DNA of 64,000 nt. Source: Polyangiales bacterium. Its GTDB lineage: Bacteria; Myxococcota_A; Polyangia; Polyangiales; Polyangiaceae. The notes beneath the pieces are model-generated. The model saw only the letters and a list, made by a program, of their open reading frames with translations, was not told where the DNA came from and did not search any database. A program made the translations under genes and the position numbers. Positions 1 to 64,000 of this stretch are shown here, piece by piece (the stretch's first letter is position 1; every line of letters begins with the position of its first letter). The stretch is taken from positions 44,340 to 108,339 of the forward strand of contig JBBRLQ010000003.1 in the NCBI GenBank assembly GCA_038231275.1, written 5' to 3'.

Positions 1-2
1 GC

Positions 3-1292
3 ATGGGTCACCTGTTCCCGTGGATGCACGAGCACGGCGAGCACGAAGCGGAGCACGGCACCGAACACGCGACCCCGGCGCCGGCCGAGAAGCACTCGTC
101 GCTCGACATCCTCATCCCTGAAGCGCACGCGCAGCAACCGGCTCCTGCTCCGGCGCCCGCTCCGGCGGCGCCCGCTCCTGCTCCGGCAGCCACTCGCGAC
201 GACGGCCAAGGCGGCGGCGCCGGCACCGGCGGCGGTCACGGACAAGGCGCCGGCACCGGCGCGCACGGCGGCGGGACCGGCACGGGCACCGGCGGCAGCC
301 ACGGCCAGCACTCCGGCACCGGCGGTGGAGCAGCGGCAGGCGACGACGGGCCCGCACGTCAGGCAGGCACCGGCGGCGGTCACGCGGCCGGCGTCGGCGG
401 CGGAGTGCACCAGGGCAAGGGTCGCCCCGAGCCGCTCGAGGTCGCCGAAGAGAAGGTGGCCGCGAAGAAGCGCCCCTGGCTCAACAGGAACGCGTTCCTG
501 GTTCGCGCGGTCATCTACTTCGCGATCTGGCTCTTCCTCGCGACGCGCCTCTTTGGCTTCTCCACGTCGCAGGACTCCTCCAAGGATCCGAAGCTGACAC
601 TCGCGGCCCAGAGCTTCGCGCCCGGCGGGACGATCCTATTCGGCCTCAGCCTCACGTTCGCGGCGTTCGACTGGCTCATGTCGCTGAACCCCGGCTGGTA
701 CTCGACGATCTTCGGCGTCACCATCTTCGCCGGCTCGGTCGTCGCCATCTTCGCGACGCTCATCCTCGTGACGATGGCGCTGAGGGATGACGGCCTCCTC
801 AAGGACGTGCTCAAGGTCGAGCACTTCCACGACATGGGGAAGCTGCTCTTCGGCTTCATGGTCTTCTGGGCGTACGTGAACTTCTCGCAGTTCATGCTCA
901 TCTGGTACGCGTCGCTGCCGGAGGAGACGGTCTACTTCCACCTCCGCTGGGACGTGGGCCCCTGGAAGAACATCAGCCTCGCGATCGTGTTCCTGCACTT
1001 CGTGGTGCCGTTCTTCACCATCGTGTCGCGCAACGCGAAGCGTCGCCTGTCGATCCTCCGCATCGGCGCGATCATCCTGCTCGCGATGCACTGCGTCGAG
1101 ATGTACTGGATCGTCATGCCGAACTACAAAGGCGGCGAGTCGAGCTTCCATTGGATGGACGCGGCTTGTTTCCTCGGCGTCGGCGGCCTGTACCTCGCCC
1201 TCGTCTTCAACCGGATGACGAAGCACCCGCTCATCCCGATCGGCGATCCGCGCCTCGCGCACTCCCTCCACCACGAGATCGAGAACGCGTAG
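3..1292 (+). CDS. 5'-partial polytopic membrane protein, possibly an NrfD/ActF-like quinol-oxidoreductase membrane subunit linked to the downstream oxidase genes
   Basis: The ORF is open to the window start. The C-terminal ~280 aa has about 7 hydrophobic helices (VIYFAIWLFLATRLFGF, STIFGVTIFAGSVVAIFATLILV, LLFGFMVFWAYVNFSQFMLIWY and others). The N-terminal ~150 aa is His/Gly/Pro/Ala low complexity. Naming it ActF/NrfD-like rests only on hydrophobicity and its position upstream of SCO1-coxBACD. Confidence 0.55.
   Translation: MGHLFPWMHEHGEHEAEHGTEHATPAPAEKHSSLDILIPEAHAQQPAPAPAPAPAAPAPAPAATRDDGQGGGAGTGGGHGQGAGTGAHGGGTGTGTGGSHGQHSGTGGGAAAGDDGPARQAGTGGGHAAGVGGGVHQGKGRPEPLEVAEEKVAAKKRPWLNRNAFLVRAVIYFAIWLFLATRLFGFSTSQDSSKDPKLTLAAQSFAPGGTILFGLSLTFAAFDWLMSLNPGWYSTIFGVTIFAGSVVAIFATLILVTMALRDDGLLKDVLKVEHFHDMGKLLFGFMVFWAYVNFSQFMLIWYASLPEETVYFHLRWDVGPWKNISLAIVFLHFVVPFFTIVSRNAKRRLSILRIGAIILLAMHCVEMYWIVMPNYKGGESSFHWMDAACFLGVGGLYLALVFNRMTKHPLIPIGDPRLAHSLHHEIENA
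139..415. repeat. low-complexity coding repeats (GCxCCx / GGCACCGGCGGCGG units) encoding PA- and G(T)G(H)-rich segments of the first ORF
   Basis: Visible reiteration of gctcc(t/g)gctccggcg and ggcaccggcggcgg units. Confidence 0.5.
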
Positions 1293-1294
1293 TC

Positions 1295-1852
1295 ATGGCC
1301 CACGAAAGCTCGAATCCCAAAGTTCGGATGATGTTCGTGACGGCGATCCTCGCCGCCATCAGCCTCGCGGTCTTCGATCAGATCTTCCGCTCCTATTACA
1401 ACATGATGATGGAGGGGGAGGAGTCGGAGAAGGTCCTCACCGTCGCGCCGAAGCAGCTCTTGGCCCTGCGAGCCGCAGAGCAGCAGCGCCTCACGTCGGC
1501 GGCGATGCCGATCGATCGCGCGATGAAGGAGCTCGGCACGCGCGGGCGCGAAGACCCGGCGTTGAAGGACGTCGCGAAGACCGACATCACGCCGCAGGCG
1601 TCCAACGATCTCGGCGCGGTGACCGGTTGGGGGCTCTTGGCCGCCAGCGCCGCGCCCGCCGCGCTCCTGGCGCCGGTCCCGACCGACGAGCACACCTCGT
1701 CCGGTGACGCCGGCGCTTTCGCGATGGACGGCGGCGGGCCTGGCGCGGTCCTCGCGACGGACGCGGGATTCCCGTCCGACGCGCGCGCGCCGAGCGTCGT
1801 CCCCAACCTGGCGCCTCGCGGCCCGTTCCCCGAGGCAGGAGCGCAGCACTGA
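1295..1852 (+). CDS. hypothetical membrane-anchored protein in the cytochrome oxidase cluster
   Basis: ATG at 1295 sits 3 nt after the upstream stop (codon 49 of track ORF 1151..1852). One N-terminal TM helix (MMFVTAILAAISLAVF) is followed by a soluble Ala/Pro-rich domain. The gene ends exactly where SCO1 starts. Confidence 0.5.
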   Translation: MAHESSNPKVRMMFVTAILAAISLAVFDQIFRSYYNMMMEGEESEKVLTVAPKQLLALRAAEQQRLTSAAMPIDRAMKELGTRGREDPALKDVAKTDITPQASNDLGAVTGWGLLAASAAPAALLAPVPTDEHTSSGDAGAFAMDGGGPGAVLATDAGFPSDARAPSVVPNLAPRGPFPEAGAQH

Positions 1853-2766
1853 TGTCGCGGTTCGGTTCCACCTTGTTCCGGCGCTTCGTGCGGCCCGTCG
1901 TGAGACTGGCGTGCGGGGTTGTCGCGTGCGCGGGGCTCGCCCTCGCGCCGAGCACGGCGGCGGCCGGCCCCGACGACGCGGTGGTCCCCAACGAGCTCAA
2001 GCACGTCAACGTCACCGAGCACCTCGACGCGCAGGTGCCCCTGGACGCGACCTTCAAGGATCACACCGGCAAGCCGGTGCGCCTCGGCCAGCTCTTCGAT
2101 GGCAAGCGCCCGGTGGTGCTGACCTTCGCGTACCACTCGTGCCCGGTCCTCTGCTCGATGGTCCTGAACGCGGTCACCGACGGCCTCCGCGACGTGAAGG
2201 GCACCGTCGGCGTCGACTTCGACGTCATCACGATCAGCATCGACCCGCGCGACACGTTCGAGAAGACGTCCGCCAAGCGCGCATCGATCCTTGCACAATA
2301 CAAGCGCCCCGAAGCCGAAACCGGCTGGCATTTCCTCTTGGGCGACGAGACCACGATCCAGCGCGTCGCGGCTGCGGTCGGCTACGAGTACAGCTACGAC
2401 GCGGAGCAGCAGCAGTACGCGCACCCCGCCGTCATCATGCTGCTGAAGCCTGGCGGCCGCGTCAGCCGCTACCTCTACGGCATCGAATTCAATCCGAACG
2501 ATCTCAAGCTCGGGCTCCTCGAGGCGACCGAGGGCAAGAGCGTCTCCACGATCGATCGGGTCATCATGTACTGCTACCGGTACGACCCGCACGACGGAAA
2601 GTACGTCGTCGTCGCGACGCGCCTGATGAAGGTGGGCGGCGGTCTCACCGGACTATTTTTGATCGGCTTCCTCGGTGTCTTCTGGATCCGCGAACGGACG
2701 AAGGCGAAGAAGACCGCGAACGAGACCAAAGAATCCGCAGCCAAGTTGGCGGAGGCAACAGAATGA
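1852..2766 (+). CDS. SCO1/SenC family copper chaperone (thioredoxin-like, CxxxC) with C-terminal TM anchor
   Basis: Motif HSCPVLC (CxxxC) in a thioredoxin-like fold with a conserved downstream His region; C-terminal hydrophobic helix LTGLFLIGFLGVFWI. Its stop overlaps the coxB ATG (ATGA). Confidence 0.85.
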   Translation: MSRFGSTLFRRFVRPVVRLACGVVACAGLALAPSTAAAGPDDAVVPNELKHVNVTEHLDAQVPLDATFKDHTGKPVRLGQLFDGKRPVVLTFAYHSCPVLCSMVLNAVTDGLRDVKGTVGVDFDVITISIDPRDTFEKTSAKRASILAQYKRPEAETGWHFLLGDETTIQRVAAAVGYEYSYDAEQQQYAHPAVIMLLKPGGRVSRYLYGIEFNPNDLKLGLLEATEGKSVSTIDRVIMYCYRYDPHDGKYVVVATRLMKVGGGLTGLFLIGFLGVFWIRERTKAKKTANETKESAAKLAEATE

Positions 2767-3761
2767 TGCTGGCTAGTTTTCTCGATAGCTCCTTCTTCGG
2801 CAGCTCCTTCTTCGACCCGGTCCCGATGAAGTGGGAAGGGCAGATGCCCGAGTCGATGGCCGTGGGGGCACCCCACGTCGACTGGGTGTACTACGCCATC
2901 TACTACTTCTCGCTCTTCTTCCAGGTCGTCATCACGGGCGTGATGTTCTACTTCGTCTGGAAGTACAAGCGGAAGAAGGGCGACAAGCTCGAGACCCCGC
3001 CCGATCTCACGCGCCTCGAGATCATGTGGACGGTGCTCCCGCTGTTCTTCATCGTGATCCTCTTCCACGTCGGCTTCAAAGGCTACGTGAAGAACGCGAT
3101 CGCCGGCGACGGCGCGCTCGAGATCCGCGTCCGCGGAAAGCAGTGGCTGTGGGAGTTCGAGTACCCGAACGGCATGAAGGAGAACGGCAAGCTCGTCGTC
3201 CCCATCAACCGGCCGGTGAAGATGATCATGTCGAGCGACGACGTGATCCACAGCTTCTTCATCCCCGAGTTCCGCATCAAGAAGGACGTCGTCCCCGGCA
3301 TGTACTCGAACGTCGTGTTCGAGGCGAACAGGCTCGGCCCCGCGCACGTGTTCTGCACCGAGTACTGCGGCACCAGCCACTCCGGCATGCTCGCCGAGGT
3401 GCAGGTGATGACGACCGAGGCGTGGGACGATTACATGAAGAAAGGCCCGCCGCCTCCGCCAGAGTGCGAGGGCCGGCCCGCGTGCTGGGGCGAGAAGCTC
3501 TTCGTGCAGAACGCCTGCGTCACCTGCCACTCGCGCGACGGCGCCAAGTCGCCGGGGCCGACGTTCAAGGGCGTCTATGGCCGCAAAGAGCAGATGAAGA
3601 CGGGCGACATGGTGGACATCGAGGAGAACTACATCAAGGAGTCCATCCGCAAGCCGCAAGCCAAGATCGTCATGGGCTACGAGAACGTCGTGATGCCCAC
3701 GTTCTCGCTCAGCGACAACCAGGTCGACGCGCTGATCGCGTACCTGAAGACGATCAAATAG
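2763..3761 (+). CDS. coxB: cytochrome c oxidase subunit II with fused C-terminal cytochrome c domain (caa3-type)
   Basis: Two N-terminal TM helices; CuA site HSFFIPEF...[12 protein letters not shown]; C-terminal haem c motif CVTCH. The ATG at 2763 overlaps the SCO1 stop. Confidence 0.9.
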
Positions 3762-3798
3762 CGCGCACCTTAGCCGTATCCGCAGAGGACAGACGCAA

Positions 3799-5469
3799 AT
3801 GACCGCAGCAGCAACCCACTCTCCCGCCCACGACGACCACCCCGATCCGACCGAGAGCTACCTGAAGGCTACGCACTCGCTCATCCCGGGTGCGCGCGGC
3901 CTCCTCGCCTGGCTCACGACGCTCGATCACAAGCGGATCGGCGTCATGTACCTGATCAGCGTCCTTACGGCGTTCATGATCGGCGGCGTCTTCGCGCTCC
4001 TCGTCCGGCTGGAGCTCATGAGCCCCGGCAAGACGATCATGGATGCGGACACGTACAACCACATGTTCACGCTGCACGGCGTCGTCATGGTGTTTCTCTT
4101 CATCATCCCGTCGATCCCGGCGGCGATGGGGAACATCATCATGCCGATCCAGCTCGGCGCGAAGGACGTCGCCTTCCCGCGCCTGAACTTGATGAGCTTC
4201 TACATCTACGCGTTCGGCGCCTGCTTCGCGCTCTACAGCATGATCAACGGCGGCGTGGACACCGGGTGGACGTTCTACACCCCGTACAGCGCGCGCTCGA
4301 ACTCGTTCGTCATCCCGATGATCCTCGGCGCGTTCATCATGGGGTTCAGCTCCATCCTCACGGGCGTGAACTTCATCGCGACGATCCACAAGATGCGCGC
4401 GCCGGGCCTCACCTGGGGGCGCCTGTCGCTCTTCACGTGGTCGCTCTACGCGACGAGCATCATGCAGGTCCTGGCGACGCCGGTGCTCGCGATCACGCTG
4501 CTCCTCCTCACGATGGAGCGCACGCTCGGCATGGGCATCTTCGATCCCAAGCTCGGCGGAGACCCCGTCCTCTTCCAGCACTTCTTCTGGTTTTACTCGC
4601 ACCCGGCCGTCTACATCATGATCGTCCCGGGCATGGGCGTCGTGAGCGAGCTCATCGGCACGTTCGCGCGACGTCAGCTCGTCGGCTACTGGTTCATCGC
4701 GATGAGCTCGATCGGCCTCGCGCTGCTCGGCTTCCTCGTGTGGGGCCACCACCTCTTCGTCAGCGGCATGAGCGAGTACGCGGCGGCGATCTTCTCGGCG
4801 CTGACGTTCCTCGTGGCCATCCCGAGCGGTGTGAAGATCTTCAACTGGGTCGCCACGCTGCACAAGGCGAGCATTTCCCTGCAGACGCCGATGCTGTGGG
4901 CGCTCGCGTTCATCTTCGAGTTCACGATCGGCGGCCTCACCGGCCTCTTCCTCGGGATGCTCGCAACCGACGTGCACCTCCACGACACGTACTTCGTCGT
5001 CGCGCACTTCCACTACGTCATGGTCGGCGGCACCGTGATGGGCTTCTTCGGAGGCCTTCACTACTGGTGGCCGAAGTTCACCGGCAAGATGTACAGCGAG
5101 CGGCTGGGGCAGATCGGATTCGTGCTCGTGACGTTCGGCTTCAACCTGACGTTCATGACGCAGTTCGTGCTCGGCTCGCGCGGCATGCCGCGTCGCTACT
5201 ACGACTACTTGCCCGAGTACCACGAGCTCCACAGGTGGTCGACGATCGGATCCTGGTTCATCGGCGCGGGCTTCCTGACGCTCCTCTACATGTTCATCCA
5301 GTCGCTGCGCAGCGGCCCGAAGGCGCCGCGTAACCCGTGGGGATCGGCGGCGCTCGAGTGGCAGGTCCCGTCGCCGGCGCCGCTCGGCAACTTCCTGAAG
5401 GAGCCGCGGATCACGCGCGGTCCGTACGACTACCACCTCGCCAAGCCCGAGGAGCTCGAGCAAGAATGA
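3799..5469 (+). CDS. coxA: cytochrome c oxidase subunit I
   Basis: 556 aa, 12-TM haem-copper oxidase subunit I signature ([30 protein letters not shown]). Confidence 0.95.
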
Positions 5470-6155
5470 GCAGCGCAGACGCCGCCGACGATCACGGCCA
5501 CGATCACCCGAAGTTTCTCCAGCACCAGTTCGACACGCCGGCGCAGCAGTTCGAGGCGGCGAAGATCGGGATGTGGGCGTTCCTCGGGCAGGAGCTCTTG
5601 TTCTTCAGCGGCCTGTTCGTCGCCTACGGCATCTTCCGGAGCTGGTATCCGGAGATGTTCAGCATGGCGTCGCACCAGCTGAACCGCCCGATGGGCGCGG
5701 CGAACACGATCGTGCTCCTCTTCAGCAGCCTCACCGCCGCGCTCGCGGTGCGCAGCGCGCAGACGGGCAACAAGGCGGCGACGAGCCGGTTTTTGCTCAT
5801 CACCATCGGCTGCGCGTTCATCTTCTTGATCGTCAAATACTTCGAGTACGTGCACAAATTCGAGGCAGGCCTCCTGCCGGCGCACTACTTCCACCCGCAC
5901 GCGGATCACCTCGTGCCGGGGACCACGATCCCCGAGAACGGCGGCTCGTTCTTCGCGATCTATTTCATGATGACCGGCGTACACGGCATCCACGTGCTCG
6001 TGGGCATCGGCGTCATGATCTGGATCTGGCGACGCAACGAGCGCGGCGACTTCAGCGCGAAGTACTTCACCCCGGTGGATTTGGTGGCCCTCTACTGGCA
6101 CCTCGTCGACTTGGTGTGGATCTACCTGTTCCCGCTCCTCTACTTGATCGATTGA
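5466..6155 (+). CDS. coxC: cytochrome c oxidase subunit III
   Basis: The ATG at 5466 (codon 44 of track ORF 5337..6155) overlaps the coxA stop (ATGA). Polytopic membrane protein with the typical subunit III C-terminus ([15 protein letters not shown]). Confidence 0.9.
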
Positions 6156-6177
6156 AGGAAGACCGAGGAAGACGAAC

Positions 6178-6687
6178 ATGAGTCACCCGGAACACGTCGC
6201 GCCCGATCAAGAGCACGAGGGGCAGTACGACGTTCACACCCACATCTCGTCGGTGGGCTTCTACGTCTTCATCCTGACGACGCTGATGATCCTGACGCTC
6301 CTGACGGTGGGGGTCTCGTACATCCACCTCGGGCGCTTGAACCTCGTCGTCGCGGTCGTCATCGCGTCGATCAAGGCGAGCCTCGTCATCACGTTCTTCA
6401 TGCACCTGAAGTACGACAACAAGTTCAACGCGATGATCCTCGTCGTGTCGCTGCTCTTCATCGGCGTGTTCTTCGCGTACGTCATGAACGACACCGAGCA
6501 CCGCGCGGAGATCGACAACGATCAGGGCGGCAGGATCAGCGGATCGACGGGCGCAGCGGCGCCTGGCGGCATGGAGCATCACGTGGTGGCCCCTGCCGGA
6601 TCGGCTCCTGCGGCCGGCGACCACGCAGCGCCCGCAGGTGACCACGCGGCCCCTGCTCCCGCCCCGGCCCCCGCGCCGCACCACTGA
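6178..6687 (+). CDS. coxD: cytochrome c oxidase subunit IV (prokaryotic caa3 CoxD-like) with His/Ala/Pro-rich C-terminal tail
   Basis: Small 3-TM protein directly after coxC (FYVFILTTLMILTLLTV, LVVAVVIASIKASLVITFFMHLKYDNKFNAMILV). The tail is ...GDHAAPAGDHAAPAPAPAPAPHH. Confidence 0.7.
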   Translation: MSHPEHVAPDQEHEGQYDVHTHISSVGFYVFILTTLMILTLLTVGVSYIHLGRLNLVVAVVIASIKASLVITFFMHLKYDNKFNAMILVVSLLFIGVFFAYVMNDTEHRAEIDNDQGGRISGSTGAAAPGGMEHHVVAPAGSAPAAGDHAAPAGDHAAPAPAPAPAPHH

Positions 6688-6718
6688 TCCGACGTCCCGC
6701 TCGGCAGGTCACGTCAGG

Positions 6719-7333
6719 TCAGGTCAGGTAGCGGACGATTAGCGTCGTCGTCTCCTCCACCAGCGCCTCGCTGTCGAGCAAGGCCGGCTCGTGGAGGACG
6801 GCGCCGTGCGTGATCGCCTCGACGACGTGCGCGGTGAGGAACGCCGCCATATCGAGATCGCGCGGACGGACCTCGTCCTTGTGCGCCTCGAGGTAAGCGC
6901 GGACCAGCGTCCGGCTGCGTGACTCGACCTGCTCGATGCGCTGGAGGCGGCCCAGGCGAGGCACCTGCTCGACCAGGACGCGGTGCAGGCGCGGGTCGAT
7001 GCGGTGGGCGGCGATCATGACGCGGATGGCCTCGCGCACGGCGACGGCGAGGGGCGCCATGGCCAGCTCGGCGGCCTTCTCTTCGATCATCGTTGTCATC
7101 GCGGCCATGTGGCGATCGATGAGCGCGGCGACGAGCGCCTCCTTGCTGGGGAAGTACTGGTAGAGGGAGCCCACGCTGACGCCGGCCGCCTCGGCGATGC
7201 GGGTGGTGCTGGCGTGGTCGTAGCCCTCCTTGACGAGGATGCGAGCGGTCGCTTCGAGGAGCACGTCGACTGTGGCCTTGGCACGCTCCTGGGCCGGGAT
7301 TTTACGAGCGATCGTGCGGGGACGGGGGGGCAT
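6719..7333 (-). CDS. TetR/AcrR family transcriptional regulator
   Basis: N-terminal HTH signature ARILVKEGYDHASTTRIAEAAGVSVGSLYQYFPSKEAL. Start set to the ATG at 7333 (codon 17 of the track ORF). Confidence 0.85.
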   Translation of the reverse strand: MPPRPRTIARKIPAQERAKATVDVLLEATARILVKEGYDHASTTRIAEAAGVSVGSLYQYFPSKEALVAALIDRHMAAMTTMIEEKAAELAMAPLAVAVREAIRVMIAAHRIDPRLHRVLVEQVPRLGRLQRIEQVESRSRTLVRAYLEAHKDEVRPRDLDMAAFLTAHVVEAITHGAVLHEPALLDSEALVEETTTLIVRYLT

Positions 7334-7350
7334 GGCGGCCTCTCGGGAAC

Positions 7351-7379
7351 GCGAGTTGTGAATGTGAGCGTTCACTCGC
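7351..7379. promoter_or_regulatory. imperfect inverted repeat (GCGAGTtGTGAA-N8-TTCACTCGC), candidate TetR operator in the divergent TetR/Coq4-like intergenic region
   Basis: GTGAA/TTCAC and GCGAGT/ACTCGC arms flank an 8-nt spacer, 18 nt upstream of the TetR ATG and 29 nt upstream of the Coq4-like ATG. Confidence 0.5.
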
Positions 7380-7407
7380 ATATTGAAGTCGTGAGAGGAG
7401 AGACGCC

Positions 7408-8079
7408 ATGAAAAATCCGCTTCGGCTCGCGCGCGCCCTTTCGAGCGCCGTGCGCCTGCTTCGAGATCCCAGCCGCCTCGACGAGGTGTTCCAGATGGCC
7501 GACGCGATGGTCGAGCCGACGGTGCTCCGCGCGATGGCCGACGCCGTCGCCAAAGACCCCGAAGGGGCCCGCGCGCTCGCCGAGCGTCCGCGCATCGGGC
7601 GAATCGATCTGGTGGCGCTGCGGCGGCTCCCCGAGGGCACGCTGGGGCGCGCGTTCGCCGAGCACATGCTCGCGGCAGGGCTCGATCCCGAGGCGCTGCC
7701 GCTCCTGACCGCCGACGACCCGCTGACGTACCTGCGCGCGCACCTCTACGAGACGCATGACGTGTGGCACGTGGTGACCGGGTTCGCGACCGACGTGGCG
7801 GGGGAGCTCGGGCTTCAGGCGTTCTACGTCGCGCAGGTGCCGGGGCGGCTGGCGCCGGCGCTGGTGGCGGGCGGGCTGCTCAACGCGGTCTTCTACCAGT
7901 GGGACGAGCGGGACGCGCGCATGCGGGCGATCGTGCGCGGGTGGCTGCTCGGCAAGCGCGCGCGGCCGCTCTTCGGGGCGCGCTGGGCCTCGATGTGGGA
8001 GGTGCCGCTCGACGAGGTCAGGCGCCGCTTCGGGGTCGACGTGGACGCCGTCGAGGACGCACTCCCTCGGGCTGCCTAG
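7408..8079 (+). CDS. Coq4-family protein (ubiquinone biosynthesis Coq4-like, HDxxH zinc-binding motif)
   Basis: Motif ETHDVWHVVTGFATDVAGE matches the Coq4 HDxxH-(x)~11-E signature. The gene is divergent from the TetR gene. Confidence 0.65.
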   Translation: MKNPLRLARALSSAVRLLRDPSRLDEVFQMADAMVEPTVLRAMADAVAKDPEGARALAERPRIGRIDLVALRRLPEGTLGRAFAEHMLAAGLDPEALPLLTADDPLTYLRAHLYETHDVWHVVTGFATDVAGELGLQAFYVAQVPGRLAPALVAGGLLNAVFYQWDERDARMRAIVRGWLLGKRARPLFGARWASMWEVPLDEVRRRFGVDVDAVEDALPRAA

Positions 8080-8090
8080 GCCGGCGTAGG

Positions 8091-9011
8091 TCAGATCGTG
8101 ATGGAGGCAAGCTTAGCCGTCGTGAGGATCGAATAGATGCTCGTGATGAGCCCCTCGTCGTCGACGTCGCAGGCGAGGAGCGTGCGCGGCGCGACGCGGC
8201 GGGGGACCGGGGCACGATCCACGACGACCGCCACCGTGCCGTTGACGAGAACGAGCTCGGCGCGGACCACGTTGGGGTGACGGGTGATGCCGAGGAAGAG
8301 GCGCGCGACGCGGTCCTTTCGCACGACCACGCGGCGCTGCGCGAGGAACTCGCCGCCGCCGTCGCCGATCGCGCGCGCGCCGGACGCCAGCATCGCCTCG
8401 AGGGCCGCGCCGTCCTTCATCGCGAGCGCGCCAAGGAAGCGCTGGAGGGCCTCGCCCGAACGTTCCGCAGCGCCGGGCGTCGGTCGCGAGCGATCGTACG
8501 CGTCGAGGGCGCGGCGCGCGCGGTGGTGCGTGACCTTCACGTTGCCCTCGGTCATCTCGAGGAGCTCCGCCGCCTCGCGTACGGAGTAGTCGAAGACGTC
8601 GCGAAGCAAGAGCACAGCGCGCTCGCGCGTCCCGAGCGCTTCGAGGGCGAGCAGGAACGCGAACGTGACGCTCTCGAACCGGTCGTACCGCGCGTTCGGC
8701 GCATGCTCCTCTTCTTCGAATCGCGCGGTGAGCGCCGGCGCTGGCAGCCAGGGTCCGGTGTAGCCGTCGCGCGTCCGCCGCCGCAGCACGTCGCGCGAGA
8801 GGTTGAGCGCGACCTTCGTGAGCCACGGGCGCCATGGCTCCTCGGTTCGCGCCGGCGGCGTGACGAGCGCGCGCACGAAGGTCTCCTGCACGACGTCGTC
8901 CGCGTCCGCGCCGCTCCCGGTCATCCGGTACGACAGGCCCCAGAGGAAGCGACGGTGCTCCTCGAAGATCGCGCTGCGGGTCGGCGCGGCTTCAGCAGTG
9001 CGATTCGGCAT
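8091..9011 (-). CDS. ECF sigma factor with C-terminal SnoaL-like extension (ECF41/SigJ-like)
   Basis: Sigma-70 region 2 (DADDVVQETFVRAL) and region 4 (LLLRDVFDYSVREAAELLEMTEGNVKVTHHRARRAL), plus a ~120 aa C-terminal extension typical of ECF41. Confidence 0.85.
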   Translation of the reverse strand: MPNRTAEAAPTRSAIFEEHRRFLWGLSYRMTGSGADADDVVQETFVRALVTPPARTEEPWRPWLTKVALNLSRDVLRRRTRDGYTGPWLPAPALTARFEEEEHAPNARYDRFESVTFAFLLALEALGTRERAVLLLRDVFDYSVREAAELLEMTEGNVKVTHHRARRALDAYDRSRPTPGAAERSGEALQRFLGALAMKDGAALEAMLASGARAIGDGGGEFLAQRRVVVRKDRVARLFLGITRHPNVVRAELVLVNGTVAVVVDRAPVPRRVAPRTLLACDVDDEGLITSIYSILTTAKLASITI

Positions 9012-10275
9012 GCGCGGTGTCCGTCGTCACAGTCGTACGCGCCGGAGAGCGACGCAAGAGGGCCCGCGCCGCACGCTGCGCGCTCGCGAACGCGGCGTCG
9101 GCGAGCATTCCGTCGGGGCCGACCCAGTCTCCCGCGAGGTGCACGCCGGCGAGCCCCGCGGCGTCGGTGTCGGGTCGTCCGGCAGGCGTCACCACGGCGT
9201 TCACCACCGTCATTCGCGCGAGGAATCGGCGCGCGACCACCGAGGCGCGCCACTCGGGGTGGGCGAGGTCCATGAGCGTCTCGAGCTCCGCCTCGTCGGC
9301 GCGCGCATCGATGGGGGCGCGCGGATCGATGTACTTTGCAACTTGCAGCACCGTCGTCCCGTCCCTTGCGAGGCGCGCCGCATCCGAGTGGACCGAGTAA
9401 TACGTCGGTCGATCGATCCCGAGGACGAAGCGGGGGACCTTGGCGGGGAGCGGACGGAGGCACAGGTCGAGGCAGGCGGCGTGGATGGGAACGACGTCGA
9501 ACGTCGCGCCCGTGAGCTCCGCGGCAGCGTGGGGGCCGAGCGCCAGCACCACGTCGTCCGCGTCGAGGGACTCCTTTCCGAAGCGCACCCGCCACGCGCC
9601 TTCGCGTCGCGTGAGCTCGGTGGCCGTGGAGCCCACGAGGAGCCGAACGCCCGCCCGCTTCGCCGCGTCCTCGAGGCCACGTACGATGCTCGCCCACCCG
9701 CCGTCGACGTACATCACGCCCTCCTTCTGCGCGTGCGCGATCTGCGCGAAGGCCTCCCGCGCCGAGAGGAGGTGCGGAGCGTTCGTGTACGTCGAGAGTC
9801 GCGCGAGCGCCGACAGCAGCGCGCGAAGCCCAGGATCGCGCACGCGTCGCGTCAGCCAGGTGTCGAGCGTCTCGCCCTCCTGCGCGAGGTCGGGTCCCAT
9901 CGTCGCGAGGATGGGCGCTGCCTCGATGCGTGCGCAGAACCCCAAGAGCGGCGAGGTCAGAAGACTCGCAGCGCCCATCGGCAGCGGAACGAGGCGACCT
10001 GCGTGGTACGCGAGCGGCGCATCCAATCGCGGGCTCGCTCCGGTGTACGCGACGCCGAGCTCGCCGAGCGTCTCCATCGCAGGACCCCCGCGGTACAGTG
10101 CGTGGGGCCCCTGGTTCACCGTCGCCGCTCCGAGCTGCGGCGATCCCGCGCGCCCTCCGGGCGCACCCGCGCGCTCCAGGAGCATCACGTGCTTGCCGGA
10201 GCGCGCCGCCAACGTCGCCGCCGCCAGCCCCGCGAGCCCGCCGCCGATCACGATCACCCGTCCATTTTCCGCCAT
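8992..10275 (-). CDS. FAD/NAD(P)-binding oxidoreductase (phytoene desaturase / amine oxidase-like fold)
   Basis: N-terminal Rossmann dinucleotide motif VIVIGGGLAGLAAATLAARSG...VMLLERAGAPGGRAG. Its 3' end overlaps the ECF41 sigma start by 20 nt on the same strand, so the two are probably co-transcribed. Confidence 0.8.
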   Translation of the reverse strand: MAENGRVIVIGGGLAGLAAATLAARSGKHVMLLERAGAPGGRAGSPQLGAATVNQGPHALYRGGPAMETLGELGVAYTGASPRLDAPLAYHAGRLVPLPMGAASLLTSPLLGFCARIEAAPILATMGPDLAQEGETLDTWLTRRVRDPGLRALLSALARLSTYTNAPHLLSAREAFAQIAHAQKEGVMYVDGGWASIVRGLEDAAKRAGVRLLVGSTATELTRREGAWRVRFGKESLDADDVVLALGPHAAAELTGATFDVVPIHAACLDLCLRPLPAKVPRFVLGIDRPTYYSVHSDAARLARDGTTVLQVAKYIDPRAPIDARADEAELETLMDLAHPEWRASVVARRFLARMTVVNAVVTPAGRPDTDAAGLAGVHLAGDWVGPDGMLADAAFASAQRAARALLRRSPARTTVTTDTAHAESHC

Positions 10276-10398
10276 GGTGGAGCCTCCACACTCACCACGC
10301 GCGAGCCTTCCGAAAGGTTACAGGCAGCCTTTCGCCGCGGTAGCCCCAGCCCCGGAGCGGTGTTAGGAGGGGCCGTGGGTGCGGAAAAAACGTGCAAA

Positions 10399-10992
10399 AT
10401 GCGCGTCGAGGGCGAGGCGTCGACCGGTACGGTCCTGCTCGAGACGGACTACCTCCTCTTCCGTGGAGACGTGCGCATGCGCCTCCCCTTCGCCGAGATA
10501 CGCGGCGCCATTGCGAAGGACGGCGTCCTCGTTCTGTCGCTCGGCCGCGGCAAATCGATCGAGCTCGAGCTCGGCGCCGTGGCCCTCCGCTGGGCTGAGA
10601 AGATCACGAAGCCAAAGGGCATCGTCGACAAGCTCGGCGTGAAGGCCGGCGCGCGCGTCGCCCTCGTCGGAGACTTCGACGCTCCCTTCGTCCGCGATCT
10701 CGAAGACGTCGGCACGGCCGTCACGGTCGGCGCCCGCGGGAAGATGTTCGACCACGTCCTCTTCGCCGCCGAGAAGGCCGCCGCGCTCACGAAGGTGGCG
10801 CCGCTCGCAGAACGAATCGCGCCCGCCGGCGGCGTGTGGATCGTCTACCCGAAGGGGAAGAAGGAGATCCGCGAGGCCGACGTGATCGCCGCCGGCCGCG
10901 CCGCGCGCCTCAAGGACGTGAAGGTCGCGCGCTTCAGCGAGACGCACACTGCGCTTCGCTTCGTCATCCCTGTCGCTCGCCGGGGTGCGTGA
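10399..10992 (+). CDS. hypothetical protein
   Basis: This is the terminal 197 codons of the spurious 729-aa track ORF 8803..10992; I verified the ATG at 10399 by codon counting. Protein-like composition; its stop overlaps the next gene's ATG. Confidence 0.5.
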   Translation: MRVEGEASTGTVLLETDYLLFRGDVRMRLPFAEIRGAIAKDGVLVLSLGRGKSIELELGAVALRWAEKITKPKGIVDKLGVKAGARVALVGDFDAPFVRDLEDVGTAVTVGARGKMFDHVLFAAEKAAALTKVAPLAERIAPAGGVWIVYPKGKKEIREADVIAAGRAARLKDVKVARFSETHTALRFVIPVARRGA

Positions 10993-11702
10993 TGGCGCAC
11001 GTCCTCGTCCTCACCCACACGAAGGACGAAGGCCCCGGTCTGATCGCGCCCGCGCTCCGCGCGAAGAAGCTCGTTCCGCGTGCGATCCGCGGCTACGCGG
11101 GCGGGACCATCCCCGCCGAGGTCGGTCGCGCGCGCGGCCTCGTCGTGATGGGCGGTCCTATGGGCGTGCGCGACACCTCCACGCATCCGTTCTTGAAGGA
11201 CGAGATGCGCCTCATCGAGAAGGCGCTCCGCGCCGAGATCCCGATCCTCGGCGTCTGCCTCGGCAGCCAGCTCGTCGCGAGCGTGCTCGGCGCTCACGTC
11301 TCCCGCGCGACGGCGCGCGAGATCGGCTGGCTCCCCGTCGAGCTCGCCCCCAGCGCTGGGCGCGATCGCATCTTCGCAGGCGTCAAGTCGCCGCTCGTTC
11401 CCTGCCATTGGCACGGCGACGTCTTCACGTTGCCGCCCGGCGCGGTCTCTCTCGCCCGCAGCGCCCGCACGCGTTGCCAGGCCTTTCGCTACGGCCGCGC
11501 CGCGTACGGCCTCCTCTTCCACATGGAGCTGACGCGCCCCGGCGTCGCGCGCATGTGCCGCGCCTTCGCCGCCGAGCTCGCCGCCGAGAAGCTCACCGCC
11601 GCCGACATGCTCGCCGGCGCCGACAAGTGCCTCCCCAAGATCGACCCCATCGCCCGCGGCATCTTCGCCCGCTGGGCCGACGAGTGCGCGCGAGAACGTT
11701 AG
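10992..11702 (+). CDS. class I glutamine amidotransferase-like protein (GATase1)
   Basis: Nucleophile elbow GVCLGSQL and a downstream His (LLFHMEL). The ATG at 10992 is codon 53 of the track ORF and overlaps the preceding stop. Confidence 0.8.
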   Translation: MAHVLVLTHTKDEGPGLIAPALRAKKLVPRAIRGYAGGTIPAEVGRARGLVVMGGPMGVRDTSTHPFLKDEMRLIEKALRAEIPILGVCLGSQLVASVLGAHVSRATAREIGWLPVELAPSAGRDRIFAGVKSPLVPCHWHGDVFTLPPGAVSLARSARTRCQAFRYGRAAYGLLFHMELTRPGVARMCRAFAAELAAEKLTAADMLAGADKCLPKIDPIARGIFARWADECARER

Positions 11703-11920
11703 AAACTCGTTTTCAAGGGGTGTGAAGGGCCGCTCTCCGAAGGAGAACAGAAGTGGATGCCCAGCCCGTCCACTTCACGAAATTGTCGGCCGGCCTGATC
11801 CGAGCCCATTTCTGTTCGTCCGAGAGCACACACTCGCGCGAGCTGCTCGCGGAAGCCTCGAACCTATTTGGCGCGTTCGGCCCATCGCGGCGCGGCATGC
11901 GGGTTGCTCAAGGGGCGGCC

Positions 11921-12673
11921 ATGCGAAGCCCCTTTCCCCATCGTCTCCTTGGATTCACACTTTCCGCGGCGTGCGTCGTCGTCGCGTGCAGTAGCGGCTC
12001 CTCCGATCCCGGCACAGCCGGCGACGCGAGCAGCGGCTCCAGCTCCAGCTCCAGCTCTTCGAGCAGCGGCTCCAGCGCCAGCTCCAGCTCTTCGAGCAGC
12101 GGCTCCAGCGGTTCGAGCAGCGGCTCGAGCGGGAGCAGCGGGAGCAGCGGGAGCAGCGGGAGCAGCGGGAGCAGCGGGAACGGCGACGCGGGCGGCGACT
12201 CCGGCTTCGATGGGGGCCGCCCGGATTGCACGAACGAAAACCACGAGCCGAACGAGACCGAAGCCGCCGCCGCGACGCTGCCCGACATCGACGACTGCGA
12301 CTCGAGCGCCACCAACGTGACGAGCGTGGCCTCGGGCACCGCCGACGTTGACGCCTTCAAGTTCGTCGGCAAGGACACGGTTGGCTGCCTCGTCGATCCG
12401 ACCGCGCAGATGAACGTCGCCGGCGCCGAGCTGTGCATGTTCGTCGCTTGCAAGACCGGGACGGCGAACGTTTCGAAGTGCAGCGCGGGCGCGGCGTCGG
12501 CGACCTCGCCCGGCGGCAAGCCTGGGTGCTGCATCCAGACCACCGATCCGCTGACGACGACCTTCGCGTGCGGCGGCTCCGACGATTCGGCCGACGTGTA
12601 CCTCCGCGTGAAGCAGCTCGCGAGCAATCCGACGAGCTCGTGCCTTCCCTACCAGATCGCGTACCACTTCTGA
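11921..12673 (+). CDS. secreted lipoprotein with Ser/Gly-rich repeat linker and Cys-rich C-terminal domain
   Basis: Signal peptide plus lipobox (MRSPFPHRLLGFTLSAACVVVAC|SSG); a long (GSS)n linker; a C-terminal ~150 aa domain with 8 Cys. An alternative ATG lies at 11897. Confidence 0.6.
   Translation: MRSPFPHRLLGFTLSAACVVVACSSGSSDPGTAGDASSGSSSSSSSSSSGSSASSSSSSSGSSGSSSGSSGSSGSSGSSGSSGSSGNGDAGGDSGFDGGRPDCTNENHEPNETEAAAATLPDIDDCDSSATNVTSVASGTADVDAFKFVGKDTVGCLVDPTAQMNVAGAELCMFVACKTGTANVSKCSAGAASATSPGGKPGCCIQTTDPLTTTFACGGSDDSADVYLRVKQLASNPTSSCLPYQIAYHF
12031..12180. repeat. in-frame trinucleotide/9-mer microsatellite (AGC/GGC)n encoding the (GSS)n linker
   Basis: ggctccagctccagctccagctcttcgagcagc ... 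gggagcagcgggagcagcgggagcagcggg. Confidence 0.6.
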
Positions 12674-12712
12674 CCGCGGGCACCCCCGTCGGTTGTCGGG
12701 TAAAGTTCGACG

Positions 12713-13675
12713 ATGCGCTCGCTCAACGCACGCGTGGGTCTCTTCGCTGCCGCCGGCGCAGCGGTCCTCGCGTGCTCGGCGCTTTACGACGTCTCCGCGC
12801 TCGGGCCTGGCGACGTCGCTGGGGCCGACGGCGGCGACGCGGGCGGCCTCACCGACGCGGGTCAAGACAGCGCGATGGGTGGCGACGGCGGCGGGACCGG
12901 CTCCGATGCTCCGCCCGGAAACGACGGCCAGCCCCCCGCCGACGCGCGCACCGACGGGCCCTCCAAGACGGACGCCGGGTGTCCCATCGGCGAGGGTCCG
13001 GCGATGATCCGCGGAGAGACGACGTGCATCGATGCCACCGAGGTCACCCGCGGGCAGTACTTCACGTTCCTCCAATCGGGCGTCGGGGCAACCTTCGCGC
13101 CGGCGATTTGCAATTGGAACACGTCGCTGCTCCCGACGGAGGGCGGCGGCGCCCCGTACCCGTGGCCGCCGACGGCGACGGACATGGACTCGCCGATCGC
13201 GCGCGTCGATTGGTGCGACGCCGCGACGTACTGCGCGTGGGCGGGCAAACAGCTTTGCGGCACCGTCGCCGGCGGCGCCACGCTGAATTACACCGACTTC
13301 ACCGACGCCGCGGTCTCGCAGTGGTACCAGGCCTGCTCACGCAACGGCGCGCGGCAGTTCCCCTACCCAGGCCCTTACTCGCCGGACGTCTGCGCGATCG
13401 ACGTCGACGCCGGCGGCCCCTTCGGCGTAGCGCGCGTCGGCGGCTACCCCGGTTGTGAGGGAGGCTACGCGAAAATTTTCGATATGGTCGGCAACGTCTA
13501 CGAGTGGCTCGACAGCTGCACCGGCGACGGAAAGGCCGACAACTGCAACGTCGCCGCGGGCGGAAGCGTCGCGACGTCGGGCGTGCAGTTCAACATGGAC
13601 TGCGCGGAGATCCTCACCTACGGCCGCGACCAACACATCTCCTACATCGGCTTTCGCTGTTGTGCGCGCCCCTAG
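12713..13675 (+). CDS. formylglycine-generating enzyme (FGE)/SUMF1-domain lipoprotein
   Basis: FGE-sulfatase domain signatures TEVTRGQYFTF, DMVGNVYEWL, GFRCC; N-terminal signal peptide with lipobox (LAC). Confidence 0.8.
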   Translation: MRSLNARVGLFAAAGAAVLACSALYDVSALGPGDVAGADGGDAGGLTDAGQDSAMGGDGGGTGSDAPPGNDGQPPADARTDGPSKTDAGCPIGEGPAMIRGETTCIDATEVTRGQYFTFLQSGVGATFAPAICNWNTSLLPTEGGGAPYPWPPTATDMDSPIARVDWCDAATYCAWAGKQLCGTVAGGATLNYTDFTDAAVSQWYQACSRNGARQFPYPGPYSPDVCAIDVDAGGPFGVARVGGYPGCEGGYAKIFDMVGNVYEWLDSCTGDGKADNCNVAAGGSVATSGVQFNMDCAEILTYGRDQHISYIGFRCCARP

Positions 13676-13686
13676 CGGACGGGGGC

Positions 13687-13724
13687 GTAGAGCAAGCGTC
13701 GTTACTACGTAACGCTTGCTCTAC
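13687..13724. terminator. perfect 13-bp stem / 12-nt loop hairpin (GTAGAGCAAGCGT...ACGCTTGCTCTAC) between convergent genes; candidate bidirectional terminator without a U-tract
   Basis: gtagagcaagcgt-cgttactacgta-acgcttgctctac, 12 nt after the stop of the FGE-domain gene and 54 nt from the convergent gene's stop. Confidence 0.45.
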
Positions 13725-13777
13725 CCATCAAGTGGGTCGCGCCAGTCGTTGCCCGCTACGGTCAAACGACTTCTGCT

Positions 13778-14584
13778 CTACCGGGAACCGCCCCAGATAT
13801 AGAACGCTGCGGCTCCCCCAGCTGAGAGCAAGCTCACGACGAGCGCGATGTCGGCAACGAGGAAGCGGGTGCGCACGGCGGAGATCTGCGCGTCGGCACA
13901 ATGCGGCGCGCACTGCCTGTCGAGATCGCGGTACTCCGACGCGCCGGTGAGGCCGAGATACGCGAACGCGCCGAGCGCGGCCAGCGAAACGCCGCCGAGC
14001 GCGTAGACCGCAGGTGAGATCGCGCGGCCCGCCGGCTTCTTTTCCGATGCGAGCGGCGGCGGGGAAAGGAGCGGGGCGGGCGAGGTGGTGGGGGGCGGGG
14101 CCGGGTCCCTCGCCGCCGGCGCGGGGCGGACCAGGTGAAGCGTCACCACGCGAACGCCTTCTCCTTCGCGCAGGACGAGCTGCTCGCTCGCCGGATCGAA
14201 GCCGGTGGCCTCGTACCTCAAGGCATGCGGCCCCGGATCCACCCGGATCGCGCGCGCCTCGTTGGACTCCGCGACGATGGCCCCATCGAGGAGGAGCCGC
14301 CCGCCGGTCACGTCGTGCCCGTCGCCGTCCTTGGAGTTGACGACGATCGATGGAATCCGCCGATCGACGTCGGTGAGCCATTCCGTGCAGGATGCACGCA
14401 CCACTCCTGGGCACTCCCGCTGCGCGCACGCGACGAGGAGGGCGCGCGCGTCGACGAGCCTGAGCTCATCGCGAAGGACCTGCCCGCGCTCGGCTTGCTC
14501 CGCGCACTCGGCGGCCCTTCCCGCCGCATGGGCAGCGGTGGAGAGAGAGAGGAGGAAGAGGGCGGGGAGAAAGCGCGGGGGCAT
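13778..14584 (-). CDS. hypothetical exported/membrane protein, last gene of the activator-kinase operon
   Basis: Signal peptide (MPPRFLPALFLLSLSTAAHA), a Cys-containing extracytoplasmic domain, a Pro-rich stretch and two C-terminal TM helices. It starts 22 nt after the kinase stop on the same strand. Confidence 0.55.
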   Translation of the reverse strand: MPPRFLPALFLLSLSTAAHAAGRAAECAEQAERGQVLRDELRLVDARALLVACAQRECPGVVRASCTEWLTDVDRRIPSIVVNSKDGDGHDVTGGRLLLDGAIVAESNEARAIRVDPGPHALRYEATGFDPASEQLVLREGEGVRVVTLHLVRPAPAARDPAPPPTTSPAPLLSPPPLASEKKPAGRAISPAVYALGGVSLAALGAFAYLGLTGASEYRDLDRQCAPHCADAQISAVRTRFLVADIALVVSLLSAGGAAAFYIWGGSR

Positions 14585-14606
14585 CGCGTTGGGGGAGGAG
14601 CAAATA

Positions 14607-15935
14607 CTAGAGCAAGCAGTCGCGGTTGAATTGTCGTCGACCGGCGTCGTCGACGAAGTAGGGGACGCAGGGCTTTGCGCGGGCGGCGTGCGTCGGAGTC
14701 GGAGTCGGAGTCGCGGTCGGAGTCGGAGTCGCGGTCGGAGTCGGAGTCGGAGTCGGAGTCGCGGTCGGAGTCGGAGTCGCGGTCGGAGTCGGGGTCGGGG
14801 TCGGAGTCGGAGTCGGGGTCGGAGTCGGAGTCAGCGTCGCGGTCGGGGTCGGGATCGTATGGAGGGACCAGGCTGCGGCCGCGGCGGCGGTGGTGAGGAG
14901 CGCGGCGGCGGCGAGGGCCAGCGGGCGGCGGCGTGCGCGCGACGGCGCGCGAGCTGGGATGGTGAAGTCCGGCGGGACGGCGCTCGTCGTGAGGGCGGCC
15001 TCGATGGCGGCGACTTTTTGGTCACGCTCGGCGAGTGGCGCGGCTGCGGTCTTGGCGACCCACGCCGCGATCTCGGCCGGGAGCGCGGGGGCGATGCAGG
15101 GCTCGAGGGCCAGCGCCATCTCGAGGCCGCTCGCGTAGCGTTGCGCGGGATCGCGGGCGAGGGCCTTGAGGACGACGGCATCGAACGCCGGAGGGACGCC
15201 GCGGGTGACTGTGGAGGGCGGCGGGACGTCGTGATCGAGGATCTTCTGCATCACGCCCGCCTCCGTTTCGGCCACGAACAGCCGCTTCCCCGTCAACGCC
15301 TCCCAGAGAACGACCGAAGCCGCGTAGAGATCGCTGCGAGGCGTGAGGGTGTCGCCGTGGAGCTGCTCGGGCGGCATGTACGGCAAGGTTCCGCGGATCG
15401 TGCCCTCGCGGGTCGTGCTGTTGCGGCCGTGCGCCTTGGCGATGCCGAAGTCGAGGAGGCGAGCGGTGCCGTCGGCGGACACGAGGACGTTGCGCGGGGT
15501 GACGTCGCGATGCACGAGGTGAAGGAGCGCGCCGTCGGATCCGCGCGCGTTGTGGGCCGCGTGGAGGCCACGAAGGACATCGCGGACGACGGCGGCGGCG
15601 ATCGCGGGTGGAGCGGCGCCGCTGAGCGCGAGGAGGCGCTCGAGCGTCTCGCCGCGCACGTACTCGAGGACGAGGAACGCTTCCTCTTTCGCCTCGATCA
15701 CGTCGAGCACCTGCACCACGTTGGGGTGCGCGATCCGCGACGCCAGGCGGGCTTCTTCCAGCAAAATTTCCCGGAAGGCCTCGCTCGCCGCCAGGTGCGG
15801 GTGCAGACGCTTGATCGCCACGAGCCCGCCGAAGCCGGCCGCGTCGACCCTGCGCCCCAGGTGCACCGTCGCCGTGCCGCCGCTCGCGATCACGTCGCAA
15901 AGGACGTAACGGTCGTGGATCCGCTCGATCGCCAT
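14607..15935 (-). CDS. Hanks-type Ser/Thr protein kinase with TM segment and (TP)n repeat linker
   Basis: Kinase subdomains: Gly loop IASGGTATV, VAIK, HRDVTPRNVLV, DFG, and GTLPYMPPE in the activation segment. C-terminal TM helix, then TPTPTPTPTATPTP..., then a short Cys-containing tail. The ATG lies 3 nt after the activator stop. Confidence 0.9.
   Translation of the reverse strand: MAIERIHDRYVLCDVIASGGTATVHLGRRVDAAGFGGLVAIKRLHPHLAASEAFREILLEEARLASRIAHPNVVQVLDVIEAKEEAFLVLEYVRGETLERLLALSGAAPPAIAAAVVRDVLRGLHAAHNARGSDGALLHLVHRDVTPRNVLVSADGTARLLDFGIAKAHGRNSTTREGTIRGTLPYMPPEQLHGDTLTPRSDLYAASVVLWEALTGKRLFVAETEAGVMQKILDHDVPPPSTVTRGVPPAFDAVVLKALARDPAQRYASGLEMALALEPCIAPALPAEIAAWVAKTAAAPLAERDQKVAAIEAALTTSAVPPDFTIPARAPSRARRRPLALAAAALLTTAAAAAAWSLHTIPTPTATLTPTPTPTPTPTPTPTPTATPTPTATPTPTPTPTATPTPTATPTPTPTHAARAKPCVPYFVDDAGRRQFNRDCLL
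14692..14856. repeat. hexanucleotide microsatellite (GAGTCG/GCGGTC/GGGTCG)n of ~27 units, encoding the (TP)n linker of the kinase on the minus strand
   Basis: gagtcggagtcggagtcgcggtcggagtcggagtcgcggtcgg... uninterrupted for ~165 nt, in frame. Confidence 0.75.
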
Positions 15936-15938
15936 TTC

Positions 15939-17318
15939 TCAGCGGCCGCGGCGCGCGCGCACGGTATAGAAATAGCGACGCGCGATGCCGGACGCCGCCG
16001 CGGCCTTCGAGATGTTGTTGCCGTGCTCGGCGAGCATCTTGTCCACGTAACGTTCCTCGAACGCTTCGAGCACGCGCTGGCGGGCCTGGGGGAAGGGGAG
16101 GCCGCTCGCGACGACCTCGGCGATGACATCGCTCGCCTCGGGTTTGCTGTCCGCGCCGGGTGGCGGCGACGTGCGCCGGAGGCCGTCCATATCCGCGAGA
16201 TCGCCGAGGGCGACGCGGTTGGCGACGGCGTTGTAGAGCTCGCGCACGTTCCCCGGCCAGGTGTAGCCCTCGAGACGGTCGAGCAGATCTTCGGGCACGG
16301 GCTCTGCGTTTCGGCACAGGCCGCGCCAGAACGTCGCCGCGAGCAAGCGCACGTCCCCACGGCGCCGGCGAAGCGGCGGGAGCTCGATCCGCGCGACGGC
16401 GAGTCGGTAGTAGAGGTCGTCGCGGAAGCGGCCCGCCTGGATTTCGCGCTCGAGATCCCGCCGCGTCGCGGCCAGGATGCGCACGTTCGTCTTGATCCAG
16501 CTGGTGCCGCCGAGGCGCTGTACCTGGCCCGATTGCACCGCGCGGAGGAGCTTCGCCTGCAGGCCCACGTCGAGATCGCCGATCTCGTCGATGAGGAGCG
16601 TCCCGCCGTTGGCCTCCTCGAAGACGCCCGGACGCGCCGCGATCGCGCCGGTGAACGCTCCCTTCTCGTGGCCGAAGAGCTTGGCCTCCATCAGGCTGGG
16701 CGCGAACGTCGTGCAATCGAAGACGACGAACGGACCGCCCGCCCTCGCGCTCGCCTCGTGGAGCGCCTCGGCGAGGAGCTCTTTGCCGGTCCCCGTCTCC
16801 CCTTCCAGGATGACGGGCACGTCCGACAACGCGAGACGCTGGCAGATCGGGTAGAGGCGCATCATCTCGGGGCTCGACCCGATGACGCGCCCGAAGCGGT
16901 TCGCCCCTTCGAGCTCGGTCTGCACGATCTCCCCGAAGCGCACCGCGATCGTGGTGTCGCCGACGCGCACGAGCTCCCCACCGGCGAGGAACGCCTCGAC
17001 CACCGGAAACGCATTCACCAGCGTGCCGTTCTTCGAGTCGAGATCCGTCAAGCGCACGCGCCCGCCGTCGAACTCGAGCGCCAGGTGGCGGCGCGAGACG
17101 AGCGGATCGGACAGGCGCAGCTGGCACGCCTCACTCTTGCCGACGTACACGCGGCCCGGCGACGACGCATCCATGCGCGCGCGCCCGCCCACGTCAGGCC
17201 CGGCGATCACCTCGAGCTGCACCGTCGGCACGGCGAACGTCGGGCGCGCGGTGACGGGCCTCTCGAGGGTCGACGATTCGCTGGGCATCGCCGAGCTCGC
17301 GTTGCGGAGGGGCTGCAT
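15939..17318 (-). CDS. sigma-54-dependent transcriptional activator with N-terminal FHA domain (FHA-AAA+-HTH)
   Basis: FHA core (GRVYVGKSEACQLRLSDPLVSRRHLALEFDGGRVRLTDLDSKNGTLVN); AAA+ sigma-54 interaction domain (GETGTGKELLAEALH, GAFTGA, GTLLIDEIGDL); C-terminal Fis-type HTH. Start set to the ATG at 17318 (codon 27 of the track ORF). Confidence 0.9.
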   Translation of the reverse strand: MQPLRNASSAMPSESSTLERPVTARPTFAVPTVQLEVIAGPDVGGRARMDASSPGRVYVGKSEACQLRLSDPLVSRRHLALEFDGGRVRLTDLDSKNGTLVNAFPVVEAFLAGGELVRVGDTTIAVRFGEIVQTELEGANRFGRVIGSSPEMMRLYPICQRLALSDVPVILEGETGTGKELLAEALHEASARAGGPFVVFDCTTFAPSLMEAKLFGHEKGAFTGAIAARPGVFEEANGGTLLIDEIGDLDVGLQAKLLRAVQSGQVQRLGGTSWIKTNVRILAATRRDLEREIQAGRFRDDLYYRLAVARIELPPLRRRRGDVRLLAATFWRGLCRNAEPVPEDLLDRLEGYTWPGNVRELYNAVANRVALGDLADMDGLRRTSPPPGADSKPEASDVIAEVVASGLPFPQARQRVLEAFEERYVDKMLAEHGNNISKAAAASGIARRYFYTVRARRGR

Positions 17319-17454
17319 CGTGGCCGCGGAGGATAGTCGATAGGCGGATGGGCGCACGCCACGATGGGAGCGAACGGCGCCCATCCTTGTTCGCATTCGA
17401 GCCCAACCTCCGGTCTCCGAGCGCTAACCGATGGAAACCATTCGAAGGTGGGGG

Positions 17455-17470
17455 AGGCACACACGTTGCT
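17455..17470 (+). promoter_or_regulatory. sigma-54 (-24/-12) promoter candidate, aGGCAC-N5-TTGCt
   Basis: GGCAC-acacg-TTGC gives exact GG-N10-GC spacing and matches the TGGCAC-N5-TTGCW consensus at all core positions. It sits ~35 nt upstream of the lipoprotein ATG (17505), in the intergenic region shared with the divergent FHA-sigma54 activator gene. Confidence 0.6.
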
Positions 17471-17504
17471 CTAGCCGGGCTGTCCGCAACTGGAGGTTAC
17501 CCTG

Positions 17505-18344
17505 ATGGCCACGACAATATTCTCCCACGCTCTTCTTCCTCTTCTTCCTCTTCTTCCTCTTCTTCCTCTTCTTCTCGCGCCCGCCGCGCTCGGCGTTGCC
17601 CTGCCCGCATGCAGCAGCACCAGCAGCAGCGACTCGGGAGGCGGCGCCGATGTTCCGCTGCACGGTGAAGCTCCGGTTCTCCCGGGTTTCGCGCACGACA
17701 CCGGCCTTCAGCCGCCGAGTGGACCCGCGCAGGTTTCGTTCAAGCTCTTGGCCGGCGGCGCGGTCGCCGTCGACACCGCGGCAAGCCCGGGAGGCGGCAA
17801 GCTCCAGGGCAAGCCGGGCACCGGCACGTACAAGCTCGACATGCACATCAAGATGGAGGGCCACCTCAAAGTGGACGCGGGCACGGTGAAGTACGACGGC
17901 GCTCTCGCTGGACTCCAGAATGTCGACATCCCGATTTCGGGACATGCGCCGTTCGACGCGTTCCTCTTGTCGGGCAAGCCCGCGCACGTCGAGGCAGACG
18001 TCCCGGAGACGAAGCTCCCCGACGTCCCCCTCGGCAGCGTCCCCGGTCACCTCGCGCTCACGCTGGTCGCCGGGTCGAAGGTCATCACCGAGTACCATGC
18101 CACCTGCCTCGACGTGAAGGGCGGCAAGGCGACGCTCAAGGGCCAGACCGTCACGAGCGGCACGCTGGTGTTGAAGGCATCGATCGTCCTCGACGTCCCT
18201 CTCTTCAAGAAGACGATCGATCTTCCGGACACGACCGTCGACATCCCGTCGTCGACCGCCGAGCTCGACACGACGCCGGCCGCAGCTTCGGGCACGGCCG
18301 ACGGCACCGACGGCACGTGCGTGGCCGCCGCCGCCGGGCCCTGA
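17505..18344 (+). CDS. secreted lipoprotein (hypothetical) with (LLP)n repeat signal peptide
   Basis: Signal peptide MATTIFSHALLPLLPLLPLLPLLLAPAALGVALPAC|SS with a lipobox; Ser/Gly linker; Cys near the C-terminus. A GGAGG sits 8 nt upstream of the ATG and a -24/-12 element ~35 nt further upstream. Confidence 0.6.
   Translation: MATTIFSHALLPLLPLLPLLPLLLAPAALGVALPACSSTSSSDSGGGADVPLHGEAPVLPGFAHDTGLQPPSGPAQVSFKLLAGGAVAVDTAASPGGGKLQGKPGTGTYKLDMHIKMEGHLKVDAGTVKYDGALAGLQNVDIPISGHAPFDAFLLSGKPAHVEADVPETKLPDVPLGSVPGHLALTLVAGSKVITEYHATCLDVKGGKATLKGQTVTSGTLVLKASIVLDVPLFKKTIDLPDTTVDIPSSTAELDTTPAAASGTADGTDGTCVAAAAGP
17531..17576. repeat. 9-nt tandem repeat (CTCTTCTTC)x5 encoding (LLP)n within a lipoprotein signal peptide
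   Basis: ctcttcttcctcttcttcctcttcttcctcttcttcctcttcttc. Confidence 0.65.
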
Positions 18345-18345
18345 G

Positions 18346-19824
18346 CTAGTCGATCGCTTTTTCGATCGCGTCGGTGAGGACCTTCAGGGTCTTGATGCGC
18401 GCGTGGTGTTTGTCGTTCGCTTCGACCAAGGTCCACTTCGCGATCTCGGTGCTCGTGCGGTCGACCATGTCGCAGGCGGCGAGCTCGTAGGCCTCCCACT
18501 TGTCGCGGTTGCGCCAGTCCTCGTCGGTGATCTTGAAACGCTTGAAGCCGGTCTTCTCCCGCTCCTTGAAGCGTTTGAGCTGCTCTTCCTTCGTGATGTG
18601 CAGCCAGAACTTGAGGAGGATGACGCCGTTCTGGACGAGCTGCTCCTCGAAGTCGTTGATCTCGCCGTACGCGCGCATCCAGTCCTCGGGCGGCGCGAGG
18701 CCCTCGACGCGCTCGACGAGGACGCGGCCGTACCAGGAGCGATCGTAGATCGTGAAGCGCCCCTTCTGCGGCAGGTAGCGCCAGAAGCGCCATAGGTACG
18801 GCTGCGCGCGCTCGTCCTCGGTCGGCGCAGCGATCGGGGTCACGTGGTATTGGCGCGCGTCGAGGGCGCCGGTGATGCGGCGGATGGCGCCGCCCTTGCC
18901 GGCCGCGTCCCACCCTTCGAACATGCACACCACGCTCACCTTGTGGAAGCGCGAGTTGCGGCTCAGCTTGTTGAGCTTGCCTTGGAGGCGTTCGAGCTCG
19001 TCGTCGTAATGCTTTTCGTCCACGCGCTGCGACATGTCGAGCGTGCGCAGCAGGTACAGCTTGTCGAGCGCCGGGACGCTCGGAGGAACGCGGCCGGTTC
19101 GCTTGGGCAGCGGAGAGTCGAGGCGCGCGCGCATCGTCTCCAGGAGCACCTTGCCGACGGTCAGGTTCCGGTAGCGCGCGTCGGTCCCCTCGACGACGGT
19201 CCACTGCGCCTCGGGCGTGCTCGTCTGACGGAGGACGCGCGCGCTGACTTTTCGGAACTCGTCGTACTGATCGACGCGACGCCAATCCTCGGGCGTGACG
19301 CGCCAGCTCGTCTTGGGATCGCTCTCGAGCTCGTGAAAGCGGGCTTTTTGTGCCTTTTTCGAGACGTGGAACCAGAATTTGACGAATAGGACGCCGTCGT
19401 TCGCCAGCATGCGCTCGAGGCGGACGATCGACTCGATGCGAACCTCCAGATCGCTCTTTCGCAGCGTGCCCTCGACGCGCTGGAGGATGGGGTCGGTGTA
19501 CCAGGACCCGAAGAAGATTCCGACGTTGCCCTTCTTGGGGAGGCGGCGCCAGAAGCGCCACATCGGCGGGTGCATCCGCTCGTCCTCGTCCATCGCGCCG
19601 AACGCGAAGGTCGAGACGTGACGTGGATCCATCCACTCGTTGAGGAGGTTCACCGTCTCGCCCTTGCCGGCGCCTTCTACGCCGTTCACGAGGATGACGA
19701 CGGGGAACTGCGCGCGCTCCACGACCTCCAGCTGGGCCTCGAGGAGCGCCTCGCGAAGCGGCGGGACCTCCTTCTTGTAGACGACCTTGGGGATGGCGTG
19801 GCCGAGCTCGGCGGACTCGAACAT
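18346..19824 (-). CDS. two-domain polyphosphate kinase 2 (polyphosphate:AMP phosphotransferase-like)
   Basis: Two tandem PPK2 domains, each with Walker A-like (GVEGAGKG / GWDAAGKGG) and PPK2 lid motifs (PPMWRFWRRLPKKG / PYLWRFWRYLPQKG). ATG verified at 19822-19824. Confidence 0.9.
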   Translation of the reverse strand: MFESAELGHAIPKVVYKKEVPPLREALLEAQLEVVERAQFPVVILVNGVEGAGKGETVNLLNEWMDPRHVSTFAFGAMDEDERMHPPMWRFWRRLPKKGNVGIFFGSWYTDPILQRVEGTLRKSDLEVRIESIVRLERMLANDGVLFVKFWFHVSKKAQKARFHELESDPKTSWRVTPEDWRRVDQYDEFRKVSARVLRQTSTPEAQWTVVEGTDARYRNLTVGKVLLETMRARLDSPLPKRTGRVPPSVPALDKLYLLRTLDMSQRVDEKHYDDELERLQGKLNKLSRNSRFHKVSVVCMFEGWDAAGKGGAIRRITGALDARQYHVTPIAAPTEDERAQPYLWRFWRYLPQKGRFTIYDRSWYGRVLVERVEGLAPPEDWMRAYGEINDFEEQLVQNGVILLKFWLHITKEEQLKRFKEREKTGFKRFKITDEDWRNRDKWEAYELAACDMVDRTSTEIAKWTLVEANDKHHARIKTLKVLTDAIEKAID

Positions 19825-19852
19825 CGCTCCAATCTACATCAGCAGCATCCCC

Positions 19853-21247
19853 TCAGGCGGCCGTACGGTACGGTCCGGCTGGGACCTTCTTTCGCTCGGG
19901 GACGAAGCCCGCGGCGCGCGTCGCCACGACCACGCCGATGCCGGCGAAGATGACCACGAGCGTCACGATGTGGCCGAGGCCCGGCAGCGAGCTGAGGACG
20001 AGGAAGAGGAGGCAGCCGACGCCGAGGTGGACGTAGGCGTTCTGCGTCTTGTGCCGGAGGAGCGCCTCGCCCACGGTCGTCAGGACCGCGATGATGCCGG
20101 CGTAGGCGCCGAAGATGGCGAGGATGATGCCGACGAACGCGACCGGGATTCCGATGACCGTGATGCAGAGCGCGGCGACGGCGAGGATCGCGGCGGGGAT
20201 GCCGACGATGCCGAGCGCGAAGGAGCGGACCGGGCGGGTGGCGACCTCGCCGCGAAGCGTCTCCATCCGCTTGCCAGCAAGCGCGAGGAGGAGCACGCCG
20301 AAGATGAAGAGGAACGCGGAGCGGGTGAGCGCGTCGCCGACGTCCTTCAGGATGTGGGATTTCGTTCCACCCTTCGCGGCTTCGACCTCGTCTTCTCCGT
20401 CGGTGCGGGTGATGTCGCCGCCGATCTGCGCGTCCTTGCCGCGGTGGAGCACGCCGCCGACGACGCCGACGTCGCCTTCGACCTCCGCGCCGTCCTCGAC
20501 GGTGAGGTTGCCGCCGACGGTGGACACGTCGCCGTGCACGCTGGCGCCCTGGCGGACGATGACATTGCCGCCGGTGACCGAGATGTCGCCCGTGACCTTG
20601 CCGAGCACGTCGAGGTTGCCGCCGAACACGGTGATGTCGTGCGCAAGCTCGTTTTTCTCGATGACGAGGTTGCCGCCGGTGATCACGCGGTCCTCGCCGC
20701 GGTCGCCGTGCCGGCCGCGCTTGCCTGGGTGCGCAGAGGGGTGCGGCGGCGTCGAGTCGTCGTGCGCGCTCGGCGGCTCCGGCGGATCCGGCGGATCCGG
20801 GGGCTCGGGCGGCTCGGGGGCATGCGGCGCGGCGATCGGCGGGATCGGCGGGATCGCCGGGATCGGCGGGACCGTGTGGGCGTCGTGTCCGGGGATGGCG
20901 GCTGCGGCGGCGGCGTCACGTCGCAACGAGACGAGCGTTCCGTCGCGCTTGGCGATCCAGCCGTCCTCGGGCAGGACGAGATCGAGCACCTTCGTGGCGG
21001 GCTGATCCTTCACGTGAACGTCGATGTGGTCGCCCGCGTCGGCGCCGAACGGCGTCTGCACGACCAAGCTCCACCCGGCGGCCTCGGCCAGCTTGCGAAT
21101 CGCGAGGCCGCGCGGCGCGCCGTCGAGATCGAGCGTCACCTTCTTGTCTCCCTCCGGCCAGGCGCCCTCGCGTTTGACCTCCGCGCTCGCGGTGACCGCG
21201 ATCAGGAGGAGTGCGTGGGTAAGGAGCCAAACCATTAGGGACTTCAT
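19853..21247 (-). CDS. exported beta-helical-repeat protein with Pro-rich linker and C-terminal polytopic membrane domain (toastrack/bactofilin-like repeats); putative envelope stress-module partner of the upstream ECF sigma/anti-sigma pair
   Basis: Start set to the ATG at 21247 (codon 128 of the track ORF), which overlaps the anti-sigma stop (ATGA). Signal peptide MKSLMVWLLTHALLLIAVTASA; Pro-rich PIPAIPPIPPIAAPHAPEPPEPPDPPDPPEPP; repeats ITVFGGNLDVLGKVTGDISVTGGNVIVRQGASVHGDVSTVGGNLTVEDGAEVEGDVGVVGG; 4-5 C-terminal TM helices. Confidence 0.65.
   Translation of the reverse strand: MKSLMVWLLTHALLLIAVTASAEVKREGAWPEGDKKVTLDLDGAPRGLAIRKLAEAAGWSLVVQTPFGADAGDHIDVHVKDQPATKVLDLVLPEDGWIAKRDGTLVSLRRDAAAAAAIPGHDAHTVPPIPAIPPIPPIAAPHAPEPPEPPDPPDPPEPPSAHDDSTPPHPSAHPGKRGRHGDRGEDRVITGGNLVIEKNELAHDITVFGGNLDVLGKVTGDISVTGGNVIVRQGASVHGDVSTVGGNLTVEDGAEVEGDVGVVGGVLHRGKDAQIGGDITRTDGEDEVEAAKGGTKSHILKDVGDALTRSAFLFIFGVLLLALAGKRMETLRGEVATRPVRSFALGIVGIPAAILAVAALCITVIGIPVAFVGIILAIFGAYAGIIAVLTTVGEALLRHKTQNAYVHLGVGCLLFLVLSSLPGLGHIVTLVVIFAGIGVVVATRAAGFVPERKKVPAGPYRTAA
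20771..20870. repeat. short tandem repeats (GGCGGATCC / GGGATCGGC units) encoding the Pro-rich linker of the beta-helical membrane protein (minus strand)
   Basis: ggcggatccggcggatccggg ... ggcgggatcggcgggatcgccgggatcggcggg. Confidence 0.5.
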
Positions 21248-21753
21248 GACTCGATCCTCCGAGAAGCAGGAGACGGGAGCGCCCGGGTGAGGGCGAAGGA
21301 GACGACGATGAGCAGCAAGGCGGAGCCGAGCGTCATCCAGATAGGGAGACCAGACGACTGCGCGGCCTGGCGCAGGCCCTTCATCACGATGGGCGCGCTC
21401 TTCACGAGCGACACCGCGCTGCCCGAGAGGCCGTGCGTATCGAGGAGCGTGGGCACCGCGCCGACGGTGGCGAGGCCGAGCGCGGCGAGGATCATTCGCC
21501 AGGGGATGGGCGCGCGCGCGATGCCGCCGTCGGAAACACGCTGCGGCGCGGGCATCTCGTGCATCGCCTCGGCGGTCGCCATCGAGAGCATCGTCGCGTC
21601 GGCGAGCGCCAGCGCGCACTCTTCGCACGCCTCGACGTGCTGGGACACCGCCTCGGGCACGATGTCCTGCGCGTCGGCGAGCGCGACGATCGCGATCTCG
21701 CTCGCGTGCTCGCCCGACCAGGCGAGCTCTTCCGAGAGCTTCTTCGGTTTCAT
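21244..21753 (-). CDS. membrane-spanning anti-sigma factor (zinc-binding HxxxCxxC type)
   Basis: N-terminal motif HVEACEECALAL, a single TM helix (ILAALGLATVGAV) and a second hydrophobic stretch. The ATG at 21753 (codon 20 of the track ORF) overlaps the ECF sigma stop (ATGA). Confidence 0.7.
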   Translation of the reverse strand: MKPKKLSEELAWSGEHASEIAIVALADAQDIVPEAVSQHVEACEECALALADATMLSMATAEAMHEMPAPQRVSDGGIARAPIPWRMILAALGLATVGAVPTLLDTHGLSGSAVSLVKSAPIVMKGLRQAAQSSGLPIWMTLGSALLLIVVSFALTRALPSPASRRIES

Positions 21754-22331
21754 GCGTGCCTCACATCCGCCAGCGTCGTGGCCATTGCTTTGCGACCTCG
21801 GCTCACCCACGTCGCGATGGTGCCGAGCGGCACCTCGAGGCGGGTGGCGATCTCTTGGTATTCGAGCCCTTCGAGGTGAAACAGCATCAGCGCCTTCCTT
21901 TGACCCTCGGGCAAGGTGTCGAACGCCTTGCGAATGAGCTCCGAGCGGCGTGCGCCTTCGACTTGTTGGTACGGATCGGGCGCGCCGTCGACGAGCTCCA
22001 CGCCCGTGCGCTCGCTGCCCGGCTCGTCCGTCACGCTGTCGTGGGTGCGCGCCTTCTTACGTGAACGAATGACGTCGAGCGCCACGTGGCGCGCGATGCC
22101 GAGGACGTAGGCGCGCGCGTTCTGCGCGTCTTGCGTCCGCTCGGGATGCTCGAGCGCCCGACGCAGCGTCTCGTTGGTGGCGTCGTCGACGTCGGGCGTG
22201 GTCGGCCGTTCGCGAAGCATGCTCGAGATCACCGCGCGCACGGCGGGGCGAAGCGCGGCGGTCAGTGCCTGCTGGGCGAGACCGAGCGGCGGGGCCTCTC
22301 GCACGGACGGGGACATGAGCGCCAAGAACAT
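21750..22331 (-). CDS. ECF (group IV) sigma-70 family RNA polymerase sigma factor
   Basis: Region 2 (ARAYVLGIARHVALDVIRSRKK) and region 4 (ALMLFHLEGLEYQEIATRLEVPLGTIATWVSRGRKAM). Start is the ATG at 22331 (codon 18; the track's codon 1 is non-ATG). Confidence 0.85.
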   Translation of the reverse strand: MFLALMSPSVREAPPLGLAQQALTAALRPAVRAVISSMLRERPTTPDVDDATNETLRRALEHPERTQDAQNARAYVLGIARHVALDVIRSRKKARTHDSVTDEPGSERTGVELVDGAPDPYQQVEGARRSELIRKAFDTLPEGQRKALMLFHLEGLEYQEIATRLEVPLGTIATWVSRGRKAMATTLADVRHA

Positions 22332-22499
22332 CTTCGTACGTCGTGTCGGGCGGGAAGGGGGCCAAATTTCGCGCCGCTGCAAGAGATTGAAATTACGACT
22401 GAAATTTTAGGGCCTGAGGGGGCGTCAGGGCGTTTTTCGAGCAACCTCGCTACGAGTTTCGGCGGTCGGCTATCCTCTAGTAACGGGGGGCGGCAAAGA

Positions 22500-22859
22500 A
22501 TGACTCGCTGGAATCGCCATGCGTTTCTTGCGTGCCTCAGCACCGGCATCGGCACAGCCGCCGCGGGGTGCGGCGTAACGACGTCAGGCCATGGCAAGAC
22601 GCAGACCGAGCTCGTCCAGGATGGCGCGCTGGCCGATGCCGGCGCTGATGCGCCCGGCGCCGAGTCTTCCATCACCGATGTCACGACGCCTAACGTCTAC
22701 CCCGGTTGCACCGTGGAAGCAGAAGCTGGGAACTCGGTGTGTCATGAGTACGAGTTACTTGTCTGCACGGTGACGGGGTCCGAGTTCGGTTCATGCCGTC
22801 CAAGCGGCGCCGGATATTCGGCCGACGCGGGGCTCTATCTTATCTGTTGCCCGCCGTGA
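22500..22859 (+). CDS. small Cys-rich secreted lipoprotein (hypothetical)
   Basis: The ATG at 22500 is codon 139 of track ORF 22086..22859. Signal peptide plus lipobox (MTRWNRHAFLACLSTGIGTAAAGC|G), 8 Cys, ends in CCPP. Confidence 0.45.
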   Translation: MTRWNRHAFLACLSTGIGTAAAGCGVTTSGHGKTQTELVQDGALADAGADAPGAESSITDVTTPNVYPGCTVEAEAGNSVCHEYELLVCTVTGSEFGSCRPSGAGYSADAGLYLICCPP

Positions 22860-22908
22860 CGGGAGCAAGCCACCTCCCGTCCCTCGAGGTCGTGGCCGGT
22901 TTTGAAAT

Positions 22909-23226
22909 CTATTCGCGGACCTGGGGGAGAGCGCGCGCGTCCGCAACGATGGACGCTTGCACCGCCGCCCCGGGGGAGTCGATGGGCGCCACGTGCAGCA
23001 CGGCGAAAAAGCGCCGCTTCGCGCCCTCAGTCGCTTCGCTCCACGCGTAGGCGCGCGATGCCTGCGCATGCCCCGTCAGATCGAACACTTCAACGTTGCC
23101 GCTCCACACGGTCTCCCCGCCGGGAGTCCTCTCGTACACGTGCGCGGTCTCGACGTGGCGCGCCTCGCAGCCGTGCATGCGGCGAATCGCGTCGAGCAGG
23201 GGGGGAATACCCGTGGGGTCAGACAT
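22909..23226 (-). CDS. hypothetical small protein
   Basis: 105-aa ORF with a true ATG, protein-like composition and no recognisable motif. Confidence 0.35.
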   Translation of the reverse strand: MSDPTGIPPLLDAIRRMHGCEARHVETAHVYERTPGGETVWSGNVEVFDLTGHAQASRAYAWSEATEGAKRRFFAVLHVAPIDSPGAAVQASIVADARALPQVRE

Positions 23227-23366
23227 ACACGGAGCCTAGCGAGCGGCCGTGCCAGCGTCGACCTTGCGCTGCGCGTCACGGATTTCAAAACCCGGCCACT
23301 ACCTCCGGAGCTCGCCGTGCCTGAGCTCGCCCGTTCCAAACGGCCGCATTTGGTTAGCCAACGATT

Positions 23367-23759
23367 TCACGGTGCCCCCTCGATGTGGAGCTCCAGCTTG
23401 CCGGTCAGGGTCTTGTGAACCGGGCATTTTCCCGCAATTTCGAGCAATCGGGCGCGCTTTTCGTCGTCCAGATCCCCGCGGAACTCGATCTTCCGCCGGA
23501 TCGACGTCCCGCCGCCCTCGATCTTCTCCATTGTCAGGTGGACGTGCACGTGATCGACCTTCCAGCCCTTCTTCTCGGCGTAGACCCGAATGGTCATCGA
23601 GGTGCACGTCCCCAACGCCGTCAGCAGGAAATCGTGCGGCGCGGGGCCCGCGTCGTCCCCGCCGAGCTCGGTCGGCTCGTCGCCCACGAGCGTGTGAGGC
23701 CCGATCTTCACGGTTTGCTGGAACTTGCCCTGCTTCGTGGTCACGTCGACGTCGCGCAT
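23367..23759 (-). CDS. OsmC/Ohr family peroxiredoxin-like protein
   Basis: OsmC fold with two conserved Cys (LGTCTSMT ... GKCPVHKTL), ~130 aa. Confidence 0.85.
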   Translation of the reverse strand: MRDVDVTTKQGKFQQTVKIGPHTLVGDEPTELGGDDAGPAPHDFLLTALGTCTSMTIRVYAEKKGWKVDHVHVHLTMEKIEGGGTSIRRKIEFRGDLDDEKRARLLEIAGKCPVHKTLTGKLELHIEGAP

Positions 23760-23810
23760 CTCTTCTTCTCCTTTAGTTGTCGTGTCGTCGCCTTCTCGTC
23801 GTCGCTCTCG

Positions 23811-25172
23811 TCAACGCCGCTCCTCGCGCGAGAGCACCTCGCGTGCGGCGCGTTCGCCTGACGCGAGGGCGCCTTCGATGTAGCCGTTCCATTCCGCCGC
23901 CGTCTCGGTGCCTGCCCAATGGATGCGCCCGACCGACGCCCTGAGCGCGTGGCCGTAGCTCGTCCACACGCCGGGCGGCATGTACCCGGCGTAGCATCCA
24001 CGCGACCACTCGTCCTCGGCCCACGACTTGTCGACGTACTCGCGCGGCGACAACGCGCGTTCGCCGAAGTAGCGCGCGAAGCACTCGAGCACTTTGGCGC
24101 GGCGCTCGGTTTCGGTCACGCGCGAGAGCGCGCGCGCCGCGTTGGCTTCGATGAAGCCGAGGAGGACGCCGGGTTTGCCTTCGGGTGGCGAGTTGTCGAA
24201 GGTCGTCTGCACCGGCCCGGTGTCGCTGACGGCCTGCCCCGAGAGTCCCTCCTCACGCCAGAACGGCGTGTCGTAGACGGCCATGCACTTGATGACCGAG
24301 CCCATCGGCATGCGCTGCGTGAGCTGATCGCGCGCGGCGGGGAGCGCGGGCGCGTAGCGAAGGCGGCCCGCCAACGTCGGCGGAAGGGCGACGATGATCC
24401 TGCGGCCTCGGGCGACGAAGCCATCGCCGCGCGCTTCGACGCCGTCGTCGGTCGTCACGATCTCGCGCACGGGGGACGACAGGTGAAGCGCATCGCCCAG
24501 CGTGCCGGCGAGGCGGTCGGCGATCGGCTGCGCGCCGCCCACGAAGCGATCCTGCTGCGCGCCGTTGGCGACGCCGACGAGGCTGTCGAGGCCCTTGCCG
24601 CTCTTCACGTAAAACGCGGCGTGGAGCAGCGAGATGTCCGCAGCGTCGGCCGCGAAGATGGTCTCGAGCCCGATCTTCAAGAGCTCGCGCGCGGTGTCGA
24701 AGTGGATGACGCGATCGAGCATCGACGCGAGGGTCTGCCCGTCGAGGGCTGCGGCGTTCTTGGTCTCCCACGGCGCCTCCAGGTTCACGGTGTTCGCGAG
24801 CGCGTCGAGCCGCTTCATGGCCCACGCGAGGTCGAGCAGCGGCAGCGGTGAGACGCTCGGGATCGTCCCTTTGTACTTCTTCCGCTTGCCGCCCCAGTGA
24901 AGGACGTTGTGCCCGTCGCCGTACGTCGCGAACGTGGCGACGCCGAGCTCCTTCGCGAGCGCGTAGAGGCGCTCTTGGGTGGGGCCGACCCACTGTCCGC
25001 CGAGATCGAGCGGCGTGCCGTCGTCGAGCGTGCGGGTGTACACGCGGCCGCCGACGCGATCGCGCGCCTCCAAGACCGCGACGGTGCGGCCACCTCGCAC
25101 GATCGCGCGCGCCGCGGCGAGGCCCGCGAACCCTGCACCGACGACGAGGTGCTCCGCTTCGATCATGCGCAC
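23811..25172 (-). CDS. flavin-containing amine oxidase family protein
   Basis: Dinucleotide-binding motif HLVVGAGFAGLAAARAI...VAVLEARDRVGGRVYT and the amine oxidase C-terminal region. The track's codon 1 appears to be GTG; an ATG lies at 25166. Confidence 0.85.
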   Translation of the reverse strand: MRMIEAEHLVVGAGFAGLAAARAIVRGGRTVAVLEARDRVGGRVYTRTLDDGTPLDLGGQWVGPTQERLYALAKELGVATFATYGDGHNVLHWGGKRKKYKGTIPSVSPLPLLDLAWAMKRLDALANTVNLEAPWETKNAAALDGQTLASMLDRVIHFDTARELLKIGLETIFAADAADISLLHAAFYVKSGKGLDSLVGVANGAQQDRFVGGAQPIADRLAGTLGDALHLSSPVREIVTTDDGVEARGDGFVARGRRIIVALPPTLAGRLRYAPALPAARDQLTQRMPMGSVIKCMAVYDTPFWREEGLSGQAVSDTGPVQTTFDNSPPEGKPGVLLGFIEANAARALSRVTETERRAKVLECFARYFGERALSPREYVDKSWAEDEWSRGCYAGYMPPGVWTSYGHALRASVGRIHWAGTETAAEWNGYIEGALASGERAAREVLSREERR

Positions 25173-25295
25173 GAACGATACAAGAAACGGCGGGCGGACC
25201 CCAGGTAGGTCAGGGCCGTGTGAGCCGTTGTGCGCGCTCTTTTCGGCGAGGGCTCACGCCTTTCGGCCACGGACCGTTAACCCATTCGAGGTCGC

Positions 25296-26630
25296 TTGTC
25301 CGCGCAACGCTCCAAATCCCCGCCGGCATCGTCATTCGAGCTTGGAACACTGCTCGCCGATAGGTACCGCCTCGAGCGCGTGGTGGGCGAAGGGGGCATC
25401 GGCGTCGTCCTCGCGGCGACGCACGAGCACCTCGAGCAGCGCGTCGCGGTGAAGTACCTGAAGCCGGCCGCCGCGCGCCAGGCGGTGCTCCGCGAGCGGT
25501 TCCTTCGTGAGGCGCGCCTCGCCGCGAAGCTGAAGTCCGCGCACATCGTGCACGTCCACGACGTCGGCACCGCGCCGTGCGGGACGCCGTACATGGTGAT
25601 GGAGTACCTGGAAGGCGAGGACCTCGGGACGCGCTTGAGCGCAGGCGCGATGCCCGCCGTCCTTGCCGTCGACTGCGTGATGCAGGCGTGCGAGGCGCTC
25701 GCGGAGATGCACGCGCTCGGTTTCGTCCATCGCGACTTGAAGCCAGAGAATCTCTTCACCACGCGTGACGCGTCCGGCGCGTCGACCGTGAAGCTCCTCG
25801 ATTTCGGCATCTCCAAGGTGCTCGACAAGAACCCCGACTCGAAGAAGCAAGCGCGCCTCACGGGCGTGAGCGAGCTCTTCGGAACGCCTCACTACATGCC
25901 GCCGGAGCAGCTTGGCGCGTCGGCCAACGTCGACGCACGCTCGGACATCTGGGCGATCGGCGTCGTACTTCACGAGCTCGTGACCGGCGCGCAGCCGTTT
26001 GCGGGCGGATCGATCCCGGAGATTTGCGCGAACGTCCTCCTCGCGCCGTACGGCGGCCTCGGAGACGCGGTCGCGCCGCCAGGGCTCGGAGAGATTCTGG
26101 GCAAGTGCCTCGCGAAGGAGCCGAGGAATCGGTACCGCAACGTGGCGGAGCTGGCGCTCGCGCTCGCGCCGTTCGGTCCCGCGGGCGCGAGCGAGCGCGG
26201 GAGGCGCATCGCCGAGATGATCGAGCGCGGCGGGGAGAGTGTGCACCCCGATCCGCCGTCGCTCGGAAGGATCGCGCTGGACCCCCCGCCCATGCGCGCT
26301 CACGCCCCGACCGTCGCGACGTGGGACGCTCCGTGCGCGCCGTCGACGCATGCCCTCCCGCGTGGGCGGCGGCAGTGGAGAACCGCGGCCTGCGTCGCCG
26401 TGCTTCTCGTCACGCTGTCCGCGCTCGTCGCGGCCGTCGCATCCACGCCGCTCCTCTTGCGCATCGCAGCGCGCGCGCAGATCACCGCCGGGCGCGGGCG
26501 CCCGTGCGACGCGGCGTCCGCAGCCTCGGCGAGCGAAATGTCGTGGCCCCTCGTCGAGCCCGTTGGGGATCCGCCGCCGCCGAAGACCCCTGTGCGTGCC
26601 CCGAAGTCGCGCGGCGCTGCGCGACGCTGA
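25296..26630 (+). CDS. Hanks-type Ser/Thr protein kinase with C-terminal TM segment
   Basis: Gly loop GEGGIGVV, VAVKYL, HRDLKPENLF, DFGISK, GTPHYMPPE; C-terminal TM (AACVAVLLVTLSALVAAVA). The start appears to be TTG at 25296, with no ATG upstream of the kinase domain. Confidence 0.85.
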   Translation: MSAQRSKSPPASSFELGTLLADRYRLERVVGEGGIGVVLAATHEHLEQRVAVKYLKPAAARQAVLRERFLREARLAAKLKSAHIVHVHDVGTAPCGTPYMVMEYLEGEDLGTRLSAGAMPAVLAVDCVMQACEALAEMHALGFVHRDLKPENLFTTRDASGASTVKLLDFGISKVLDKNPDSKKQARLTGVSELFGTPHYMPPEQLGASANVDARSDIWAIGVVLHELVTGAQPFAGGSIPEICANVLLAPYGGLGDAVAPPGLGEILGKCLAKEPRNRYRNVAELALALAPFGPAGASERGRRIAEMIERGGESVHPDPPSLGRIALDPPPMRAHAPTVATWDAPCAPSTHALPRGRRQWRTAACVAVLLVTLSALVAAVASTPLLLRIAARAQITAGRGRPCDAASAASASEMSWPLVEPVGDPPPPKTPVRAPKSRGAARR

Positions 26631-26660
26631 GCGTACCTGAGCGAAGCGATCGCTTCAGCG

Positions 26661-27221
26661 CTAGCCCATCCACCTTCGGTTGGTCACGTGGGACGTGATG
26701 ACGAAGCGGCAGGCCTCGTCGCCGCGCCGAAAGCACTTGGGCTGGTAGATCACCGCGGGCACGTCGAGGGCACGGAGCGCCGCTTCGAGGATCCCTTCCT
26801 CGACGACGCAGTGGTGCGGCGTCGTCTTCTCGAGGTGCGCCTCGCCGGGCGCCCACGTGAGGACCTCCCATCCGCCGATGTCGGTGCCGCGATTCGCTCG
26901 GTGGTACATGCCGTCGATGCCGTAGATGACGTCGCGCGCGCTGGGCGTCCCCTGAAGCAGACCTTGCTCGTGGGAGAGCTTGAAGATGGACCAGCCGACC
27001 CGGCGCAGCGAGCTGGGGCCGAGCACGCGATCGAGGCGCTCGAGCGGCTCGAGAAGTGTGGAGATGGGGTACCACCCGTCGTGGCGCAGCTTTCGTAGCT
27101 CCCGGAAGACGTCCGCGCCGAGCAGCTGCTCGGGCATGAGCACGGAGTCGAGGAGGGCGAGGACATCCGACCCCACCGTCTCGTGCTCGATTCCACGGTA
27201 CCCTCGGGGAAAGCGCGCCAT
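26661..27221 (-). CDS. hypothetical protein (possibly a Myxococcota-restricted family)
   Basis: 186-aa ORF, protein-like, convergent with the kinase gene. No motif recognised. Confidence 0.5.
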   Translation of the reverse strand: MARFPRGYRGIEHETVGSDVLALLDSVLMPEQLLGADVFRELRKLRHDGWYPISTLLEPLERLDRVLGPSSLRRVGWSIFKLSHEQGLLQGTPSARDVIYGIDGMYHRANRGTDIGGWEVLTWAPGEAHLEKTTPHHCVVEEGILEAALRALDVPAVIYQPKCFRRGDEACRFVITSHVTNRRWMG

Positions 27222-27272
27222 CGGTCACTCACCTATACGGTCGACACCGGGGTATGGGAAAGTGCGGAACGA

Positions 27273-28214
27273 ATGAAAGCCGCCCTCTTCGATCGCTACG
27301 GCGGAAGCGACGTGTTGCGCATCGGCGACGTGCCCATGCCACGCCTGCGCGCGGGGGAAGCCCTCGTGCGCGTTCGCGCCGCGGCGCTCAATCCGAAGGA
27401 CGTGCTCGTTCGAATGGGGAAGCTCCCGTTCCTCGTCGGGGGCGTGGGATTTCCGCGGCGGGTGGGCTTCGACTGGGCGGGCGAGGTGGTCGCGCTCGGC
27501 GCTCCCGATCCGCGCGCCCGCGTGGGCGAGGCGCTCTACGGCATGATCCAGTCGTCGCGCGCCGGCGCCTGCGCGACGTTCGCGTCCGTTCGCCTCGGCG
27601 AGTGTGCTCCGAAGCCCGCGTCGCTCGACTTCGAGCAGGCCGCCGCGATCCCGCTCGCCGCGCAGACCGCGCTCCAGGCGCTGCGGGACCTCGCGCGCAC
27701 CAAGGCCGGCGATCGCGTCCTCGTCAACGGCGCGTCGGGCGGCGTCGGTGTCTTCGCGATCCAACTCGCCCGCGATCTCGGCGCGCGCGTCACGACGACC
27801 TCGAGCGCGTCGAACCTCGCGCTCTGCGAGGAGCTCGGTGCGGCCGTCGCGCTCGACTACGCGAAGGACGACGCGCTCCGCGCCGGACCCTACGACGTGA
27901 TCTTCGACGTCTTCGGCAACCGCCCCTTTGCGCAGGCGCGCCGTGCCCTCGCGCCGCGCGGCACGTACGTCTCGACCGTCCTCCGCGGCCACGTCCTCGC
28001 CGCCCACGCGCGCACCCTCGTCTCCGCGCAGCGCGCCCGCCTCGTCCTCGTGCGCTCGCGCCGGCGCGACCTCGACCATCTCGCGGAGCTCGTCGCGGCA
28101 GGTCGACTGCGCCCGATCGTCGATCGCACCTTCGATCTGGCGGACATCCGCGCGGCGGAGGACCGCGTCGGGACCAAGCACGCCCGCGGCAAGGTGGTCG
28201 TGCGGGTGGGGTGA
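27273..28214 (+). CDS. NAD(P)-dependent medium-chain dehydrogenase/reductase (quinone oxidoreductase/ADH-like)
   Basis: GroES-like N-terminus and a Rossmann GxGxxG (VLVNGASGGVGVFAIQLA). The ATG at 27273 is codon 31 of the track ORF. Confidence 0.85.
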   Translation: MKAALFDRYGGSDVLRIGDVPMPRLRAGEALVRVRAAALNPKDVLVRMGKLPFLVGGVGFPRRVGFDWAGEVVALGAPDPRARVGEALYGMIQSSRAGACATFASVRLGECAPKPASLDFEQAAAIPLAAQTALQALRDLARTKAGDRVLVNGASGGVGVFAIQLARDLGARVTTTSSASNLALCEELGAAVALDYAKDDALRAGPYDVIFDVFGNRPFAQARRALAPRGTYVSTVLRGHVLAAHARTLVSAQRARLVLVRSRRRDLDHLAELVAAGRLRPIVDRTFDLADIRAAEDRVGTKHARGKVVVRVG

Positions 28215-28235
28215 TGCTACGAACGTCGGGCGGGC

Positions 28236-28661
28236 ATGAAGAACGTCGGCGCGGCCTCCTTTCTCCTCGCGCTCGCGTCGGCGCTCGCGGCGTGCCCGAC
28301 GCCCTACGGCGGTCCCGTCTCGATGCCGAAGGATCTCGGCGCCGCCGAGCTGGCCGACTGCCACGCCTTTACGCCCGAAGTCTGGGACGAGGGGCGCATC
28401 CCGCGCCGCGCCCTCAACGTCACCGCCCGCTGCGCCGACGCCTCGATTTGCACGGCGGTCGTCGAGCACGGCGAGGTGGTCGTGTGGGGCCTTCGCGCGG
28501 GAGCGACCGAGGTGCTCGTCGCGTACGAGCACCCTACGAGCGGCGAGCGCGGCGAAGCGAAGGTCGCGCTCTCCTTCGCCCCGCCCACGCGCGAGGACTA
28601 TCTCCACCCGCGCGTGCGAGATCCGACGCACTGCCGCCGCGACCACGAGCGGCCGCAGTGA
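28236..28661 (+). CDS. hypothetical lipoprotein
   Basis: Signal peptide plus lipobox (MKNVGAASFLLALASALAAC|P), 141 aa. Confidence 0.5.
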   Translation: MKNVGAASFLLALASALAACPTPYGGPVSMPKDLGAAELADCHAFTPEVWDEGRIPRRALNVTARCADASICTAVVEHGEVVVWGLRAGATEVLVAYEHPTSGERGEAKVALSFAPPTREDYLHPRVRDPTHCRRDHERPQ

Positions 28662-28686
28662 CGCCGCCGTTCAGGGCTATTTCAGG

Positions 28687-29679
28687 CTATTTCACGTCGT
28701 ACGCTTCGACGGCGTTGTCCATGAAGAGCGGCACGAGGACGCGGTTTCGCTTCACGTCGAAGCCGATGTCCGCCGGCGCCTTCACGTTCGGGATGACGAC
28801 CTCGAACGGCCCGGCCGCCTTGCCCTTGTAGACCGCCGACGCGTCCCAGCTCGAGATGAACAGCGAGTCGTTCACGAGCACGACGCCGTCGAGCGAGCCC
28901 TTCGGCAGCTTGAGCACGTCTTGCTTCTTGCCCTTGTCGTCGAGGCGATAGAGCTCGCCGCTGCCGAAGGTCACGACCCAGAGTCCGGTCGGGCCGAGGG
29001 CGAGCCCGTTGGGCTTGCCGAGCGCCGCGTCCTTGGCGAGGGCCGTCGCCTTGCCCTTGTCGATCACCCACACCGCGTCGGTACCGGTCGGCTCGAAGTC
29101 GCCTTTGGCGTTCTGCTTCAGGCCGGAGTCGGAGACGTACACCTTGCCGTCGAGGCCCGGCGCGACGTCGTTCGCGAACGTGGCGCCCGCCAGCTTGATG
29201 TCGGCCTTGGGGGCGCCCGTCTTCACGTCGAAGGTGCGGACGGTGTCGAGATCGGCGACGTAGAGGACGCCGGCGACGATCGCCATTCCCTTCGGTGCGT
29301 TGAGCGTGACCTTGTTCTTGCCGCCTTCGATCCACTTCTCGGTGGCGACCTTGCCGTCCGGCGTGAGCGCCGAGATGTAGCCGTTGTTGTCGACCTCGGT
29401 CGGCTTGCCGTTGATGTTCGAGACGAGGTAGCGATCGGCGGTCTCGTCGTGGAGGACGCATTCTGGCGTCGCGAAGCCGGTCGTGTGGAACGCAGCGGGG
29501 GGACCTTTGGGACCGGCGTCCGCGGCAGCGGTGGCGGCGCTCCCGGACGTGGCCGGCGCGGCCGATGCGCTGGCGGGCGGCATTGCGGTCGGCGCGGTGC
29601 CGGTCGGCTTCTTGTCATCGGGACAGCCCGCGAGCGCGAGGGCGAGGAAGGGCAGGAGGAGGAGCGATTGGGTGCGCAT
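28687..29679 (-). CDS. secreted lipoprotein, probable beta-propeller (SMP-30/gluconolactonase/NHL-like) fold
   Basis: Start set to the ATG at 29679 (codon 7 of the track ORF). Lipobox LALAGC|PDD; Ala/Pro/Ser linker; repeated strand-like blocks (YVSDSG, LWVVTFGSGELYRLD, LFISSWDASAVYK). Confidence 0.55.
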   Translation of the reverse strand: MRTQSLLLLPFLALALAGCPDDKKPTGTAPTAMPPASASAAPATSGSAATAAADAGPKGPPAAFHTTGFATPECVLHDETADRYLVSNINGKPTEVDNNGYISALTPDGKVATEKWIEGGKNKVTLNAPKGMAIVAGVLYVADLDTVRTFDVKTGAPKADIKLAGATFANDVAPGLDGKVYVSDSGLKQNAKGDFEPTGTDAVWVIDKGKATALAKDAALGKPNGLALGPTGLWVVTFGSGELYRLDDKGKKQDVLKLPKGSLDGVVLVNDSLFISSWDASAVYKGKAAGPFEVVIPNVKAPADIGFDVKRNRVLVPLFMDNAVEAYDVK

Positions 29680-29731
29680 GGTCGGCGACTCTAGCAAAGA
29701 ATCGCAGCCCTGCGCCGCAGCCGGTGGCCGG

Positions 29732-30988
29732 CTACTTCCCGACCTTGACCATCGCCTCGATGCGACCGAGGGCCTTCTCCAGGCTCTCCCACGAAGGTCC
29801 GAACGAGAAGCGCACGTATTGCCGGAAGCGAGAAGCCCGACCGTGGCGACGCTTGCCGGGGTTCACGTCGAAGAACTCTCCGGGCACCGTGATGACCTTG
29901 TGCTCGAGCGCCGCGCGGAAGAACGCCATCCCGTCGTTCATTCCGTCGGGGAGCGCGGCGACGTTGCCCCACGCATAGAAGGTGCCGTCGGGGACGCGAT
30001 CGAAGCGCACGCCAATGCGCCCGAGGCGCGACAGCATCTTGTCGCGCTTGTCGCGGAAGAGCGCCTGGATCGCGGTCGTCTCCTTCACGACGTGCGACTC
30101 CTCGAGGAGCGGCACCGCGGCGCGCTGGAGCGGCTTGCTGCCGCCGCCGTCGAGGAACGATCCCGCGCTCGACAGCGACTCGACGACGCTCTTCGGGCCA
30201 ATGGACCACGTCACGCGCCAGCCGGGGTAGCGCCAGTTCTTGGTGAAGCCGTCGACGATGAGGACGGGATCCTTGTCGACGTCCTCCACGTAGCGTGCGG
30301 CGCTCTCCACCGGCAACGCGCCCGGTCGGCCGCTGTAGATGTAATGCGAATAAAACTCGTCGAGGAGAAGCGTGCAGTCGAGCTCGCGCGCGATCGCCAC
30401 CCAACGTCCGAGCTCTTCCCCCTCGACGAGCTTGCCGGTCGGGTTGCAAGGGTTCGAGAGGAGGACCGCCGACAGGCCGCGCCCCAGGACCTCGCGCCGC
30501 AGATCGTCGGCGGTGAACGAGTAGCCGCGCTCGGGCTCGAGGAGGATCGGGATGGCGGTGAACGCCTTGAAGATGTCGAGCAGCTCCTCGTACGCAGTGT
30601 AATCGGGGATGAAGTGGCCGAGGTTGATGTGCCCGAGGCTCGCCGCCGCGCGGGTCAACGCCGCGCGCCCTCCGCCCGAGACGCACACGTTCTCGGCCGT
30701 GTACTGCGACTTCATTCCTTTGCGGTAGAGGCGGTTGTAGAGGCCCGCGATCGCATCGCGTAGCTCGGGGAGGCCGGCGATCGGCGCGTAGTCCTGGTCG
30801 TCGAGCGCGATCGTCACGTCGGTCACGCGCGGCGGAGCGCCCGGGATTTCGCCGGTCTCGGGCTGGCCTTGGCCGAGGTTGCACCACTCCGGATCCTTCG
30901 TGGAGAACCCCAGCCGGGTCGCCTCGGTGGTGACGTAGATGACGCCGGTGCGCGGGACCGGTCGGAACGCGTGCGGGAGAGCGGACAT
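29732..30988 (-). CDS. PLP-dependent aminotransferase class I/II fold protein (aminotransferase or C-S lyase)
   Basis: Fold-type I PLP signatures (LSNPCNPTGK, LLLDEFYSHYIY). It lies 36 nt downstream of cysN on the same strand. Confidence 0.8.
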   Translation of the reverse strand: MSALPHAFRPVPRTGVIYVTTEATRLGFSTKDPEWCNLGQGQPETGEIPGAPPRVTDVTIALDDQDYAPIAGLPELRDAIAGLYNRLYRKGMKSQYTAENVCVSGGGRAALTRAAASLGHINLGHFIPDYTAYEELLDIFKAFTAIPILLEPERGYSFTADDLRREVLGRGLSAVLLSNPCNPTGKLVEGEELGRWVAIARELDCTLLLDEFYSHYIYSGRPGALPVESAARYVEDVDKDPVLIVDGFTKNWRYPGWRVTWSIGPKSVVESLSSAGSFLDGGGSKPLQRAAVPLLEESHVVKETTAIQALFRDKRDKMLSRLGRIGVRFDRVPDGTFYAWGNVAALPDGMNDGMAFFRAALEHKVITVPGEFFDVNPGKRRHGRASRFRQYVRFSFGPSWESLEKALGRIEAMVKVGK

Positions 30989-31023
30989 GCGTCCGGCACC
31001 CTACGCCGCCCCGGCGTCGATCG

Positions 31024-32313
31024 CTACCGCACCATGCCGGCCGCCAACGTGGCGCCCGACGCCGGATCGATGAGGAGGAAGCTGCCGGTCTGGCGCCGCT
31101 CCGCGAACGTGTCCACCGGGATCGCTTCGGCCGTCCGGAGCTCGACGCGGGCGATTCCGTTCATGGCGAGGCCGCCCGCTCCCGGTGCGGCGCGCGCGCC
31201 GGTCGCGACGTCGTACACGTGCACGATCGCGGCGAGGACGGCGCGCACTTCGCGTGTGCCGTGTTTGAGGAGGTACGGCACGCCCACCTTCGCTTGCGAC
31301 GCGTGCACCCACGCCAGATCCGCTTCGATCTCGCGCGCGAGCGTCGGCGGCGGCTGCCCGTCGACCGAGAGGAGGTCGCCGCGGCCCACGTCGAGATCAT
31401 CGGCGAGGTGCACCGTGATCGCCGCGCCGTGGCCCACGCTCTCGACGTCGCCGTCGAACGTCTCGAGGCGCGAAATCGTCGACGCGACGCCGGACGGCCA
31501 AGCCTTGATCGCGTCGCCGCGCCGCAGGACGCCGGAGAGCACGCGGCCTGCGTACCCGCGGTAATCGGGGTGCGTCTCGTTCTGTGGACGGATCACCCAC
31601 TGCACCGCGAAGCGCGCCGGCGCGTCGGCACCTCGCTCCTCCACGTCGAGGCCCTCGAGGTGCGACAAGAGCGTGGGCCCGTCGTACCAGGGCGTCGCCG
31701 CCGACCGATCGACCACGTTGTCGCCGACGAGCGCCGACACCGGGAAGAACGCCACCGAGGGCGCCGGCCCGGGCAAAGGCAGCGCGGCGAGGTACGTCGA
31801 GATGTCCTCCCGCACGCGCGCGAAGACGTCGTACGCGTAGCCCACCTGATCCATCTTGTTCACGACGACGGCGATCGAATTCACCCCGAGGAGGCGCGTC
31901 ACGAACAAGTGACGGCGTGTCTGTTCTACGAGACCGTGCCGGACGTCCACGAGCACGATCGCCACGTCCGCGCGCGACGCGGCGGTGACCATATTGCGCG
32001 TGTACTGCACGTGACCAGGCGCATCGGCGAGGACGAAGCGTCGCGCCGGCGTCGCGAAATACCGCCAGGCGACATCGATCGTGATTCCCTGCTCGCGCTC
32101 GGCGCGGAGACCGTCGGTGAGCAAGGCGAGATCGGTGCGCGCGAAGCCGCGCCGCCGGCTGGCCTCATCGAGGTGCTCGAGCTGGTCGGTCATGATCGCC
32201 TTGGCGTCGAGGAGGAGACGGCCGAGCAGGGTGCTCTTGCCGTCGTCGACGCTGCCGGCGGTGGCGCAGCGGAGCGCGCGGAGATGCGGTTCGGGGGCGA
32301 CCTCGGTGCTCAT
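31024..32313 (-). CDS. cysN: sulfate adenylyltransferase subunit 1 (GTPase), stand-alone without APS kinase fusion
   Basis: GTPase motifs GSVDDGKST, DAPGH, NKMD. About 429 aa from the ATG at 32313 (codon 147 of the track ORF), which overlaps the cysD stop. Confidence 0.9.
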   Translation of the reverse strand: MSTEVAPEPHLRALRCATAGSVDDGKSTLLGRLLLDAKAIMTDQLEHLDEASRRRGFARTDLALLTDGLRAEREQGITIDVAWRYFATPARRFVLADAPGHVQYTRNMVTAASRADVAIVLVDVRHGLVEQTRRHLFVTRLLGVNSIAVVVNKMDQVGYAYDVFARVREDISTYLAALPLPGPAPSVAFFPVSALVGDNVVDRSAATPWYDGPTLLSHLEGLDVEERGADAPARFAVQWVIRPQNETHPDYRGYAGRVLSGVLRRGDAIKAWPSGVASTISRLETFDGDVESVGHGAAITVHLADDLDVGRGDLLSVDGQPPPTLAREIEADLAWVHASQAKVGVPYLLKHGTREVRAVLAAIVHVYDVATGARAAPGAGGLAMNGIARVELRTAEAIPVDTFAERRQTGSFLLIDPASGATLAAGMVR

Positions 32314-33218
32314 CAGAAGTATCCCTCTCGCTTTCGATCTTCCATCGCAGCCTCGCCGATTTTGTCGTCGGCGCGCGTGGCACCTCGCTCGGTGACGGTC
32401 GCCGTCGCGGTCTCGCGAAGGACGTCGTCGAGCGTCGCGGCGCTCGAGCGGATCGCGCCGGTGCACGTCATGTCGCCCACCGTGCGAAAGCGCACCTGCG
32501 CCGTGAACGGGGTCTCGCTCGGCAGGCGCGGAACCGCCGGCGACGCCGCGTAGAGGAGGCCGTCGCGCGAGAAAACCTCGCGCGAATGGGTAAAATAGAT
32601 GCTGGGAACCTCGAGGCGCTCTCGCCGCACGTACTCCCAGACGTCGAGCTCGGTCCAGTTGGAGAGCGGGAAAACGCGCAGGTGCTCTCCGCCCCGGACG
32701 TGCGTGTTGTAGATCTCCCACAGCTCGGGGCGCTGGTTCTTCGGGTCCCATCCGCCGAGATCGTCGCGCAGGCTGATGATGCGCTCCTTCGCGCGCGCGC
32801 GATCCTCGTCACGCCGCGCTCCCCCGAACGCGGCGTCGTATTTGTGCCGCGCGATCGCGTCGAGGAGGGTCACGCTCTGCAGGCGATTTCGCGAGGCGCG
32901 GGGACCCGTCTCCTCGATGGCGCGCCCGTCGTCGATCGACTGCTGAACGCTGGCGACGACGAGCGGCTCGCCGATCTCCGCGAGCCGGGCGTCGCGGAAC
33001 GCCAAGACCTCCGGAAAGTTGTGCCCGGTGTCGACGTGCATGATGGCGAGCGGCAAGCGCGACGGGCGGAAGGCCTTCAGCGCGAGGTGCAGGAGGATGA
33101 TCGAATCCTTGCCCGCCGAGAAGAGGAGGACCGGTCGAGCTCGCGTCGCGACGACCTCGCGGAGGACGAAGATCGCCTCGTCCTCCAGCGCGGTGAGGTG
33201 TCCCCGGGGCTGCGTCAT
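32313..33218 (-). CDS. cysD: sulfate adenylyltransferase subunit 2
   Basis: PAPS-reductase-like ATP pyrophosphatase signature LLFSAGKDSIILLHLALKAF, and CysD-typical DLGGWDPKNQRPELW. Confidence 0.9.
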   Translation of the reverse strand: MTQPRGHLTALEDEAIFVLREVVATRARPVLLFSAGKDSIILLHLALKAFRPSRLPLAIMHVDTGHNFPEVLAFRDARLAEIGEPLVVASVQQSIDDGRAIEETGPRASRNRLQSVTLLDAIARHKYDAAFGGARRDEDRARAKERIISLRDDLGGWDPKNQRPELWEIYNTHVRGGEHLRVFPLSNWTELDVWEYVRRERLEVPSIYFTHSREVFSRDGLLYAASPAVPRLPSETPFTAQVRFRTVGDMTCTGAIRSSAATLDDVLRETATATVTERGATRADDKIGEAAMEDRKREGYF

Positions 33219-33249
33219 GACGTTCTGTCTAGCATAATCGACAAACGTT

Positions 33250-33262
33250 CGCTATAACGAAC
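33250..33262. promoter_or_regulatory. AT-rich motif CGCTATAACGAAC (copy 1; 9 of 12 nt shared with copy 2 beyond the core) in the 63-nt cysD/cysH divergent intergenic region
   Basis: The core TATAACGAAC is identical to the copy at 41752-41764. It is flanked by a GTTCG/CGAAC inverted repeat and a nearby CATAAT hexamer. Confidence 0.4.
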
Positions 33263-33281
33263 ACAGGCTGGTTTGGTGAAC

Positions 33282-34022
33282 ATGTCGACCGCGCCCCTTC
33301 TCCCCACGCCTCTGGCCACGCGCTTCGCGTCGGCGAGCCCGTACGAGCTGCTCCGTTTCGCGCTGGAGACGTATGGGGACGGCCTTCGCATCGCGTGCAG
33401 CCTCGGCGTGGAGGACATGGTCGTCCTCCACGAGGCGGCGCGGGCGGGAGCGGAGCTCGGCGTCGTTCCGCGCGTGTTCTTGCTCGACACGGGACGACTC
33501 CACCAGGAGACCTACGATCTCCTCGACCGGGCGCGGGAGCGGTATGGCGTGCCTATCGAGGCGTATTTCCCGGACACCGTGGCGGTCGAAGCGCTCGTGC
33601 GTCGTCAGGGGCCCAACGGATTTTATGCGTCGATCGACGCACGCAAGGAGTGTTGTGCGACGCGGAAGCTCGGGCCGCTCGCGCGGGCGCTCGAGGGCGC
33701 GCGCGCGTGGGTCACGGGGCTCCGGCGTGAGCAGTCGCCCACGCGCGGCGGCGTCGAGGTCGTCGAGGCCGATCCGCAGTCGGCCGATCGCCTGAAGCTG
33801 AACCCGCTCGCGGCGTGGACCGAGGCCGAAGTCTGGGCGTTTGCGAAGACGCACGACGTGCCCACGCACGCGCTGCACGCGCAGGGATTTCCCTCGATCG
33901 GATGCGCGCCGTGCACGCGCGCGATCGCGCCGGGCGAGGACGTTCGCGCTGGACGGTGGTGGTGGGAGTCGCCGGAGCACAAGGAGTGCGGCCTCCACGC
34001 GCGCGGGCGGAGGACGGCATGA
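33282..34022 (+). CDS. cysH: adenylyl-sulfate (APS)/PAPS reductase, Fe-S cluster-containing type
   Basis: KECCATRKLGPL and C-terminal Cys pairs (GCAPCT, KECGLH) point to an APS reductase. An alternative non-ATG start lies at 33273. Confidence 0.85.
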   Translation: MSTAPLLPTPLATRFASASPYELLRFALETYGDGLRIACSLGVEDMVVLHEAARAGAELGVVPRVFLLDTGRLHQETYDLLDRARERYGVPIEAYFPDTVAVEALVRRQGPNGFYASIDARKECCATRKLGPLARALEGARAWVTGLRREQSPTRGGVEVVEADPQSADRLKLNPLAAWTEAEVWAFAKTHDVPTHALHAQGFPSIGCAPCTRAIAPGEDVRAGRWWWESPEHKECGLHARGRRTA

Positions 34023-34594
34023 GCGCCGCGCCGTACCCGCTCTTTTTGCACCTCGAAGGTCGACGCGTCCTCCTCGTCGGCGGCGGCCCGGTCGCACGCG
34101 AGAAGGGGACGGCGCTCGCCGAGGCCGGCGCACGCGTGTGCGTCGTGTCGCCCGCGATCGATCCTGCGCTGGCGGCGGTCGCCGCGGAAGCTCACTTTCG
34201 GCCGTTCGAAGCCTCCGACGTGGACGCGGCGTGGCTCGTCGTCGCCGCCGCGCCGCCGGACGTGAACCGCGCCGTACGCGCTGCCGCGGACGCGCGCAGC
34301 GTATTTTGCCTGGCGGTCGACGACGTGGAGAGCTGCACCGCCATCGGCGCGGCCCGCCTTCAGCGCGGCGCGATCACGATCGCCATCTCGAGCGGCGGCG
34401 CGGCGCCTGCGCTCGTCGCCCTCGTTCGGCGCGCGCTCGATGCGCTCCTCCCCGCAGACCTCGGCGCGTGGGAAGCGGTCGCGGTCGAAGCTCGTGCCGC
34501 ATGGAAGAAAGAGAAGGTGCCGTTCGCCGAACGAAGGCCGCGCCTCCTCCGCGCGCTCAACGCCCTCTACGAACAGGACGCGAGGCTCCCATGA
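34019..34594 (+). CDS. precorrin-2 dehydrogenase/sirohydrochlorin ferrochelatase domain protein (siroheme synthase N-terminal domain-like)
   Basis: Rossmann motif RVLLVGGGPVAREK. ATG at 34019 (codon 69 of the track ORF) overlaps the cysH stop; its own stop overlaps the cobA ATG. Confidence 0.7.
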   Translation: MSAAPYPLFLHLEGRRVLLVGGGPVAREKGTALAEAGARVCVVSPAIDPALAAVAAEAHFRPFEASDVDAAWLVVAAAPPDVNRAVRAAADARSVFCLAVDDVESCTAIGAARLQRGAITIAISSGGAAPALVALVRRALDALLPADLGAWEAVAVEARAAWKKEKVPFAERRPRLLRALNALYEQDARLP

Positions 34595-35415
34595 CGCGAC
34601 GACCCGGCATTCGATCTGCGCAGTCACGCTCCGCGACGGGCCGCGTCTCGCTCGTCGGCGCCGGGCCGGGCGACCCCGACCTCCTTACTCTCCGCGCCGT
34701 TCGCGCGCTCGGCGGGGCCGATCTCGTCCTCTACGACGCGCTCACCGACGCGCGCGTCCTCGCGTATGCGCCGCGCGCGCAGCGGTTTTGCGTCGGCAAA
34801 CGGGCCGGCCGGCCGAGCGTCGCGCAGGAGACGATCCACGCGCTCATGATCCGCGCCGCGCGCCGCGGAAAGCACGTGGTCAGGCTCAAGGCCGGCGATC
34901 CGTTCGTCCTCGGGCGCGGCGGCGAAGAGGCCATGGCGCTGGGAGACGCGGGCATCCCCGTCGAGGTGATCCCGGGTCTATCGAGCGCGATCGCGGGACC
35001 GCAAGCGGCAGGAATCCCGGTTACTCATCGCGGCGTCGCGCAGGCGTTCCTCGTCGTCTCGGCGGTCCCGCGCACGGCGTTCGACGCGATCGTGCCCGCG
35101 CCCCCGCCATTGGGCCTCACGGTCGTCGTCCTCATGGGCGTCGGCGCGCGCGCCGAGATCGCGCACGGTCTGATCGCGCGTGGATGGTCCCCCACGCATT
35201 CGGCGGCGATCGTCCTCGGCGCGCACACGCAGCGCCAGTGGTCGTGGACCGGAACACTCGCCGGCCTCGCGACGCTCGATCTCCCGGAAGAGCACGCCGA
35301 TCTGCCGGGGATTCTCGTCCTCGGAGAGGTCGCCGCCCTCGCGCCTCGGATCTCCTCCGCCCTCGCGGGCACCCTCGCACCTTCGAACGTGGAGCCACGA
35401 CATGACTACGCATGA
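34591..35415 (+). CDS. cobA: uroporphyrinogen-III C-methyltransferase
   Basis: SUMT motifs VSLVGAGPGDPDLLTLRA, KAGDPFVLGRGGEE. The ATG at 34591 is codon 251 of the track ORF. Confidence 0.9.
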   Translation: MTRRPGIRSAQSRSATGRVSLVGAGPGDPDLLTLRAVRALGGADLVLYDALTDARVLAYAPRAQRFCVGKRAGRPSVAQETIHALMIRAARRGKHVVRLKAGDPFVLGRGGEEAMALGDAGIPVEVIPGLSSAIAGPQAAGIPVTHRGVAQAFLVVSAVPRTAFDAIVPAPPPLGLTVVVLMGVGARAEIAHGLIARGWSPTHSAAIVLGAHTQRQWSWTGTLAGLATLDLPEEHADLPGILVLGEVAALAPRISSALAGTLAPSNVEPRHDYA

Positions 35416-37234
35416 GACGACCCTCGGACGCGCCTCGCTGGATTTCGCCGACGCGCGCGAGATCGACACGTTCGTGGACACCCTGGCGCGCTTCGAGCGC
35501 GGTGAGCTCGGCGCCGACGCGTGGCGCGCGTTTCGTCTCGTCGCGGGCACCTACGGCCAGCGTCAGGAAGGGGACTGGTCGATGCTCCGCGCGAAGATCC
35601 CGCAGGGGATCCTCAGCGCAGACCAGCTCGAGGCGGTCGCCACCACCGCGGATCGCTTCTCGCGCGGCTTCGCGCACCTCACGACGCGCCAGAATTTCCA
35701 GTTCCACTTCGTCCACCTCGACAAGATCGCGCCCGCGATGCAAGCGCTCGCAGAGGCCGGCCTCACGACCCGCGAGGCATGCGGCAACGCGGTCCGCAAC
35801 GTGACGACGAGCCCCAGTGCCGGCGTGGCGGTAGACGAGGTCTTCGATCCGACGCCCTACGCGCAGGCGTTCTCGCGGTACTTCTTGCGTCACCCGCTCA
35901 GCGCGGTGCTCCCGCGAAAATTCAAGGTCGCGTTCTCGGGCGGCGGCGCCGACCACTCGTTCGCACACATCAACGATCTGGGCTTTTTTGCCCGCCTGCG
36001 TGAGATCGACGGCAAGACGGTGCGCGGCTTCCGTCTCGTCGTCGCTGGCGGCAGCGCGCTCATGTGCAAGACCGGTCAGGAGCTCATCGACTTCTTGCCG
36101 GCGTCGGACATGTACGCGTTCTCGGAGGCAGTGCTCCGCGTCTTCCACGCGCGCGGCGATCGCGAGCATCGTCACAAGAACCGCCTCAAGTTCCTCGTCA
36201 AGGTGATGGGCTGGGACGCCTTCCACGCCGCGGTCCACGAGCAGCTCGCGCTCGTCCGCGCCGCGGGCACGCCGCCGTTGCCGTTCGATCCCGAGTCGCC
36301 GCCCGTCGAGGAGGCGCCGACGGCACGCGCGCCCCTGCCCACGAGCGCCGAGATCGACGCGTTCGTCGGAGTGGACGCGCCGCGCGGCCCGGGAATCGTC
36401 CCCCGCTTCTTGCCGGTGCTCGGTGACGCGGACGCCGAGCGCTTTCTGCGCACGAACGTTCAACCGCAAAAACATCAGGGATTCGTCGCCGTCACGATCG
36501 TCGTTCCCCTCGGAGACATCTCGAGCGGCCGCCTCCGCGCGGTCGCGCGCCTGTCTCGCACGTTCGGTGACGGTACCGTCCGCACGACGGCGGGACAGAA
36601 CCTCTTGCTCCGCTGGGTCCCCAAGGCCGACGTGCGCGCCTTGCATGTGCACTTGTCGCATCTCGGCCTCGCCGAGCCCGATCCCGAATCGGTCGCCGAC
36701 GTGTCGAGCTGCCCGGGCGCCGAGACCTGCAAGCTCGCGGTCACCCAATCGCGCGGGGTGGCCGAGCTCGTCTCCACCAAGTTTCGCTCCGACCGCTCGC
36801 TCGTGGATCGCGCCGCCGGCCTCGTCGTGAAGGTGAGCGGGTGCCCGAACGGCTGCGGCCTCCACCACGTCGCCGGGATCGGGCTGCAGGGCGGGCTCCG
36901 CAAGGTCGGCGATCGCGCGGTGCCGCAGTATTTCGTCTACGCGGGCGGCGATCCGTCGGGCGACGCGGCGCGCTTCGGTCGCGTCGTTGCGAAAGTGCCG
37001 GCGCGTCGCGTGCCGCAGGTCTTCGATCGCCTCATCGCCCTCTACGAGGAGAAGCGCCAGCCCGGCGAGTCGATCACGGCGTACCTGGGTCGCGCGTCGG
37101 TCCCCGAGCTCCGCGCCGCACTCGCCGATCTCGAGAAGCTCGACGTGCAATCCGCGCGCGACGACGACTTCGTCGACGTAGGCGACGCGAGCGAGTTCAA
37201 GCCGGAAACCAGCGAAGGCGAGTGCGCCGCCTAA
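35402..37234 (+). CDS. sir: sulfite reductase (ferredoxin/haemoprotein type, nitrite/sulfite reductase family)
   Basis: Siroheme/4Fe-4S Cys clusters (SCPGAETCK ... SGCPNGCG) and duplicated NiR/SiR ferredoxin-like halves. The ATG at 35402 is codon 75 of the track ORF and overlaps the cobA 3' end by 14 nt. Confidence 0.9.
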   Translation: MTTHETTLGRASLDFADAREIDTFVDTLARFERGELGADAWRAFRLVAGTYGQRQEGDWSMLRAKIPQGILSADQLEAVATTADRFSRGFAHLTTRQNFQFHFVHLDKIAPAMQALAEAGLTTREACGNAVRNVTTSPSAGVAVDEVFDPTPYAQAFSRYFLRHPLSAVLPRKFKVAFSGGGADHSFAHINDLGFFARLREIDGKTVRGFRLVVAGGSALMCKTGQELIDFLPASDMYAFSEAVLRVFHARGDREHRHKNRLKFLVKVMGWDAFHAAVHEQLALVRAAGTPPLPFDPESPPVEEAPTARAPLPTSAEIDAFVGVDAPRGPGIVPRFLPVLGDADAERFLRTNVQPQKHQGFVAVTIVVPLGDISSGRLRAVARLSRTFGDGTVRTTAGQNLLLRWVPKADVRALHVHLSHLGLAEPDPESVADVSSCPGAETCKLAVTQSRGVAELVSTKFRSDRSLVDRAAGLVVKVSGCPNGCGLHHVAGIGLQGGLRKVGDRAVPQYFVYAGGDPSGDAARFGRVVAKVPARRVPQVFDRLIALYEEKRQPGESITAYLGRASVPELRAALADLEKLDVQSARDDDFVDVGDASEFKPETSEGECAA

Positions 37235-37280
37235 CCCGGCGCGTTACCGTGACAAAGAAGGGGCGGGTGCCCCCGACCCG

Positions 37281-38342
37281 TCACGGGGATGCCGACTTCG
37301 CGAACGCGCGCGCTCCGCGCAACTGCACGTAGACGAGCTCGCCCGCGCGGAGGTCGAGCGCGTCGCGACGCTCGCGGCCAAGCTCAGCGAAGAATGTGAA
37401 GGGGTCGCCCTCGCGCGACAACGCCACGCGCGCGCCGCGAGGGCTCGGGTGGACGGCTCGAACGCGCATCGGGACGGCGTCGCTGTCACCCGTCCGCGCC
37501 AGCTCGATGTCCTCTGGGCGCACGTACGCGACGACGTCGGTTCCATTTGGCTCGCCGACCTCCGCGCGCAGCGGTCCCCACGCCGCCTCGACGTGTCCGT
37601 CGGCCGCGCGGCCACGGATGGCGTTCGCTTCACCGAGGAACTCGTACACCTCCGCGCTCGCCGGCCGCGCGTACACCTCGTCCGGGCGGCCGACCTGCGC
37701 CACACGCCCGCCCACGAGCACCGCCACGCGATCGGCCACCGCCATCGCCTCCTCTTGATCGTGCGTCACGAACACGCTCGTCACGTGCAGCTCGTCGTGG
37801 AGCTGACGCAGCCAGCGCCGGAGCTCTTTGCGGACCTGCGCGTCGAGCGCGCCGAAGGGCTCGTCGAGGAGGAGCAGCCGCGGCTCGATCGCCAGCGCGC
37901 GCGCTAGGGCCACGCGCTGGCGCTGCCCGCCGGACACCTCATGGGGCCTGCGGGCGGCGAGCTGCTCGAGGCGCACCAGCTCCAAGAGACGCATCACACG
38001 CTTCTTGATCTCCGTCTCGTCCGGCCTTTTATTTCGCGGCAAGACGCGCAAACCGAACGCGACGTTCTCGAACACGCTCATGTGCTGAAAGAGCGCGTAA
38101 TGCTGGAAAACGAAGCCGATCCGTCGCTCCGCAGGATCGACGGCGGTGAGATCGTCTCCCTCGCAGGTGACCGAGCCACCGTCCTGGCACTCGAGGCCCG
38201 CGAGGATTCGCAAGAGCGTCGTCTTCCCCGAACCGGACGGACCGAGGAGGGCCAAGAGCTCGCCACGCCCCACCTGGAGCGACACGTCGTCGAGCGCCTT
38301 GAACGCGCCGAAGCGCTTGGTCAACGAGCGGATGTCGATCAC
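37281..38342 (-). CDS. cysA: sulfate/thiosulfate ABC transporter ATP-binding protein
   Basis: Walker [13 protein letters not shown] signature [13 protein letters not shown], Walker [12 protein letters not shown], plus a C-terminal TOBE-like domain. GTG start at 38342 overlaps the cysW stop (GTGA). Confidence 0.9.
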
Positions 38343-39169
38343 GCGAGTGCCCTCGTCTCGTCGGGGTCGGTGCGTCGCTCGACCGCGCTCTTCACCACCA
38401 GCGTGACCACCGCGAGGAGCAAGAGCAACGACGCGACGGCGAACGCGCCCGCGAAGTCGTACTCGTTGTAGAGGATCTCCACCTGGAGCGGCATCGTGCT
38501 GGTGCGCCCGCGGATGTGGCCCGAGACGACCGACACCGCGCCGAACTCGCCCATTGCGCGCGCGTTGCAGAGGAGCACGCCGTACACGAGGCCCCATCGG
38601 ATCTTCGGGAGCGTCACGCGACGAAACACCTGCCAGCCGCTCGCGCCGAGCGTCACGGCGGCCTGCTCTTCCTCGATGCCCTGCGCCTGCATGACGGTCA
38701 TGAGCTCGCGCGCGACGAACGGAAACGTGACGAACGTCGTCGCGAGCACCAGCGCAAGCGGCGTGAAGAGGACCCGGACGCCGTGCGCGAGGAGCCACGG
38801 GCCCATGACGCCGCGCGCGCCGAAGAGGATGACGAAGACCAGCCCAGAGATGACCGGCGACACCGAGAGCGGCAGATCGATCAACGTGACGATCACGCTC
38901 TTTCCCGGGAAATCACCCCGCGTCAGGGCCCACGCCACCGCGACGCCGAACACGGTGTTCAGCACGACCGCCGAGCCCGCCGTGAGGAGCGTGAGGCGCA
39001 TCGCGGACTGCGTCTCGGTCGACGTGACGGCGGCGACGTACGCGGCGACGCCACGCGAGAGGGCGCCAGCGACGACCGCCGCGACGGGCACGACGAGGAC
39101 GACGAGCAAGAAGAGGCCGACGGCGAGCCCCAGCGCGACCGGCGCGAACGAACGACGCCGGCGGATCAC
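38339..39169 (-). CDS. cysW: sulfate ABC transporter permease
   Basis: ABC permease EAA-like loop and 6 TM helices. GTG start at 39169 (codon 196 of the track ORF) overlaps the cysT stop (GTGA). Confidence 0.85.
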
Positions 39170-40047
39170 GATGCCGCTACTTTGCGCGCCGCGCGACGCT
39201 GGAGGACGTTCACGACGAGAAGGAGCGAGAACGACGCGCCGAGCATCACCGCCGCGATCGCCGCCGCGCCCGCGTAGTCGTACTGCTCGAGCTTGCCGAC
39301 GACGAGGAGCGTCGTCACCTCGGTGCGCATCGGCATGTTGCCGGCGATGAAGACGACCGAGCCGTACTCGCCGAGCGCGCGCGCGAACGCCAGCGTGAAG
39401 CCGGTCAGCACCGCCGGCCACACCGCCGGAAAAATGACGCGAAAGAAGGTCTGGAGGGGTCGCGCGCCGAGCAGAAGCGCGGCCTCCTCCGACTCGCGAT
39501 CGAGCTCGAGCAGGGCGACCTGCACCGTGCGCACGACGAACGGCAGCGACACGAAGCTCAGCGCGATGACGATGCCGAGCGGCGTGTACGAGCCCTTCAC
39601 GCCGATGACGTCGAGGCCGCGTCCGAGCCATCCGTTCGGCGAATACAGCGTTGCCAGCGTGATGCCGGCGACCGCGGTCGGCAGCGCGAACGGCAAGTCG
39701 ATCGCCGCGTCGACGAGCCGCCTCCCGGGGAACCGATACCGCACGAGCACCCACGCGGTCGCGAAGCCGAAGACGCAGTCGACCAGCGCGGCGACGAGGG
39801 AGGTGCCGAACGTCAGTCGATACGACGCGACGACGCGCGCGTCGGTCACCGCGCTCAGGAACGCGCCGGCGCCGCGCTCACCGCTCTTCGCGAGGAGCGC
39901 CGCGAGCGGCAAGAGCACGAGGAGCGACAGATATGTCAGCGCCAGGCCGAGGGTCATCCCCACGCCGCGAAAGACGCGAGGCGAACGACGGCGCGCTTCG
40001 GCCGGCGCCGCGGTGCGCGACGAAGGTACAGGGACGGCGACCTGCAC
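39166..40047 (-). CDS. cysT: sulfate ABC transporter permease
   Basis: Polytopic ABC permease. Start is either GTG at 40047 (3 nt after the sbp stop) or ATG at 39957 (MTLGLALTYL...). Confidence 0.85.
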   Translation of the reverse strand: MQVAVPVPSSRTAAPAEARRRSPRVFRGVGMTLGLALTYLSLLVLLPLAALLAKSGERGAGAFLSAVTDARVVASYRLTFGTSLVAALVDCVFGFATAWVLVRYRFPGRRLVDAAIDLPFALPTAVAGITLATLYSPNGWLGRGLDVIGVKGSYTPLGIVIALSFVSLPFVVRTVQVALLELDRESEEAALLLGARPLQTFFRVIFPAVWPAVLTGFTLAFARALGEYGSVVFIAGNMPMRTEVTTLLVVGKLEQYDYAGAAAIAAVMLGASFSLLLVVNVLQRRAARKVAAS

Positions 40048-40050
40048 CGG

Positions 40051-41082
40051 TCACCTCACCCCGGGCCGGTAGATCTGATCGAACGCGGCGCCGTCGACGA
40101 AGTGATCCTTTTGCGCATTTTTCCACCCGCCGAACACCTCGTCCACGGAGAAGAGCGGGATCGCCGCGACGTGCAGCGCGTCGGTCGCCGGACGCCGCGC
40201 CCGGTAACCGTGGCGCCCCACGATGCGCTGACCGTCGTCCGTGTAGAGGAATTCGAGGTAGGCCTGCGCGACGGCGCGGGTGCCGCGGCGATCGACGACG
40301 CGATCGACTACAGCGACCGGCGGCTCCGCGAGCACGCTCTCCTTGGGCGCGACGACCTCGAGCTTGTCGTTGCCGAGCTCCTTCACCGCGAGGTGCGCCT
40401 CGCTCTCCCACGCGAGCAGCACGTCGCCGATGCCTCGCTCGGTGAAGCTGGTGGTCGCCCCGCGCGCGCCGGAGTCGAGCACCGCGACGCTCCGGTACAT
40501 CTTGGCGACGTACTCGCGCGCGCTGGCGTCGGTCGCGCCGGGCTGGCGCTTCGCCCATCCGTACGCGGCGAGGTAGATCCACCGCGCGCCACCGCTCGTC
40601 TTCGGGTTCGGGGCGACGATCGACACGCCATCCTTCACGAGATCAGGCCAGTCGCGAACGCCCTTGGGGTTGCCCTTGCGGACGAGGAACACGATCGTCG
40701 ACGCGTAGGCCGTGCTGTTGTCGGGGAGGCGCTTTTGCCACGCCGGATCGATGAGCCCGGCCTCGGCGATCGCGTCGATGTCGTAGGCGAGGCCCAGCGT
40801 GACGACGTCCGCGTCGAGGCCGTCGATCACAGCGCGGGCCTGTTTCCCCGAGCCGCCGTGCGATTGCTTCACGGTGACGACTTGGCCGGTCTTGGCCTCC
40901 CAGTGCGCGGCGAAGGCGCGATCGATCTCCTCGTAGAGCTCGCGCGTCGGATCGTACGACACGTTCAGGATCTCGACGGGCGCGAGGCCGCCGTTCGTGC
41001 GCGCCTCGCCGCCGCGGCTGCAGCTGCCGGCGATGCCGAAGAGGACGAGGGACGAGAAGAAGACGACGGGACGCCAGTTCAT
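40051..41082 (-). CDS. sbp: sulfate/thiosulfate-binding periplasmic protein
   Basis: Signal peptide plus the Sbp/CysP family fold ([38 protein letters not shown]). Confidence 0.9.
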
Positions 41083-41104
41083 CGAGCTCCTCCTCGCGTT
41101 CCGC

Positions 41105-41569
41105 CTAGAACTGCACGCCGAATCGGAAGCTCATTTCGTGCAGCGTCGTGAGCCGCGACCGGTCGGGCAGCGCGTAGTACACGTAGTTCGCCGAGACGCG
41201 GACGTGGCGCGTCGCCCAGTAGCTGGTGACGAACGAGAGCGCGTTGTCCGGCCCGAGCGAGGAGAGGCCCGGCCCCGCCCACACGATGCCATCGGCGTGC
41301 GCTCGGCCCTGGACGTAGAGCCGGAAGTGATCCGGCGTGTCTCGTAAAAGGAACACGCCGTCGTGCCAACCGGCGAGGCGCGACGCAAGGTCCGGCGTCG
41401 GTGGAGCGGGCGGAGCGGGATCGGCCGGCGGCGGCGGTGCGGTGGTCTCCAGCGAAGGACACTCGGGCAGCGGCTCCGACGTCGGTTATTGCGCACGCGC
41501 CGACGCCGGAACGCCGACCACGAGCGTATTTGCCAGGAGCAAGAGAGCGCGGATGGGAGCTCGTCCCAT
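41105..41569 (-). pseudogene. outer-membrane-protein-like gene interrupted by an in-frame TAA directly after its signal peptide
   Basis: Signal peptide MGRAPIRALLLLANTLVVGVPASARAQ, then TAA (41486-41488). The same frame continues into a Pro-rich segment and a C-terminal beta-strand region ending ...[26 protein letters not shown], with the aromatic C-terminal residue typical of OMPs. Frame continuity checked by hand. Confidence 0.35.
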
Positions 41570-41741
41570 GAATCGTCCTCGATCGCGGCTCCTCCAGTCG
41601 ACGGGTCGGCATTGCCTATTCTCTGCAGGGGTTGGCCCTCCACGCTGGCGATCGCGGCGAGGACTTGTTCTCCCGCGTCGGCAGGATCCGGCGTGGGTCC
41701 GTCGACGCGGGTGAGATGGGGGCGCCGAATCCTCTAAAACA

Positions 41742-41770
41742 GATATACGTCCGTTATAACGAACGGTCAA
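41742..41770 (-). promoter_or_regulatory. sigma-70-like promoter candidate (minus strand: TTGACC-N17-TATATC) whose spacer carries copy 2 of the CGTTATAACGAAC motif; it would drive the OMP-like/sbp-cysTWA operon
   Basis: On the minus strand: CTTGACCgttcgttataacggacgTATATCt. A -35/-10 pair with 17-nt spacing is the only such pair evident upstream of the operon. Confidence 0.4.
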
Positions 41771-41798
41771 GCCGCCACGACGGGGCCGGCTTTTCTGG

Positions 41799-44700
41799 TC
41801 AGCCCCAGGAGGCCGCAAGCGCGACGGTCCGGGCGTTCTCCGGAACAGCCTCAAGGAAGCTCCTACGCAGCGCCGGGTCGCGCAGGCGCTGGGCGCGCAC
41901 GTCCAAGCGGTCGCGCGCTGCCGTGATCGCCGCGCGCGCGCCGGGGAGATCGCCCGACGCGTGGAGAGCCTCCGCGTGGACGAGCCGCACGAGCGCCTCT
42001 CCTTCTTCGACGCCGCCGAGCGACTCGAGCAGTCCGATCGCGGTGGTCGCCGCAGTGAGCGCCTCGTCGTGCGCGCCGCGGGCGAGGAGCACCTTCGCGA
42101 GCACGCCCGAGGCGACGGCGAGCGTGGGCGGGATGTTCTTGACCACGTCGATCGCCGCGCGGACCTCGCGCTCGGCCTCATCGAGCTCGTGGCGCATCTC
42201 GTGGATCATGGCGAGGTAGACGAGGGAGCCGCCCATGATGCGCGGATCGCCTTGCTGCTTGGCCAGCGCGACCGCGTCGGCCTCCACGGCGACGGCCTCG
42301 TCGAGCGCGCCGAGGCGGGCGAGGACGAGCCCCAGGTTGTGCTTCGCCGCCGTCATCACGTAGAGGAGGCCCGCGCGCTCGGCGTTGGCGAGGGCTTCGC
42401 GGAGCGCCCGGCCGGCCTCGGCGAACGCGCCGCATTTCATGAAGGCGTAGCCGGCGTTGACGCTCGCGATGCAGACGTTTCGCGCCGCGCCGACGCGCTG
42501 GAAGCTCGCGATCGCCGCGCGCACGAGCCCGAGGTAGCGCTCGTCGTCGCCCGCGACCATCGCAAGCGCCGCGTGGGCCTCGTGCGTGCGCGCGAGCGCG
42601 ATCGGATCGAGCGTCACGCTCTCGGCGGCCTCGAGCTCCTTGGCGACCTCCGCCGCGAGCTCCGGGTGGCCGGCGAAAAGCAGCACAGGCACCGCACGCG
42701 CGAACGCCGTCACCCGTCGCGGTCCCGCGTTCGGCGGCGCCGCTTGCACGGCACGCACGGTCTCGATGAGCCGCGCATGATCCTGGAGCCTCCCGTTCGC
42801 GACGATCGCCTCGGCGGCCGCCCCGTACCAAAGCGCGCCGCCGGGCTCGAGATCGCGGAGCGCGGCCTCGGCCTCGGCGGCGGCGGCCGCGTGTTCTCCG
42901 CGCCAGTTGTGCGCCTCCGACGCGAGGTATCGGCACGAGCCGAGCGTCGCGCCTGCCGCGCCGCACGCGATCGCCTTGGCGCTGCGGGCGATCGTGGCTT
43001 CCAGATCGCTCCCGTCGAGCGCCTGCTCGGCCGCGCGGTGATACCAGGCGACGGCGCGCGTGGGCTCGCCGCCTCGCTCGAAGTGCTCGGCCAACACCGC
43101 TGCGCTCCGCTCGCCCGCCACCTCGAGCCACTCGCCGGCCAGCTTGTGCCCGAGCTGGCGATCCTCGTCGGTGAGCATCGCGTTGGCGGCCTCTCGAATG
43201 AGCGCGTGACGGAATACGTACTCGGCCTCGCCCGGGAATTTCACCTCGCCGCGCCGCACGATGAGCTCGTTCTCGCAGAGGCTCTGGAACTGCTCGGTCA
43301 GATCCGCCGACCGATCGCGCCCGCCGAGCAGCGCCATGATGCCGCCCTTCCAGAACGTCTCGCCGAACACGCTCGCGGCGCGGAGGAGGAGGCGCGACGA
43401 CGGATCGAGCCGCTCCAGGCGCGCTTGCGCCATCGCGAGCACGGTCTCCGGCAGCTCGTCGCCGCGTCCTTGCGCGACGCTGCGGATCAGCTCCTCGAGG
43501 TAGAACGCGTTGCCTTGTGCACGGTCGACGACGCGGAGGACGTCGCTCTCGGCTGCGGCGTCGCCCAATGTGTCGCGCGCGAACCGTGTTGCCGCCTTCC
43601 TGCTCATCTCGCCGAGGCGCATCGTCGTCACCGCGCGGCCTGCCCACAGCTGCGGGAAGAGCTCGAGCAGCTCGGGTCGCCCCAGCGCGAGGACCATGAC
43701 CGCGCGATCGCGCGCCTCCCGGAGGAGCGCGTCGATGAAGCGCACGCTCGGCAAGTCGCCCCAGTGCAGATCTTCCAGGATTAGGAGGACGGGCTGTGCG
43801 CTCGCCTCCGCGAGCACGAAGTCGACCCACGCCGCGCGCATCTGATCGCCCATCAGCATCGCGTCGTGACGCGCGACGTGCAGGGCCTCGCTCTCGTCGT
43901 CGGGAAAGTGAATGCCGACGACCTCTCCGAGGAACTCCGTCACGCGCTGCACGTCCTTGGGCGGCACGTGGCGGCCGATGCGCGCGCGGAGCTTGCGCTG
44001 TCTCGCCGCGAGCGGCTCTCCGTCTTGCACCGCGGCGGCGCCGAGGACGAGCGGCGCGATCATCCCGAACGGCGAGCCGGCGCTCATCGGATCGCCGCGA
44101 GTGAGCCAGGTCGACACTTCGGCGCCGCGCTCGCGTAGACGCTGGACCAGCTCGTACCGAACACGACTCTTGCCGACGCCGCTCGGCGCTGTGATGACGA
44201 CCGCCTGCGCCGTCGGCTCGGCGACGCACTCCTCGAAGATCCCGACCAGCGTGGCGAGCTCTCGCTCTCGGCCGTAGCAAGGATACGGGCGCCCCATGAG
44301 CGTGCGCGTCGCCTCGACGACCGTCCGCTCCCCCACGAGCTCGAGACCCGCCGCGTCGCCGCGCACGTCGAAGCGCGCGTCGAGGAGGCCCGCCGTCGCT
44401 TCGTCGATGCGCACCGGGCGCGCCTCTCCAAGCGCCACGTCGCGGGTCAGCGGATCGCGGAGGAGCGACGCCGCGCGATCGATCGCGTCGCCGACCGGCA
44501 GTCTTCCGGTGAGGACGCTCCGCCCCGTCGCCAGGCTCATCGGCACCCCGCGCGCGACGTGTCGCATCGCGAGCGCACACCTCGCCGCGCGCGCCGCCTG
44601 ATCGGTCGCGCTCGCCGTGCTCGCCAGCGTCGCGATCACCGCTCCGTTCGCCAGCGACTCCACCTCTGCACCGAACGGAACCGCCACCTCGCGAACGCGG

Positions 44701-45695
44701 GGACCGAGATCGTCGAGGCGCGTCCACGTCGCCTGCTGCACCGTGCTGTCGGGCTCCGCGAACCCGTGCGGCGCGAGCAGGATGACGCTCACCAGCCGTC
44801 GCTCCTGCGCGGTCGTCAGCACGTTGGGAGGGACGCTCGTCTCGCGACGGCGAGACGGCGGCGCGTCCGGCAAATCGCCCAGTGCGCCGAGGAGCTCGTC
44901 CAGCTCGGCGCCGTTCTTGGGCCGGCCTGCCGGATCTTTGTCGAGCATCCTCGCCACGAGCGCGTCGAGATCGGCCGGGACGTCGGGCATCGTCTCGCGC
45001 AGTCGCCTCGGCTCTTCGAAGAGCACGCGCGCGAGCACCGCCACCGCGTCTTCTCCCTGGAACGCGCGGTGCCCGGTCAGGCAGTGGTACATGACGCAGC
45101 CCAGCGAGAAGACGTCGGCCCGCGGATCGACGTCGCGCGCTCCTCGCGCCTGCTCCGGCGCCATGTACCCCGGCGTCCCCACCATGATCCCCGTCAGCGT
45201 GAGGCCGCCCGCCGCGCTCGCTCGCGCGATGCCGAAGTCGAGGACGGTCGCCATGTCCTCGCGCCCGTCCGTCAGGAAAACGTTGCTCGGCTTGATGTCA
45301 CGATGGACGACGCCGCGCGCGTGCGCGTACGCCAGCCCCGTCGCCACGCGCCGCGCGAGGACCACCGTGCCGCGCATCGTCAGCGGCGCGCGCGTGAGGC
45401 GCTTGCCGAGATCCTCCCCGTCGAGCCACTCGAGCGCGAGGTACAGGCGACCCGCCGCCGTCACTCCGTGCGCCACGTAGCGCACGATCGCGGGATGGCG
45501 GAGCTCGGACAGGAGCGCCGCCTCCCGCTCGAAGCGGCTCGTGCTCTCCTCCCCCGGGAGGCGAAGGACCTTCAGCGCGACCGTCTCCCCGGTCGTCAAA
45601 TCGCGTGCACGATACACGGATCCCATCCCTCCGCTCCCCGCGCGCGCGGTCAGCGCGAACCGCGCGGCGAGGACGTCCCCGGGCTTCAGATCCAT
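41799..45695 (-). CDS. giant Ser/Thr protein kinase fused to an NTPase (P-loop) domain and a C-terminal TPR-rich region
   Basis: N-terminal Hanks kinase (GSGGMGSVY, VALKVL, HRDIKPSNVFL, DFGIAR, GTPGYMAPE); central Walker A (APSGVGKSRV) and Walker B-like (LLILEDLHWGD); about 600 aa of TPR-like repeats. The ATG at 45695 is codon 47 of the track ORF. Confidence 0.85.
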   Translation of the reverse strand: MDLKPGDVLAARFALTARAGSGGMGSVYRARDLTTGETVALKVLRLPGEESTSRFEREAALLSELRHPAIVRYVAHGVTAAGRLYLALEWLDGEDLGKRLTRAPLTMRGTVVLARRVATGLAYAHARGVVHRDIKPSNVFLTDGREDMATVLDFGIARASAAGGLTLTGIMVGTPGYMAPEQARGARDVDPRADVFSLGCVMYHCLTGHRAFQGEDAVAVLARVLFEEPRRLRETMPDVPADLDALVARMLDKDPAGRPKNGAELDELLGALGDLPDAPPSRRRETSVPPNVLTTAQERRLVSVILLAPHGFAEPDSTVQQATWTRLDDLGPRVREVAVPFGAEVESLANGAVIATLASTASATDQAARAARCALAMRHVARGVPMSLATGRSVLTGRLPVGDAIDRAASLLRDPLTRDVALGEARPVRIDEATAGLLDARFDVRGDAAGLELVGERTVVEATRTLMGRPYPCYGRERELATLVGIFEECVAEPTAQAVVITAPSGVGKSRVRYELVQRLRERGAEVSTWLTRGDPMSAGSPFGMIAPLVLGAAAVQDGEPLAARQRKLRARIGRHVPPKDVQRVTEFLGEVVGIHFPDDESEALHVARHDAMLMGDQMRAAWVDFVLAEASAQPVLLILEDLHWGDLPSVRFIDALLREARDRAVMVLALGRPELLELFPQLWAGRAVTTMRLGEMSRKAATRFARDTLGDAAAESDVLRVVDRAQGNAFYLEELIRSVAQGRGDELPETVLAMAQARLERLDPSSRLLLRAASVFGETFWKGGIMALLGGRDRSADLTEQFQSLCENELIVRRGEVKFPGEAEYVFRHALIREAANAMLTDEDRQLGHKLAGEWLEVAGERSAAVLAEHFERGGEPTRAVAWYHRAAEQALDGSDLEATIARSAKAIACGAAGATLGSCRYLASEAHNWRGEHAAAAAEAEAALRDLEPGGALWYGAAAEAIVANGRLQDHARLIETVRAVQAAPPNAGPRRVTAFARAVPVLLFAGHPELAAEVAKELEAAESVTLDPIALARTHEAHAALAMVAGDDERYLGLVRAAIASFQRVGAARNVCIASVNAGYAFMKCGAFAEAGRALREALANAERAGLLYVMTAAKHNLGLVLARLGALDEAVAVEADAVALAKQQGDPRIMGGSLVYLAMIHEMRHELDEAEREVRAAIDVVKNIPPTLAVASGVLAKVLLARGAHDEALTAATTAIGLLESLGGVEEGEALVRLVHAEALHASGDLPGARAAITAARDRLDVRAQRLRDPALRRSFLEAVPENARTVALAASWG

Positions 45696-45700
45696 GCCGG

Positions 45701-46738
45701 ATGGAGTATATCGACATGTCCATGGACGTGGCGGCTCTGGCGGCTCTGCGCGCGAAGATCGAGGCGCACCTCTCGCGCGCGGAAGGGCACGCCGTTCGGG
45801 TGACCTCGGCCGAAGTGCTGGCGGGCGGCGCATGCCAGGACAATTTCAAGGTCGAGCTCGAAGGCGGCGAGCGCTGGGTCCTCCGCAGCGACGCGCGCTC
45901 ATCGCTCACCGGCAGCCTCGTCCGGGCGGAGGAGCTCGAAGTCATCCGCGCCGCTGTCGCTGCTGGAGTGAAGACGCCGCCGCCGAAGTGGCCCGCGTCC
46001 GGCCTCGTTCGCGACGGCGCCACCGCCTACTTCCTTGCGTGGCGCGACGGCGACGCGATCGGCCGCCGCGTCGTGAAAGCCAAGGAGCTCGAAGGCGCGC
46101 GCGCCAAGCTCCCCGCCGAGCTCGCCCGCGAGCTCGCAAAAATTCACGGAATTCGCCCGCACGATCACCCGGGCCTCATCGGCGGCGCCCGCGCGGCGGA
46201 AGCTTCGTTCGATCCGGCGGTCACCTCCCTCGAGCGCCTGCGCGCGCGCATGGACATGCTCGAGCCGAGCCCCTCGCGGGAGCTCCTGCATCGCTGGCTC
46301 GCCGATCACCTGCCTTCGAAGGAGGACGCCGTCCTCTGCCACGGAGACTTCCGCACGGGGAACTTCCTCGTCATGCCCGACGGCCTCTCCGCCATCCTCG
46401 ATTGGGAGTTCGCCCACTGGGGCGCCCGCGCGTTCGATCTCGCGTGGATCTGCGTCCGTGACTGGCGCTTCGGCCAGCTCGCGCTCCCGGTCGGCGGCTT
46501 CGCGCGTCGTGAGCCATTTCTCGCGGCGTACGAAGAGGCGAGCGGCGTGCGCGTCGAGCCTTCGCGCCTGCACTGGTGGGAGGTGTTCGGCAACCTCGCG
46601 TGGGCGGTCGGCAGCGTGCAGCAGGCGCATCGCTACATCTCGGGGGCCGAGAGCGATCTCGAGCTCGTCGCCATCGGGCGTCGCGCCGCCGAAATGGAAT
46701 TCGAGGCGCTTCGCCTCGTCGAGCGCGGAAAGGTCTGA
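45701..46738 (+). CDS. phosphotransferase (APH/choline kinase-like) family protein
   Basis: APH catalytic motifs LCHGDFRTGNFLV and ILDWEFAHWGARAFDLAW. Alternative ATGs lie at 45716 and 45722. Confidence 0.8.
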   Translation: MEYIDMSMDVAALAALRAKIEAHLSRAEGHAVRVTSAEVLAGGACQDNFKVELEGGERWVLRSDARSSLTGSLVRAEELEVIRAAVAAGVKTPPPKWPASGLVRDGATAYFLAWRDGDAIGRRVVKAKELEGARAKLPAELARELAKIHGIRPHDHPGLIGGARAAEASFDPAVTSLERLRARMDMLEPSPSRELLHRWLADHLPSKEDAVLCHGDFRTGNFLVMPDGLSAILDWEFAHWGARAFDLAWICVRDWRFGQLALPVGGFARREPFLAAYEEASGVRVEPSRLHWWEVFGNLAWAVGSVQQAHRYISGAESDLELVAIGRRAAEMEFEALRLVERGKV

Positions 46739-46740
46739 CC

Positions 46741-47112
46741 ATGCAGGACCCGCCGGAGAAAGAAGCGCTCCTCTTCGCCATCGCGCGATTCCTCGAGGAG
46801 GACGTGCGCCCGCAAATCAAGGACGCGCGGCTGAATTTTCGCGTCCTCATCGCGACGCACCTCGCGGCGACGGTCGCCAACGAGTGCCGTTCCGGCGCCG
46901 CCGACGAAGCCGCCGCGGTTGCGCGCATGCGTGCAATCTACACCAATGCTCCGGACGCGACCTTTCGCGATCTCGAGGCGCGTCTTGCGAAGGATCTCCG
47001 CGCGGGGAATCTCGCGGGAGATCCGAAGGTGACGCAGCACGTGAAGGCGACGCTCCTCGCGAAGCTCGCCGTCAACAGCCCACGCTTCGATACGCGAGCG
47101 GAGATCGAGTGA
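46741..47112 (+). CDS. small hypothetical protein (DUF6285-like; conserved partner between phosphotransferase and acyl-CoA dehydrogenase genes)
   Basis: ATG at 46741 (codon 56 of the track ORF) lies 3 nt after the phosphotransferase stop; its own stop overlaps the ACAD ATG. The DUF assignment is from memory and is low-confidence. Confidence 0.55.
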   Translation: MQDPPEKEALLFAIARFLEEDVRPQIKDARLNFRVLIATHLAATVANECRSGAADEAAAVARMRAIYTNAPDATFRDLEARLAKDLRAGNLAGDPKVTQHVKATLLAKLAVNSPRFDTRAEIE

Positions 47113-48302
47113 TGTTCGACTTGCCCAAAGAGCTCCAGGATCTCCGCGTGCGCGTCCGCGCGTTCGTCGACGAGCGCGTCATCCCCAACGAAGCCAAGAT
47201 CCTCGCCGAGGATCGCGACGGCAAACGCGACACCCTCCGCGCGCTCCAGGCGGAGGTTCGCGGCGCTGGAATGTGGACGCCTCACCTGCCCAAAGATCTC
47301 GGCGGCGGCGGGCTCGGCGTCCTCGGCATGTGCGCGCTCTTTCGCGAGATGGGTCGCTCGCCGGTCGGCGCGGCGGCGTTCCACTGCGACGCGCCCGATC
47401 AAGGCAACATGGATCTGCTCGTGCAGGTCGGCACGAAGGTGCAAAAAGAGAAGTTCTTGATGCCTCTCGTCCGCGCAGAGGTGTCGAGCGGCTTCTCGAT
47501 GACCGAGCCCGCCCCCGGCGCCGGCGCCGATCCCTCGAACTTGAAGACGCGCGCGGTGCCCGACGGCGACGGCTGGGTCATCGACGGTCACAAGTGGTAC
47601 ACGACCGGCGGCGCGGCCGCGGCGTTCCTCATCGTGATGGCGCGCACCAGCGAGGACGGAAAGAACGGCGCGACGATGTTCCTCGTCGAACGAAACGCGC
47701 CCGGCGTCGAGATCGTCCGCGACATCCCGGTGATGGCGCCGCCGATCCTCGCGCACCGTGAAGCGGAAATTCGCTACACCAAGGTCAGGGTCGGGCCCGA
47801 CGCGGTGCTCGGTCAAGTCGGCGAGGGCTTCAAGCTCGCGCAGACGCGCCTCGTCCCCGCGCGCCTCACGCACTGCATGCGCTGGCTCGGCCTCGCCGAT
47901 CGCACACTCCACCTCTGCAAGCCCTACGTGACGACGCGCGAGAGCTTCGGCAAGACGCTCGCCCACCACCAGTCGATCCAGAAGATGCTCGCGGAGGCGG
48001 CGTCCGGCATTCACGCGGGCAACCTCATGACGCTGCACTGCGCGTGGATGCTCGAGCAGGGCAAGACGAAGGAAGCGCGCACCTACTCGTCCATGACGAA
48101 GAACCACGTCGCGCGGCTCCTTTGCAAGACGCTCGACGACGCCATCCAGATGCACGGCTCGCTCGGCTACAGCGAGGACATGCCGTTTTCCACCTGGTAC
48201 CGCTACGCCCGCGCTTCCCGCATCGCCGACGGGCCCGACGAAGTGCACGAGATCGTTGTGGCGCGCGATTTCTTGCGCGGAGCGCTGCAAACGCTGGTCT
48301 GA
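47112..48302 (+). CDS. acyl-CoA dehydrogenase family protein
   Basis: ACAD N-terminal, middle (FSMTEPAPGAGADPSNLKTRA, DGHKWYTTG) and C-terminal domains with catalytic-base region MHGSLGYSED. Confidence 0.9.
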   Translation: MFDLPKELQDLRVRVRAFVDERVIPNEAKILAEDRDGKRDTLRALQAEVRGAGMWTPHLPKDLGGGGLGVLGMCALFREMGRSPVGAAAFHCDAPDQGNMDLLVQVGTKVQKEKFLMPLVRAEVSSGFSMTEPAPGAGADPSNLKTRAVPDGDGWVIDGHKWYTTGGAAAAFLIVMARTSEDGKNGATMFLVERNAPGVEIVRDIPVMAPPILAHREAEIRYTKVRVGPDAVLGQVGEGFKLAQTRLVPARLTHCMRWLGLADRTLHLCKPYVTTRESFGKTLAHHQSIQKMLAEAASGIHAGNLMTLHCAWMLEQGKTKEARTYSSMTKNHVARLLCKTLDDAIQMHGSLGYSEDMPFSTWYRYARASRIADGPDEVHEIVVARDFLRGALQTLV

Positions 48303-48331
48303 GGCCGGCGCGTCCCGTACTTTTCAGGGTC

Positions 48332-49078
48332 ATGGGGCGCGCGATCCAAATCAGGCGGGCGATTGTGGCGGCGGGGCTGGTGCTCGTCGCTGTGGCGGGT
48401 GGGTGCGACGACTCGACGGACGGTGGGCTCTATATCCCCGACGCCGGCGACGCGGGGAAGCCGAACGACGCGACGGTCGACTCGCCGCCGTTCGACGCGA
48501 ACCCGCCCGCCGACGCGAGCGATGACGTGAGCCCCGACGACACGGGCGCCGACGTCGTCGTCGATACCGGCACCGACGCGAAGGCCGACGCGAAGGCCGA
48601 CGCGGCAGACGCCAGCTCGCAAGACGCCGCCGACGCCGCCGACGCGAACGAAGCGAGCGTGGACGCCGGACCGGACGTGGTCGATTCGGGACCGGACGTC
48701 GCCGACGCGGGCTCGGACGCGGTCGCCGAGGCCGGAGATGCCGGCGACGCCGGTGACGCCGAGGCAGGCGCGTGCCAGACGATCTTCGCGGTCACCGCGG
48801 TGGGTACCGGCGCGTACGTCATCAACGGCTCGGACAACCCGACGCTCGCCGTTTGCAAGGGGGACACGGTCACCTTCAACGTCGCCGCGGCCGGGCACCC
48901 GTTCTGGATCAAGACCATCCAGGGCGCAGGCCAGGCGAACGCCTACACCGACGGCGTCACCGGGAACGGCACGGCGACCGGCGCGATCACGTGGGTGGTC
49001 TCCGCCGCCGCACCGACGCCCCTCTATTACAACTGCGAGTTCCACGGCGCGATGACCGGGATCATCAACGTCCACTGA
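48332..49078 (+). CDS. lipoprotein with Asp/Ala-rich linker and C-terminal cupredoxin-like (type-1 copper) domain
   Basis: Lipobox LVAVAGGC|DD; a D/A/G-rich ~120 aa linker; C-terminal H(PFWIK)...C(EF)H..M(TG) spacing like plastocyanin/pseudoazurin ligands. The ATG at 48332 is codon 97 of the track ORF. Confidence 0.6.
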   Translation: MGRAIQIRRAIVAAGLVLVAVAGGCDDSTDGGLYIPDAGDAGKPNDATVDSPPFDANPPADASDDVSPDDTGADVVVDTGTDAKADAKADAADASSQDAADAADANEASVDAGPDVVDSGPDVADAGSDAVAEAGDAGDAGDAEAGACQTIFAVTAVGTGAYVINGSDNPTLAVCKGDTVTFNVAAAGHPFWIKTIQGAGQANAYTDGVTGNGTATGAITWVVSAAAPTPLYYNCEFHGAMTGIINVH

Positions 49079-49081
49079 CGT

Positions 49082-50524
49082 TCACTTGGGCGACGGGGCG
49101 ACGCCGCGGTAGACCGTGTTCGTCGCCGCCGTCGAGAGCACGACGAGAGGAAGGCTCGCGCTCCCGTCGTCGACGTACGCGACGAGGCGCGACGGTGACT
49201 CGGCGGTGGTCGCGACGAGACGGACGCTCGCCTGCGACGCGAACGCGGTGAGCCCGCGGACGCCGACTGTGGTGAGGCCGGTCGCGATCGTCGTCGCGAG
49301 GGACCACGCGCTTCCGCTCTTGGTCCATTTCTGGATTCCGCCGCCGGATGCCGGCGCGCGATCGTCGGCGACGTAGATCGTGTCGATGCCTGGGACGGTG
49401 GCGCTTCGGTCGAGCGCGACGAAGCCGTACGGGCTCCCGCCGGCGCCGGTGAGGCGCGTCGCGGTTTGGCCGGCGGTCGTTGGCGTACCGGCGCCGACGG
49501 TGGAGACGCCGTCGAAGCTCGCGGTCCCGCTGGTCGCGTACAGCTGTCCTGCCGCGATCGCGACGACGCGCGTGTTGCTTGGCGTGCCGAGGACCTGCAC
49601 GGGATTGGTCGCCGCCGCGTTGCCGAGCGGAGCGTAGAGGACGCCGCCGTTCGTCGCGCCGTTGCCGTTGCCGGAGGTCCAGAATGCGGTCCCATCGATC
49701 GTGACCGCGCCGCGCGCGTTGTCGCCGCTGAACCCGTCACCGAGGAGGGTCGAGGTGTCGATGGAACCCGCGACGTCGACGCGCGCGACGGCGCGACGCA
49801 CCGTGCTTGCGGTCGTGCTCGAGACGCTCGCGGTCCCCGGCGCGATCGCGTAGCCCGCGAGCGTGACGAAGCGGTCGTCGACCGAGAGCGCAAGCGCTCC
49901 TTCGCTCGACGCTGTTCCCGACACGGTGAACGCGTGGTTGGCGCCTGCGCCGTTGACCGGGAGCGCGACGGTGCGGACGAGCGCGCCGTTGGTGCTCGCG
50001 CGCTCCTCGAGGAACACCGGGGTCGATGACGACGAGAGCGCGCCCGCGCCGTCTCCGACCCGCACCATCATCACCGTCGGCGGAGGCCCGGCGTCCGCGG
50101 CGTCGGCGGCTCCATCCCCGCTGCCGTTCGCGTCGCCGGTGCCGTTCGCGTCGCCGGTGCCGTTCGCGTCGCCGGTGCCGTTCGCGTCGTTCGCATCGCC
50201 TGCATCGTTCGCGTCGCTCGTCGCGTCGTTCGTCGCGTCAGCCGCATCCGAGCCGGCGTCGACCGGAGGAGGAGGTGGTGGAGGCGGAGGAGGCGGAGGA
50301 GGCGGCTCGGGCGGAACGTCCACGGGCGCGTCGGTGTCGCCGTCGGCGTTCCCGAGGGATCCCGCCTTGCCATCGCGGCCACCTTCCGCTGGGACTGTAG
50401 ACGCGTCGCCGACCGCCGCGGTCTCCGCGCCGTTCTGATCGCTCCCCACGGCGCACGCCGCCGCCACGAACGAAAGCCAGAGCGAGCCCACCACGACACG
50501 TGCACGCACGACACACCTCCGCAA
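49082..50524 (-). CDS. secreted lipoprotein with poly-Pro and (DANGTG)n repeats (hypothetical)
   Basis: Signal peptide plus lipobox (LWLSFVAAAC|A), P15 stretch, DANGTGDANGTGDANGTG repeats, then a ~300 aa Gly/Ala/Thr-rich domain. Confidence 0.55.
   Translation of the reverse strand: MRRCVVRARVVVGSLWLSFVAAACAVGSDQNGAETAAVGDASTVPAEGGRDGKAGSLGNADGDTDAPVDVPPEPPPPPPPPPPPPPPVDAGSDAADATNDATSDANDAGDANDANGTGDANGTGDANGTGDANGSGDGAADAADAGPPPTVMMVRVGDGAGALSSSSTPVFLEERASTNGALVRTVALPVNGAGANHAFTVSGTASSEGALALSVDDRFVTLAGYAIAPGTASVSSTTASTVRRAVARVDVAGSIDTSTLLGDGFSGDNARGAVTIDGTAFWTSGNGNGATNGGVLYAPLGNAAATNPVQVLGTPSNTRVVAIAAGQLYATSGTASFDGVSTVGAGTPTTAGQTATRLTGAGGSPYGFVALDRSATVPGIDTIYVADDRAPASGGGIQKWTKSGSAWSLATTIATGLTTVGVRGLTAFASQASVRLVATTAESPSRLVAYVDDGSASLPLVVLSTAATNTVYRGVAPSPK
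50123..50306. repeat. 18-nt tandem repeat (GCCGTTCGCGTCGCCGGT)x4, then degenerate copies and a (GGAGGN)n tract, encoding (DANGTG)n and poly-Pro on the minus strand
   Basis: gccgttcgcgtcgccggtgccgttcgcgtcgccggtgccgttcgcgtcgccggtgccgttcgcgtcg ... ggaggaggaggtggtggaggcggaggaggcggaggaggcgg. Confidence 0.6.
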
Positions 50525-50638
50525 TTATCCAATCACGCGCGAATCACTACCTCAGTCCACGCACGTTTGGGATGACATCGTGGCACGATCGCGCGACGAG
50601 AGCTTGCCTCGGCCGCCGCGCCAGCGAAGGATGGTGGT

Positions 50639-51556
50639 GTGAATCGACGTCTCCGCGCCGTCCCGATCGCCGCGACGCTCTCGTGCGCGTTCGCGTGGGC
50701 GATCGGCTGCAACGCGATTTCCGGCGTCAACGATCTCGACCGCGTCGCTGCGCCGGAGGCCGGAGGAGGCGGGGGCGTCGACGTCGTCACGCCGCCGGTC
50801 GACGCGTCGGAGCCCGCCGACGTGAGGACCCATGACTTCGACGCGATCGCTCCCGTCGACGGCGCGCAGACGATCCCCGACGCCGGGGTGGTCGACGCCA
50901 ACGCCGGCCTCTGCGAAGGCCTCACGCTGATGCTGCGCCTCGACGGTACGACGACGAGCTCGCAGGGCACCGTTCCGTCGTCGTCGACCGGCGTCAAATA
51001 CGTCACCGGAAAGTTCGGACAAGCGCTCAACGCGACGGGCACGACGCAGGTGGACTACCCCGCGAGCCCCGGCCCGATCGTGTCGTCATCGCAAGGCACG
51101 ATGTCGATGTGGATCGACTCGCAGTGGGAGCTACCCTGCAATAACCCGCATCTGTTCTTCGGCGTCGACGACAACGGCGTCTACATGGACTGCGAGCCCC
51201 CCGGATATCTGGGCCTTTACGTCGACCTCAGCGCCAGCAGCGGCGTCAGCGCGTCCATCGACCCGAGCAGCGGACGATCCGTGTGGACGACCGGCTGGAA
51301 TCACCTCGTCGCGACGTGGTCGTCGTCGCCGCCCAGCCTGTCGATCACGCTGAACGGCGCGGTCGGTCAACAGACGAGCGCGCCGTGGAGCCCGCCCGAT
51401 CCCGTCGCCGCCGTACTGCACCTCGCCTCGAGCGGGACCTCCTCCGGCGCGGACATCGACGATGTTGCCGTCTGGACGCGCCCGCTCACCGCCGCAGAGA
51501 TCCATACGATCTACCTCGCGGGCACCTCGGTCGCCGACGTCTGCAAGCTGAAGTAG
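50639..51556 (+). CDS. lipoprotein with concanavalin A-like lectin/LamG-like domain (hypothetical)
   Basis: Lipobox FAWAIGC|N. The C-terminal ~200 aa resembles a LamG/Laminin_G_3 jelly-roll (MSMWIDSQWE..., GWNHLVATWS, DDVAVWTRPLTAAEI). Low specificity. Confidence 0.55.
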   Translation: MNRRLRAVPIAATLSCAFAWAIGCNAISGVNDLDRVAAPEAGGGGGVDVVTPPVDASEPADVRTHDFDAIAPVDGAQTIPDAGVVDANAGLCEGLTLMLRLDGTTTSSQGTVPSSSTGVKYVTGKFGQALNATGTTQVDYPASPGPIVSSSQGTMSMWIDSQWELPCNNPHLFFGVDDNGVYMDCEPPGYLGLYVDLSASSGVSASIDPSSGRSVWTTGWNHLVATWSSSPPSLSITLNGAVGQQTSAPWSPPDPVAAVLHLASSGTSSGADIDDVAVWTRPLTAAEIHTIYLAGTSVADVCKLK

Positions 51557-51604
51557 AATCGTTTTCATGCGCTCCTGTCTGCTCGCGGCGCTAGCGGCCT
51601 CGGC

Positions 51605-52996
51605 GTGGCCACCGAACTGACCGCGCGCCTCACACCGCGCGCCTCCGAGACATGGGTCCTCGTCGCGAGCATCCTCGGCTCGAGCATGGCCTTCATCGAC
51701 GGCACGGCGGTGAACGTCATGCTTCCCGTGCTTCAGCACGATCTCGGCGCGAGCGTTGCCGAGGTGCAGTGGGTCGTCGAGGCGTATGCGCTCTTCTTGT
51801 CGGCGCTCCTCCTCGCGGGCGGCTCGCTTGGCGACGTCCTCGGGCACCGGCGCGCGTTCGTCACCGGCGTCGTCGTGTTCGCGGCAGCGTCGATGGCCTG
51901 CGGGCTCGCGGCGAGCCCGACTCACCTGATCGTCGCGCGCGCCGTGCAAGGCGCCGGAAGCGCGCTCTTGACGCCGGGGAGCCTCGCGCTGATCGGCGCG
52001 TCGTTCGCGGACGATCGGCGCGGCAAGGCCATCGGAACGTGGTCGTCGTTCACCGCGGTGATGTCGGCGATCGGGCCCCTCGCCGGCGGCTGGCTCGCGG
52101 AGCATGCGTCGTGGCGTTGGGTGTTCTTCCTCAACGTGCCGATCGCGATCGCGGTGGTCGCGATCTGCCAGTTTCGCGTTCCCGAGACGCACGGCAAGGA
52201 CGCGAAGCTCGATCCATGGGGCGCCCTCCTCGCGACGCTCGGCCTCGGGGCGATCGTGTACGGCCTGATTCGCTCGGGCGCAGCGGGTCTGTCCGCTCAG
52301 GTCGTCGCGGCGGAGGCGGCGGGTGGGCTCCTCCTCGCGGCGTTCGTCGTCGTGGAGGCGAGGAGTCCCGCGCCGATGCTCCCGCTCGCCCTCTTTCGTG
52401 CGCGCACGTTCCGCGGCGCCAACGTCCTCACGTTTCTCCTCTACGCGGCGCTCGGAGGGCTCCTCTTCTTCCTCCCGTTCTGTCTCATCGAAGTGCACGG
52501 CTACTCGCCGACGGCGGCGGGCGCGGCGTTCCTTCCGTTCGTCGTGATCATGTTCTTCGGGTCGCGGATCGCCGGCGCGACGGCGGATCGGTACGGGGCG
52601 CGACCGCTCCTCATCGCAGGACCGCTCGTGGCGGCCGTAGGATTCGTCCTCTTCGCGCTCCCCGGCGCGACGGGCGGCTACCTGTCGACGTTCTTTCCGG
52701 CGGTGGTGACGCTCGCGGTGGGGATGACGATCACGGTGGCGCCGCTCACGACCGCCGCGATGTCCACCGCCGGGAAGGAGCGCGCGGGCATCGCGTCCGG
52801 CGTCAACAACGCCGTCGCGCGAACGGCGGGGCTGATCGCGATCGCGGCGCTGGGCCTCGTCGCCCGCCCCGAGCGCGACCCTACGGTATTCTTGGCGGGC
52901 TTTCGCGAGGTGATGGGGATCTGCGCGGCGCTCGCGTTGGGAGCGGCCGCCTCCGCCGCGCTCCTCATCGAAAAGCCCCGACTCACGCCGGCGTGA
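51605..52996 (+). CDS. MFS transporter, 14-TM drug:H+ antiporter (DHA2-like)
   Basis: About 14 hydrophobic helices; MFS motif A-like GxLxDxxGRRR (GSLGDVLGHRRAF); antiporter motif C-like region. Confidence 0.85.
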   Translation: MATELTARLTPRASETWVLVASILGSSMAFIDGTAVNVMLPVLQHDLGASVAEVQWVVEAYALFLSALLLAGGSLGDVLGHRRAFVTGVVVFAAASMACGLAASPTHLIVARAVQGAGSALLTPGSLALIGASFADDRRGKAIGTWSSFTAVMSAIGPLAGGWLAEHASWRWVFFLNVPIAIAVVAICQFRVPETHGKDAKLDPWGALLATLGLGAIVYGLIRSGAAGLSAQVVAAEAAGGLLLAAFVVVEARSPAPMLPLALFRARTFRGANVLTFLLYAALGGLLFFLPFCLIEVHGYSPTAAGAAFLPFVVIMFFGSRIAGATADRYGARPLLIAGPLVAAVGFVLFALPGATGGYLSTFFPAVVTLAVGMTITVAPLTTAAMSTAGKERAGIASGVNNAVARTAGLIAIAALGLVARPERDPTVFLAGFREVMGICAALALGAAASAALLIEKPRLTPA

Positions 52997-54176
52997 AGAG
53001 ACCGCGCTCGCGCGCACGCCAATAGCGCCGCGTCCACGCAGGCCGAACGTCGCGCACGCCGTCCGAGGCTTCGACGACCGCGGTCCATTTCGACAGCAAT
53101 CGATCGCCCTCCGCCCAGGCTTCTCGCGGCTCCGGCGGCGACGCGAGCCAGCGCGCTTCGACGGCGTCGCGCTCCGCGAGGAAGAGAGGAGCGAGCCTCG
53201 CGGGATCGCGGAGAACGCGTCGGTGCAGTCGCTCGTGGCGCCAGAAGAGGCTCGCGGCGTCCGGCACGTCGGTCGCGAGCGGGCCTAGAGCGAGCGGCTC
53301 CTCGACGCGCACCGGCTTGAAGAGCCCCACGCACGGCGCGGCGGTGCCGGTCGCCCAATGACGAACACCCTCCTCGGAGAGCTCCGCGACCCACGACGCC
53401 GTGGTCTGCGCCGACACGATCGCGCCTCCCGCATGAATGCATGGTGCACGCATCGCCCCGTTGAGGAGCCGATACTCGGGCCACGCGCGGTCGCCGTGAT
53501 CCCGGAGCAAGCGCATCATGTCGGCGGGTCCGTTCGCCCGCGCCGCGTGCGCCTCGGTGCGCGCGCGCCGTGTCGCGCACTCGGAGACGCGCGTCGCGAG
53601 CCACGACGATTGCACGGCCGCGAAGCCCCGGATCGTGAGCCCGTTGGAGACGCTGCGCGCGCCGCGCACGACGCGCTCCGTCGCGAACGAGCGCCCGCTC
53701 GTCTCGAGCACGATCGCGCCGCGCCGATCTGCCACGAGGAAGCTGTTGTGGTAGGTGAACGAGCGATCTTCGTGCCCGCACCCGCCGCCCTGACCGTGCC
53801 TCTGGAGGAGCGTCACGATCGTGTGCACGGCCTCGTCGGCGGTCGCCGCGCGCTCGAGCGCGAGGCGGAGCAGGTCCATGCCCGTGAGGCCGACCTTCTC
53901 GTACCGCCCGCGCGTGAAGACCGCTTCGTTGCCGATGACGACGCCGCGATCGTTCGCGCCGATCTCCGCGCCCCACATCCAAAAGGGGCGGCTGAGGAGC
54001 ACGCCATGCGTGGCGGCGACCTGCGGAATCTCGATCCACGTGCAGCGCAGCCGCGCGCCTTCCGGGTGACGAAGGGGGCCGTGCCATTCGAGCTGCTGGG
54101 CCTCGTTGGGATCGCGGTCGGAGCTCTTCGCGAAGAGCACGCCGCGCGGCGTGACGTGGACGGCGGTATCGCACAT
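52983..54176 (-). CDS. N-terminal-nucleophile (Cys) hydrolase, C69/C45-like linear amide hydrolase family
   Basis: Starts MCDTAVHVTPRGVLFAKSSDRDPNE, with Cys2 as the predicted Ntn nucleophile. The ATG at 54176 is codon 13 of the track ORF. Family assignment is approximate. Confidence 0.55.
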   Translation of the reverse strand: MCDTAVHVTPRGVLFAKSSDRDPNEAQQLEWHGPLRHPEGARLRCTWIEIPQVAATHGVLLSRPFWMWGAEIGANDRGVVIGNEAVFTRGRYEKVGLTGMDLLRLALERAATADEAVHTIVTLLQRHGQGGGCGHEDRSFTYHNSFLVADRRGAIVLETSGRSFATERVVRGARSVSNGLTIRGFAAVQSSWLATRVSECATRRARTEAHAARANGPADMMRLLRDHGDRAWPEYRLLNGAMRAPCIHAGGAIVSAQTTASWVAELSEEGVRHWATGTAAPCVGLFKPVRVEEPLALGPLATDVPDAASLFWRHERLHRRVLRDPARLAPLFLAERDAVEARWLASPPEPREAWAEGDRLLSKWTAVVEASDGVRDVRPAWTRRYWRARERGLFTPA

Positions 54177-54229
54177 GATCTGTCGCGCGCGTCGTGGTGA
54201 TGCTCGCCGCACGATGATAGCGTACGGGG

Positions 54230-55153
54230 GTGATCGTGGGCCCCTGGAGCTCGACGCTCGAGAGCAAGCGCGCGACGGCGTCCGACGGGACGGGCATCGC
54301 GTACGAGGTCCTCGGCCGCGGCAACAAGACGCTGATGCTCGCGAACGGCCTCGGCGGCCGCCTCTACGCGTGGAAACCGCTCCTCGACGAGTTCTGGCGC
54401 GGCTACCGCATCGTCACGTGGGACTACCGCGGCCTCTTCGCGTCGGAGTCACCCGCGTCACGCCGCCAGCTCTCGGTGGCGCACCACTCCGACGACGCGC
54501 GCGCGATCCTCGACGCCGAGAAGATCGATCGCGCGGTCTTCGTCGGGTGGAGCATGGGCGTCCAGGTCTCCCTCGACGTCGCCGCGACGTTTGGCGAGCG
54601 CGTCGCCGGCCTCGTCCTCCTGAACGGCACGTACGGCCACGTCCTCTCGACGGGGTTTCAACCGCTCTTCTCCATCCCGTTCTTGCCGAAGCGCCTGCAC
54701 GCCACGCTCGAGTACCTCCAGAGCCGCCCCCAGCTCGCGAGATCGCTCGCGTCGGTGAGCCGCTTCGGGCAAATTCCCACGTTCGCGATGCTCGCGCTCA
54801 CGACGGGCTCGCGCGCAAAGGATCTCGCGCCGCTGATCGGCCTCTACATGGACGACGTCCTGGGGCCGAGCTTCGTGAACTTCCTCCGCCTCTTCCAGGA
54901 GCTCGACGCGCACTCCGTTTACCATGTGCTGCCGCAGATCCGTCAGCCGGCCCTCATCGTCAGCGGGATGTTCGACGCGCTCACTCCGGCCTACCAGAGC
55001 CGCGAGATGGCGCGGCGCATGCCCAACGCGGAGCACATCGCGCTGGTCCGCTCCGGTCACTTCTCGATGCTCGAGCGCCCCGACGTCGTGCTCCCTGCGA
55101 TGACGCGCTTCCTCGATCGTCGCGCGCATTGGGATTCGCGCGAGTCACGGTAG
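54230..55153 (+). CDS. alpha/beta-fold hydrolase
   Basis: Nucleophile elbow GWSMG, HGxP-like oxyanion region (LANGLGG), C-terminal His (RSGHFS). Confidence 0.8.
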   Translation: MIVGPWSSTLESKRATASDGTGIAYEVLGRGNKTLMLANGLGGRLYAWKPLLDEFWRGYRIVTWDYRGLFASESPASRRQLSVAHHSDDARAILDAEKIDRAVFVGWSMGVQVSLDVAATFGERVAGLVLLNGTYGHVLSTGFQPLFSIPFLPKRLHATLEYLQSRPQLARSLASVSRFGQIPTFAMLALTTGSRAKDLAPLIGLYMDDVLGPSFVNFLRLFQELDAHSVYHVLPQIRQPALIVSGMFDALTPAYQSREMARRMPNAEHIALVRSGHFSMLERPDVVLPAMTRFLDRRAHWDSRESR

Positions 55154-55159
55154 AAACTG

Positions 55160-56305
55160 TCAGGAGCCTGCGCGCTCGGCTTCGGCGAGGACATCGGCCA
55201 TGAAGTGGACGAGCGCCCACTTGTCCATCGTCGTCGGCTCTCCCTCGAGCTCGACGTGTTGGATCGCAGGGCTCACGAGCACGTCCTTGGCGAGACCGGC
55301 GGGCACGTCTTTGGCGAGCCACAGCGTTTCGCTCGCGGGGATGACCGTATCGCCCGCGCCGTGCAGCAAGAACACCGGCACGCGGAGGCCGCCCATGTGG
55401 CCGTGCGGAGAGACGCGGGCCGCCTCCGCTTCGTGGCTCGCCAGCTCGGTCAGGATCTCTTTCGAGATCGAGTCGATCTTGCCGGAAAAGAGCCGATCCA
55501 TCTTCTCGCGCGCGACCGGCCCGAGCGCCGGCAGCTTGGCGCGCGCCGCGTCGCGCTCCTCCCAGAGCCAAAGGCGGAGCGCGTCGCGGGCCGCCGGCAC
55601 GTCTTCCTGCGGGAAGAAATCCTCGATGTGCGAGTAGACGAGGACGAGCGGCCCGTACTCGTGGGCCTTGATGGGCTGCGGCTTGCCGTCGGGATCGGCG
55701 ATCTCGCTCGTCGCGAAGAAATGCGAAACGCGCGTCAGATCGTCGTGCGCGCCGACCGCGACGACGAAGCCGACGTCGTCCGCGAAGCGCGGATCGGACG
55801 CCGCGAGGAGCGACAGACCGCCGCCGAAGGAGAGGCCCATCACGCCGACGGTCTTCCTGTGGACCTCGCCGCGGAGGACGTGCACGGCGGCGCCGATCGT
55901 GTCGATCGACTTGATGTCCACGTGGTAGTCGCGAAGCTCCGCGATCTCCGGCGTCATCACCACGACGCCGGTAGCGGCGATCGTGCGCGCGAAACGGACG
56001 AGGCGCGGCTCCTCGACGCCGGTGTGATGCACGCCGTGAACGAGGACGATGCCGGGGGCGTCGGGGAGGTCGCTCGGCGCGTAGACGCGCGCCGGCACGG
56101 TCACGCCGTCAGCGTTCTTGAAGGGCAGAAGGCGCTCGGCGACGTCGTGCGCTCCGTAACGCGCCACCATTCCATGATCTTGCGGCGCCTGGAACCGTGT
56201 GAGCAACGACGCCGCGCGCATGTGTGCGCCGGCCGGCCGAAAGAGGAGCACCAGCCCCGCCACCAGCACGAAGAGACCGAGCTTCCTCGTCGTCGCGCGC
56301 TTCAT
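55160..56305 (-). CDS. membrane-anchored alpha/beta hydrolase (dienelactone hydrolase-like)
   Basis: N-terminal anchor MKRATTRKLGLFVLVAGLVLLF; GLSFGG nucleophile elbow. Start is the ATG at 56305 (codon 38); an alternative ATG lies at 56332. Confidence 0.7.
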   Translation of the reverse strand: MKRATTRKLGLFVLVAGLVLLFRPAGAHMRAASLLTRFQAPQDHGMVARYGAHDVAERLLPFKNADGVTVPARVYAPSDLPDAPGIVLVHGVHHTGVEEPRLVRFARTIAATGVVVMTPEIAELRDYHVDIKSIDTIGAAVHVLRGEVHRKTVGVMGLSFGGGLSLLAASDPRFADDVGFVVAVGAHDDLTRVSHFFATSEIADPDGKPQPIKAHEYGPLVLVYSHIEDFFPQEDVPAARDALRLWLWEERDAARAKLPALGPVAREKMDRLFSGKIDSISKEILTELASHEAEAARVSPHGHMGGLRVPVFLLHGAGDTVIPASETLWLAKDVPAGLAKDVLVSPAIQHVELEGEPTTMDKWALVHFMADVLAEAERAGS

Positions 56306-56336
56306 CCGCCGGTCAGCATACCGCGTAGGCATCTCG

Positions 56337-57548
56337 ATGATGGAAACGCGCCGGCCGAGGGGCGCGTTCCCGGCTACATTGTCCCCTGTCGTGCGGCACA
56401 TCCTCCACATCGACATGGACGCCTTCTATGCGTCCGTCGAGCAGAACGACACGCCGAGCCTGCGTGGCAAGCCGGTCATCGTCGGCGGTCCCTCGCGCCG
56501 CGGCGTCGTGACCGCGGCGTCGTACGAGGCGCGTCCTTTTGGTGTGCGTAGCGCGATGTCGATGGGCGAGGCGATGCGCTTGTGCCCGCAGGCGATCGTG
56601 GTCTCACCGCGCATGGCGCGCTACGCCGAGGTGAGCGGCATCGTCTTCGAGATTTTCGGGCGCTTCACGCCGCTGGTGGAGGGGCTCAGCCTCGACGAGG
56701 CGTTCCTCGACGTGACACGCAGCCAGTCGCTCTTCGGCGACGGCGCCGCAATCGCGCGTCAGATCAAGGACGCGATCCGCCGTGAGACCGGCCTCGTCGC
56801 GTCGGCCGGCGTCGCGAGCTCGAAGTTCGTCGCCAAAGTCGCCAGCGACCTGAAGAAGCCCGACGCGCTCGTCGTCGTTCCCGTTGGAGAAGAAGCGTCG
56901 TTCCTCGCGCCGCTGCCGATCGAGCGCATGTGGGGCGTCGGGAAGAAGACTGCGCCGCGCCTGCACGAGGCTGGGCTCCGCACCATCGGCGATCTCGCGC
57001 GGGCCGATCCCAAGCGCCTCGAAGCGCTCCTCGGCAGCTGGGGCCGCGAGGTGCACCAGCTCGCGCGCGGCGACGACGATCGCGACGTCGTCCCGGACGT
57101 GGCTCCCAAGTCGGTCGGCTCCGAGGAGACCCACGAGTACGATCTCGTGACGCGCGAGGCCGTCGAGAAGAGCCTCCTCGATCGCACGTCGCACGTCGCG
57201 CAGCGCATGGTCCGCGAGGGCTATTGGGGACGCGTCGTCACGGTGAAGCTGAAATACGCCGATTTCACGCTCCTCACGCGGCGCGTGAGCCTGGGCGAGG
57301 CGGTCAGCGACACGCAGTCGATCTACGAAGCTGCGCGGTCGACCCTCGATCGCTTTCCGCTCGACGGCGAGCGCGTGCGGCTCGTCGGCGTGTCGATGAG
57401 CGAGCTCTCCGACGTCGCGCCGGGGCCGACGCTCTTCGCAGATCCCGCGCGCTCGAAGCGACGCAAGCTCGAGGAGCTCGTGAACGACGTCTCCGCGCGC
57501 TTCGGGGACGATGGTCTCACCCGCGCGACGCTGCTACGGCAAAAGTAG
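56337..57548 (+). CDS. dinB: DNA polymerase IV (Y-family)
   Basis: ILHIDMDAFYASVE, SLDEAFLDV, and the little-finger region. The ATG at 56337 is codon 47 of the track ORF. Confidence 0.9.
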   Translation: MMETRRPRGAFPATLSPVVRHILHIDMDAFYASVEQNDTPSLRGKPVIVGGPSRRGVVTAASYEARPFGVRSAMSMGEAMRLCPQAIVVSPRMARYAEVSGIVFEIFGRFTPLVEGLSLDEAFLDVTRSQSLFGDGAAIARQIKDAIRRETGLVASAGVASSKFVAKVASDLKKPDALVVVPVGEEASFLAPLPIERMWGVGKKTAPRLHEAGLRTIGDLARADPKRLEALLGSWGREVHQLARGDDDRDVVPDVAPKSVGSEETHEYDLVTREAVEKSLLDRTSHVAQRMVREGYWGRVVTVKLKYADFTLLTRRVSLGEAVSDTQSIYEAARSTLDRFPLDGERVRLVGVSMSELSDVAPGPTLFADPARSKRRKLEELVNDVSARFGDDGLTRATLLRQK

Positions 57549-57706
57549 AGCGTCAGCGTTCGGCGAGGAGCCGTGACGCGCCGCGTTTTCCGATCGAGAA
57601 ATGCCCGTTCGTTCCGTCTGCCATTCTCAACCGCGTGGTCGCGCGGCAGAATCCGACCTGCGAGCGCTGCTGGGTCGCGACGCTCGTGGGACAAGAGACG
57701 GTACGG

Positions 57707-58663
57707 TCATGGTGATCGTGCCGTCTCGTGTCCAGTCCCCGTCGGGGCGGGGGCGGCCGGATCGAGATCCTCGAGCGTCATGTGCACGGCCTTTGCGATG
57801 GCCGCTTGGACGCGCGACAAGACGCGATCGGCGTTGCACGCGAGGTGGAGCGGCTCGCGAACGTCCCACCCCGCGACGCGGATGGGGACGAGGCGCCCGG
57901 CGTCCACGAAGCGGCGCGCCGCTACGACAGGCCCAAAGACCAGCTGCTCGGTGCGCGCGGCGAGCTCCAGCGCGAGCCCGATCGTCTGCGCCTCGTGCCC
58001 CAGGCGCCGTTGCGACATGCCGAGCGGGCAGTCGTCGTCGATCGCGACGAAGCGCCCGTCGCTGCTCGAAATCGGGCAAACCCACGGTACGTCGCGCAGC
58101 GCGTCGACCTGCACCGGCAAGGTCCCCAGCTTTCGTGCGAGGGCCGGCGGCGCGAAGAGCATCTTCCGGAGCTCTCCGATCGGCGCGACGTTCCACGAGA
58201 GCGGCAGCCGATCGCCGCCGCTGGGGAAGATGGCCAAGTCGAAGATGTTGTCCGCCGCGTACGCGCGAACGAGGGCCGGCGGCATTTCGAGGCAACGTAC
58301 GCGCACCGACGGGATGGATCCCGCGATCGTCGGCGCGAAGACCGCGATGAGGTACGACGGCGCCGCAACGGTGAGCTCCAGCCCCGCTTGCGGCGACGGT
58401 CGCCTCATCGTCCGCAGCTTGTCGACGGCCGCCTCCACGTTGGGGACGATCTTTCGGCCCGACTCGCTCAAGGTGACCCCGCGCGAGCTGCGCGCGAGCA
58501 GGCGCATCTCGAGGTGATCCTCGAGCCGCGCGATCGCCTTGGACACTTGTGACGGCGTCACCCGCAGCTCCCGGGCTGCGGCCGTGATGGAGCCCGTGCG
58601 GCGCACCGCCAGGAACGTCATCAGATCGCCGATCCGCAGATCTTCGAGGCCGTCGTTCCGCAC
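57707..58663 (-). CDS. LysR family transcriptional regulator
   Basis: LysR HTH (LEDLRIGDLMTFLAVRRTGSITAAARELRVTPSQVSKAIARLE) plus a substrate-binding domain. The start is uncertain: I propose GTG at 58663, preceded by GGAG; the track ORF extends to 58789 but would then overlap the upstream gene by 73 nt. Confidence 0.75.
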   Translation of the reverse strand: MRNDGLEDLRIGDLMTFLAVRRTGSITAAARELRVTPSQVSKAIARLEDHLEMRLLARSSRGVTLSESGRKIVPNVEAAVDKLRTMRRPSPQAGLELTVAAPSYLIAVFAPTIAGSIPSVRVRCLEMPPALVRAYAADNIFDLAIFPSGGDRLPLSWNVAPIGELRKMLFAPPALARKLGTLPVQVDALRDVPWVCPISSSDGRFVAIDDDCPLGMSQRRLGHEAQTIGLALELAARTEQLVFGPVVAARRFVDAGRLVPIRVAGWDVREPLHLACNADRVLSRVQAAIAKAVHMTLEDLDPAAPAPTGTGHETARSP

Positions 58664-58716
58664 GCTCACTCCTCGACGCCAATCCTGCACGCGTCGCGCA
58701 TCGATGTCACGTGACG

Positions 58717-59517
58717 TTACGTTCGATCCGGGCCGCCTCCGCGCTGCGAGACCGAGTAAGCGACCACGTGGGCGAGGAGATCCGTCCACGGAACGGTGGA
58801 CGACTCGACCGAGATTCCGGGCCTCGCGATCGCCTCTCCCTGCCGAATGCGCTTCATCGTGAGCAGCCGATCGTCGTAGGGCGCGTTCGGCATGCGCGCG
58901 CGCAGCATCTGCACCGTGGTGCCGAAATTCAGGACCTGCGAGTGGCCTCGGGCGCCTCCGAGCGCGGCGTAGCTCGTGCCGGTTTCCCGCAAGATCCAGG
59001 GGGTCCTTCCGGTGCGGCGGAACAGGTACAGCACGCCCGATTTCTCGCGGACGACGCTGCGTGTCTCTTTCTCCACGCCCTTCGTCATCATGAGGCCGCC
59101 GGTCGCGATCGCGCGCATGGGTGAGAACTGCTTGCTCTTCACCGCCTCGCGCGTGTCAGAGTCGAAGCGGTGCGCCGCGCGCACGAGGGCCCACACTTCG
59201 TCGTACGGCAATTTTTCACCGGGACGATCGTCGACCCCCAGACCGTCGGGATCGAATCGGAACCGCTTCATCGAGATCATGTCGTCGCTCGACACGACCT
59301 TCGCGGTGTCGAAGGCGAGGACGGCGTGACCGAGCGCGCGCAGCTTTGCGGCGACGTCGGCTGCGCGCGGCATCTCCGTGGTCGTCAGTACGAGCGCCGG
59401 CGTTCCCGCCGCGAGCTCCAGTCGAACGTCGTACGGCGCCTTCCCGAGGACCTGTGCGACCCCCGCCGTCGCGTCGCCCGCCGCCGCGAGCTCCAGGATC
59501 GCCACGGCGTACGTCAT
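58717..59517 (-). CDS. hypothetical protein
   Basis: 266-aa protein-like ORF that starts 1 nt after the VWA gene's stop on the same strand. Confidence 0.5.
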   Translation of the reverse strand: MTYAVAILELAAAGDATAGVAQVLGKAPYDVRLELAAGTPALVLTTTEMPRAADVAAKLRALGHAVLAFDTAKVVSSDDMISMKRFRFDPDGLGVDDRPGEKLPYDEVWALVRAAHRFDSDTREAVKSKQFSPMRAIATGGLMMTKGVEKETRSVVREKSGVLYLFRRTGRTPWILRETGTSYAALGGARGHSQVLNFGTTVQMLRARMPNAPYDDRLLTMKRIRQGEAIARPGISVESSTVPWTDLLAHVVAYSVSQRGGGPDRT

Positions 59518-59518
59518 G

Positions 59519-60712
59519 TCACTTCACGATCGTCTTGCACCCCAGCACGACCTCGACGTCGCCGCTGGGGTTGCCCTTCAGATCGGCGCACGACTGCCCG
59601 TGGAGGATGACCTTGGTCGGCGCCTTCGGATCGTCGTACGTCCAGCCGTCCTTCGGATCCTCCGGCACGACATGCTGCGTGTTGTGCGCGTCGGTGAACA
59701 CGACGTTGACGAGCGCCGGATCGACGACGCCGCTCTTGTCGAGCATGAGATCGCACGACGTCACGGTCGCGCGGATCTTGTCGAACGCGATCATCATGGC
59801 CAGCTCGAGCTGCGTCGGATCGGGGCTCGACACCGGCGTGATCTGAAAGTGGCACATGTTGTCTGCGTACTTCGTCTCGTACGGCGCGCATGGCTGGTTC
59901 GGCGCGCCGCCCGCCAGGGCGAGCTGCGCCATGAAGAGCGGATCGTAGACCTGCTGGTCGAGCGGAAACGTGTGACCGATGCCGACCGCGAGCGTCGTGA
60001 TCGGACCGGCGGGCGCGGCCAATGCGAATTCGTCCTTCGCAGCCTGGATGCACTTGGGCTGCTGCGTCGCCGGATCGGGCGAGGGGATGCCGTCGGTCAT
60101 GAGGACGAGCACCTTGTGCCCGCGCTCGGTCATGAGCGGCGGCGTCGGCGCGTACTTCTCGAGGAACGCGTATTGACCGCTCATCACAGCGAAGGTCGGC
60201 GTCTGGCCGCTCGGCTGCGCGAGATCGAGCCGCTGCTTGAGCGCCGCGACCTGCGCGTCGTCGACGTACGCGATGGGGACGTTTGCCTTGTCGTACACGC
60301 CGCCGTCGCCCACCGGATCGCTCGTGTCACTGAAGATGGTGAGCCCGAGACCGAACGATTTGTCCTTCGTGCTAGCGAGCCCGTCGATGAACCCCTCGAG
60401 CGCGGGCACGATCGCTCGCCACTTCAGGTCTTCCTTCATGCTGCCCGAGCCGTCGAGCACCACGAGCATGTAGATGGGATCGCGTTGGATCGGCGCCTTC
60501 GCGGTCGCGCAGGCGGCGCCGAGGATCGAGTTCGCGTCGTCGGCGGGTGCGAACACGCCTCCGTCTACCGGTCCCGTCGCCGCGTCGAGCCCGGCGTCGT
60601 CCACGCCGAACCCAGGAGTCGTCGTGCCGCGCGCCGCGCAGCCGACGGCGAGGCCCACCGCGGCCCCCGCGAGGGCCGCTCCACCCATGAAAAGTCGGCG
60701 GAGGCGGCGCAC
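59519..60712 (-). CDS. secreted VWA-domain lipoprotein
   Basis: Lipobox LAVGC|AARG; MIDAS motif DGSGSM with downstream T and D (LVLMTDG); several Cys pairs in the C-terminal region. Confidence 0.7.
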   Translation of the reverse strand: MRRLRRLFMGGAALAGAAVGLAVGCAARGTTTPGFGVDDAGLDAATGPVDGGVFAPADDANSILGAACATAKAPIQRDPIYMLVVLDGSGSMKEDLKWRAIVPALEGFIDGLASTKDKSFGLGLTIFSDTSDPVGDGGVYDKANVPIAYVDDAQVAALKQRLDLAQPSGQTPTFAVMSGQYAFLEKYAPTPPLMTERGHKVLVLMTDGIPSPDPATQQPKCIQAAKDEFALAAPAGPITTLAVGIGHTFPLDQQVYDPLFMAQLALAGGAPNQPCAPYETKYADNMCHFQITPVSSPDPTQLELAMMIAFDKIRATVTSCDLMLDKSGVVDPALVNVVFTDAHNTQHVVPEDPKDGWTYDDPKAPTKVILHGQSCADLKGNPSGDVEVVLGCKTIVK

Positions 60713-60725
60713 GGGGGTGGCCCTT

Positions 60726-61709
60726 TCAGGCTTTGCCGAGGGCGTCGAGGCGCGCGGCGAGCTGCTGCTCGAGCGACACGAGCGCCTTGCTGAAGCCGGC
60801 GATGCCCTCGTCCAGCTTGTCCTTCGCCATGCGATCCTTCTCGTGCATCGCGCGGAACGTCTTCTCGTCCATCGCGATCCGCTCGATAGGCATCGTCTTC
60901 GCGGCGACGGGATCGAGCTTGCGGATCAGCGGGTCTTCCTTGCCTTCGAGCTCGGCGAGGAGCGGCGGCGCGATCGTGAGGAGATCGCAGCCCGCGAGCT
61001 CGATGATCTCACCGATGTTGCGGAAGCTCGCGCCCATCACCTCGGTCTTGTGACCGTGGCGCTTGAAGTAGTTGTAGATGACGGTGACGCTGACGACGCC
61101 CGGATCCTCGTGCGGCGCGTAGTCCTTCTTCGTCTCCTTCTTGTACCAATCGAGGATGCGGCCGACGAACGGCGAGATGAGCGTGGCCTTCGCTTCGGCG
61201 CACGCGATCGCCTGATGGAGCCCGAAGAGGAGGGTCATGTTGCAGTGGATCCCCTCCTTTTCGAGGATCTCGGCGGCCTTGATGCCCTCCCAGGTCGACG
61301 CGAGCTTGATGAGGATGCGCTCCCTCTTCGCGCCCGCGGCTTCGTATTGCCCGATGAGTTGGCGCGCCTTCGCCACGCTGCCTTCGGTGTCGTACGAGAG
61401 GCGCGCGTCGACCTCGGTCGAGACGCGGCCCGGCACGATCTCCAGGATCTTCAGGCCGAACTCGACCGCGAGGCGATCGATCGCACGCTTGACGATGGCC
61501 TCGGTCGCGTCGCCCGCGTCGCCGGCCTTCTTGGCCCAGCCGAGGGCGTCGTCGACGAGCTTGGCGTAAGCGGGCAGCTGCGCGGCAGACGCGATGAGCG
61601 ACGGGTTGGTGGTCGAGTCGCGCGGCCGGAATTTCTGGATGGCGTTGATGTCGCCGGTGTCACTGACGACGACGGTCATCGTCTTGAGCTGATCGAGAAG
61701 GTTGGTCAT
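60726..61709 (-). CDS. tal: transaldolase
   Basis: Class I transaldolase signatures ([24 protein letters not shown] with Schiff-base Lys). The ATG at 61709 is codon 24 of the track ORF. Confidence 0.9.
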
Positions 61710-61810
61710 CGCCCTACCTGTGGTCCTTGTCCGAGAGTGGCCTTCACGATAGCGCCTTTCACCGGAAAGGGGTCCCACCGGGCCAACCTCGAGCGTAGAT
61801 TGACCGGCGC

Positions 61811-63025
61811 ATGACCAGGCGCAAACGAATCTTGAGGTGGGTGATTGTCGTCTTGGCCGCGGTCGCCGTGGTGCTCTTCGGCGGGTTCCTCTTCATCGAG
61901 ATCCGCGGCATCCCGAGCTACCCGCTCGAGCGCGTCGAGCTGAAGGTCGAGGTCACGCCGGAGCGCGTCGCGCGCGGAAAGAAGTGGGCGGCGCTGCTCT
62001 GCACGGAGTGCCACGCCGATCCGACGACGCAGCGCCTCAGCGGCAAGCTCATGGTCGACGCGCCGCCGGAGTTCGGCCCGCTCTATGCGAAGAACATCAC
62101 GCAGCACCCCGACAAGGGCATCGGCAAATGGACCGACGGCGAGATCGCGTATTTGATTCGCACCGGCGTCGGCCGAACGGGTCGCTACGTGCCGCCGCCG
62201 ATGCCGAAGCTCACCGGTTTGTCGGACGAGGATCTCGCGTCGATCATCGCGTTCCTGCGCTCCGACGATCCCGCGGTGGTGGCCGCCGACGTGGACGATC
62301 GAGATTCGGAGCCGACCTTCCTCATGAAGTTCCTCTGCCTCGTCGCGTTCAAGCCCAAGCCGTTCCCGAAGCAGGCGATCGTCGCGCCGTCGAGCGGCGA
62401 CAAGCTCGCCTACGGCAAGTACCTCGCGGACAACCTCGAGTGCTACCAGTGCCACTCGAAGGACTTCAAATCGAACCGCCAACCGCCGGAGACGAGCGAC
62501 GGGTACATGGGCGGCGGCAACATGCTCCTCGAGCTGAGCGGCAAGAAGATCTACTCGCCGAACATCACGATGGAGGAGGCGACGGGCATCGGCAAATGGA
62601 ACGACGCGCAGTTCCGTCGCGCCATGCAAGGCGGATTCCGGCCCGACGACTCGCCGGTCCTCTATCCGATGCCGAAGTACGTGCAGCTCACCGAGGACGA
62701 GCTCAACTCGATCTACGCGTACCTCAAGACCGTCCCCAAGCTCACGAACCGGCGACCGCCGGCGGAGGCGCAGCCGCGGACCGATCTGACGGGAGGGCAG
62801 GCGACCTACTACAAGTATCGCTGCGACTCGTGCCACGGGGACAACGGCGTCGGCGTCTGCGATCTGCGGCAGGCCGGCGTGAAGTTCCCGACGAACGAGC
62901 TCCTGACGGCGTTCATCAAGAAGCCCGAGAGCGTCGTCCCGAACGCGAAGATGCCCGCGTGGGAGGGCGTGATCAAAGACGAGGAGCTCGGACCGCTCGC
63001 CGACTACGTGCGCACGCTGAAGTAG
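61811..63025 (+). CDS. membrane-anchored tri-haem c-type cytochrome
   Basis: N-terminal TM helix ([19 protein letters not shown]); three CxxCH motifs (CTECH, CYQCH, CDSCH). Confidence 0.8.
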
Positions 63026-63091
63026 CGGCATCGACGGAGTTGGCGCCGAACTTGGCCGGTTGGCCGGGCTTCCGATAGCGGAAGAGAGACG

Positions 63092-63541
63092 ATGCGCCGA
63101 ACCTCTTGGATCGTAGTGGCCTCGCTGCTCCTCGCATGGAACGTCGGCGCTGCGCCGTCACCGCCGATCGTCGTCGGCGAGGTGACGAGCGAGGTGACGC
63201 GCGAAGGGATCGATCTCCCGCTGGAGCTTCGCTCCGTCGTCGAGCAAGAGCTTCCGGCCGTCGACATGGCGGGGCGCGCGAAGCCGCGGCCGGCGATCTT
63301 GAGCGTGTCGCTTGTGCGGATGGAACGCGCGGCGTCGGCGGACAAGAAGACCAGCATCGCGTGCGTCGTCACGGCGACCGTTCGCGACAAGCGCAAGGGC
63401 GCGATCGTCGCCGTGCTGGAAGGGCGCGCGCGCGCCGAGAACGAAGAGCGCTTCGCCGAGTTGCTCGAGCACGCGGTGATGAAGAGCGCGGTTCGCGGCG
63501 CTCTGTCGCGCCTACCCGAGGCGCTCGACGCAGCGCGCTGA
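63092..63541 (+). CDS. hypothetical secreted protein
   Basis: Signal peptide MRRTSWIVVASLLLAWNVGAAPS; 149 aa. Confidence 0.5.
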   Translation: MRRTSWIVVASLLLAWNVGAAPSPPIVVGEVTSEVTREGIDLPLELRSVVEQELPAVDMAGRAKPRPAILSVSLVRMERAASADKKTSIACVVTATVRDKRKGAIVAVLEGRARAENEERFAELLEHAVMKSAVRGALSRLPEALDAAR

Positions 63542-63572
63542 GGCCGTTGCCCCCGAATTTGGGTAAGATGCT

Positions 63573-64000
63573 GTGGTGGACGAGATCCCGCTTTTGCTCG
63601 TCGCGCGGCTGCTCGACCTCGTCGAGGTCCAGTCCGTCGCCGACGCGGCGCTCCGCGGTCGGGTCGCCCTCGTCCCGCTCGAGGATCCGCCGCTCTCCCG
63701 GGAGAAGCACGCGCTCGTCGTCCACGCGCCGGGTCTGCCCGAGCCGATCGTGCTCAACGCGGTCCCCGCAGGCGACGAGACCGGCGGCCTCCATCCGCTG
63801 AAGCTCTCGCCGACGCGGAACGAGCAGATCCCCATGCTCCAGAAGTTGGTGGGACCTCAGAAGAGGACGACGCGCCCGCCGCCGCGCTCGGTTCGGCCGC
63901 GCGCCACCAAGCCGCCCGCGCGCGCCACGAAGCCGCCGCCCTCGCGCGGGTCGCGGCCCGATCGGGACGAGCGAACCTTGCCGGACGCGCGCGCCGATCC
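63573..64000 (+). CDS. hypothetical protein, 3'-partial, probably GTG-initiated; very tentative
   Basis: Not in the ORF track. Hand translation in the frame after TAA (63564-66) gives VVDEIPLLLVARLLDLVEVQSV...PMLQKLVGPQKRTTRPPP... with no stop to the window end. Coordinates are approximate. Confidence 0.3.
   Translation, partial: MVDEIPLLLVARLLDLVEVQSVADAALRGRVALVPLEDPPLSREKHALVVHAPGLPEPIVLNAVPAGDETGGLHPLKLSPTRNEQIPMLQKLVGPQKRTTRPPPRSVRPRATKPPARATKPPPSRGSRPDRDERTLPDARAD

Follow-up and report, generated by a model that had tools for sequence, protein, structure and literature searches.

Does a group of four neighbouring genes in the 64-kb stretch of DNA analysed here (the window) encode a circuit in which a membrane kinase signals, through an FHA-type sigma-54 activator, to the promoter of the adjacent lipoprotein gene? 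Such was the original prediction. The genes involved are the following.

15939-17318, minus strand: FHA-AAA+-HTH sigma-54 enhancer-binding protein (the activator), 459 aa, from Pfam, motifs and orthologue alignment; alternative starts 17288 and 17396, maximal ORF in the ORF list 15939-17396
14607-15935, minus strand: Hanks-type Ser/Thr kinase, 3 nt downstream of the activator; cytoplasmic kinase domain, one TM segment, extracytoplasmic Thr/Pro linker, C-terminal Cys loop
13778-14584, minus strand: 268-aa exported 2-TM protein, 22 nt downstream of the kinase; 4-Cys three-helix bundle, PEGA/transthyretin-like beta-sandwich, Pro-rich linker, two C-terminal TM helices
17505-18344, plus strand: all-beta lipoprotein, 279 aa, core domain only, divergent from the activator; lipobox LPAC (ORF list)

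All the sequence features named in the prediction are in place. The minus-strand trio is packed with gaps of 3 nt and 22 nt, as claimed; the -24/-12 element at 17455-17470 and the GGAGG 8 nt before the lipoprotein ATG are both as described, and so are a five-fold repeat giving (LLP)n in the signal peptide and a hexanucleotide repeat of about 27 units in the kinase. Gene order, domains, motifs, and the conservation of the promoter and of an enhancer-like block are read directly from the sequences.

The activator carries the hallmarks of enhancer-binding proteins, namely Walker A, Walker B, the GAFTGA loop and a marginal C-terminal helix-turn-helix (GETGTGK at residue 173, DEIG at 244 and GAFTGA at 220 of the 459-aa form). 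Pfam matches include FHA (PF00498, 50 bits), Sigma54_activat (PF00158, E 4.7e-62, spanning the full 168-position profile) and HTH_8, the last at 22.6 bits against a cut-off of 22; the C-terminus is conserved among orthologues. The Gly-Arg, Ser-x-x-His and Asn-Gly residues of FHA domains are present as PGR, SRRH and NGT, and are invariant across three aligned orthologues. The module has every residue required to bind phosphothreonine, to act as an ATPase and to contact sigma-54. Neither Pfam nor NCBIfam gave a Response_reg match, and NCBIfam matches start at about residue 105-135; with an FHA domain at the N-terminus and no receiver, an NtrC-family response regulator proper is ruled out. The protein is 75% identical to its L001 counterpart and 65-66% to those of L018 and L019 (L numbers denote related contigs), and tblastn with the activator as query turned up no second enhancer-binding-protein gene within the 64 kb. 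The start at 17396 is disfavoured: orthologues begin a few residues ahead of a shared STLERP motif. From the alignment, the true start is probably ATG 17318 (459 aa) or 17288 (449 aa), which would leave a divergent spacer of 186-216 nt. One more element lies just ahead of the gene.

17330-17335, minus strand: TATCCT, a possible -10 box of a promoter for the activator gene, 11 nt ahead of ATG 17318

In the window, L001, L004, L014, L015, L018 and L019 a TAT(G/C/T)CT box recurs 8-19 nt ahead of the first start codon of the activator gene, and it is also visible in alignment A4. The assignment is a weak one, because a scan for consensus sigma-70 promoters was empty across 11600-18500.

The kinase matches Pkinase (PF00069, E 1.9e-37). 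VAIK, HRD and DFG, as in Hanks-type kinases, are invariant in four orthologues (the window protein and three aligned with it), and so are the activation-loop TT and the C-terminal Cys loop, C-x-P-Y-F-V-D-D-x-G-x-R-x-F-x-R-x-C-L. The catalytic loop reads HRDVTPRN, with Thr in place of the Lys of HRDxK; the position is T/T/S/N among the four. One TM segment is predicted, at residues 338-358. Two more kinase genes reside elsewhere in the window. In the 268-aa protein the hydrophobic N-terminus was taken by eye for a signal peptide, and the two C-terminal TM helices are predicted.

The lipoprotein gene is preceded by two elements.

17455-17470, plus strand: sigma-54 promoter aGGCAC-ACACG-TTGCt, consensus match 10/11, predicted start site near 17481
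17492-17496, plus strand: Shine-Dalgarno GGAGG, 8 nt ahead of ATG 17505, read from the sequence

GG and GC are 10 nt apart, as in -24/-12 promoters, and aGGCAC-N5-TTGCt has no second match in the 64 kb. Is the match a product of chance in GC-rich DNA, the lipoprotein being read from an ordinary sigma-70-type promoter? Taken alone the motif is no better than chance, because shuffles yield 0.46 matches per 64-kb window with the strict pattern and 0.83 with one mismatch allowed. Moreover, eight further matches of at least 9/11 occur in the window, and among the six of the nine examined four are inside ORFs (12311, 13322, 13505, and 53777, neighbouring the 51902 region), only those at 11893 and 17455 being intergenic and just before a start codon. 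What makes the motif convincing is its position beside the activator gene and its conservation at orthologous loci. It is kept in 9 of 10 orthologous upstream regions which otherwise differ. GGCAY-N5-TTGCW, matching 9-10 of 11 consensus positions, is found in the activator-lipoprotein spacers of the window, L001, L004, L014 and L015, and a weaker motif (8-9/11) lies 13-44 nt before the ATG of the unlinked orthologues of L002, L003, L005 and L006. Motifs of at least 9/11 occupy 37 of 365,172 positions, five being activator-lipoprotein spacer promoters, and the chance of one per 100-nt upstream region is <1%. No convincing -24/-12 motif was found upstream in L008 and in the distant homologues L009-L013. 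The distance from the -12 C to the ATG is 13-14 nt in seven promoters and 15 nt in an eighth; the mRNAs may thus be near-leaderless, and such fixed spacing is hard to explain unless transcription starts at the position that the motif predicts. Since a sigma-70 consensus is also absent from 11600-18500, a chance match is very improbable.

Inverted repeats, proposed in the original prediction as worth looking for, were found upstream of the sigma-54 promoter and are partly conserved (no strand is assigned to these elements).

17346-17407: candidate enhancer (UAS), made of an inverted repeat, a near-palindrome and a TTCGAGCCCAAC element
17346-17355 and 17377-17386: perfect inverted repeat GGATGGGCGC/GCGCCCATCC, from the inverted-repeat search
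17366-17382: near-palindrome GGGAGCGAACGGCGCCC, within the candidate enhancer
17396-17407: TTCGAGCCCAAC, within the candidate enhancer

The block of repeats and palindromes, centred on CGAGCCCA, is found some 50-110 nt ahead of the -24 element and is conserved in alignment A4. An inverted-repeat arm of 10 nt was reached in 17 of 2000 shuffles. Of 7 activator-upstream regions 6 contain GAGCCCA, which none of 300 shuffles did. Palindrome matches concentrate in the spacers, the pattern having been derived from the same sequences, several of which are alignably related.

The distribution of the module among related contigs bears on which protein serves this promoter. The divergent activator-lipoprotein pairing occurs in five independent contigs (window, L001, L004, L014 and L015). 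The window, L001, L018 and L019 all have the activator-kinase-2-TM operon in tightly packed form, with gaps or overlaps of 1-4 nt save the 22 nt before the window 2-TM gene, and an FGE-sulfatase lipoprotein gene is near each. The orthologous operon of L018 has opposite it a different, C2-domain lipoprotein preceded by cGGTAT-N5-TTGCT, and in L009 and L010 a distant C2-bearing relative of the window lipoprotein is divergent from an FHA-GAF-sigma-54 activator. The linkage is not obligatory, as the lipoprotein genes of L002, L003 and L005 have no adjacent activator. Dozens of enhancer-binding proteins are encoded by myxobacteria, and could stand in for a linked activator. The promoter might accordingly be real and yet served by another such protein, the FHA activator mainly controlling distant genes and the adjacency being historical. 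The -24/-12 motif kept in L002, L003 and L005 with no activator gene nearby, the L019 operon, which has no divergent target, and the large enhancer-binding-protein families of myxobacterial genomes (PMC8538405) fit this view. It is nonetheless quite unlikely in the face of the pairing in five independent contigs, the related pairings in the more diverged L018 and L009/L010, and the conserved repeat block at enhancer distance within the shared spacer. In addition, the unlinked promoters of L003 and L005 have CGAGCC-type matches some 100-120 nt ahead of them, which fit the same activator encoded elsewhere in the genome.

Control of the adjacent lipoprotein gene by the FHA activator is thus favoured, and the comparisons across related contigs back the core reading, from kinase to activator to lipoprotein. 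Two further claims of the original prediction do not hold. That such a pairing is rarely resolved is too strong for these genomes, as L018 and L019 carry two kinase/FHA-activator pairs each, one pair with its own divergent sigma-54 promoter. Nor is the circuit self-contained, because an FGE-sulfatase lipoprotein recurs beside it and a further sigma-54-like promoter is found at 11893.

11893-11908, plus strand: sigma-54-like promoter cGGCAT-GCGGG-TTGCt, 9/11 consensus, intergenic, 13 nt before ATG 11921
11921-12673, plus strand: Ser/Gly-rich lipoprotein, 250 aa from ATG 11921, lipobox VVVAC; maximal ORF from 11753
12027-12185, plus strand: SSG microsatellites in the Ser/Gly-rich lipoprotein (TRF)
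12713-13675, plus strand: FGE-sulfatase-domain lipoprotein (Pfam PF03781, E 9.8e-14), convergent with the 2-TM gene

The promoters at 11893 and 17455 stand on either side of the activator operon, and GAGCCCAT-N3-TGTTCG (11802-11818), upstream of the former, resembles the enhancer block at 17377-17407. The Ser/Gly-rich protein has no Pfam or NCBIfam match. L001, L018 and L019 have FGE relatives next to the module, two of them in L018; the one in L001 is 37% identical over the full length. The Ser/Gly-rich lipoprotein and FGE genes are probable sigma-54 targets; the promoter lacks comparative support, because no sigma-54 motif was found at the L018 FGE operon.

The all-beta lipoprotein itself ends with a stop codon 1 nt from that of a convergent PPK2 gene. 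It has a hydrophobic segment (residues 4-38) and the Cys of the LPAC lipobox; the signal is atypical in having Pro at -2 and an N-region lacking Lys or Arg. In the family alignment [AG]C and, after it, a stretch rich in S/G are seen in all full-length homologues. An AF2 model (pLDDT 83.9) had no significant structural neighbour. The family, as delimited by profile search, is all-beta, has no Pfam entry, and comprises at least 312 clusters at 50% identity, often with C2 or lectin domains at the tip. Coding microsatellites are common across the window, and two fall within the module.

17530-17574, plus strand: (CTCTTCTTC)x5 polypyrimidine microsatellite in the lipoprotein signal peptide (TRF: 5.0 copies, 100% identical), encoding LLPLLPLLPLLPLL, i.e. 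(LLP)n
14692-14852, minus strand: hexanucleotide microsatellite, (TP/TA)n, in the extracytoplasmic linker of the kinase (TRF: period 6, 26.8 copies, 83% matches)

None of 16 homologues and 12 orthologous loci of the lipoprotein has the (LLP)n array; in kinase orthologues the linker is P/T/A/S-rich, of similar length and non-repetitive. Judging from these comparisons, both microsatellites are lineage-specific expansions of low-complexity segments, the signal-peptide core and the extracytoplasmic linker, which need no fixed length. The length variability asserted in the original prediction for both components is thus putative; being in-frame multiples of 3, the repeats can alter length and cannot switch a gene off. 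Logan contig L017 (SRR19962015) ends within the TP repeat.

How might the parts work together? Plausibly, the genes form an envelope-signalling module in a myxobacterium of the Polyangiales type, and in it a Ser/Thr kinase takes the histidine-kinase role of NtrB/NtrC-type systems; we hold this to be probable, and infer throughout the steps of phosphotransfer, DNA binding and transcription. The sensor would consist of the kinase, with its TM helix, Thr/Pro linker and 20-residue external Cys loop, and of the co-made 2-TM protein, which would bring to it a periplasmic helical-bundle and beta-sandwich domain; the FGE-sulfatase-fold lipoprotein is probably part of it. The active kinase would autophosphorylate on threonine, as suggested by the activation-loop TT invariant among orthologues, and the co-translated activator would dock on the phosphothreonine through its N-terminal FHA domain. 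Docking might lift inhibition of the AAA+ domain, or let the activator itself be phosphorylated.

Kinase and activator might be co-expressed and the signal nevertheless run otherwise. The kinase could switch the activator off by phosphorylating it, or the phosphothreonine read by the FHA domain could sit on some further protein, be it the 2-TM protein, in its cytoplasmic loop, or one of the genome's many other kinases. In the characterised PknH-EmbR and PknB-GarA pairs, on the contrary, it is the cognate kinase on which the FHA domain docks. The kinase gene directly adjoins that of the activator in four contigs (3-nt gap or 1-nt overlap), L015 has the same gene order by tblastn, and the activation-loop threonines are invariant, all of which speaks against a different signal route. 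On the other side, the sign of regulation is not readable from sequence, the window holds two further kinase genes, and FHA domains bind phosphothreonine on varied partners, as described for TssL in the type VI threonine-phosphorylation pathway (PMC3953482). On balance a different signal route is unlikely.

Given activation by the cognate kinase, the activator would oligomerise in the divergent spacer, at about -75 to -135, where it would occupy the CGAGCCCA-type repeats and palindromes. Autoregulation would be possible, because the enhancer-like block sits just upstream of the activator's own putative promoter. ATP and the GAFTGA loop would then open the sigma-54 closed complex at GGCAC-N5-TTGCT, turning on the all-beta lipoprotein, and the promoter at 11893 would probably also be activated, turning on the Ser-rich lipoprotein/FGE pair.

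The module, a myxobacterial membrane Ser/Thr kinase with a phosphothreonine-reading sigma-54 activator and a lipoprotein promoter, is of a known signalling type and not a new kind; the cluster provides a tidy, testable case of a recognised type that is not known to have been dissected. To our knowledge, a chain from kinase to FHA activator to promoter has not been biochemically demonstrated for the Myxococcus xanthus proteins. A close likeness is with these FHA-domain enhancer-binding proteins from the same phylum (Jelsbak, Givskov and Kaiser 2005, PNAS 102:3010, as cited in PMC12288465 and PMC4320627). Like the window activator, they have an N-terminal FHA domain replacing the receiver, a Fis-type HTH and a sigma-54 AAA+ core, and both are presumed to be under the control of Ser/Thr kinases. 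The window differs in having a co-operonic kinase, an accompanying 2-TM protein and FGE lipoprotein, and a nameable candidate target promoter with an enhancer-like site. In PknH-EmbR, similarly, the partner of a membrane Hanks kinase is a transcription factor that bears an FHA domain, and the pknH and embR genes are side by side. In Mycobacterium tuberculosis the FHA domain mediates recruitment and phosphorylation, according to the account of Molle et al. 2003 given in PMC6213207. EmbR, however, belongs to the SARP family of sigma-70-type activators and bears its FHA domain at the C-terminus, whereas the output domain in the window is a sigma-54 AAA+ ATPase acting from a candidate enhancer. 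With NtrB/NtrC the module shares the AAA+/GAFTGA/HTH core, an enhancer about 80-140 nt upstream of a GG-N10-GC promoter, and a regulator gene divergent from its target, with binding sites (candidate here) adjoining the regulator's own promoter; it has neither receiver domain nor histidine kinase, and input would be via phosphothreonine recognition. Finally, in the PpkA-Fha1 system of type VI secretion, as outlined in PMC3953482 and PMC10482370, a membrane Hanks kinase with accessory envelope proteins likewise addresses a cytoplasmic FHA protein, but there the effect is post-translational, on assembly of the secretion machine, whereas the module described here would act on transcription.

The original prediction placed an FHA-type sigma-54 activator, a Hanks-type kinase and an exported protein on the minus strand, with a divergent lipoprotein gene on the plus strand, and all four reading frames are confirmed. 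They lie in DNA with a G+C content of about 70%, in the following arrangement.

Genes of the cluster (window coordinates, strand, product)
15939-17396, minus strand: activator, as it appears in the ORF listing
14607-15935, minus strand: kinase, 3 nt downstream of the activator
13778-14584, minus strand: 268-aa exported protein with two transmembrane segments (2-TM protein), 22 nt downstream of the kinase
17505-18344, plus strand: 279-aa lipoprotein, divergent from the activator

Pfam models recognize FHA, Sigma54_activat, AAA lid and, marginally, HTH_8 domains in the activator, and Pkinase in the kinase. The 268-aa and 279-aa proteins have no Pfam match, and an NCBIfam search added no specific family. 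The activator carries the motifs GETGTGK, GAFTGA and DEIG, along with the phosphothreonine-binding residues of FHA domains (PGR, SRRH, NGT). Since orthologues begin a few residues ahead of a common STLERP motif, the activator probably starts at ATG 17318 or 17288, and the divergent spacer would then measure 186-216 nt. The kinase retains VAIK, HRD and DFG, and the TT of its activation loop is invariant in the alignment of orthologues; in the catalytic loop, HRDVTPRN, Thr takes the position of Lys in HRDxK kinases. As a single transmembrane helix is predicted at residues 338-358, the Thr/Pro tract and the last 25 residues of the kinase would be extracytoplasmic. This C-terminus (window 14607-14690) contains the loop C-x-P-Y-F-V-D-D-x-G-x-R-x-F-x-R-x-C-L, which is largely kept in all 4 orthologous kinases and is matched by no Pfam model.

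The promoter proposed for the lipoprotein gene, aGGCAC-ACACG-TTGCt, is indeed found at 17455-17470, with GGAGG 8 nt ahead of ATG 17505. It is the sole such match in the 64-kb window; shuffled sequence yields 0.46-0.83 matches per 64 kb, and the window match by itself proves nothing. Orthologous upstream regions differ except for the -24/-12 motif and one upstream block.

Sigma-54-like motifs upstream of the lipoprotein gene in the window and in related contigs (L numbers)
Window: AGGCAC-N5-TTGCT, activator adjacent
L001: AGGCAC-N5-TTGCT, activator adjacent
L004: GGGCAC-N5-TTGCT, activator adjacent
L014: AGGCAT-N5-TTGCA, activator adjacent
L015: AGGCAT-N5-TTGCA, activator adjacent
L002: TGGTCC-N5-TTGCT, activator not adjacent
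L003: CGGCAC-N5-GTGCT, activator not adjacent
L005: CGGCAT-N5-GTGCT, activator not adjacent
L006: CGGTAT-N5-TTGCT, activator not seen (contig end)

No convincing -24/-12 motif precedes the lipoprotein gene in L008, or in the more distant homologues of contigs L009-L013 (48-50% identity). Throughout the sequence scanned, motifs matching the consensus TGGCAC-N5-TTGCW at 9 or more of 11 positions occur at 37 of 365,172 positions, the five true cases included.

The comparison started from 16 homologues sharing words with the window lipoprotein, and genomic contexts were gathered by exact-protein look-up, by a scan of reference genomes, and by a metagenome scan with the activator N-terminus. The relatives of the window all derive from Polyangiaceae, Labilithrix or other Myxococcales metagenome bins. 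According to tblastn searches with the window proteins, activator and lipoprotein genes are divergent in the window, L001, L004, L014 and L015; L001 and L007 are one contig. Through homologues of the 268-aa protein (n=53), two contigs of greater divergence were reached, L018 and L019, in which the activators are 65-66% identical and the order activator-kinase-2-TM protein is retained, with gaps or overlaps of 1-4 nt. In L001 these three genes continue, through overlapping stop and start codons, into two more, which encode a Cys-rich lipoprotein and an FGE-sulfatase protein; L019 is similar. An FGE-sulfatase gene, omitted from the original prediction, flanks the module in the window (12713-13675), L001, L018 and L019. 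Myxobacterial kinases commonly have an FGE-sulfatase domain fused to their outer end, which suggests that the FGE lipoprotein may be a detached part of the sensor. In L006, genes for the lipoprotein, the kinase and the 2-TM protein follow one another in that order on one strand. The first 120 nt of this contig encode on the reverse strand an IS3-type transposase-like fragment (...LDVSRSGFYAWDE), just upstream of the lipoprotein promoter. Gene order behind this putative transposase fragment indicates that the lipoprotein stays with the kinase despite rearrangement.

Both distant contigs carry a second kinase/FHA-activator pair about 6 kb or less from the first (L018 10566-14792, L019 13005-14756). 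The second activator of L018 is divergent from a Peptidase_C39_2 gene, and GGGCAC-N5-TTGCA is found 15 nt ahead of the peptidase ATG; these genomes use the kinase/FHA-activator design repeatedly. The first activator of L018 faces a different lipoprotein of 503 aa (2605-4116, minus strand), made of Cys-rich repeats and a C2 domain (PF00168); it is not homologous to the core of the window lipoprotein, and cGGTAT-N5-TTGCT is still found upstream. L009 and L010 each have a distant member of the window lipoprotein family, divergent from an FHA-GAF-sigma-54 activator, and the lipoprotein of L009 (7929-9632, plus strand) and its L010 counterpart share the Cys-rich repeats and C2 tail of the 503-aa protein. 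Through these pairings, FHA-type activators and this group of mosaic lipoproteins are repeatedly linked. Between the FHA-GAF activator and the lipoprotein homologue, both contigs host a lipoprotein ORF of about 65 aa, preceded by a conserved perfect palindrome, GCTGCTAC-A-GTAGCAGC (L009 ~7645-7662, L010 ~7668-7685).

A search for enhancer-like inverted repeats upstream of the lipoprotein promoter had been suggested, and the window spacer does contain them.

Repeats in the window spacer
17346-55 and 17377-86: perfect 10-nt inverted repeat, GGATGGGCGC/GCGCCCATCC
17366-82: near-palindrome GGGAGCGAACGGCGCCC
17396-17407: TTCGAGCCCAAC

The 10-nt arm length was reached by only 17 of 2000 shuffles. 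Alignment of five spacers revealed three conserved blocks, the first adjoining the activator start, the second corresponding to GGCGCACGG, the third to GGCKCCCATC-N12/13-TTCGAGCCCA. In an unbiased k-mer count, GAGCCCA was found in 6 of 7 activator-upstream regions (equalled in 0 of 300 shuffles) and CGAGCCCA in 5 of 7 (equalled in 1 of 300), counts inflated by kinship among some of the seven sequences. This count was preferred to the enrichment of GGGMKCG-N3-CGMKCCC in activator spacers, which was set aside because the pattern had been defined from the same spacers. Tandem 17-bp palindromes of this form, 24 bp apart, occur in L004 and L018. A perfect match at 51902, as well as a 9/11 promoter-like match at 53777, is attributed to chance, both being located within ORFs. 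With the -24 element about 50-110 nt downstream, the repeat block occupies the position usual for an enhancer, and is a candidate for this role.

The same block is found just upstream of a TAT(G/C/T)CT box, located 8-19 nt ahead of the first activator start codon in all 7 loci, an arrangement suggesting that the activator may regulate its own gene. Its mRNA is perhaps leaderless, a weak reading because a consensus sigma-70 scan of 11600-18500 gave no matches; a terminator scan of the same region gave none either. L019 has a 9/11 sigma-54-like motif, CGGCAC-GACCG-TTGCC (3870-3885), on the strand of the activator gene and about 290 nt ahead of it; chance could account for this motif, as could an uncalled small gene or sigma-54-dependent autoregulation.

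The N-terminus of the 279-aa product is long and hydrophobic, with LPAC at its end, and the lipobox Cys is kept in every full-length relative. A profile search assigns the family 312 clusters at 50% identity. Most members are 400-560 aa long and carry variable C-terminal modules, among which C2 and a concanavalin-like lectin domain (Laminin_G_3); the all-beta window protein is a bare core, lacking the C-terminal module found in most relatives. That the protein acts at the surface or contacts membranes is a guess. A pore-forming fold is not claimed: the Foldseek list consists mostly of pore-state MACPF, CDC and gasdermin chains, none of them significant (best E 6e-3, TM ~0.1). The stop codons of the lipoprotein gene and of a convergent gene for a two-domain PPK2 are 1 nt apart (18344-18346), which leaves no space for a terminator.

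A second sigma-54-like site, cGGCAT-GCGGG-TTGCt (cGGCATgcgggTTGCt), is found at 11893-11908, 13 nt ahead of ATG 11921, in the spacer preceding a gene for a Ser/Gly-rich lipoprotein; the FGE gene follows 39 nt further on. An enhancer-like sequence, GAGCCCAT-N3-TGTTCG (11802-11818), lies 91 nt upstream. Among the nine window matches at 9/11 or better, only 11893 and 17455 were seen in gene-facing spacers, on either side of the activator operon; of the other seven, four were checked and all four are within ORFs. No orthologous arrangement supports site 11893, and the FGE operon of L018 lacks a sigma-54 motif. Homology between the Ser-rich lipoprotein and the 194-aa Cys-rich lipoprotein of the L001 operon was rejected, as BLASTP detected no similarity.

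The distance between the C of the -12 element and the ATG is 13-15 nt in eight sigma-54-like promoters: window 11893, L001 7972, L002 633, L006 279, L014 2631 (minus strand), L015 543 (minus strand), L018 ~4150 (minus strand, 503-aa gene) and L018 14309 (FHA-activator/peptidase pair). With GC at -13/-12, the AUG would fall at about +3 to +5 by this spacing, which would leave the corresponding mRNAs with no leader or almost none. The four remaining promoters (window 17455, L003, L004, L005) have leaders of 35-71 nt with a Shine-Dalgarno sequence. Such constancy of spacing indirectly supports a transcription start at the position predicted by the motif, and suggests that sigma-54 promoters of these genomes often make near-leaderless mRNAs. 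Text searches of the literature retrieved no paper linking sigma-54 with leaderless mRNAs.

The (LLP)n array in the lipoprotein signal peptide and the Thr/Pro array in the kinase are both present as predicted. The (LLP)n tract is found in none of the relatives of the window lipoprotein, whose signal peptides are shorter and have the basic N-region that the window protein lacks. Similarly, the linkers of orthologous kinases are P/T/A/S-rich and of similar length, and are non-repetitive. About 10 coding tandem arrays occur in the window, three of them in this cluster. Further in-frame repeats (12027-12185, 20771-20871, 50118-50189, 50268-50305; periods 9, 18, 21 and 33) lie within genes whose products are secreted or of low complexity. 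Coding microsatellites characterise this genome in general, beyond the module alone; given this abundance and the non-repetitive orthologues, the two repeats look like local expansions of low-complexity segments. An exact look-up in the protein collection retrieved four neighbours, all on one NCBI contig (the 2-TM protein, the 485-aa activator ORF, PPK2 and the FGE protein), and found neither the kinase (14607-15935) nor the lipoprotein (17505-18344) sequence. The two missing proteins are the carriers of the tandem repeats, and either start-codon calling or repeat length could be responsible.

FHA-type sigma-54 activators were reportedly described in M. xanthus in a 2005 study, and are presumed to be under the orders of Ser/Thr kinases. 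To our knowledge, no complete chain from kinase to activator, enhancer and promoter has been worked out, and text searches of the literature yielded no study in which a kinase acts on an FHA-type sigma-54 activator, nor one in which such a chain is followed through to a promoter. The locus is an unusually complete example of this known kind, and the mechanism is proposed with fair, though far from full, confidence. All four parts (kinase, activator, candidate enhancer, promoter) are comprised within 3.8 kb and can be compared with orthologues, and the candidate binding site and the promoter are predicted closely enough for testing. The locus also opens a first way into the regulation of a lipoprotein family that has no Pfam model and comprises several hundred clusters.

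A broader and rather improbable reading would join these elements. The module would regulate Polyangiales-specific mosaic surface lipoproteins targeted to membranes, built on an uncharacterised core of long beta strands often tipped with C2 or lectin domains. The cue, from the envelope or from prey, would be detected by a split extracytoplasmic sensor formed by the Cys-loop kinase, the 2-TM protein and the FGE-fold lipoprotein, and the sigma-54 transcripts of many targets would start at the AUG or at most 4 nt from it. If true, a class of sigma-54-dependent leaderless mRNAs would exist.

That kinase and activator families have expanded in myxobacteria is well established (PMC8538405). The practical value of the locus is limited, and its design follows the expected pattern; the nearest mechanistic analogue of the module is the PknH-EmbR pair.
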